From: Pseudoalteromonas tetraodonis
Lineage (GTDB): Bacteria > Pseudomonadota > Gammaproteobacteria > Enterobacterales > Alteromonadaceae
Direction: 5' to 3'
Length of the DNA stretch: 32,000 nucleotides
NCBI RefSeq assembly: GCF_002310835.1
Contig: NZ_CP011041.1
Span: forward strand, 2,760,001-2,792,000
The position numbers were made by a program, and so were the translations under genes. The notes below the pieces were generated by a model. It had not been told where the DNA came from. It worked only from the letters and a program-made list of their open reading frames with translations, and searched no databases. Position 1 is the stretch's first letter; each line of letters starts with the position of its first letter. Below are positions 1-32,000 of the stretch, in pieces.

Positions 1-124
1 TGCCTAAATATTCAGGGCCAGAAAACTTCATTAAAATGACTGAAGGGATGATGATATTAAAGACTATTTCGATAAGCGGATTATTTTTTTTACGCTTATT
101 TGTAGCTTGATTATTACTGGTCAT
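1..124 (-). CDS. Partial CDS (first 41 codons, continues past the window start); probable inner-membrane protein
   Basis: ATG at 124-122 on the minus strand reads MTSNNQATNKRKKNNPLIEIVFNIIIPSVILMKFSGPEYLG and stays open to the window edge. A basic N-terminus is followed by a hydrophobic helix. It is absent from the ORF track because it is truncated. Confidence 0.35.
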   Translation of the reverse strand, partial: MTSNNQATNKRKKNNPLIEIVFNIIIPSVILMKFSGPEYLG

Positions 125-379
125 TTTTAGTTCCAAAAAATATTACTGCTGCCATTAATTTCCCCTAATGTGGAATAAATAATGCTAAATATTGCTTCTT
201 TGCATAATACCCGCAATAAGCCCGCTATTCTAGCATGGCACTTAGTCATATTATTTTATTATATAGCGCTTACTCTGCAGTAATATAGGTATAAATTGAG
301 GCGTTAATTAAATCACCAGTCGTATTTTCAGCCCTCAAAGACTATATTAAAGCTACAAAAAATAAATTAGTTTAAAGTC

Positions 380-1156
380 ATGCTCAGTAGTAAGTATTTA
401 TCTACATCGTACTTTTGGTTATTTTTATTGATGGTTTGTGTGCATCAAAAGGCCGCTGCCAAACAAATTATTGCTGTTGCCGAATTAAGTGGACTGTTTC
501 AACACGCTGCTAATAATCAACACCAAGGGGTTTATCATGCGTTATTAACCAAAGCACTCGCAGATACAAAACTGAGTGATCAATACATAATTGAAGTCAT
601 GCCAATGAAACGCGCTAAGCTTGAGTTTTTAAAACAAACTGTTGCTTGCTATGCACCAGGTGAGGACACCTTTGATGGCTCAGAAGGGATTACATTACCT
701 AAAAACATTTTACACAGCACACCTTTTAACAAAGCACTGATCAAAGTGGTTTCTAATAACCCAAAGCGAGTTATTTCAAACGTAGGCCAAATTAATAACA
801 GCGATATTATTAGCATTGTTCGAGGGGTGCCCAGTAGTCGTGAGCTAGATAGAATAAAAGAAAAAGCCAAAATAGTAATTGAAGTAAATAGCGAAATGGA
901 AAGCTTACAACTTTTATTACTCGGGCGAGTAGACTTAATATTAGCTTTTTATCCCGATATTACGTTTGCCTATAAAGCGTTAAATATACACCCCCATCTA
1001 CCCTATAGTAATAACTACTCACCGGTGAGCATTAACGATAATATTATTTGCCACCCAAGCTATAAAAAAGACTTTGAAAAAATAAACAAAAAAATTACCG
1101 AATATCTGCAAAACGGTGAAATGAAAATATTATTAAATGATTATTTTATTCATTAA
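380..1156 (+). CDS. Secreted periplasmic protein, resembling orphan family-3 solute-binding-like proteins
   Basis: 258-aa ORF with an N-terminal hydrophobic signal-like segment (YFWLFLLMVCVHQKAAA). Its size and alternating pattern resemble the orphan substrate-binding-domain proteins of marine gammaproteobacteria. No diagnostic motif was recognised. Confidence 0.4.
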   Translation: MLSSKYLSTSYFWLFLLMVCVHQKAAAKQIIAVAELSGLFQHAANNQHQGVYHALLTKALADTKLSDQYIIEVMPMKRAKLEFLKQTVACYAPGEDTFDGSEGITLPKNILHSTPFNKALIKVVSNNPKRVISNVGQINNSDIISIVRGVPSSRELDRIKEKAKIVIEVNSEMESLQLLLLGRVDLILAFYPDITFAYKALNIHPHLPYSNNYSPVSINDNIICHPSYKKDFEKINKKITEYLQNGEMKILLNDYFIH

Positions 1157-1269
1157 CCTCTATTTAAAGCCTGCATAGGGTTGCGCCATATAAAACTCCC
1201 TTTTACAGCTTGGAAAACCTTCTCGCTTGCTCTAGTATCTAGTTGTCTTAGCTCATAATTTGCATTTTA

Positions 1270-2604
1270 ATGAAATCATTTCCGTCACTGTACTTTGCCA
1301 ATTTATTTTTAATTATTGGTACCGGTTTACTTACTACCTATTTAGCGCTTTATTTAGGTAAACAAGGCACGTCTACGTTTTGGATAGGCTTAATGACCTC
1401 GTGTTATTACCTTGGCTTATTACTGGGTTCAAAACTTGGCTATCATCTTATTAAATCGGTAGGTCACATCAGAACCTTTGCCGCCAGTACTGCTGCAGTG
1501 ACAGCCTGTGTGGCTGCTCATGGCGTGAGTGATAATCTTTATATATGGTTAGGCCTTAGGCTTTTTGTTGGCTTAGGTATGATGTGTAATTACATGGTGC
1601 TAGAAAGCTGGCTGAATGAACAGTCAGCCCCCGAATCACGCGGCCGCGTATTCTCGTTTTATATGATCACTTCATACTTGGGGATGATTTTAGGGCAATT
1701 AGCGCTCGCACAATTTCCTGAGCTAGGTTATGCGCCGCTATTTTTAGTCTGCATGGCGTTAGCAATCGGTATTATTCCTATTTCTATCACTCGTAGAATC
1801 CACCCAAAACCCTTAAAACCGATAAAAATGAGCCTATTTGATTACGCTAAAAAAGTGCCACAATCGCTTACTGCGGTGCACTTTGCAGGCATTATTAATG
1901 GTAGCTTTTATGGTCTAGCACCTATTTTTGCCAAGTTATCAGGCTTTAACGCCGCTGAAATTGCTATTTTTATGTCGCTAACTATTTTAGCCGGCCTGCT
2001 AGCACAGTGGCCAATGGGCATGCTTTCTGACCGTATTCGCCGTAGTTTATTAATTCGTACTAATGCCATAGCCATAGGCATTGTGAGTTTGGCATTGTTT
2101 TTATTACCAAGCTCACAGTTAATTGCTTACATACTCACCTTTATATTTGGTTTGTTTGCCTTTACTTTATATCCGCTTTGTTCGGCACTGGCCAATTCGC
2201 GAGTTGAAGACGAAGAACGCGTAGGCGTGTCATCAGCGTTATTGGTTGCTTTTGGCGCTGGGGCAGCAATAGGCTCAACAGTTAACGCACAGATCATGAG
2301 CTACTTTGGTCACCAAGCATTGTATGCGTCTATTTCGCTATTAACCGTAACCATGTATTTATTACTCACGTTTATTAATTCTAAACAAAAAGTAGAGCAG
2401 CCTGAACCCAGTGATTATGTGGTGGGTACATCCGATGTTACAAACTCGCCACTGGCAGCGACTATGGATCCGCGTATTGAAGAAACCACCGCGCAAGATC
2501 AAATGTTGGTTGTAGATGACGAAGAAATAGACGATGAGTTTTTTGAACATCCCCAAGGGGAGCTGTTTAAAGATCTAGAAAACGAGCAAAATATGAAAAG
2601 TTAA
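1270..2604 (+). CDS. MFS transporter, YcaD/YfkF-like, with an acidic ~70-aa C-terminal tail
   Basis: 444 aa with about 12 hydrophobic segments. The MFS loop signature WLNEQSAPESRGRVFSFY and the DRIRR loop are arranged as in E. coli YcaD. The C-terminus is rich in D/E (VVDDEEIDDEFFEH). Confidence 0.8.
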   Translation: MKSFPSLYFANLFLIIGTGLLTTYLALYLGKQGTSTFWIGLMTSCYYLGLLLGSKLGYHLIKSVGHIRTFAASTAAVTACVAAHGVSDNLYIWLGLRLFVGLGMMCNYMVLESWLNEQSAPESRGRVFSFYMITSYLGMILGQLALAQFPELGYAPLFLVCMALAIGIIPISITRRIHPKPLKPIKMSLFDYAKKVPQSLTAVHFAGIINGSFYGLAPIFAKLSGFNAAEIAIFMSLTILAGLLAQWPMGMLSDRIRRSLLIRTNAIAIGIVSLALFLLPSSQLIAYILTFIFGLFAFTLYPLCSALANSRVEDEERVGVSSALLVAFGAGAAIGSTVNAQIMSYFGHQALYASISLLTVTMYLLLTFINSKQKVEQPEPSDYVVGTSDVTNSPLAATMDPRIEETTAQDQMLVVDDEEIDDEFFEHPQGELFKDLENEQNMKS

Positions 2605-2634
2605 ACTTCCATTCGAAGCATTGATAAGAATCAT

Positions 2635-2660
2635 AAAAAAGGGGGACTCCCCCTTCTTTG
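2635..2660. terminator. Bidirectional rho-independent terminator between convergent genes
   Basis: aaaaaa-GGGGG-act-CCCCC-ttctttg. A 5-bp GC stem is flanked by an A-run and a T-rich run. It sits between the MFS stop (2604) and the lipoprotein stop (2682). Confidence 0.6.
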
Positions 2661-2681
2661 TTGATTTAATACTTAAAAACT

Positions 2682-3539
2682 TTATTGGCTTATCTGTGGC
2701 TTAATATCGCTTAAATCTAAATGGATAGTCATTTCAAAATTCTCAGGCTGTACAGCAACATCACTTAAACCCGTTCTCGCAAAATAATCTTCAAAGTCTT
2801 GCTGATATTTAGCCGAGAACTGCGTATACGCGGTAATAAACAAACTTAGCTTTTTAGCTATTATTGGATAGGTAGCGGCAAGTTCCCGCAATTTTTCAGG
2901 TTCAGCAAAGGCAAATTCAGCATAAATATTAAAGTCGTTCTCAATATTAGTTTTACCATATCTAGATAAAAACCCATTTTCATAATCAGGTCCTACATTT
3001 CTATCTTGCGTTAAAGCCTCATAGTTCGAGGATGCAGGCTTCCACTCTTTTGGCAGCAAAGCTTGCCATGCAAATATAACGAAAGGTGAACGTATATAAA
3101 TTAATGAACTTAATTCATGGTGAACCCCTTTCAATGAGTTTTCGAAGTTAAAGTTCGTGCCATTTTGATCTGAAATATTTACTAATATTATGGAGTTGCT
3201 TGAGTATGTCCCACCCGCTTCAGCTCCTTCCATAAGCATAGGACCAGAGAGGTAAATAGCGTCAATTACTTCAGTAACAAACCCTTGAGGATAGGTCGTT
3301 AATGCGGCCTCAATACCATCAAGTGAGTCAGAAGCATCTGCAAGCGTAGTCATTTCCATTTCAAGAATTGGAGGCTCTCCATCACTAACTGCAAATTGTT
3401 CAGGAAAAAATAAACGAGGTTCACCAGCTTGAATGTCTACTTGGTATGTTTTGGATAAACGATTAGCTTGCTCTGTTTCACTTTCTAAATATGAACAAGC
3501 ACTAACTAATAATAAAAAAACAAATATTGCTTTTTTCAT
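2682..3539 (-). CDS. Hypothetical lipoprotein
   Basis: 285 aa. The N-terminus MKKAIFVFLLLVSAC has a lipobox-like LVSAC. No catalytic motif was recognised with certainty; HHELS is not a true HExxH. Confidence 0.55.
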   Translation of the reverse strand: MKKAIFVFLLLVSACSYLESETEQANRLSKTYQVDIQAGEPRLFFPEQFAVSDGEPPILEMEMTTLADASDSLDGIEAALTTYPQGFVTEVIDAIYLSGPMLMEGAEAGGTYSSNSIILVNISDQNGTNFNFENSLKGVHHELSSLIYIRSPFVIFAWQALLPKEWKPASSNYEALTQDRNVGPDYENGFLSRYGKTNIENDFNIYAEFAFAEPEKLRELAATYPIIAKKLSLFITAYTQFSAKYQQDFEDYFARTGLSDVAVQPENFEMTIHLDLSDIKPQISQ

Positions 3540-3851
3540 TTATAAATCCTTTTTAATGAGCATGCCTGAATAATGCCGCCATTATTGAGAACGAAAGTTT
3601 AACAACAGCAGGTAAGCAACTTAAAGCTCTCATTTCATCTACCTAGAGCAAACAAAATAGAAAATAACAGGCAAACCTTAAAATAACTACATTCTTTTAG
3701 CCAACCCAAAATAAAAAAATCAAGAGACCTTTTACATAGGTTAAATACTACCCCTGTATTTTTAATTAAATTTTAAAACTATTTAACCCCTTTTCTATTT
3801 GCCAGCCGTTATAGCTCTGAAACAACATAATAAGTTAATTTGGAGCGGCTT

Positions 3852-4484
3852 ATGCACACACTTGAATTCCCTAAAAACCACATGTTCAAAACATCAACAG
3901 CTGTTATTGGCGGTGCTGCGATGACCTTTATCGCATTTGCCTTTATGCAATACTTAATTAGTGGCGAGCAAAGAGCGCCTATCAAATTGGGTGATGATAT
4001 TACTGTTGAGATTTTTCAAGCACCTGAAGATAAACAAACCACGCATATTAAAAGAATACCACCACCACCCACACCTAAAATACCGCCTAAAGCACCACCA
4101 CGTGTCACACCTAGTAATGAGCCAATAACAGCAATAAGCACAGCACCACCCATAGTAATTGACAGGTTTGGTGACGATATGAAGCAAACACTTGCCCGCC
4201 CTACGGGAGATGCTTCACCCATTGTGCGCATAAATCCTAAATACCCAACTAGCGCAGCACGTGATGGTATAGAAGGCTGGGTGCAACTTAGCTTTAATAT
4301 TTCACCCACAGGTGAAGTAATTGATGCCACAGTAGTAAATGCCGAACCAAAACGCATATTTGATCGCGAAGCACTTCGCGCTATTAAACGCTGGAAATAT
4401 CGTCCAAAAATAATTGAAGGTGTGGCACAATTACAAACAGGTCAAACCGTACAGCTTGATTTTAAATTAGACAGTTCGCAGTAA
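3852..4484 (+). CDS. tonB: TonB family energy-transducer protein
   Basis: It has an N-terminal TM helix, a Pro-rich spacer (IPPPPTPKIPPKAPPRVTP) and a C-terminal TonB domain (YPTSAARDGIEGWVQLSFNISPTGEV...ALRAIKRWKYRP). I prefer the ATG at 3852, which has GGAG 7 nt upstream, over the TTG at 3840 used by the ORF track. Confidence 0.85.
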   Translation: MHTLEFPKNHMFKTSTAVIGGAAMTFIAFAFMQYLISGEQRAPIKLGDDITVEIFQAPEDKQTTHIKRIPPPPTPKIPPKAPPRVTPSNEPITAISTAPPIVIDRFGDDMKQTLARPTGDASPIVRINPKYPTSAARDGIEGWVQLSFNISPTGEVIDATVVNAEPKRIFDREALRAIKRWKYRPKIIEGVAQLQTGQTVQLDFKLDSSQ

Positions 4485-4498
4485 AGGAATAAGCGCCT

Positions 4499-5089
4499 AT
4501 GCTATTGAGTATTAAGTCATGGTTATTTGAAGCGCCAAGCAAAGACTGCATGGCGCGGTATGCAAAAAGTGGCGACAACCGCCACTTAGAGCAGCTTATT
4601 ATCTTATACAGTAACGATTTATATCACTACCTAGTTACCCAATCTAATACACATTTAGCATACGACGTAAGCCAACAAACATGGCTAAAGGTTATTGAAA
4701 AGCGCCACCTTTACCAAGCACAAACCACGCCTAAAGCCTGGTTATTTCGACTTGCACGTAACATTCTGATAGACGAATACCGCAAACAGCAACACTTTGT
4801 CGAGCTTGACGAAAACAGCCAACGGCTTGCACAAAATAACAATCAAAGTGAATTAACAAGTAGTGATTCGCATATAGGCGACACACACATAAGTTATGAA
4901 GCATTTAGCACTGCGCTCAAGCAACTTAGCTTTGTGCAGCGCGAAGCCATCACCTTACAACAAGAAGGTTTTAGCCTTGCCGACATAGAGCTTATAACGC
5001 AAAGCAACGCCCAAACCATAAAAACAAGGCTACGCTACGCCAAACAAAACCTAAAACAATTATTAGGAGATTATAATGAACAAGCCTGA
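4499..5089 (+). CDS. ECF-type RNA polymerase sigma-70 family factor
   Basis: 196 aa. A sigma region-2-like segment (DLYHYL...AYDVSQQTWLKVIEK...AWLFRLARNILIDEYRK) and a region-4 HTH (QREAITLQQEGFSLADIELITQSNAQTIKTRLRYAKQNLKQLL) are present. Confidence 0.85.
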   Translation: MLLSIKSWLFEAPSKDCMARYAKSGDNRHLEQLIILYSNDLYHYLVTQSNTHLAYDVSQQTWLKVIEKRHLYQAQTTPKAWLFRLARNILIDEYRKQQHFVELDENSQRLAQNNNQSELTSSDSHIGDTHISYEAFSTALKQLSFVQREAITLQQEGFSLADIELITQSNAQTIKTRLRYAKQNLKQLLGDYNEQA

Positions 5090-5687
5090 TGAGCAGTTTG
5101 ATGAAAAGCTGTCAAACCACTTTAAAGCGCGTAAAGCACGTACCACTCTTTCGCATGCTCAACAACAGGCGTTAAAACACAGCGTAGCTCAAAAAAAACC
5201 TAAAAAGTTAGGCTTTGCCCTGCAACTCACAAGCCTTACCTGCGCATTAGGCTTACTGGCTTTTATAGTGCTCGACAGTAACAACGTGATAAATACTGCC
5301 CCTAAAACCGTATTAAACACCATAGACATACACGACTACTCGTTTATAACAACGCATGAAATAGATCAAACAGGTAACTACGCAAGCACTATAACGCAAC
5401 AAAAACGAGCGCTCGACACCCAACTAGCAAACGACTTACGCCGCCATCAACAACACCATATAGAATACGGCACGCTCGTAAAGGTCGACAACGACTGGTA
5501 CATAGCCAGCTGCAATGACGAGGTACTGGTACACATTAAACAATCACTGCTCAGTGATTTAAAAGGAAAGCATGCAGTTGAAAGTAATATCAATACCGGC
5601 GACATGCTCGCTATGGCACATAACGGCAAAGGGCAGATTGTAGGGCTTAAACATGCGGGGGTTGGGGTTAGGCAGTGTGGGGCATAA
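5076..5687 (+). CDS. Putative single-pass anti-sigma factor
   Basis: Its start overlaps the sigma gene stop by 14 nt. It has a short cytoplasmic N-terminus, one TM helix (LGFALQLTSLTCALGLLAFIVL) and a periplasmic C-domain. No HxxxCxxC zinc motif is present. The call rests on position and topology only. Confidence 0.5.
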   Translation: MNKPDEQFDEKLSNHFKARKARTTLSHAQQQALKHSVAQKKPKKLGFALQLTSLTCALGLLAFIVLDSNNVINTAPKTVLNTIDIHDYSFITTHEIDQTGNYASTITQQKRALDTQLANDLRRHQQHHIEYGTLVKVDNDWYIASCNDEVLVHIKQSLLSDLKGKHAVESNINTGDMLAMAHNGKGQIVGLKHAGVGVRQCGA

Positions 5688-5844
5688 AAGTAGTAGTAAC
5701 ATCTACGCTTAAAACTAAGTTTTTAATTTAAAAAGCTATGTAATTAAACTTACAAATTATAATTAAAAACTACAATTATCACTCGCAAACCAGCGAGTAA
5801 AACACTTAATATAAAGTATCATATTCAAATAAAATGAATTTAAT

Positions 5845-6642
5845 ATGAAAGAGATTTTACTAGATCATAACCAAAAAAATTATTGTATTTATCCTCGTTT
5901 AGAGATTGGTAAAAATACATCAGAGTGTAGGTTTTGCAAGTCAAGATCTGCAACGTACAATAACCTATCTCACTCTCTGCCTGAGCTTTTAGGAAATAAA
6001 AGTATCTTCACAATAAATGAGTGTGATAAATGTAACTCTATTTTCTCTGACTTTGAAAATCATTTAAGCCGCTTTATCCCTCCTTCTTTCATAACACAGA
6101 TCAAAGGTAAAAAGGGCTACAGTAATTCTTATGTTAAGGGTGGCGGAAAAATATTTGCTACAAGTAATTTCATAGAGGTAAAAGATGAGCCAGACATATT
6201 TTCAAAAGAAGTAATTATATCAAATCAAAAATTCTCAAATGTTAAAGTCTACAAAGCACTCCTTAAGTGCTTAATATCTTTATTACCAGATCAAGACGTA
6301 GCAATATTTGATGACGTAATTAAATGGCTTATATCTAATAAAGGATTTAGAGATTTTGATTATACTGCTGTGGCGAATATAGGGTACCGTTTACCGAGTT
6401 GTGACAATAAGGAGCTGTTGAGCGTGACGTTATTTAAAGAGAGCTCTAAAGATAAGTTGAGGTACATGTTAAGCGGTAAATTTAATAACTTATTTATTTT
6501 ACTCCCTTTTTCATTTGTTACTACAGAAAAAGCTAAATTCAAAACTATTCCTGCAAGATCTGAAAGTGAAAAATTTTATTTTCATGAAGTTGATTTTAAA
6601 GACTACTCAACACAACATAAATTTAGGCTCAACTTTAAGTAA
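5845..6642 (+). CDS. Orphan protein with an HNH-like (beta-beta-alpha-metal) 4-Cys N-terminal domain and an uncharacterised C-terminal domain
   Basis: 265 aa. The N-terminus reads C-RF-C ... LSHSLPELLGNK ... EC-DK-CNSIFSDFENHL. This pattern (CxxC...H..P..LG...CxxCN...H) matches standalone HNH_5-type nucleases. The gene is very AT-rich and is flanked by AT-rich noncoding DNA. Confidence 0.45.
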   Translation: MKEILLDHNQKNYCIYPRLEIGKNTSECRFCKSRSATYNNLSHSLPELLGNKSIFTINECDKCNSIFSDFENHLSRFIPPSFITQIKGKKGYSNSYVKGGGKIFATSNFIEVKDEPDIFSKEVIISNQKFSNVKVYKALLKCLISLLPDQDVAIFDDVIKWLISNKGFRDFDYTAVANIGYRLPSCDNKELLSVTLFKESSKDKLRYMLSGKFNNLFILLPFSFVTTEKAKFKTIPARSESEKFYFHEVDFKDYSTQHKFRLNFK

Positions 6643-6789
6643 TTATATATTGAATTTATTTCGGGCTAACGCCCGACGCGCTAGCAAGCTAAGCGCCTAC
6701 AAAAATAATGCATATATTTAACGTTAAAGCTGCAAAGTGGATTGGCGATCCGTTAGGTTTAATGTCACTCAACCCAACCTACGTGTAAA

Positions 6790-6818
6790 CAAAAAAGCCT
6801 GCGAATAAGCAGGCTTTT
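6790..6818. terminator. Bidirectional rho-independent terminator
   Basis: aaaaaa-AGCCTGC-gaataa-GCAGGCT-tttt lies between the HNH-like gene (+) and the convergent nhaC-family gene stop at 6852 (-). Confidence 0.65.
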
Positions 6819-6851
6819 GAGTGTTTGGGGCTGTCTTGCTCTGAAATGTAT

Positions 6852-8234
6852 TTACAACACAATTAAGCTCGTTACTAAGTAAGCTACAAACGTTAGGCCA
6901 CCGCCTACTAATGCATAGGGTAATTGAGTTTTAACGTGGGTGAGTAAATCACAGCCTGAGGCGATGGCTGATACTGCGCTGGTGTCGGATATAGGGGAAC
7001 AATGATCGCCAAATATCCCGCCACCTAAAATAGCGCCTACCACCAGCGATGGCGGTAAACCAAGCGCTTGAATAAGCGGTACGCCAATGGGGATAAGTAT
7101 GGCAAACGTGCCCCACGAGGTGCCTGTAGTAAACGACATAACCGCGCCAGTTAAAAATAGTACTGGCACTATTAAATATATTGGTAAGTAATCGCCAACC
7201 AAAGATGCCACGAACACGCCTGTACCTAGCTCTTTTAAGCTTGCACCCAAGGTCAGCGAGAGCAATACAATACTTACCAGTGGGAGTAATTCGCCCATGC
7301 CTTTAAAGCCGGTATCAACAAGTTGGTGGTGGGTAAATTGACGCGAACTAATCATTAAGCAATAGGCCACAACAATAGCCAGTACCGTGGCGTACAATAC
7401 TGATTTTGAACCGCTACCCTCGGCAAGTACCCCGTTACCGGTGTAAAACATAAAGCCAACCATGCTAACAATTAGCGTTAACAGTGGCACTAGCATAAAA
7501 CGTGCTTTAGAGCCTTTTACTTCTTCTTTTAGTTCGGTTGTTTGTAGCTCTAGTTTTTGTTCAGCCACTTTCATTGGGCCATGTACTTTATCGAACGCAA
7601 TGGTATAAAAAACAATAACCAAGGTGATTATGGCGTAAAAGTTATAGCCTACACTGCCCCACAGCACCGATACCGCCGACTCGCCTAATTCGTAATTACC
7701 TAGCAAGCCCAGTACGAATGCACCCCAGCCGTTTAGTAATATTAAAATACACACAGGGGCGCTGGTGCTATCGATTATGTAGGCTAAACGCGCGCGGCTC
7801 ATTTTAAATTTGTCGAACAGACCGCGAGATAAAATACCCGAGGTAAGCACACTTAAGTTTGACTCTATAAATACCGCTACGCCGGTAAACATAGTTAAAA
7901 AGCCTACTTGGCGCTTACTTTTAGCAACGCCTTTGTTCATCAGCAAATTAACGGTAGCAGCAACACCGCCAGACTCGCGAATATAGGCCAGTAATGCGCC
8001 TATTAAAATACTAAATATGAGTATACGGGTATTACCGGGGGAACTTGCTACCGAAATAATGCGCTCTATGGTATTTAAAAATGTATTAAATACGCTATTT
8101 CCTTCGCCCTGAATGGCCAGTAAAAACTCTGATGAAGCCACTGCCACCAAAAGAGCCATAATCACTTCTTTACGCCAAAACACGATAGCAATGGCAATCA
8201 GTGGCGGTAAAATAGAATACCAATGCATAAACAA
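6852..8234 (-). CDS. NhaC-family Na+/H+ antiporter-type secondary transporter
   Basis: 460 aa and polytopic (about 11-12 TM). The C-terminal signature GGIFGDHCSPISDTS is typical of the NhaC / Na_H_antiporter family. It is the last gene of the namZ operon. Confidence 0.8.
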   Translation of the reverse strand: MFMHWYSILPPLIAIAIVFWRKEVIMALLVAVASSEFLLAIQGEGNSVFNTFLNTIERIISVASSPGNTRILIFSILIGALLAYIRESGGVAATVNLLMNKGVAKSKRQVGFLTMFTGVAVFIESNLSVLTSGILSRGLFDKFKMSRARLAYIIDSTSAPVCILILLNGWGAFVLGLLGNYELGESAVSVLWGSVGYNFYAIITLVIVFYTIAFDKVHGPMKVAEQKLELQTTELKEEVKGSKARFMLVPLLTLIVSMVGFMFYTGNGVLAEGSGSKSVLYATVLAIVVAYCLMISSRQFTHHQLVDTGFKGMGELLPLVSIVLLSLTLGASLKELGTGVFVASLVGDYLPIYLIVPVLFLTGAVMSFTTGTSWGTFAILIPIGVPLIQALGLPPSLVVGAILGGGIFGDHCSPISDTSAVSAIASGCDLLTHVKTQLPYALVGGGLTFVAYLVTSLIVL

Positions 8235-8308
8235 ACCTTATTTATTTTTATAATGACGACGCTTTACTTAACTTAATAGATATAAGCACTTAAGTCACTT
8301 ACTAACAC

Positions 8309-9949
8309 TTATTGATTTAATAATGCCTCATAAACAAGCGACACAATAGAGCCGTATTGCGCTGTTTCAAAATTTTTCCCTACAAATTGATAGCGCTTTT
8401 CAGTGCCTTTAATAGGAGTATGCCGCGCATTAGTGAGTAAAATAATGGCCAAATCGTAAGCCGGATCAATCACGGTAACTGTCCCTGTCCACCCTGTGTG
8501 GCCATAGGCCTGAGCGCTGGCATAAGGGCCAAAGTGCCAGCGCCTTGCTTGGTTATTTCCCGCAAGACGAAAGCCTAACCCGTAGGTTTCATCACTGCTT
8601 TGTGGCGTTAAAAATTGCGCTAAGCTACTGGCGTTAAAAATTTGCGTATCGCCATAACCGCCTTTGTTAAGCAGCACTTGGCACAGCACAACTAAATCGG
8701 GGGCGTTACTAAATAATCCCGCATGGCCTGCAACACCATCGAGCGAATAATAAGCACGTTCGTCATGCACCTGCCCTTGCAGTACATTGGTGCGAATATT
8801 ATCAAAATGAATACGCCCATCTCGAGTATTACCGCTAAGCTCCGTGGCAGCAAACTGCTGACGATTAAAACCTTTTTTAAGCGGATTAAATAAGGTGTTA
8901 TTGAGTTTTAAAGGCGCGTAAATATGCTGCTCTAGGTATTCATCGAGAGGTTGGCCGCTAATTCGCTCAATTAAAACACCTAAAATCATGTAATCAATAT
9001 CAGAGTAAACATGCGGTGCTGTAGGTTCAGCGGTTAATGGCACGCTTGTTAATAATAGCTGTTTAGTGGTTTCGCTTGTTTGTGAGAAAAACGCATCGCC
9101 GTAAGCGGTGTCTTTTCGATGAAAATCAAACACTGGCGGATAACCGGCACTATGAGTTAGTAAGTCTTTTACTTGGCGGTGCTCTCGGCCATTACCCTGA
9201 TACTCTTTTAGGTATGAATGCACCGTATGATTTATGTTTAACTGCCCCTCGCTGACCAACTTCATTAATGCAAAGTTAGTAGCAAATATTTTAGTATTTG
9301 AGGCTAAGTCAAATAAGGTATTGGTTTGCATAGGCTCTGGGCGCAGTAGCATTAAATCACTTTGCTGATATTGTTTTGCATCGCCATACGCGGTTAATTT
9401 TAATACCTTACCCGCTTTAACAACCGCTAATACCGCTCCTGGAAAGCCTGCTTTTATATCGTTTTCAATTAAGGTATCAACTTGGCTAAAGTCGATTTCT
9501 TTTTTGGCGCTATTTTCTAAGGTAGCAAATGCAAAGCGCAGGGTTAAACTGCCGCCAGCAGGTTGAATATTCTCTACCTTAAAGGTGTTCACGCCGTTAT
9601 GCGTATAGTGCCCTAAATTAAAGTCGTACTCGGTGTTAGCGCGTAAAGGCTCATTAAGTAAAAGCTTTTTATTATTGATGTATATATTAGCACTGACGGC
9701 ACTGACATTTTGTAGCAATAGCTGCCCCCGCCCACGGTAGGCTTTAAAGGTGCCACGATTATTTACATATTCTCTGCTGCTGGGATTTGGCTCAGGAAAG
9801 GTAGCAATCACCTGAGCATTAGCTAACGCGTTAATATGATTAACAGTTAAAGGGCGTTCTGATTTAATTGCTGTAGAGCGACTACAGCCTGCAATAATAA
9901 TGCTCAGCAGCAATATAACTACTTTATAGTACGTTTTATTGTTTATCAT
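8309..9949 (-). CDS. Beta-lactamase-fold serine hydrolase lipoprotein, AmiE/YbbE-like (putative MurNAc-L-Ala amidase), with an extra N-terminal beta-rich domain
   Basis: Lipobox LLSIIIAGC. It carries an SxxK motif (ASNTK), YSD (the Y-x-N equivalent) and HTG (the KTG equivalent). It sits directly downstream of namZ, as amiE does in the B. subtilis murQ-amiE-nagZ-namZ cluster. The start is ambiguous: ATG at 9949 or GTG at 9967. Confidence 0.65.
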   Translation of the reverse strand: MINNKTYYKVVILLLSIIIAGCSRSTAIKSERPLTVNHINALANAQVIATFPEPNPSSREYVNNRGTFKAYRGRGQLLLQNVSAVSANIYINNKKLLLNEPLRANTEYDFNLGHYTHNGVNTFKVENIQPAGGSLTLRFAFATLENSAKKEIDFSQVDTLIENDIKAGFPGAVLAVVKAGKVLKLTAYGDAKQYQQSDLMLLRPEPMQTNTLFDLASNTKIFATNFALMKLVSEGQLNINHTVHSYLKEYQGNGREHRQVKDLLTHSAGYPPVFDFHRKDTAYGDAFFSQTSETTKQLLLTSVPLTAEPTAPHVYSDIDYMILGVLIERISGQPLDEYLEQHIYAPLKLNNTLFNPLKKGFNRQQFAATELSGNTRDGRIHFDNIRTNVLQGQVHDERAYYSLDGVAGHAGLFSNAPDLVVLCQVLLNKGGYGDTQIFNASSLAQFLTPQSSDETYGLGFRLAGNNQARRWHFGPYASAQAYGHTGWTGTVTVIDPAYDLAIILLTNARHTPIKGTEKRYQFVGKNFETAQYGSIVSLVYEALLNQ

Positions 9950-9979
9950 TTTTAAAGCCCAATGCACGCATCCCTTTTA

Positions 9980-11152
9980 TTAATACAGCAAATAAGGCGC
10001 TCTTTGCTGTTTAAACTGTTTTAGCCCGGCTTGCCAACTTTGTTTGATTTCCTCAGCTGAGTGCCCTGCTTCTATGGCGAGCCTTAATTTATCAGTTCCT
10101 GCGAGCTTATCCATAAAGTCGGCACGTTCAAAAAACGGCTGTTTAGCCTGAGTCAGTTGCTGGTAAGCATTAATTAAATAATTTAAGTTTAAGCCTGTGG
10201 TATCACTATGGCGTAAATCAATCCCTTTCACCATTTGGTTTTTAAACTTTGGATTAAGCGCTGCGCCTTTTATTGAGCGAGGGGTAAAGCTAAAGTCCCC
10301 AAGTGCTACTGGTGAATAACCAATAACCTGAAATGCAAAGTCAGTTCCTCTACCTATGCTAACAGGAGTTGCCTCAAAAAAGCACAACGAGGGATACAGC
10401 GCTATTGATTGATCGTTGGGTAAATTAGGGCTTGGTTTTACCGGTAAACTATAACGACTGGTGCGGGTGTAGCCGGCAACAGGGATCACGTTTAGCTTTA
10501 AATCACGAGCCTGATTGATCCACCCCTCACCTTTGATCATGTTAGCAAGCTCGCCTACCGTCATACCATGCAGTACAGGGATTGGGTGCATACCCACAAA
10601 CGATTTAAACTTCGGTTCTAAAATTGGCCCGTCAATGTGGCTAATATTAGGATTTGGCCTATCAAGTACTATAAATTCAACACCCTGCTCGGCCGCGGCT
10701 TCCATCATGTAATGCATAGAGCTTATGTAGGTATAAAAACGTACGCCCACGTCTTGAATATCAAAAATTATCACATCAACATTTTGCAATGACTCGGGGG
10801 TTGGCTTTTTGTGTTTACCGTAAATAGAAATAAGCGCAATACCGGTTTTGCTATCAACGGCGTTTTGTACATGAGCACCGGCATCGTGATCGCCTCGAAA
10901 GCCATGCTCAGGTGCAAAAATTTTAGTGATGTTGATGTTTTTAGCCAACAAGCTATCAACTAAATGCGTTTGCCCCACAAGAGAGGTTTGGTTAACCACC
11001 AGCCCTACACGTTTGTTTTTTAATTGGGGTGCATACATAGCAAATTGCTCTGCACCTACGGCGATTGCATGTTTAGTCTCATTTGCATGTGTAGCAACGG
11101 TAAAAAGTGCACTTAGTATAAAAAAGAAGGTAAAAAACACGGTTTTAAACAT
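9980..11152 (-). CDS. namZ: DUF1343 family exo-beta-N-acetylmuramidase (NamZ/YbbC-like), secreted
   Basis: DUF1343 hallmarks are present (VGLVVNQTS, IFAPEHGFRGD, DIQDVGVRFYTYISSM). There is a signal peptide, MFKTVFFTFFFILSALFTVATHA. I prefer the ATG at 11152, which has AAGGA 9 nt upstream, over the ATG at 11179. Confidence 0.8.
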   Translation of the reverse strand: MFKTVFFTFFFILSALFTVATHANETKHAIAVGAEQFAMYAPQLKNKRVGLVVNQTSLVGQTHLVDSLLAKNINITKIFAPEHGFRGDHDAGAHVQNAVDSKTGIALISIYGKHKKPTPESLQNVDVIIFDIQDVGVRFYTYISSMHYMMEAAAEQGVEFIVLDRPNPNISHIDGPILEPKFKSFVGMHPIPVLHGMTVGELANMIKGEGWINQARDLKLNVIPVAGYTRTSRYSLPVKPSPNLPNDQSIALYPSLCFFEATPVSIGRGTDFAFQVIGYSPVALGDFSFTPRSIKGAALNPKFKNQMVKGIDLRHSDTTGLNLNYLINAYQQLTQAKQPFFERADFMDKLAGTDKLRLAIEAGHSAEEIKQSWQAGLKQFKQQRAPYLLY

Positions 11153-11227
11153 ACAGCAAGGTCCTTTTAAACAAGGCATTTAAAATAACACAGCTAAGTT
11201 TAAAGAGCAGCTTAGGTTTTAAGAATT

Positions 11228-11761
<534 letters not shown>

Positions 11762-11809
11762 GTAATAAAAATAAAACACCGAGCCTTTTGCAAGCGCAAT
11801 TTTTATATT

Positions 11810-11848
11810 GTAGGCGGGAGTTTACCTCGCGCAGGTTTTAGCAATGAG
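11810..11848 (-). repeat. Possible highly decayed tRNA-Arg-derived fragment fused to the R-unit
   Basis: gtaggcgggagtttacctcgcgcaggttttagcaatgag aligns loosely with the pseudo-tRNA-Arg copies at 20.4-21.2 kb (gagtgaacctccgaccgcttggttcgtagc). It occupies the same position relative to the R-unit as pseudo-copy 1 at 20430. Confidence 0.3.
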
Positions 11849-12140
11849 AAACTGTGTTTCTAACGTAAGTAAGCTCTACGTCCACATTGAAAATAGACGA
11901 TAATATTATCTCTAAAATATAGCTTGCTGGTGTTTAAATACTCATGGTGATTTTGAACGTCTCATTTACCCCTCATTCATTTCTTTTTGTGCATTTAAGT
12001 TTGTAAGGGCGTTATTCACAAAGAGATTAAGAGGCGCTGCGCTTTTAGAGAAGTGATTAAAACATTATAAATCAGAAGCTGCGCTTCTAACGTAAGCAAG
12101 CTCTCCGTCCACATTGATAATGTTGACGATGATGTGACTA
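11847..12140 (+). repeat. R-unit noncoding repeat, about 1.3 tandem copies (period ~227 bp)
   Basis: The core 11941-12063 is roughly 90 percent identical by eye to 20583-20705 and 20781-20897. The 5' motif aagctctacgtccacatt recurs at 11871 and 12098. Orientation matches the 20.5-kb copies. Confidence 0.85.
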
Positions 12141-12151
12141 AAAAACCACCG

Positions 12152-12946
12152 TTATTGTTTTATTAAGCTCTTTAAGTTTTTACTGTATGTTCTACTTACC
12201 TTGAGTGTTTTTTCGTTATCTAACACCGCCATATATTCAGAATTACGTAATGGGTTGAGCTGTTTAATGTGGCTTAAATTAACAATGGTTGATTTATGTA
12301 TGCGTAAGAAGTCTTCTGGCAGGGTATTTTTTTCAAGATCTTTTAAACGCGCACGCATTACATGGGTTTCAGCCAGTGTATGAACACACATATAATCGCC
12401 TGCGGCATCAATCCATAAAATATCTTTAAACGGAATTATTTGAATTGGGTTTTTAGCATCTTGGATGACTAAGTTTTCGGCTTCAAATTTATATTCTGAG
12501 TTTTTTGAGCTTTCTAATTCTTGATGTTCGTTTTCTATCAGCGATTGGTGTACTTCAATCAATGTATTTTTTCTGTGGAGTTGCTCTGTTTTTACTACTC
12601 TTTCTATGGCTTCTGCAAGGCGAGCTAACTTAACGGGCTTGAGTAAGTAGTCAAGGGCTCTTACCTCAAATGCTTTAACGGCATGCTGGTGAAACGCAGT
12701 AACAAAAATAACCGCTGGACAGCTTTCTGGTTGAAAATATTTAATTAGTTCAAAGCCTGATTTTGTTGGCATTTCTATATCTAGAAACACTAAATCAACG
12801 TCATGTTTGTTAAGTACTTTAATAGCGTCATCAACACTTTGTGCACTGCCAATCACTTCAATTTCAGCAAAGGCCTCTAAACGAATACGCAACCCTTCAA
12901 TAGCGCTGTATTCATCGTCAACAAGTAATGTTTTTAATTGAATCAT
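12152..12946 (-). CDS. Two-component response regulator, REC + LytTR DNA-binding domain
   Basis: 264 aa. REC motifs are present (LLVDDE, DLVFLDIEMP, LLKP), followed by a C-terminal LytTR domain (FLRIHKSTIVNLSHIKQL). Its start overlaps the kinase stop (TAATG). Confidence 0.9.
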   Translation of the reverse strand: MIQLKTLLVDDEYSAIEGLRIRLEAFAEIEVIGSAQSVDDAIKVLNKHDVDLVFLDIEMPTKSGFELIKYFQPESCPAVIFVTAFHQHAVKAFEVRALDYLLKPVKLARLAEAIERVVKTEQLHRKNTLIEVHQSLIENEHQELESSKNSEYKFEAENLVIQDAKNPIQIIPFKDILWIDAAGDYMCVHTLAETHVMRARLKDLEKNTLPEDFLRIHKSTIVNLSHIKQLNPLRNSEYMAVLDNEKTLKVSRTYSKNLKSLIKQ

Positions 12947-13998
12947 TATTGCAAACCATTAATAGGAAGAGAGATACAAAGCCATGCGCCGCCTGATTTG
13001 CCATTGCCTTTCTCAATGCGATGGCTATTTCCATACATTAATTTTAAGCGTTGCTCGCAATTAGCCAAGCCAATGCCCCTTTTCGATTTTTTATTATCGT
13101 CAAACCCTTTACCAGTATCTGCAACTTTAATGAGCAATGCGGTTTTTGTTTTTTCAACTTTAATTGTGATCACCATTTTTTGATCTGCGCGCATACCATG
13201 TTTTAACGCGTTTTCTACCAATGGTTGAATTAATAAAGAAGGTATTAATAAATCGTTGCAAGGTTCATCAACGTTAATATTAACCTCTAACCGGTCAGTA
13301 AATCGACATTGCTCTATATCTAAGTAGGTTTTTAAAATGGCAATTTCTTCTTTAATCGCTACTTTTTCAAGCGGATCGGTATACAAACTATGGCGCAGAA
13401 GATCACACAGCTTTTCGAGCATATTCACTGCCTGCACACTTTCTTTTTTTAAGATTAAGGTGCAAATAGCATTAATGCTGTTAAACATAAAGTGCGGATT
13501 AAGCTGATATCGAAGCATTTTAAGCTGTGATTCTTTAGCAAGGTGTGTCGCTTCTGCGGCTTTTTGAGTTTGCTCTAAATTGTCGAGATATATTTTGATC
13601 CCGTAATAAAAAGCAGTCCATGTTGAGAGCATAGTTAACGATGCAGACGTCCATGTACCAAAGTCAAACCACGACATGGAAAGCCACCAATTGCCATATA
13701 ACCACTGCAAAGACGCCCATTTAATTTGTGTCCAAATTAATGTGGCAGTTAACAGTAGCACCAGATGCAGTGCTATTTTAACTTTAATCCCTTGCCTATT
13801 TGAGCAGTTATAAGCCCTTCTTAAAAGTAAGGTGATTAAAAAGCCACACGCTACATCAATAACTAAATGCGGAATATGTATCGACCATGGCTCGTCGCTT
13901 GGTATTTTTATCATTAGCTCGGTCAGCATTGCATACACAATCCAACCGCAGCTCTGAAACAACCAGAAAAGATGACTTCTGGGATTTTTGGAATTCAA
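12946..13998 (-). CDS. Sensor histidine kinase, LytS/YehU-type (membrane N-terminus + His_kinase + HATPase_c)
   Basis: 350 aa with about 5 N-terminal TM helices. It carries the H-box LNPHFMFNSINAI, the N-box ENALKHG and a G-box DTGKGF. It is translationally coupled to the LytTR regulator. Confidence 0.85.
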   Translation of the reverse strand: MNSKNPRSHLFWLFQSCGWIVYAMLTELMIKIPSDEPWSIHIPHLVIDVACGFLITLLLRRAYNCSNRQGIKVKIALHLVLLLTATLIWTQIKWASLQWLYGNWWLSMSWFDFGTWTSASLTMLSTWTAFYYGIKIYLDNLEQTQKAAEATHLAKESQLKMLRYQLNPHFMFNSINAICTLILKKESVQAVNMLEKLCDLLRHSLYTDPLEKVAIKEEIAILKTYLDIEQCRFTDRLEVNINVDEPCNDLLIPSLLIQPLVENALKHGMRADQKMVITIKVEKTKTALLIKVADTGKGFDDNKKSKRGIGLANCEQRLKLMYGNSHRIEKGNGKSGGAWLCISLPINGLQ

Positions 13999-14019
13999 AT
14001 TAATACGTCCAACTTAAAA

Positions 14020-14052
14020 GGCAGTTGAATAGCTTACTTATTATCAACTGCC
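14020..14052 (-). terminator. Stem-loop with a T-run between GH3 and the kinase gene (terminator or attenuator)
   Basis: A 9-bp stem (GGCAGTTGA / TCAACTGCC) with a ~15-nt loop is followed on the minus strand by tttt. It ends only ~20 nt before the kinase start codon. Confidence 0.45.
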
Positions 14053-14062
14053 TTTGCCTTAT

Positions 14063-16591
14063 TTATTTTGAGCACGTGATTGATAATGCGTCATTATTAG
14101 GTTTTGCAGTCAACGCGATATCTGCAACTGCTAAACTTAAACGCTGAGCTGAAATACGAATTACATCTGACATAGATTGTTCAATCAGTTCGCTATCGGC
14201 GCAATTGAGTGCGATTGATAAAGTATGCCAGCGCTTATCTGCCATTGTTTTTTCAAACGATGAAAAATCAATACTTCTTAAACAGTTATCTAAATTACAC
14301 ATTACTTGTAACTGGGCACCTTGCTCTGGAGCTTTATCTAATCGCATTTTTAGTTCAAGGTAACCTGATTTAAATTTGCGTTCGAGTAGCGTAGGTTTTA
14401 AGTAACTTAGGCTAAGCGTTGCATCTGAGGATTGAGGTTGCCACTTAAACTGCCTTGCATCCTCTTGATACGATAAATTAACCGATTGCATTAACAAACT
14501 TTTTTTATCGCCACTGGTGGCCGATGAACCACTAGTTAAAACCTTTGCTGTTGTATCAGCTAACGCCCAAGTGAGATTTTTAGCTAAACTTTTTACAAAC
14601 AATGGGTGTGCATCGCTTTTAACGATTTTTTTAGGGCTTGTAGTTTCACTCACAACAGGTATGTTTACTGTGTCTTGATAAGTTAGCCCGTAGCCATAGG
14701 CAAAGAGCGGGTCGTAATTTACATCGCCTAAGTTAAGGCTAAATTGGTCGTCGTATTTAGGCCACGAAAAACTCAACTTACCGCTAAAATCAAACTGACT
14801 GTTACCGTTTTTATCTGTTAGTAATACGTCTGCAACTCCCTCACCCTCAGAGCCTGGTAACCATGCAGCAACAAAGGCATCTGATGCATTGAGTTCTTTA
14901 TTGACCCAAAGCGGACGACCACTTAAAAATACGGTGACTACCGGAATATTGTCTGCCTTAAGTTTTTTCAGCAGTGCAAGAGCGTGTTTGCTTTCATGCT
15001 GAAACTCTAGCATTTCTATATCACCAAACCACTCAGCATAAGGTTCTTCACCAATAACAACAATGGCTACATCTGGCTTGGTTTTATAGTCACCAGACTC
15101 ACTTAAGCTTATTTCACCGCCTGCTTTTAATACTTGCGACTTTAAACCTGTATAAATAGAGGTCGCATTTGGAAAGTCGCTATTAGTATTGTCTGTGCCC
15201 TGCCAAGAAACGCTCCAGCCACCGGCTTGCATATTGATTGCATTGGCGCCTTTACCGGCAACTAAGATGCGGCTATGCGCTTTAATTGGCAAAACGTTTT
15301 CGTTGTTTTTTAATAGAACGAGTGACTTGCGAACCGCTTCTCTTGCCAAAGTGCGATGCTCATTAGCGCCTAACCACTGCGGGTGTTGTGATTCAGGTCG
15401 CGCTGATGGTTTACCCTTTGTAAACACCCCCCAGCGGATTTTAGCCCTTAAAAAGCGTCTAACCGCATCGTTTATTCTTGATTCGGCTATTACCCTCTCT
15501 TTCACTTGCTTAACAGTATTATGATAAAACGCTTCAAAATGCTCTGGCACCATGATTACATCAACACCTGCGTTTATGGCTTGGGCGCATTGCTCTAAAT
15601 CGCAGCCTTCTACAAACTTATGCGCATTCCAGTCGCTTACTACAAACCCATCAAAACCAAGTTGGTTTTTAAGTACATCCGTTAATAAATGCTTATCGCC
15701 ATGTACACGTTTGCCATTCCAACTATTAAAGGATGCCATCACTGATTGCACGCCTTCATTAATAGCAGAAAAATAACCTGCGCTGTGAATATCTCTTAAT
15801 CCTTTTTCATCGATAAGCGTATTTCCGCGATCAACGCCTCGCTCAGTGCCACCATCACCCACAAAGTGCTTAGCGGTGGCAATACGGTTACTGCCTTTTA
15901 AAAAGTCAGCGCCTATGTCACCTTGAATACCGGTCACCATACTACCTGCATACAACCTAACTAATTCAGGGTCTTCTGAGTAACTTTCATAAGTTCTGCC
16001 CCAGCGATCATCTCTGACTACAGCAACAGTAGGCGCAAAACTCCATTCAATACCTGTGGCAGATACTTCCTTTGCTGTTGCTTGGCCTATGCGTTTAATT
16101 AAATCAGCATCATGCGCAGCTCCTAAGCCAATATTGTGCGGAAATAACGTAGCGCCATACACATTACTATGCCCATGCATGGCATCGGTTCCCCATACTG
16201 TCGGGATCGCAATACCATCTATGGTCGAGTCCATAGAGGCTAGGTACATTTCATCTGCGTATTTTAACCAAGTTGCTTGATCCGCTCGTTTATTTCCGTA
16301 AGGGGCAGTATTTCCGCCATTTAGATAAGAGCCAAATCCATACTTTTTCATTTGCTCTACACTTAAATAACCAATTTCTGGCTGGATCATTTGCGCAACT
16401 TTTTGCTCTAAAGTCATTGTTGCGAGCAGTTTATCAATCTGTTTTTCAACGGCTGGATCACGCTTAAGTTGCGTATTCACATAAGGCCAGTTAACTTGCT
16501 GATTGTCTGCACTCAATACATTTTGACAGTTGAACATGCCAAAAACAGGCAATAAGCAAAGTAATAATTTAGGGTGTTTTATTTTCGACAT
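14063..16591 (-). CDS. Glycoside hydrolase family 3 exo-beta-glucosidase / exo-1,3-1,4-beta-glucanase (ExoP-like, with a C-terminal extra domain)
   Basis: 842 aa with a signal peptide. GH3 motifs are present (AKHFVGDGGTERG, nucleophile region GFDGFVVSDWNA). The ~200-aa C-terminal extension matches the ~840-aa Pseudoalteromonas ExoP-type enzymes. Confidence 0.88.
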   Translation of the reverse strand: MSKIKHPKLLLCLLPVFGMFNCQNVLSADNQQVNWPYVNTQLKRDPAVEKQIDKLLATMTLEQKVAQMIQPEIGYLSVEQMKKYGFGSYLNGGNTAPYGNKRADQATWLKYADEMYLASMDSTIDGIAIPTVWGTDAMHGHSNVYGATLFPHNIGLGAAHDADLIKRIGQATAKEVSATGIEWSFAPTVAVVRDDRWGRTYESYSEDPELVRLYAGSMVTGIQGDIGADFLKGSNRIATAKHFVGDGGTERGVDRGNTLIDEKGLRDIHSAGYFSAINEGVQSVMASFNSWNGKRVHGDKHLLTDVLKNQLGFDGFVVSDWNAHKFVEGCDLEQCAQAINAGVDVIMVPEHFEAFYHNTVKQVKERVIAESRINDAVRRFLRAKIRWGVFTKGKPSARPESQHPQWLGANEHRTLAREAVRKSLVLLKNNENVLPIKAHSRILVAGKGANAINMQAGGWSVSWQGTDNTNSDFPNATSIYTGLKSQVLKAGGEISLSESGDYKTKPDVAIVVIGEEPYAEWFGDIEMLEFQHESKHALALLKKLKADNIPVVTVFLSGRPLWVNKELNASDAFVAAWLPGSEGEGVADVLLTDKNGNSQFDFSGKLSFSWPKYDDQFSLNLGDVNYDPLFAYGYGLTYQDTVNIPVVSETTSPKKIVKSDAHPLFVKSLAKNLTWALADTTAKVLTSGSSATSGDKKSLLMQSVNLSYQEDARQFKWQPQSSDATLSLSYLKPTLLERKFKSGYLELKMRLDKAPEQGAQLQVMCNLDNCLRSIDFSSFEKTMADKRWHTLSIALNCADSELIEQSMSDVIRISAQRLSLAVADIALTAKPNNDALSITCSK

Positions 16592-16641
16592 TTAAAACCT
16601 TCGAGATTAAATACTGTTTTATAAAATACGGACTGATTAAT

Positions 16642-17418
16642 TTAGTGTGGAATATATTCAATAAAATCATAATATGCCCATGAAGGGCTGTCGTAGTATT
16701 GACCCGGAAAGTAATTCCCTTGAGTCGAGTTGTCACCATTCCACTGGTTAATCATTATTTTTGTTTTATCAATTGGCCATGCATAGCCGGGAATTTCATT
16801 ATCGGCTATTACGCCATCCCCATTGTCTTTGTACATCACTCTAATTGTTTTCTCGTTTCCTTGTGAGTCGTACAGATACCAACGAATTGATGAGCTTGAC
16901 CAATCAAAGCCAATGGTTAATAAGTTTTCTCTGTAATCAAGCCCAAACTGGCTTAAATCGATATCCTTTTCCCAACTTTGATATGTGCCTCCTTGGGGCT
17001 GGTAAATCACATTGGTATGAACAACATTGCCTAAAGAAGGTAATAGTTCGATATCTATTTCTTGCCATGCGCGTCCTGGCGAATCCCACCATGAGGTATA
17101 AGTAAAAATAGAAGACACGGTACCGGCGATATTGCCCGACTTAACACTGCCTTGTACCTTACCAAAACTATAAAAGTGATTACTTTGCAGCTCAGCACAT
17201 GCACCTTGTGATAGAGAAAGGGTGATGCCGTGTTGACTTGGGTTAATCATTCTTGGGACAAATTCGCAGCCAAAAGGTGAGCCATTATCGCCACTACGTG
17301 CACTCCAAAGAGTCGTGTCAAATCCCCACGAAAAATCGTCTTTAAAATAGTTAGCGTATGTGGCGGGTGAAATAACTATAAGGCCAGCAACTAAGGTTGA
17401 AATTAACTTCGTTTTCAT
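16642..17418 (-). CDS. Glycoside hydrolase family 16 endo-beta-glucanase (lichenase-type catalytic motif), secreted
   Basis: 258 aa with a signal peptide (LIVISPATYA). The catalytic motif is WQEIDIELL (ExDxE without the extra residue seen in EIDIME-type laminarinases). It has beta-jelly-roll size. Confidence 0.8.
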   Translation of the reverse strand: MKTKLISTLVAGLIVISPATYANYFKDDFSWGFDTTLWSARSGDNGSPFGCEFVPRMINPSQHGITLSLSQGACAELQSNHFYSFGKVQGSVKSGNIAGTVSSIFTYTSWWDSPGRAWQEIDIELLPSLGNVVHTNVIYQPQGGTYQSWEKDIDLSQFGLDYRENLLTIGFDWSSSSIRWYLYDSQGNEKTIRVMYKDNGDGVIADNEIPGYAWPIDKTKIMINQWNGDNSTQGNYFPGQYYDSPSWAYYDFIEYIPH

Positions 17419-17443
17419 TATTAAATCCTTATTTAATCAAGCA

Positions 17444-17472
17444 CCTCCTACAGTACTTTAGCCTGTAGGAGG
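17444..17472 (-). terminator. Intercistronic 10-bp stem-loop downstream of the TonB-dependent receptor (weak terminator or RNA-stability element)
   Basis: CCTCCTACAG-tactttagc-CTGTAGGAGG. The downstream U-run on the minus strand is poor (tgcttgatt). Confidence 0.35.
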
Positions 17473-17491
17473 GTAACTTTTACTCGGTTAT

Positions 17492-20176
17492 TTAGAATGA
17501 AAAACCCGCTCTCATACCGTAGTATCTCGGCATACCAAAGCTGCCTTTTGGGATCCCCTTACCAGTATTATTCCAGTATTGAATAGTTTCATCTGAAGCA
17601 TTATTAACAAACACTTCTGCAAACCAGTTTTGTCCTTGCGGCTCATACTTAATAGAGGCGTTAAATACGGCAAACGCATCGCGGCTATCATCGATATATT
17701 TTGTTGCTTCATCTGGCACTTGAAAATCCATGTCATCTAAATGTTTATCAACATTCCATACCGTTGAGTACGACTCATCTTTCCAACTGGCATTTAACCA
17801 TGCGTGAACAAAACCATACTCTCCTAAGTTGAGTGTATGTGTGTAACTGATATTGGCGGTAAACTCAGGGGTCATTGCTAAATTATTCCCCTTAAGATTG
17901 GTAGCTAACAGGGTATTTTCAGGATCTTTTGATTCTTCATAAGAAATATCAAACAGATACTCCGCGTCGTAATCCCATTTAGTATTCCAATCTTCAGTAA
18001 CTTTTGCATCAGTCCACGTTACGTAACCACTAATTCGACCATTTGGATACGGCTTCCAATCAAACTCAAGCTCAATCCCTTTTATTGTTGAGCCAGGGAC
18101 ATTTTGTGTGTAGTAAGCTATAACTGGCTTGTTTTGAAAATCGAGTACAGGCTCGCCATTACCGTCTAAAACGGGAGAGCCATCTTCATCTTCTACCACA
18201 GATAAACGCTCTACGTTACCAATAGAGCCCACTGATGCGTATTGCATGTCGGTGTAATCTGTGTAGAAAAATGCGGCTTTTAGGTTTAATGAGTTATCAA
18301 AAAAGCTCGATTTAGCACCCAATTCCCATGTTAGTACTTCTTCTGGGTCGAACTTGGTTTCAAAACGAGTAACGTCACCGGTTCTGTCATTTACCACTTC
18401 GTAAACATCACCAATACCACCGGCTTTAAAGCCACTGGCAAGATAGGTATAAACCATGGTTTCAGGTGAAATGTCATAATCTAAACCAACACGAAAATCA
18501 TGGTGTTTCCAACTTCCCTTATTGTCGTTTTCAAAGTATGACGCATAAATAGAAGGATCTTCGTAGTAGTCAACAGGAAGGTTATTTAAATCAGTTCTAT
18601 TTAACCAACCTACGGCGCAGCCATCAGCATTAGAACAGCGATAGGTTTTTCCGCCTTTATCTTCTTTTGTTTCATCACTAAATCGATAGCCAAGTGTTAG
18701 GTGTAACTTTTCAGTTAAGTTGTATGTACCTTGACCAAATAATGCGAGGGCGTCGGTAGAACGATCGGGTTGATCCCAAAACGCTTTGTCATCCATAGGA
18801 TTATCGTAATAACCTAAGGTTTTTGTTCTTTCATGAAAGTAATTAATACCTGCAATCCAGATAAAGTCGCCATATTCATCAGATTGTATTTGCAGCTCAG
18901 TTGAAAAAGACTCTGCGCCAGTGCCGTCTAAAAAGTAAGTTGCGCCATCCCAAGGGTCTAAACCTACTTCACTATCTTGTGCTGAAGAGCGTTCCATATC
19001 TTCATAGCCCAATAACCAGACAAGTGAATATTCATCGTTTATGTTGTAATTAAGGGTGTTTCTTAAGTACGTGATATCTAAATTAAGCTTACCGGGCACA
19101 TTTACAACCGCCTGATAAGTATTATCGCTGGGTAAAAAGTTAGTGCAGTCTCCCCCTAGTTCAGCACTTCTGCCACGAATTTTATCGCAGTTAACTAAAT
19201 CTAGGTTGTTATTGCTGTCATTTACATACTTTTGAAAAACAGTGTGGTTTGAAAAATTGCCGTCCAAAGGCTCCCACAAGGTGCTAATTCTAAATGAATA
19301 TTCATCAGCATTATTGTAAAAATTGCTTTTATCAGCCGGTGTTAGCGCGCGAACTTTTTGCGCTTCTGGATCTGTGCCAGCGCCATCTATCCACCAGTTT
19401 TCTCGTTGGGTAATTGTTTGACCCACGCCTTGATAAGAATCTTCAGAGATTACTGGCGCATTAAGAATATCGTCGCTTAAGCGTCTTGAGTCATATTGGT
19501 TAGGATCGTAATACCCTTCTAAATAAGAATCCCGTTTCAAGCCTTTTCCTGAAAACCTAACGGCAAATTCATCATTAATAGGAATATTTAAGACTGCATC
19601 AATATTTTTACTATTAAAGTTTCCCGCTTCAATACTGACGTTGCCATATAAACCGGTAAACTCTGGTTTTGCTGAAATAACATTAATACTACCCACCGTT
19701 GAGTTACGACCAAATAGAGTGCCTTGTGGGCCCCTTAGAGCTTCAACTCTGTCTATGTCGTACATCAATGCAAGGGCACCTTGCATACGTGGTGAGTAAA
19801 TACCATCAAGGTGAACACCCACAGCCGGATCGCCAAGCTCAGTAATATTAGTAGAGCGTACACCTCGCATTGAAATAACCGGCGCAGCTTGATCTGTTGC
19901 AGTTGAAATATCTAAGCCAGGGACTAAGTTAGCAATATCCTTAACGCTATTAACACCGTTTCTTTTCAGCTCGGCTTCAGTTAATGCTGTAATGGCAACA
20001 GGTGTTTCCATTAATCTTGTTTTTCGCTTAGTTGCTGTTACCGAAATGATTTCTAATGAAACTGTTTCTTTTTCTGACGCTTGCTCTTTATCCGTAGAAG
20101 CTTCTTGAGCATTCAATGGCATTGAACAAGCCAACGCAACGGCTATTGATAGTGCTGTTTTATTTATTGTGTGCAT
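17492..20176 (-). CDS. TonB-dependent outer-membrane receptor
   Basis: 894 aa. It has a signal peptide (ACSMPLNAQEA), a plug domain (ISVTATKR...TPVAITALT...RGPQGTLFGRNSTVGSINV), beta-barrel repeats and a terminal aromatic residue (RAGFSF). Confidence 0.9.
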   Translation of the reverse strand: MHTINKTALSIAVALACSMPLNAQEASTDKEQASEKETVSLEIISVTATKRKTRLMETPVAITALTEAELKRNGVNSVKDIANLVPGLDISTATDQAAPVISMRGVRSTNITELGDPAVGVHLDGIYSPRMQGALALMYDIDRVEALRGPQGTLFGRNSTVGSINVISAKPEFTGLYGNVSIEAGNFNSKNIDAVLNIPINDEFAVRFSGKGLKRDSYLEGYYDPNQYDSRRLSDDILNAPVISEDSYQGVGQTITQRENWWIDGAGTDPEAQKVRALTPADKSNFYNNADEYSFRISTLWEPLDGNFSNHTVFQKYVNDSNNNLDLVNCDKIRGRSAELGGDCTNFLPSDNTYQAVVNVPGKLNLDITYLRNTLNYNINDEYSLVWLLGYEDMERSSAQDSEVGLDPWDGATYFLDGTGAESFSTELQIQSDEYGDFIWIAGINYFHERTKTLGYYDNPMDDKAFWDQPDRSTDALALFGQGTYNLTEKLHLTLGYRFSDETKEDKGGKTYRCSNADGCAVGWLNRTDLNNLPVDYYEDPSIYASYFENDNKGSWKHHDFRVGLDYDISPETMVYTYLASGFKAGGIGDVYEVVNDRTGDVTRFETKFDPEEVLTWELGAKSSFFDNSLNLKAAFFYTDYTDMQYASVGSIGNVERLSVVEDEDGSPVLDGNGEPVLDFQNKPVIAYYTQNVPGSTIKGIELEFDWKPYPNGRISGYVTWTDAKVTEDWNTKWDYDAEYLFDISYEESKDPENTLLATNLKGNNLAMTPEFTANISYTHTLNLGEYGFVHAWLNASWKDESYSTVWNVDKHLDDMDFQVPDEATKYIDDSRDAFAVFNASIKYEPQGQNWFAEVFVNNASDETIQYWNNTGKGIPKGSFGMPRYYGMRAGFSF

Positions 20177-20393
20177 GTTTGACCTTTTGGATGTGTGTGT
20201 AAACGTTAAACTTTGTTACTTTTATTTAACAGTCTCATAGTATCCATATCGATTATTTTTATTACTAGTCAAATACGCCAAGACGAGTTAGATATAATAC
20301 AAACCGAAATCACCTTCTAATTTTTGAAACTAAAGCCAGATAAACATCAAGTATTTTCCTCGTAGTTTAGCTTTTTGACTCTATTTCAGACAC

Positions 20394-20418
20394 AAAAAAA
20401 CCGACTTAGTGTCGGCTT
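20394..20418 (-). terminator. Rho-independent terminator attached to pseudo-tRNA unit 1
   Basis: The minus strand reads aag-CCGAC-actaa-GTCGG-ttttttt. The stem is the same as in the terminator that follows the functional tRNA-Arg array. Confidence 0.6.
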
Positions 20419-20429
20419 ATTTATAAAAG

Positions 20430-20487
20430 CGGTAGACGCAGGATATCTCTTGTAAGGGTGAACCTATGACTGCCTGGTTCGTAGCTA
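20430..20487 (-). pseudogene. Decayed tRNA-Arg copy (psi-1), 3' two-thirds only
   Basis: cggtagacgcaggatatctcttgtaagggtgaacctatgactgcctggttcgtagctagag aligns to the antisense of tRNA-Arg (tggtgggcgcagg...cctccgaccgcctggttcgtagccagg). An insertion disrupts the T-arm. Confidence 0.6.
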
Positions 20488-20897
20488 GAGGAAACGGCAC
20501 ATCTACGTGAGCAAGCTCTTCGTCTACATTAAAACGTTGTGGTGATATTATTTATAGACCGTAGCTTACAGGCGTTTAAATACTCATGGTGATTTTGAAC
20601 TTCTCATTTACCCCTCTTTCATTTCTCTTTGTGCATTTAGGTTTTTAAGGGCGTTATTCATAAAAAGGTTACGAGGCGCTGCGCTTTTAGAGAAGTAATT
20701 AAAACTTTATAAGTCGCAAGCTCTACGTCTACATAAAAAGCTGCGGTGATATTATTTATAGACCGTAGCTTATAGGCTTTTAAATGGTGATTTTGAACTT
20801 CTCATTTACCCCTCTTTCATTTCTCTTTGTGCATTTAAGTTTTTAAGGGCGTTATTCATAAAAAGGTTACGAGGCGCTGCGCTTTTAGAGAAGTGAC
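20488..20897 (+). repeat. R-unit noncoding repeat, two tandem copies (period ~205 bp)
   Basis: aagctct(t/a)cgtctacat recurs at 20513 and 20718. The cores 20583-20705 and 20781-20897 are near-identical to each other and about 90 percent identical to 11941-12063. Confidence 0.9.
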
Positions 20898-20969
20898 TGA
20901 ATGGAAGATTTGGCAGTATGTATCATTAGGTTTAACTGATATCTGAAAGCTTTCTCAAATTTCAGACAT

Positions 20970-20994
20970 AAAAAAACCGACTTAATGTCGGCTT
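20970..20994 (-). terminator. Rho-independent terminator attached to pseudo-tRNA unit 2
   Basis: The minus strand reads aag-CCGAC-attaa-GTCGG-ttttttt, identical to the terminator at 21232-21256. Confidence 0.6.
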
Positions 20995-21005
20995 ATTTAT
21001 GAAAG

Positions 21006-21062
21006 TGGTGGGCGCAGGACGTATCTTCTAAGAGTGAACCTCCGACCGCTTGGTTCGTAGCT
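21006..21062 (-). pseudogene. Decayed tRNA-Arg copy (psi-2), 3' portion
   Basis: tggtgggcgcaggACGTATCTTCTAAGAGTGaacctccgaccgcttggttcgtagc. The acceptor 3' strand is intact, the T-arm is replaced or expanded, the anticodon stem is no longer complementary, and the 5' half is missing. Confidence 0.65.
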
Positions 21063-21096
21063 TGCTACTTTCCCATATTCACTTTATTTCAGGCAC

Positions 21097-21121
21097 AAAA
21101 AAACCGACTCAGTGTCGGCTT
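21097..21121 (-). terminator. Rho-independent terminator attached to pseudo-tRNA unit 3
   Basis: The minus strand reads aag-CCGAC-actga-GTCGG-ttttttt. Confidence 0.6.
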
Positions 21122-21132
21122 ATGTATGAAAG

Positions 21133-21212
21133 TGGTGAGCGCAGGACGTATCTTCTAAGAGTGAACCTCCGACTGCTTGGTTCGGAGTAGGTTACTCTAT
21201 CCACATCCACGC
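21133..21212 (-). pseudogene. Decayed near-full-length tRNA-Arg copy (psi-3)
   Basis: tggtgagcgcaggacgtatcttctaagagtgaacctccgactgcttggttcggagtaggttactctatccacatccacgc. It carries the same T-arm insertion as psi-2. The anticodon and D regions are mutated (ttcggag instead of ttcgtag). Confidence 0.65.
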
Positions 21213-21231
21213 TTTGATTTATTTCAGGCAC

Positions 21232-21256
21232 AAAAAAACCGACTTAATGTCGGCTT
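21232..21256 (-). terminator. Rho-independent terminator of the functional tRNA operon
   Basis: The minus strand reads aag-CCGAC-attaa-GTCGG-ttttttt, immediately 3' of the last tRNA-Arg. Confidence 0.75.
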
Positions 21257-21267
21257 ATTTATGAAAG

Positions 21268-21344
21268 TGGTGGGCGCAGGAGGATTCGAACCTCCGACCG
21301 CCTGGTTCGTAGCCAGGTACTCTATCCAGCTGAGCTATGCGCCC
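21268..21344 (-). tRNA. tRNA-Arg (anticodon ACG), copy 3 of 3
   Basis: The reverse complement is GGGCGCATAGCTCAGCTGGATAGAGTACCTGGCTACGAACCAGGCGGTCGGAGGTTCGAATCCTCCTGCGCCCACCA. It folds as a cloverleaf (7-bp acceptor, CCTGG/CCAGG anticodon stem, loop CTACGAA, encoded CCA). It closely resembles E. coli argV-type tRNA. Confidence 0.95.
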
Positions 21345-21387
21345 ACTTTCATATTTACTTATTTAAACTCTAAGTGAGAGTTGAAAG

Positions 21388-21464
21388 TGGTGGGCGCAGG
21401 AGGATTCGAACCTCCGACCGCCTGGTTCGTAGCCAGGTACTCTATCCAGCTGAGCTATGCGCCC
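21388..21464 (-). tRNA. tRNA-Arg (anticodon ACG), copy 2 of 3
   Basis: The 77-nt sequence is identical to 21268-21344. Confidence 0.95.
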
Positions 21465-21522
21465 ACTTTCATTTTGCTTGTTTTAACTCTAAGCAGAGCG
21501 TTCTCTAAAAGAGAGCAAAGTA

Positions 21523-21599
21523 TGGTGGGCGCAGGAGGATTCGAACCTCCGACCGCCTGGTTCGTAGCCAGGTACTCTATCCAGCTGAGCTATGCGCCC
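21523..21599 (-). tRNA. tRNA-Arg (anticodon ACG), copy 1 of 3
   Basis: The 77-nt sequence is identical to 21268-21344. Confidence 0.95.
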
Positions 21600-21633
21600 A
21601 TACTTTATTTTACAAGATGCGCCATTTAAAAAA

Positions 21634-21726
21634 TGGTGGAGAGGGAGGGATTCGAACCCTCGATAGAGCTACAAACTCTATACTCCCTTAGCAGGGGAGC
21701 TCCTTCGGCCACTCGGACACCTCTCC
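21634..21726 (-). tRNA. serV: tRNA-Ser (anticodon GCT), long variable arm; first gene of a serV-argV-type operon
   Basis: The reverse complement is GGAGAGGTGTCCGAGTGGCCGAAGGAGCTCCCCTGCTAAGGGAGTATAGAGTTTGTAGCTCTATCGAGGGTTCGAATCCCTCCCTCTCCACCA (93 nt). The anticodon loop is CTGCTAA, the class II variable stem is TAGAG...CTCTA, and CCA is encoded. Confidence 0.93.
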
Positions 21727-21740
21727 GTCTTGTGGGGCGT

Positions 21741-21768
21741 ATAATAAAGATTTCAGAAAATATGTCAA
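21741..21768 (-). promoter_or_regulatory. Sigma-70 promoter of the tRNA operon (stable-RNA type)
   Basis: The minus strand reads TTGACA (21768-21763), a 16-nt spacer, TATTAT (21746-21741), then a GC-rich discriminator acgcccc. It lies ~15 nt upstream of the tRNA-Ser 5' end. A 7-bp inverted repeat (cactttt ctgac aaaagtg) lies just upstream at 21771-21789. Confidence 0.6.
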
Positions 21769-21854
21769 ACACTTTTCTGACAAAAGTGACTATATGGCTA
21801 TAGATTGCACACATGCCTGGTTTTAAAGTGTAATTAGTTTGAAAAATAATCAGG

Positions 21855-22037
21855 TTAGGTGTTTGGGGTGCTTGAATTTACACCCATCACTGGCACTAGT
21901 TCGTCCGTAAGTTCAGCAAGGTATTGCTCTTGATAGCCTAACTTCTGAAACTCGGCAATACACGCGCGATAATACGCTTCTCGCTGTTGCTCTGTAGTGT
22001 TCTCATCAGGTAAAGATTCTACTCGTTTAGCTTTCAT
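21855..22037 (-). CDS. Small hypothetical protein (60 aa)
   Basis: The ORF MKAKRVESLPDENTTEQQREAYYRACIAEFQKLGYQEQYLAELTDELVPV is helical and acidic, with a weak SD (agagaaataatATG). No family was recognised. Confidence 0.4.
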   Translation of the reverse strand: MKAKRVESLPDENTTEQQREAYYRACIAEFQKLGYQEQYLAELTDELVPVMGVNSSTPNT

Positions 22038-22335
22038 ATTATTTCTCTAAGTCCTTTAGAAATTTTTATTTTTTACGACTAAGAATGACCGTGTATAAAT
22101 TTCGGCCACATTTTAGCTAAAAAATTCACATAAATACAACATAATGTTTAAAAAACAATCATACCAAAAAGTTATAACACTGCTGTAATGTTGCTAAGCA
22201 GTCAAGCAACTTTATGATAATGAAGCTGAATTAAAGATTAATTTACTTTTATACTTACACTTAATTATCAGTGTAGTACTTATTAATTAAAAGCCCTAAT
22301 GTGAAGTTTAGGCAATGTCTCACAAACAATAGGGC

Positions 22336-22363
22336 AAAAAAAACGCCGCTAGTTAGCGGCGTT
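22336..22363 (-). terminator. Rho-independent terminator of prfB-lysS
   Basis: The minus strand reads AACGCCGC-taacta-GCGGCGTT followed by tttttt, 29 nt after the lysS stop. Confidence 0.75.
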
Positions 22364-22391
22364 GATAATTTTTTAGTTTATTCCTTCAAGC

Positions 22392-23927
22392 TTAGTCTGC
22401 TTGTGGGCGCATATGCGGGAATAAAATAACATCTTTGATAGTTGATGAGTCAGTAAACAACATGACTAAACGGTCAATACCAATCCCTTCACCGGCTGTT
22501 GGTGGTAAACCATACTCTAGCGCGCGAATGTAGTCTTCGTCGTAGTGCATTGCTTCATCATCACCTGCGTCTTTTTCTTCAACTTGGCGAGAAAAACGCT
22601 CAGCTTGATCTTGTGCATCATTAAGCTCAGAGAAACCATTTGCAAGCTCACGGCCACCAACAAAGAATTCAAAGCGGTCAGTTACAAATGGGTTTTCGTC
22701 GTTACGACGTGCAAGTGGCGATACTTCCCACGGATACCCTGTGATAAATGTAGGTTGGATAAGCATATGCTCAGCCGTCTCTTCAAATATTTCACATAAA
22801 AACTTACCCGGGCCCCATACGCAGTTTTCAGGAATTTTAACATGCACTTGTTTAGCGTACGCTTTTAATTCTTCAAAGTGGTTTTCTGGGTCGTTAAATA
22901 CCGCAGCATCAAACTCAGGGTTATATTTTAAGATTGCGTCGCTCATGCTTAAACGTGTGAACGGTTGACCAAAGTCATACTCTACTGAATCAATCACTTC
23001 ACCGTTTTCATCTTTAGTGGTATTAACAACGATTGGGCTGCCCAGTACGTTAGTTGCAACTGTACGTAGCATGTCTTCGGTGATGTTCATTAAATCAATG
23101 TAGTCAGCGTATGCTTGGTAGAACTCAATCATGGTGAATTCTGGGTTGTGACGCGTTGATAACCCTTCGTTACGGAAGTTACGGTTAATTTCGAATACAC
23201 GGTCAAAACCACCTACTACTAAACGCTTTAAGTAAAGCTCAGGCGCAATACGTAAGTACATGTCGATATCAAGCGCATTATGATGAGTTACGAATGGACG
23301 CGCAGATGCACCACCAGGAATAACCTGTAGCATTGGCGTTTCTACTTCCATAAAATCGCGGTCTGCTAAAAAGCGACGAATACCTTCAACCACTTGTGAG
23401 CGAATGCGGAATGTTTCACGCGTTGCTTCGTTAGTAATTAAATCAACATAACGCTGACGGTATTTTGTTTCTTGATCCGATAGGCCATGGAATTTTTCAG
23501 GAAGTGGACGAAGTGACTTAGTCAGTAGTTCGTACTCAGCCATATCTACGTATAAATCGCCTTTACCCGATTTATTAAGCGGCCCTTTAACACCAATAAT
23601 ATCGCCAATATCAAGCTGGCCATATTTTGCTTTTAAATCTTTTTGTACGTCTTTTGATGCATAAACTTGTACACGGCCTTTCATATCTTGAATAGACATA
23701 AACGGACCACGCTTAGCAAGAATACGACCTGCAATCGATACTACGTGCTGTAATTCGATTAATTCTTCTTTACTCTTATCACCAAACTCAGCCTGCAAAT
23801 CTGCCGTGTAATGCTCACGACGGAATTGGTTTGGATGACCGTTGGCTGGGCAATTTGCGCGAATAGCGTCTAATTTGCCGCGACGCTCAGCGATTAACTT
23901 ATTTTCGTCTTGGATTTGATCAGTCAT
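22392..23927 (-). CDS. lysS: Lysine--tRNA ligase (class II)
   Basis: 511 aa. Class II motifs are present ([29 protein letters not shown]). It lies directly downstream of prfB, as in E. coli. Confidence 0.97.
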
Positions 23928-23953
23928 TTTTTAGCTCTTTTTTAGCTTGGTGG

Positions 23954-25052
23954 TTATAAACCAGATTTTAAGCTGGCTTCAATAAATTTGTCTAAGTCGC
24001 CATCGAGTACCGCTTGAGTATTACGGTTTTCAACGCCGGTACGTAAATCTTTAATACGCGAGTCATCAAGTACGTAAGAACGAATTTGACTTCCCCAGCC
24101 AATATCAGACTTGTTGTCTTCTTGGCTTTGCTTTTCTGCATTTTGCTGTTGTAGCTCAAGCTCAAATAATTTCGCTTTTAACTGCTTCATTGCTTGGGCT
24201 TTATTTTTATGCTGCGAGCGCTCGTTTTGACACTGCACCACAGTATTAGTTGGCACGTGAGTAATACGTACCGCTGATTCAGTGGTATTTACGTGCTGAC
24301 CACCTGCGCCTGATGCACGGTAAACGTCTATACGTAAGTCAGACGGATTAATGTCAATTTCAATATTGTCATCAACTTCTGGGTAAACAAACGCAGAAGC
24401 AAACGAGGTATGACGGCGGCCACTTGAATCAAATGGGCTTTTACGAACGAGGCGGTGTACGCCTGTTTCAGTGCGTAACCAACCATAAGCGTATTCGCCA
24501 GAAAAACGCACCGTTGCGCCTTTAATACCAGCAACATCACCATCGGTCGCTTCAACAAGCTCTACTTTAAAGCCTTTTGCTTCACCCCAGCGTAAATACA
24601 TGCGAAGTAAAATATTACACCAGTCTTGCGCTTCAGTACCGCCAGAACCTGACTGTAAATCAAGGTAGGCATCGTTTGAATCGTGAGAACCTGAAAACAT
24701 ACGACGAAACTCAAGCCCTTCAAGCTGCTGATTTAAATCAGCCAGTTCACTTTGTGCTTCATCAAAAGTGTCTTGATCTTCGGCTTCAACAGCAAGCTCT
24801 ACTAACCCTTCAACGTCGTCAGTACCCGCCACTAAGGTGTCAATGGTTTCAACAACGGCTTCTAAGGCTGACTTTTCACGACCAAGGGCTTGTGCGCGCT
24901 CAGGTTCATTCCATACGGCTGAATCTTCAAGTTCGGCGTTAACTTCTTCTAAACGTTCTTGTTTAAGAGCGTAGTCAAAGGTACCCCCGAAGCAGTTCAG
25001 TACGTTCGCGAATTTCCTTGATTTGATTAATCACAGGATTCACTTCAAACAT
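23954..25052 (-). CDS. prfB: Peptide chain release factor 2, expressed via a programmed +1 frameshift (25 codons in frame 0, then 340 codons in frame +1)
   Basis: ATG at 25052 reads [25 protein letters not shown], then an in-frame TGA at 24977-24975. Shifting +1 gives [11 protein letters not shown]... joining the 292-aa track ORF. SPF (RKSPFDS) and GGQ (SGAGGQHVN) motifs are present. Total length is 365 aa, as in E. coli RF2. Confidence 0.95.
24974..24989 (-). promoter_or_regulatory. prfB: prfB +1 ribosomal frameshift site
   Basis: The minus strand reads CGG GGG TAC CTT TGA C. This is an internal SD-like GGGGG, 3-nt spacing, the slippery CUU, then UGA C, essentially the E. coli AGG GGG UAU CUU UGA C signal. 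Confidence 0.9.
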
Positions 25053-25197
25053 GTACATTACTCCAAAATGGCTAGGTTATTGCGCACTTAAAAAAGACAC
25101 TGAGCGCAATTAAAAATCATCAAATAATAAAAACGCCCGATTTTAACAAAAAACCGCGCGTTTTATTAGCCTTTTATGCATGGTTTGAAGATATTTT

Positions 25198-26919
25198 TTA
25201 GCCCACTTTTTCAAGCTCTCTTACAATCAGTTGTAAGCTAAATTTACCTCTAAATTCATTTATATCGAGCTGGTACGCTACTTTAACAAACTGCGCCTCG
25301 GTATCTGGCCACGCTTTTACATCAATGCCAAAAGCTATGGCGTCAACTAAACGTGCAGATTGGTGTTTAAGGACTAACTTTAGGTGTTTTTCACCCACAA
25401 TGCGCTGCTGTATCACTTCAAAGGTGTGTTCAAATATCGGCTCAGGAAATTGCTGCCCCCACGGGCCTGATTGTTTTAAAAGCTGGGCAAAATCCATGCT
25501 AAAGCAGTCGTTAGGTAGTTCACCATCAGTAAATACAATGCAGCGTTTACTTTCTTCACTGAGTTGCGCGCTGACCGCACTATCAAACGCACGTTTAAAC
25601 TCAGTAAATTGCTGCTCGTTAATACTTAACCCTGCCGCCATTGCGTGGCCGCCAAATTTATTAATTAAACCAGGCTGCGCGGTGTTTAATCCCTCAAGTA
25701 AGTCGCGCATATGCAAGCCTTCAATTGAGCGACATGAGCCTTTTATTTCACCATTTTCACCACCGGCAAATATCACCGTTGGGCGGTGGTACTTTTCTTT
25801 TAAGCGCCCGGCTAAAATACCAATTACGCCTTGGTGCCAATCGTCTTGGTACAAACAAATAGCATCGGGCACACTGTCTTCTTTAAAGGCGAGCCTATCG
25901 AGCACCGCTTGCGCTTCTACTTGCATGCCTTGCTCTATTTCACGTCTGGCAAAGTTTAAACTATCAAGCTCGCCAGCTATGCGCCTTGCTTGATTTATGT
26001 CGTTGCTAAGTAAACACGCTATGCCTAGACTCATGTCGTCTAAGCGCCCTGCTGCATTTAAGCGTGGTGCAAGCGAAAAACCGAAGTCACTGGCGCTCAA
26101 GCGCGCGGCATTGCGATTAGCCACTTCAATCAGTGCGGTAATACCCGGGCGAGTTTTACCACTGCGAATACGTGCCAAGCCTTGGTGCACTAAGGTGCGG
26201 TTATTCGCATCAAGGGCTACCACATCGGCCACCGTACCTAACGCTACAATATCCAGCAAATCAGCAATATTTGGCATAGGATGCTGCTCAAAATAACCTT
26301 GTTCACGCAGTGCACTTCTCAGGGCAATGAGTAAATAAAATGCCACCCCAACACCGGCTATCGACTTAGAGGGAAAATCACAATCGTGGCGGTTAGGGTT
26401 AACAATAGCATCGGCGTTAGGCAGTTGTTCACCCTGCAAGTGGTGATCTGTTACCAGCACTTTAATGCCTGCGGCTTTAACAATATCAATGCCTGCGATA
26501 CACGATATGCCATTATCGACGGTGATCACTAAATCGGGCTGCATCGTCACTATTTGCTCAGCCAATGCTGGGCTTAAGCCGTATCCTAAACTAAAGCGGT
26601 CTGGTACTAAGTAATCTAAGTGGGTAAAGCCAAACATGGCCAGCCCTTGCATTAAGGTGGCGGTGCTGGTTGCGCCATCGGCGTCAAAGTCGCCCACAAT
26701 AAGTATTTTGCTTTGTGCGTGTAGGGCTTCAATTAACAGTTGGCTGGCTTTGTCTATATCTTTAAAAAGTTTGAAGTCGTGGAGTGTAGCTGCGCTATTG
26801 TTTAGCTCATCGGCATGGGACACATTTCGCGTGGCATAAATTTGCTTAATAACAGGGTGAAGATGGCTCGGCAGATGAGAGTCGTCAACGGGTTCTCGCG
26901 CAATGATCATTTTTTTCAT
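25198..26919 (-). CDS. recJ: Single-stranded-DNA-specific 5'-3' exonuclease RecJ
   Basis: 573 aa. DHH family motifs are present (VGDFDADGATS, VTDHH) along with the DHHA1 GGHAMAAG. Synteny is recJ-dsbC-xerD. Confidence 0.95.
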   Translation of the reverse strand: MKKMIIAREPVDDSHLPSHLHPVIKQIYATRNVSHADELNNSAATLHDFKLFKDIDKASQLLIEALHAQSKILIVGDFDADGATSTATLMQGLAMFGFTHLDYLVPDRFSLGYGLSPALAEQIVTMQPDLVITVDNGISCIAGIDIVKAAGIKVLVTDHHLQGEQLPNADAIVNPNRHDCDFPSKSIAGVGVAFYLLIALRSALREQGYFEQHPMPNIADLLDIVALGTVADVVALDANNRTLVHQGLARIRSGKTRPGITALIEVANRNAARLSASDFGFSLAPRLNAAGRLDDMSLGIACLLSNDINQARRIAGELDSLNFARREIEQGMQVEAQAVLDRLAFKEDSVPDAICLYQDDWHQGVIGILAGRLKEKYHRPTVIFAGGENGEIKGSCRSIEGLHMRDLLEGLNTAQPGLINKFGGHAMAAGLSINEQQFTEFKRAFDSAVSAQLSEESKRCIVFTDGELPNDCFSMDFAQLLKQSGPWGQQFPEPIFEHTFEVIQQRIVGEKHLKLVLKHQSARLVDAIAFGIDVKAWPDTEAQFVKVAYQLDINEFRGKFSLQLIVRELEKVG

Positions 26920-26954
26920 GCTAGTTTTTAACTTATGATGTTCATGATATAAGA

Positions 26955-26980
26955 CAAAAAAAGGCCATTAAGGCCTTTTT
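26955..26980. terminator. Bidirectional-looking terminator between dsbC and recJ
   Basis: aaaaaaAGGCC-attaa-GGCCTtttt, 23 nt after the dsbC stop. Confidence 0.6.
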
Positions 26981-27002
26981 AAACACATACTCGCGGTATT
27001 GC

Positions 27003-27731
27003 TTAGCCCGCTTTGTTAGCCTCAAGCGCTGCGCTTAATGCCGCAGCAGGCTGATAACCTGGGATCATCGTGCCATCTTCTAAAATAATAGCCGGTGTAC
27101 CGCTAATACCAAAACTCTGGCCTAACTGATAATGCTCAGCAACAGGTGCGCTACAGCCTTTAACAATTTGGGTATCTGCACCTGATTTAGCTTCAGTTAA
27201 TGCTTCTTGCTGATCTTTCGCACACCATACATTCATTAAATCAGCGTAACCAGATCCTTGCAGACCGCCACGCGGAAACGCTAAATACTTAACGGTAATA
27301 CCCGCATCAAGTAAGTCATCTAGTTCACGGTGTAATTTACGACAGTAACCACAGCTAATATCGGTAAATACAGTAATGCTGTGCTTCTCTTCAGGTGCTT
27401 TGTAAACAATCATTGAGTCTTCGTATTCTTTTAACCCTGATTGGCGCACACCATTAAGTGCTTGCTCGGTTAAGTTACTACGGTTGTTTAAATCGATTAG
27501 CGTACCTTGCATTAAAAATTGACCGTCAGGACTTGCATACAGCACACCTTTATTGGTGATCAATTCTTTTAAGCCTGCAACTGGGCTTGGATTAATTTGT
27601 TTAACGGTCACCCCTAGCGCGGCAAATTTTGTCACGATAGGATCTGTAGCATCCGGAGTGACTGCAACGCTATTAGCAAAAGCGCTCAAACTAGTGCACA
27701 ACATGGCACCTGCTAACATTAATTTTTTCAT
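27003..27731 (-). CDS. dsbC: Periplasmic thiol:disulfide interchange protein DsbC
   Basis: 242 aa with a signal peptide, a CGYC active site (FTDISCGYCRKLH) and a second Cys pair (WCAKD...GC). Confidence 0.92.
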   Translation of the reverse strand: MKKLMLAGAMLCTSLSAFANSVAVTPDATDPIVTKFAALGVTVKQINPSPVAGLKELITNKGVLYASPDGQFLMQGTLIDLNNRSNLTEQALNGVRQSGLKEYEDSMIVYKAPEEKHSITVFTDISCGYCRKLHRELDDLLDAGITVKYLAFPRGGLQGSGYADLMNVWCAKDQQEALTEAKSGADTQIVKGCSAPVAEHYQLGQSFGISGTPAIILEDGTMIPGYQPAAALSAALEANKAG

Positions 27732-27803
27732 AACGGGTTCTCTATCCTAAAAATACTTATATTATCGTGTCTATATGACCGGCTTAGTGACAAAAAAATT
27801 CGC

Positions 27804-28730
27804 TTAAGCACGAGGGTGATGCTCAGCATGCACCGATTTTAATCGCTCATTCGCTACATGCGTATAAATTTGGGTAGTTGATAGGTCGCTGTGGCCAAGC
27901 ATCATCTGCACCACACGCAAGTCAGCCCCATGATTTAATAAATGCGTTGCAAATGCATGTCGCAAGGTATGGGGTGATAGCGGCGACTCAACGGATGCCA
28001 AAATAGCATAGTGTTTAATCCGATGCCAAAAAGTTTGTCGTGTCATACCCACCCCTCGCTTTGAGGGAAACACAAAATCGGTGGCGTGTTTTATCATTTG
28101 TGCGCGCCCGAGCTTTAAAAACTGCTCGAGCCAATACATAGCTTCTTCACCTAAAGGCACTAGCCGCTCTTTGTTTCCCTTACCTTTTACAAACACCACA
28201 GCTTGGCGCAAATTTATTTGCTCCATTCTAAGCCCCACCAGCTCGGTTACCCGCAGGCCTGTTGCATACAGTAACTCCAGCATGGCTTTATCGCGCAGCC
28301 CCATTGGCTCTTCAATGTTGGGCGCACTTAATAGCGCTTCTACTTCGGCCTCAGATAGCGTTTTTGGTAACGACTGCCCTGCCTTTGGCTGAGCAATATT
28401 GACCATAGGTGAGTCGCTAATTATTTTTTCACGCACAAAGTACTGATAAAAACGTTTTAATGCACTAATACTTCGCGCAGTGCTGCGTGGTTTTAGCCCT
28501 AAATCAACGCGGTGTGCTAGGTAACTTTCAACATCTAGACTGGTTACCGTCATTAAGCTTTCGCCTTTTAAAAATTGGCAAAACTTATCTAAGTCACTGC
28601 GATAAGCGCTCAGTGTATTTTCACTTACGCCTTGCTCTAAATAGAGGCTATCTAAAAAGGTTTCTAAAAAGTCGCTATTGCTGCTTAGCTCAGTATTTTG
28701 TTCAAGTAAATCGTCAGATAGCGTTGTCAC
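27804..28730 (-). CDS. xerD: Site-specific tyrosine recombinase XerD
   Basis: 308 aa. Catalytic R...HxxR...Y residues are present (TGLRVTELV, LRHAFATHLLNHGADLRVVQMMLGHSDLSTTQIYTHV). The conserved xerD-dsbC-recJ and divergent fldB context matches E. coli. Confidence 0.93.
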   Translation of the reverse strand: MTTLSDDLLEQNTELSSNSDFLETFLDSLYLEQGVSENTLSAYRSDLDKFCQFLKGESLMTVTSLDVESYLAHRVDLGLKPRSTARSISALKRFYQYFVREKIISDSPMVNIAQPKAGQSLPKTLSEAEVEALLSAPNIEEPMGLRDKAMLELLYATGLRVTELVGLRMEQINLRQAVVFVKGKGNKERLVPLGEEAMYWLEQFLKLGRAQMIKHATDFVFPSKRGVGMTRQTFWHRIKHYAILASVESPLSPHTLRHAFATHLLNHGADLRVVQMMLGHSDLSTTQIYTHVANERLKSVHAEHHPRA

Positions 28731-28835
28731 GTTGTGATCTCATATTGGTAATACCACGGGAGAAGGTATCAATTAAAAATACCTTACGGTAAACTTGAGC
28801 CTATCATAACAGGCAATTACACAGTGATAAATACG

Positions 28836-29357
28836 ATGCAGATTGGTTTATTTTTTGGTTCTACTACCTGCTATACCGAAATGGCGGCAGAAAAAATACG
28901 CGATATTATTGGCGCCGACATTGTCAGCTTACATAATATTAAAGACGAGCCGCTTAAAAACGCTGAGCAATATGACTTTATCATTTTTGGTATTTCTACG
29001 TGGGACTTTGGCGAAATTCAAGAAGATTGGGAATCAAAGTGGGACGACATAAAAGACGTTGACCTAAATGGTAAAACTATAGCCTTATTTGGCATGGGCG
29101 ATCAGCAAGGGTATGGCCAGTGGTTTCAAGACGCATTAGGCATGCTTCACGACGAAATAAATGCCCAAGCCATTACTCAATTAGGCTTTTGGCCGAACGA
29201 CAGTAATTACGAATTTGAAGCATCAAAAGCACTTACCGAAGACGGTAAACAGTTTGTAGGTTTAGCATTAGACGAAGATAGTCAGTACGAGCTAAGCGAC
29301 GAGCGTATTGCCACGTGGGTAGAACAAGTGATGACAGAGTACGCTGAAACCCTATAA
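28836..29357 (+). CDS. fldB: Long-chain flavodoxin
   Basis: 173 aa counted from the ATG at 28836 ([15 protein letters not shown]...). It has an FMN-binding loop and Wxx[10 protein letters not shown] long-chain insert features, and is divergent from xerD as E. coli fldB is. The ORF-track GTG at 28824 is an alternative start. Confidence 0.85.
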
Positions 29358-29370
29358 CTCACTATTGCAA

Positions 29371-29396
29371 AGAGCGCTGCCATGCAGCGCTTTTTA
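29371..29396 (+). terminator. Rho-independent terminator of fldB
   Basis: AGCGCTG(C)-cat-(G)CAGCGCT followed by ttttt, 14 nt after the fldB stop. Confidence 0.7.
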
Positions 29397-29404
29397 ATTC
29401 TTAA

Positions 29405-29863
29405 CTATTCTACTTTTAACCAGTATTGGTTACGGTAAAAAAAGCCCACATAACCGCGCACTTCTAGTTTTTCGCCATTTTGCTGCGGTGTTAAACGCAC
29501 GCTGTAGGTTTTACCATTATTTGGGTCGAGTATTTCACCGTCTTCCCAACTACCGTCACCCGCATAGGTCACATCTTCAATAATGGTCATCCCCAACATA
29601 GGCTGATTCTTTTTATCACCATCACACTCGGTGCAAAGTGCATCTTGCTTGGCTTTATTGAGTATTTTTTCAATTTTTCCAGTCAGCACGCCATCTTGCT
29701 CAGTAATGCGCACGTACGACTTAGCCTCGTTAGTCTCTTCGTTAATAGTTTTCCAAAGCCCAACCGGTGTGGGGTTAGCAAAAACCTCAGAGGTGTTAAA
29801 TAAGCTGCCCGCTAAAAGGGCTAGTAATAGTATTTTTTTTGTTTTTTTAGTTAATAAATTCAT
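29405..29863 (-). CDS. DUF2147 domain-containing secreted protein
   Basis: 152 aa with a signal peptide. The pattern GLWKT...G.L.GKI..I...C..C.G..K..P..GM.I...W..G.I.DP.NGK.Y...L.VRGY.G...R.Q.W is typical of DUF2147. Confidence 0.6.
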   Translation of the reverse strand: MNLLTKKTKKILLLALLAGSLFNTSEVFANPTPVGLWKTINEETNEAKSYVRITEQDGVLTGKIEKILNKAKQDALCTECDGDKKNQPMLGMTIIEDVTYAGDGSWEDGEILDPNNGKTYSVRLTPQQNGEKLEVRGYVGFFYRNQYWLKVE

Positions 29864-29957
29864 CAGATTACTTTAAACATGAGTCAATAATGGCGCCATA
29901 CTAACAATCCTTTATAAAACACTCTACGTAAAAATGCTTTAGGCATACAGCGTGGTA

Positions 29958-30656
29958 TTACATATTTAAATAAAACGCCTTGCACAGTGCAATGTAGTCT
30001 TGACTGTAAGCATTACTTAACTCCCTTATGCATAGGGTGCTTTTACTTACTTCGCCATCATCATAACTAAAAGTCATCAAACTGCGGCTAAAGGGCTTAT
30101 TTGGCATAGCTTGTACTTGGCAGTGACGATTTAAATACAGCCCTTGCTGCTGTGCTAATGTTATAAATAACTGCGCCTCAGTAGTGGGTAAAATAAGATT
30201 AAAACGCGAATGTTGATGACTTAGTTGCCTAAACGCACCAAGCAGTTCTGCAAAGCTTAAACCATCGGTATGGCGAGCGGTATTTCGCGCTGCATTATCA
30301 CCTTTTAAACTGTGATTAAAATAAGGCGGATTAGCTATAACACAATCAAATAAACCTGCAGCCTCAAACTGCTGAATAGGCTGATGGTAAATACTAATAT
30401 CCGGCCAAGGGCTTTGCTGGCAATTTTGTAAAGCCTGTTGGTAGGCGGCTTCATCAACTTCAACCGCGCTCACCTTTAAATGTGGCGCTCGTTGCTTACA
30501 CATTAGAGCCAGTAACCCTGTACCTGTTCCTATATCAAGTAACGTATTTGCGTGGCTTAAATCAGCCCATGCGCCCAGTAAAATACCATCGGTAGAGACC
30601 TTCATGGCGCACTGGTCGTGCTCAACCTTAAATTGTTTAAATGCAAAACCAGACAT
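29958..30656 (-). CDS. yfiC: tRNA1(Val) (adenine37-N6)-methyltransferase (TrmN6/YfiC)
   Basis: 232 aa. It has the SAM motif LDIGTGTGLLALM and the N6-adenine MTase motif NPPYF, and is divergent from srmB as in E. coli. Confidence 0.85.
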   Translation of the reverse strand: MSGFAFKQFKVEHDQCAMKVSTDGILLGAWADLSHANTLLDIGTGTGLLALMCKQRAPHLKVSAVEVDEAAYQQALQNCQQSPWPDISIYHQPIQQFEAAGLFDCVIANPPYFNHSLKGDNAARNTARHTDGLSFAELLGAFRQLSHQHSRFNLILPTTEAQLFITLAQQQGLYLNRHCQVQAMPNKPFSRSLMTFSYDDGEVSKSTLCIRELSNAYSQDYIALCKAFYLNM

Positions 30657-30732
30657 TTTTTCACCTTTTCATTCACCAAGCAGGTTTAAGTGCGTATAAT
30701 TAACGGCAATTGTCCCCTATTTTTGACACTCT

Positions 30733-31959
30733 ATGCAATTTTCTGAATTTGATCTTGATGATAAGCTACTCAATGCTATTAATAAAATGGGCTATGAAAC
30801 CCCCACTAGCATTCAACAACAAGCCATTCCTGAGGCGTTGCAAGGACGCGATATTTTAGCGTCGGCACCAACAGGTACGGGTAAAACGGCGGCATTTTTA
30901 ATTCCGGCAATTCAATATTTAATGGATTTCCCACGTCGTGATCCGGGTTTTGCACGGGTATTAATTATGACCCCAACGCGCGAGCTTGCTTATCAAATTC
31001 ATGAACAATGTGAGTTACTTGCAAAACAAACCCAGTTAAAAATTGGGGTGGTTACCGGCGGTATAAACTACGGTACACACAAAGAAATTTTTGAAAATAA
31101 TAATGACATTTTAATCGCCACACCTGGGCGTTTAATGGAATATTTAGAAACCGAAAACTTCCATGCAGAAAACGTAGAAATGCTCATTCTTGATGAAGCC
31201 GACCGCATGCTCGACATGGGTTTTCGTAAAGAAATGCTGCGCATTTGTGATGAAGCTAAAAACCGTCGTCAGTGCTTTTTATTCTCAGCTACTCTTGAAG
31301 GTGACAGCGTAGAATTATTTGCAGAGCGTATTTTAAACGATCCCGCGCTACTTGAAGCCGAATCATCACGCAAAGAAAAAGCTAAAATTCATCAATGGGT
31401 TCATTTAGCCGACGACTACCGCCATAAACTAGAGCTATTAGTTAACACCTTAAATGGCCCTGATGTAAGTAAAGCGATTGTGTTTGTAAAAACCCGTGAG
31501 CGCCTTGAAACCCTAATTGGTGAGCTTACTAATAACGGCGTAAAAGCTGCGTGGTTACGTGGTGAAATGCCACAAGACAAACGCATGAAAGCCATGGAAA
31601 ACTTCCACAGTGGCAAAACCCGTATTTTAGTCGCTACCGATGTAGCGGCCCGCGGTATTGATGTAGCTGATATAAGCCACGTAATTAATTTTGATATGCC
31701 TCGCACTGCAGATGTATACGTACACCGTATTGGCCGTACAGGTCGCGCAGGTAAAAAAGGTATTGCAATTTCACTCATTGAAGCGCACGACATTGGCATA
31801 CTTTACAAAGTAGAACGTTACATAGAGCAAAAGCTAAAACGCCGTGTATTTAAAGGATTAGAGCCAAAGCATAAAGAAGCCAAGCCACCGGTTAAAAAGC
31901 GTAAAGATCCAGTAAAAATGAAAGCAAAGAAAAAAGCCAAAGCTAAAAAGAAAAAATAG
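30733..31959 (+). CDS. srmB: ATP-dependent DEAD-box RNA helicase SrmB
   Basis: 408 aa. Q motif, AxTGTGKT, DEAD, SAT and HRIGRTGR motifs are present, with a Lys-rich C-terminal tail. Pairing with yfiC supports srmB. Confidence 0.88.
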   Translation: MQFSEFDLDDKLLNAINKMGYETPTSIQQQAIPEALQGRDILASAPTGTGKTAAFLIPAIQYLMDFPRRDPGFARVLIMTPTRELAYQIHEQCELLAKQTQLKIGVVTGGINYGTHKEIFENNNDILIATPGRLMEYLETENFHAENVEMLILDEADRMLDMGFRKEMLRICDEAKNRRQCFLFSATLEGDSVELFAERILNDPALLEAESSRKEKAKIHQWVHLADDYRHKLELLVNTLNGPDVSKAIVFVKTRERLETLIGELTNNGVKAAWLRGEMPQDKRMKAMENFHSGKTRILVATDVAARGIDVADISHVINFDMPRTADVYVHRIGRTGRAGKKGIAISLIEAHDIGILYKVERYIEQKLKRRVFKGLEPKHKEAKPPVKKRKDPVKMKAKKKAKAKKKK

Positions 31960-31984
31960 CTTTAGCTTTAACACATTTAATTGA

Positions 31985-32000
31985 GCCGACGTTTGTCGGC
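31985..32000 (+). terminator. Probable srmB terminator stem (truncated by the window end)
   Basis: GCCGAC-gttt-GTCGGC lies 25 nt after the srmB stop. The T-run would fall beyond the window. Confidence 0.4.

What the first reader, a model, noticed from the sequence alone, without database searches (positions are those of the whole stretch)
11810..21344. Beta-glucan utilisation + LytTR two-component module bracketed by direct repeats (tRNA-Arg fragment + R-unit) next to a tRNA-Arg array
**Seen directly**
- The ~8 kb block 12152-20176 (regulator, kinase, GH3, GH16, TonB-dependent receptor, all on the minus strand) is flanked by same-orientation copies of the R-unit.
- The flanking copies are at 11847-12140 on the left and 20488-20897 on the right. 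Their ~120-bp cores are roughly 90 percent identical by eye.
- On both sides the R-unit is preceded by a fragment resembling the antisense of tRNA-Arg. This is clear at 20430-20487 and weak at 11810-11848.
- The whole structure lies immediately 3' of three functional tRNA-Arg(ACG) genes.

**Interpretation**
- tRNA 3' ends are classic integration sites, and islands end in a direct repeat of the tRNA 3' part.
- The module may therefore be an old tRNA-Arg-associated islet that has lost its integrase.
- Whatever its origin, the ~200-bp direct repeats make it prone to RecA-mediated excision, deletion or amplification as a unit.
- The heptamer microsatellite abuts the left junction.
Basis: partly seen in the sequence, partly recalled or inferred. 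Interest (0 to 1): 0.65.

Follow-up and report, generated by a model that had tools for sequence, protein, structure and literature searches.

The report
Strain-variable laminarin gene islet between repeats
An 8-kb beta-glucan (laminarin) uptake and degradation cassette sits in the repeat-rich tail of a tRNA operon in some strains of one Pseudoalteromonas species and is missing in others; it appears to be gained and lost by ordinary homologous recombination between local repeats, not by a tRNA-targeting integrase.

Summary
The main observation holds. The block RR-HK-GH3-GH16-TBDR (12152-20176) is flanked by same-orientation R units: 11838-12137 on the left and 20491-20900 on the right. It lies next to three tRNA-Arg(ACG) genes, and a clear pseudo-tRNA-Arg plus terminator sits at 20383-20493.

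The "weak" left tRNA fragment (11810-11848) is not homologous to tRNA-Arg (p = 0.25-0.8). It is half of a dispersed GTAG-headed REP palindrome.

- L058 and L060 have lysS-tRNA-Ser-tRNA-Arg array-pseudo-tRNAs-namZ with no module.
- L118, about 96% identical to the window in both flanks, has one R unit in place of the module.

The module keeps constant ends but has different neighbours in other Pseudoalteromonas species, on chromosome II or a 660-kb replicon in the two complete assemblies, and its closest relatives belong to another clade.

R units are a local tandem array built on a dispersed, strictly intergenic, REP-containing mosaic repeat (136 core copies retrieved). Their copy number on each side varies between strains.

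There is no integrase, no tRNA-derived att repeat and no GC deviation. Verdict: a real islet that is present in some strains and absent in others, most likely exchanged by homologous recombination. It is a new member of a known kind and of moderate interest.

The parts
9980..11179 (-). namZ (exo-beta-N-acetylmuramidase). This is the left anchor gene of the conserved synteny. The true start is probably about 8 codons inside the ORF.
   Evidence: Pfam NamZ_N and NamZ_C. Homologues are 390-391 aa and cover 98% of the query.
11228..11761 (.). (GGTCAGC) x 76.3, a perfect heptamer array about 50 nt upstream of namZ. It is not part of the module indel, because the empty allele L118 has it too.
   Evidence: Runs counted in relatives: 3 (L170), 10 (L153), 13 (L001, L118, L165), absent in L053, L058 and L160. 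The same count gives 75 in the window.
11810..11834 (+). Half of a GTAG-headed REP palindrome (GTAGGCGGGAGTTTACCTCGCGCA).
   Evidence: Found 12 times in the fetched DNA. The full palindrome is present in L056, L143 and L144. It is not similar to tRNA-Arg.
11838..12064 (+). Left R unit. It contains the D8 element (hairpin AGAAAC-TGT-GTTTCT plus a REP hairpin), a spacer, and the core of about 110 nt.
12065..12137 (+). Truncated second left unit (D8' plus the first 13 nt of spacer). The module joins here.
   Evidence: Direct repeat D8 at 11838-11894 and 12065-12121, 84% identical. The junction is the same in L001, L153 and L160.
12152..20176 (-). Five-gene beta-1,3-glucan module: TonB-dependent receptor, GH16, GH3, LytS-type histidine kinase, LytTR response regulator.
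   Evidence: Pfam. The module is conserved as a unit in about 50 species.
20177..20312 (-). The module's own conserved promoter/leader region. Homology to module copies at other loci ends at about 20312 on this side and at about 12150 on the other.
20383..20493 (-). Pseudo-tRNA-Arg (3' part, with an altered, lengthened T-loop) plus an intrinsic terminator at 20398-20418. It lies between the module and the right R array.
   Evidence: (D2).
20491..20900 (+). Right R array: unit A 20491-20712 and unit B 20713-20900, 92% identical to each other.
20901..20958 (.). 'Tail' sequence joining the R array to the pseudo-tRNA array. It is present at the empty sites L118, L053 and L058.
20959..21196 (-). 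Two further pseudo-tRNA-Arg plus terminator units (20959-21069 and 21086-21196).
21268..21726 (-). The tRNA-Ser(GCT) and three tRNA-Arg(ACG) genes, with a terminator at 21236-21256.
22392..23927 (-). lysS, the right anchor gene of the conserved synteny (xerD-dsbC-recJ-prfB-lysS).
   Evidence: Pfam. Colinear with L058, L060 and L170.

Best explanation
What it is. The ancestral Pseudoalteromonas arrangement is recJ-prfB-lysS, then tRNA-Ser, tRNA-Arg x 3-4, then pseudo-tRNA-Arg/terminator units, a short repeat-rich spacer, and namZ. In the lineage of this window, an 8.16-kb beta-1,3-glucan (laminarin) cassette has been placed into that spacer. The cassette runs from about 12150 to about 20312 and carries TBDR-GH16-GH3 plus a LytS/LytTR two-component pair with its own promoter region. 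The insertion point lies inside or next to a local tandem array of R units.

Origin of the cassette. It has different neighbours in every other Pseudoalteromonas species compared. It appears to be a xenologous copy acquired from another clade of the genus (inferred).

What the R units are. Each unit combines a GTAG-headed REP hairpin, a second small hairpin, a spacer, and a highly conserved core. The core belongs to a dispersed, strictly intergenic repeat family. This makes them mosaic repeats of the BIME type.

How it behaves. The cassette ends up bracketed by direct R copies about 83% identical over about 220 nt. It is now a presence/absence polymorphism within a single species-level population.

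Mechanism (inferred, not shown):
- Interconversion of occupied and empty alleles is by homologous recombination.
- One route is recombination between the flanking R units: deletion or circle formation, and re-integration.
- A second route is recombination between the pseudo-tRNA units.
- A third route is replacement of the whole allele after DNA uptake, using R units, pseudo-tRNA units or the flanking genes as homology arms.

No site-specific recombinase is involved, and the tRNA genes are bystanders. The intrinsic terminator at 20398-20418 shields the cassette from tRNA-operon read-through (inferred).
For: Shown:
1. Empty sites. L058 (CP041330) and L060 (P. translucida) have lysS-tRNA-Ser-tRNA-Arg-pseudo-tRNAs-namZ. 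The window is colinear with L058 up to 11223 and from 20926 onward; only about 83 nt lie between those points in L058.
2. Polymorphism within a species. L118 (empty) is 96.3% and 96.0% identical to the window in the left and right flanks. L170 (occupied) is 96.8% and 97.9% identical. A second lineage also has both states: L160 occupied, L053 empty.
3. The same left junction (D8'-GTTG.CG.TG-...AAAAAACCACCG-RR stop) occurs in the window, L001, L153 and L160, which indicates a single origin.
4. The cassette is the only syntenic block among 11 other Pseudoalteromonas species loci. It lies on a 660-kb 'plasmid' in L005 and on chromosome 2 in L006. A TBDR+GH16 laminarin cluster, PUL5, is reported on chromosome II and in 47 of 52 genomes (PMC6262041).
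5. Incongruent relationships. GH3 is 82-86% identical to P. rhizosphaerae, P. prydzensis and P. mariniglutinosa but only 64% to P. fuliginea. Yet the P. fuliginea NamZ is 80% identical, and every species-level name among the listed NamZ hits (all at 79% or more) is P. translucida, nigrifaciens, distincta, fuliginea, issachenkonii or aliena.
6. The module is more similar between strains than the flanks are: 99.0% against 96.8-97.9% for L170, and 88% against 77-82% for L001.
7. The locus R units are homologous over their full length only to one another. Other family members share only the core.
8. R-unit copy number varies: 0, 1 or 2 full cores on the left, and 0, 1 or 2 on the right. Pseudo-tRNA units adjoining the arginine tRNA genes vary from 0 to 4.
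9. Recombination traces. L153's left unit carries the window's right-type 3' variants. L118's single unit is left-type through the 5' half of the core, then right-type.
10. R cores: 136 matches retrieved, none of 129 non-duplicate copies inside an ORF of 150 aa or more. The D8 hairpin belongs to a GTAG-headed REP family with compensatory stem variants.
Against: - The direction of each event (gain or loss) cannot be resolved. A single ancestral R unit split by Campbell-type integration and a deletion chimera look the same.
- The right junction is not a simple split of one R unit. A pseudo-tRNA plus terminator (20383-20493) lies between the cassette and the right array, so at least two steps are needed.
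- L160 is occupied yet has no right R array, and L001, L163 and L164 lack a full left core. R-R bracketing is therefore not required for occupancy.
- The left and right R units are only about 83% identical, which is a poor RecA substrate.
- No circular product or deletion junction has been observed directly.
- The claim of xenologous origin rests on identity comparisons, not on a phylogeny. I could not check whether the same genome also holds a native copy on chromosome II.
Confidence: 0.72

Rival explanations
1. The block is a classical tRNA-Arg-targeted genomic island, integrated by a tyrosine integrase at the 3' end of a tRNA-Arg gene. It later lost its integrase, and the tRNA-like fragments on both sides are the att repeats.
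For: The block lies next to a tRNA-Arg array. A tRNA-Arg 3' fragment lies at the proximal boundary, 20383-20493. Empty sites exist.
Against: - None of the five ORFs has an integrase domain, and no intergenic stretch inside 11224-20925 exceeds about 1 kb.
- The distal 'fragment' is a REP half, not tRNA-like.
- Identical pseudo-tRNA/terminator units occur in tandem at empty sites in L058, L060, L053 and L118, so they predate the insertion and are independent of it.
- The cassette ends about 10 nt after the RR stop codon and 135 nt before the TBDR start, with no extra island DNA.
- GC content equals that of the flanks.
- The only Phage_integrase-family gene nearby is the conserved xerD at the position matching 27804-28730. 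It is present at empty sites as well.
Confidence: 0.05
2. REP- or transposase-mediated capture. The cassette was captured into, and is mobilised from, the REP/BIME-like array by a REP-associated (RAYT / IS200-IS605-like) or other transposase. This would explain why the same 8.16-kb block with constant ends sits in a different context in almost every species.
For: - Constant block ends with unrelated flanks in 11 species.
- GTAG-headed REP hairpins lie directly at the left junction.
- BIMEs are reported to capture gene fragments and to be mobilisable (PMC2817692).
- IS elements occur at the locus in some strains: IS4 in L060 and IS3 in L166.
Against: - No REPs or direct repeats flank the module at its other locations.
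- The constant ends may simply mark the limit of selective constraint (the promoter and the stop codon) in diverged intergenic DNA.
- No RAYT or transposase gene lies in or beside the block in the window.
- Such enzymes are not known to move 8-kb cargo.
Confidence: 0.08
3. The cassette is ancestral at this site for the whole species complex. All empty alleles are independent deletions through R x R or pseudo-tRNA x pseudo-tRNA recombination. The repeats act only as deletion substrates, and there is no ongoing gain.
For: - L001, a different species, has the occupied site with the same junction, so the insertion is old.
- L118's single unit has the left-then-right pattern expected of a deletion chimera.
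- L160's missing right array fits a deletion between pseudo-tRNA units.
Against: - L053 (empty) keeps the 'tail' that its occupied counterpart L160 lacks, so L053 cannot derive from an L160-type allele by simple deletion.
- The module is more similar between strains than the flanks are, which points to lateral spread.
- More distant relatives are all empty.
Confidence: 0.15

Closest known systems
REP / BIME repeats (repetitive extragenic palindromes in mosaic tandem arrays; Nunvar et al. 2010, PMC2817692; GTAG-tagged palindromes, PMC3733652)
   Same: - Strictly extragenic.
- GTAG/GTGG-headed imperfect palindromes, with compensatory changes that keep the stem.
- Modular head-to-tail arrays whose length differs between strains.
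- Mosaic combination of several repeat modules.
   Different: - The most conserved module is not a palindrome. It is a stretch of about 45 nt, TTATTCACAAAGAGGTTAAGAGGCGCTGCGCTTTTAGAG.
- The REPs within the array all point the same way rather than alternating.
- The unit is long (198-227 nt).
- No cognate RAYT gene was looked for.
- No description for Pseudoalteromonas was found in the held library, and there is no Rfam match.
tRNA-associated genomic islands / islets (integrase-mediated)
   Same: - Strain-variable block next to a tRNA gene cluster.
- Empty-site alleles exist.
- The cargo is an accessory catabolic function.
   Different: - No integrase.
- No tRNA-derived att repeat at the distal end.
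- The insertion is not in a tRNA gene but 0.9 kb downstream of the last tRNA-Arg gene, beyond several terminators.
- Native GC content.
Pseudoalteromonas laminarin cluster 'PUL5' (TBDR + GH16 on chromosome II, in 47 of 52 genomes; PMC6262041)
   Same: TonB-dependent receptor followed directly by a GH16 endo-beta-1,3-glucanase. In the loci fetched here these are always followed by GH3 and, with few exceptions, by the LytS/LytTR pair.
   Different: - Here the cluster lies among the core genes xerD-dsbC-recJ-prfB-lysS, next to a tRNA operon. Exact copies of the module's proteins lie on contigs of up to 3.4 Mb.
- It is only 61-78% identical at protein level to the cluster of P. fuliginea, whose NamZ is 80% identical.
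- Function was not tested.
E. coli tyrT operon distal repeats (rtT/tpr region: tandem units each ending in a tRNA 3' fragment). This comparison is recalled from my own knowledge, not from a tool.
   Same: A tRNA operon followed by tandem units that each contain a degenerate tRNA 3' portion, generated by unequal recombination.
   Different: Different tRNA and different sequence. Each unit here has its own intrinsic terminator. No Rfam rtT hit.

Membership tests
Integrase-mediated tRNA-targeted genomic island | A tyrosine (or serine) integrase gene, or its remnant, at one end of the island. | tested here: not met
   Pfam on all five ORFs shows none. The intergenic stretches inside the block are about 1 kb or less and are filled with repeats. 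The xerD homologue at the position matching 27804-28730 is conserved at empty sites.
Integrase-mediated tRNA-targeted genomic island | Direct repeat of the tRNA 3' end (attL/attR) at both island boundaries. | tested here: not met
   The right boundary has a pseudo-tRNA (none of 2000 shuffles reached its score). The left candidate gives p = 0.25-0.82 and is a REP half. Pseudo-tRNA units also occur at empty sites.
Integrase-mediated tRNA-targeted genomic island | Presence/absence polymorphism with an intact empty site. | tested here: met
   L058, L060, L053, L118 and L134.
Integrase-mediated tRNA-targeted genomic island | Atypical base composition. | tested here: not met
   GC is 0.37-0.44 inside the block and 0.35-0.47 outside.
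REP / BIME | Extragenic location. | tested here: met
   None of 129 non-duplicate R-core copies lies inside an ORF of 150 aa or more.
REP / BIME | Imperfect palindrome with a conserved GTAG/GTGG head, and compensatory mutations that preserve the stem. | tested here: met
   - D8 on the minus strand reads GTAGACGTAGAGCTTGCTTACGT.
- Family stem variants include GCGTG/CACGC, GCGCG/CGCGC, GCGCT/AGCGC and ACGTA/TACGT.
- The REP half at 11810 has a full palindrome elsewhere.
REP / BIME | Tandem modular arrays whose length differs between strains. | tested here: met
   0-2 units on each side of the cassette in different strains.
REP / BIME | REPs in alternating orientation within the array. | tested here: not met
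   All D8 REPs in the left and right arrays point the same way.
REP / BIME | High copy number per genome and a cognate RAYT gene. | not testable with these tools
   No whole genome was available. 99 metagenome stretches hold the core, with up to 5 copies per 14 kb. RAYT was not searched.
Pseudoalteromonas laminarin PUL5 | TBDR next to a GH16 beta-1,3-glucanase, conserved across the genus. | tested here: met
   PMC6262041.
Pseudoalteromonas laminarin PUL5 | Location on chromosome II and vertical inheritance. | tested here: not met
   Here the cluster lies between lysS/tRNA genes and namZ, colinear with the 3.38-Mb chromosome of L058. Identity to P. fuliginea is only 61-78%.

The most novel reading that the evidence does not exclude
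The REP-containing R arrays are not passive homology. On this reading they are the recognition and capture sites of a REP-associated transposase-like system, which moves a whole 8-kb polysaccharide-utilisation cassette with precise ends between replicons and strains. That would explain why this cassette is the only syntenic block among Pseudoalteromonas species. A weaker version is that the near-invariant 45-nt R 'head' is a functional RNA or protein-binding element. It usually lies 3' of a co-oriented gene and is preceded in each local unit by a sigma-70-like site.
Probability: 0.07. Interest if true: 0.75.

Novelty: new member of a known kind. Interest (0 to 1): 0.35.

Why it matters
- It gives a concrete case, resolved at population level, of how a marine heterotroph gains or loses a glycan-utilisation cassette without any mobile-element machinery. 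The repeat-rich tail of a tRNA operon acts as the landing pad.
- Laminarin is a major ocean carbon pool. Strain-level presence or absence of an extra uptake and degradation module could affect niche partitioning within a species.
- It documents a Pseudoalteromonas mosaic intergenic repeat family (the R core plus GTAG-type REPs). This family breaks short-read assemblies and could serve as a strain-typing marker.
- None of this overturns current understanding.

Tried and rejected
- **Rfam.** A permissive scan of 10900-22400 gave no family for the R units or the pseudo-tRNAs. Only the four tRNAs and chance hits appeared.
- **R unit as a structured RNA.** Minimum free energy z-scores were +1.96 on the plus strand and -0.07 on the minus strand, so this was rejected.
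- **R unit as a small-protein gene.** A 20-codon ORF on the plus strand (MVILN...) has no Shine-Dalgarno sequence, and a 6-nt deletion abuts its ATG in unit B. A 7-codon ORF on the minus strand does not keep its stop codon. Both were read directly and dropped.
- **Left tRNA fragment.** My by-eye alignment looked suggestive, but it failed the shuffle test and is explained by REP copies.
- **Direct repeats or tRNAs flanking the module in other species.** None were found.
- **Compositional anomaly.** None.
- **Direction of the event from diagnostic sites in R units.** A first 8-sequence alignment looked interleaved. With 21 units it resolves to a single left-to-right switch, but this still cannot separate insertion from deletion.
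- **Pseudo-tRNA units as a structured RNA.** The RNAalifold consensus was only -1.46 kcal/mol, with one covarying pair, so this was not supported.
- **Literature on Pseudoalteromonas REP/BIME and on tandem tRNA pseudogenes.** Nothing specific was found.


Full report
**Anatomy of the window**

All relevant genes lie on the minus strand.

| Coordinates | Feature |
|---|---|
| 9980-11179 | namZ |
| 11228-11761 | perfect (GGTCAGC) x 76.3 array |
| 11810-11834 | 25-nt GTAG-headed REP half |
| 11838-12064 | one full R unit |
| 12065-12137 | truncated R unit |
| 12152-12946 | LytTR response regulator |
| 12946-13998 | LytS-type histidine kinase |
| 14063-16591 | GH3 |
| 16642-17418 | GH16 |
| 17492-20176 | TonB-dependent receptor |
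| 20177-20312 | the receptor operon's conserved upstream region |
| 20383-20493 | pseudo-tRNA-Arg with intrinsic terminator |
| 20491-20900 | two tandem R units |
| 20901-20958 | 58-nt 'tail' |
| 20959-21196 | two more pseudo-tRNA/terminator units |
| 21268-21599 | three tRNA-Arg(ACG) |
| 21634-21726 | tRNA-Ser(GCT) |
| 22392 onward | lysS, then prfB |

**Checking the observation**

- The direct repeats are real. The left and right units align at 82-84% over about 220 nt, and their 118-nt cores at 92-97%.
- The right-hand tRNA-like fragment is real. It aligns with tRNA-Arg through the anticodon stem, variable region, T arm and acceptor 3' strand, and none of 2000 shuffles reached its score.
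- The left-hand 'weak' fragment is not tRNA-like. Its local alignment score does not differ from shuffles (p = 0.25 against tRNA-Arg, 0.82 against the right pseudo-tRNA).
Eight of these are at unrelated loci, several as the left arm of a complete palindrome ending in ...CCCGCCTAC.
- Left/right homology extends only about 10 nt beyond the R unit (GGTTTTAGC against GGTTCGTAGC).

**Comparative genomics: the module**

- A GH3-anchored scan of one genome per species found the same five-gene order (the GH16 gene was not detected in about a third of the loci) in about 50 species. These include Pseudoalteromonas, Rheinheimera, Alishewanella, Idiomarina, Catenovulum and Alteromonas.
- Only one species representative, Pseudoalteromonas sp. 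APC 3691 (L001), has namZ beside the module.
- Among 11 other Pseudoalteromonas loci compared, the roughly 8.2-kb module is the only block shared even at translated level. The flanks differ in almost every species pair.
- No tRNA genes or flanking direct repeats occur at those other locations.
- Homology to those copies starts 135 nt upstream of the receptor ATG (about 20312) and stops about 10 nt after the regulator stop codon (about 12150).
- In two complete assemblies the module lies on chromosome 2 or on a 660-kb replicon. This agrees with the published laminarin 'PUL5', which lies on chromosome II and is present in 47 of 52 genomes (PMC6262041).

**Comparative genomics: the site**

- In L058 (CP041330, a 3.38-Mb chromosome) and L060 (P. 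translucida KMM 520) the order is xerD-dsbC-recJ-prfB-lysS, tRNA-Ser, tRNA-Arg x 3-4, pseudo-tRNA/terminator x 2-4, a short spacer, then namZ.
- The window is colinear with L058 up to 11223 and again from 20926. Window positions 11224-20925 replace about 83 nt of L058.

A pattern scan for the R core in metagenome contigs, together with exact-protein look-ups, gave much closer relatives.

| Locus | State | Left R | Right R | Other features | Identity to window |
|---|---|---|---|---|---|
| L118 | empty | one R unit in total | | heptamer array (13 copies counted) | flanks 96.3% / 96.0% |
| L170 | occupied | 2 | 1 | no further pseudo-tRNA units beside the tRNA-Arg genes | flanks 96.8% / 97.9%, module 99.0% |
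| L171 | occupied | 2 | 2 | three further pseudo-tRNA units | |
| L163, L164, L001 | occupied | 0 full cores | | | |
| L160 | occupied | partial R unit of the L053 type | none | | left flank 90.0% |
| L053 | empty | same partial R unit | | NamZ 92% identical to the window's; L160's is 93% | |

Presence or absence is therefore polymorphic within at least two closely related lineages. The left junction sequence is the same in every occupied allele in which it was read: the window, L001, L153 and L160.

**What the R units are**

- At this locus the units are homologous over their whole 200-227 nt only to each other and to their orthologues. They are therefore a local tandem array that has been split, not independent insertions.
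- Their core of about 95-110 nt belongs to a dispersed family. There are 99 metagenome stretches and 136 matches, often several per contig. Within the core, a stretch of about 45 nt is nearly invariant: TTATTCACAAAGAGGTTAAGAGGCGCTGCGCTTTTAGAG.
- None of 129 non-duplicate copies lies in an ORF of 150 aa or more. Eighty per cent lie 3' of a co-oriented gene.
- In different copies the head is joined to different upstream modules, including GTAG-headed palindromes.
- The D8 element of each local unit, read on the minus strand, is GTAG-ACGTA-GAGCTTGCT-TACGT. This REP type occurs elsewhere with compensating stem variants. It matches the REP/BIME architecture described by Nunvar et al. (PMC2817692) and by the study of GTAG-tagged palindromes (PMC3733652).
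- The units are not thermodynamically unusual as RNA and match no Rfam family.
- Each unit has a weak sigma-70-like site on the plus strand. I do not rely on this.

**Evidence that the repeats recombine**

- Copy numbers differ between strains.
- L153's left unit carries the CATAAAAAGGTTACGAGG variant. In the window that variant marks the right units.
- L170's second left unit is a hybrid of two spacer types.
- The single unit of the empty allele L118 is left-type through D8, the spacer and the 5' half of the core. Its spacer is identical to that of L170's second left unit. It then switches to right-type (TTTAGG...) and runs into the tail.
- That single switch is what R x R recombination predicts, in either direction: deletion, or Campbell-type integration of a circle carrying one R unit.

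**Evidence on origin**

- The window's flanks group with the named species P. translucida, nigrifaciens, distincta, fuliginea, issachenkonii and aliena; every NamZ hit listed is at least 79% identical.
- Its module is 82-86% identical (GH3) to P. rhizosphaerae, P. prydzensis and P. mariniglutinosa, but only 64% to P. fuliginea and sp. TB64. That is no closer than to Rheinheimera.
- Between strains, the module is consistently more similar than the namZ-side flank.
- I therefore infer acquisition of a xenologous copy, followed by lateral spread through homologous exchange. This is an inference from identities, not from trees.

**Why not an integrase island**

- There is no integrase domain and no room for one.
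- There is no distal tRNA repeat.
- Pseudo-tRNA/terminator units are a conserved feature of the operon tail at empty sites.
- GC content matches the flanks.
- The nearby xerD is the conserved housekeeping gene.

**What remains unresolved**

- The first insertion needed more than one step, because a pseudo-tRNA/terminator sits between the cassette and the right R array.
- L160 shows the cassette joined directly to the pseudo-tRNA array. This could be an earlier state, or a deletion between pseudo-tRNA units.
- The direction of individual events, and any role for a REP-associated transposase, cannot be decided with these data.

**Verdict**

This is a real, well-delimited islet that is present in some strains and absent in others. 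It lies in a repeat-rich tRNA-operon tail, is bracketed by BIME-like direct repeats, and is most likely exchanged by homologous recombination. It is a new member of a known kind, and of moderate interest.

Noticed in passing
window 11228-11761; L170, L153, L001, L118, L165: The (GGTCAGC)n array about 50 nt upstream of namZ is hypervariable. The regex count gives 75 consecutive copies in the window (Tandem Repeats Finder gives 76.3), 13 in L001, L118 and L165, 10 in L153 and 3 in L170. It is absent in L053, L058 and L160. It lies where the namZ promoter should be. The same heptamer sits next to a REP half and an R core at an unrelated locus (L107).
   Followed up: partly
window 11835-11841; L153, L001, L053, L160: A second heptamer microsatellite, (AGGTTTT)n, sits at the junction between the REP half and the R unit. 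Runs counted: 1 copy in the window, 6 in L001, 7 in L160, 8 in L053 and 10 in L153. In the window an 8-nt AGGTTTTA repeat brackets the segment 11225-11834, which L053 lacks.
   Followed up: partly
window 20383-20493, 20959-21196; L058, L060, L053, L118, L134, L142, L160: The pseudo-tRNA-Arg units share a lengthened T-loop region (GGAGGTTCACTCTTAnAAGATACGTCC). Their 3' 45 nt are about 90-99% conserved per column, even in P. translucida, whose flanks are only 76-84% identical. In L142 and L118 some units sit between functional tRNA genes without a terminator, and their anticodon-like stem shows compensating changes. No stable consensus RNA fold was found (-1.46 kcal/mol).
   Followed up: partly
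L001 1-130 (minus strand): In Pseudoalteromonas sp. APC 3691, the sequence that follows the R-array tail, where the window has a terminator, looks like a group II intron 3' end (domain V-like GAGCCGTATACGAGGCCCGTACGTACGGTTC). The contig ends there.
   Followed up: no
L166 1246-4811; L060 8485-9782: IS elements lie at the same spacer in some strains. In a TARA scaffold, an IS3-family transposase plus Fic and HTH genes lie directly left of the left R unit. In P. translucida, an IS4 lies between the pseudo-tRNA array and namZ.
   Followed up: no
window 8309-11179 against L001, L053, L058, L118: namZ and the adjacent beta-lactamase-family gene are mosaic. In L001 they are 79-80% identical at protein level, while the neighbouring Na+/H+ antiporter is 95% and the cassette 89-98%. 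The 61 nt just upstream of namZ and the 86 nt after the heptamer array are 97-99% identical. This suggests fine-scale recombination breakpoints around namZ.
   Followed up: partly
L056 8904-10001 and 4100-4450: In GCA_018402495, namZ (90% identical) lies next to petABC-sspAB instead of the tRNA operon. The intergenic DNA there is packed with other repeat families: CTCTGTG.../CACAGAG... units, CCTTTAA microsatellites, and 23S-rRNA-IVP-like small ORFs.
   Followed up: no
window 23954-24832: The prfB ORF is listed as 292 aa, while relatives' gene calls give 365 aa. This is consistent with the well-known programmed +1 frameshift of prfB.
   Followed up: no
window 12133-12160; L160 10800-10830: The 3' end of the response-regulator transcript can form a hairpin between the junction linker (CGGTGGT) and the truncated R spacer. 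The pairing partner is ACCACCG in L160 and AUCAUCG in the window, where the pairs are kept through G-U. This may be a 3' stabiliser or terminator created by the junction.
   Followed up: no
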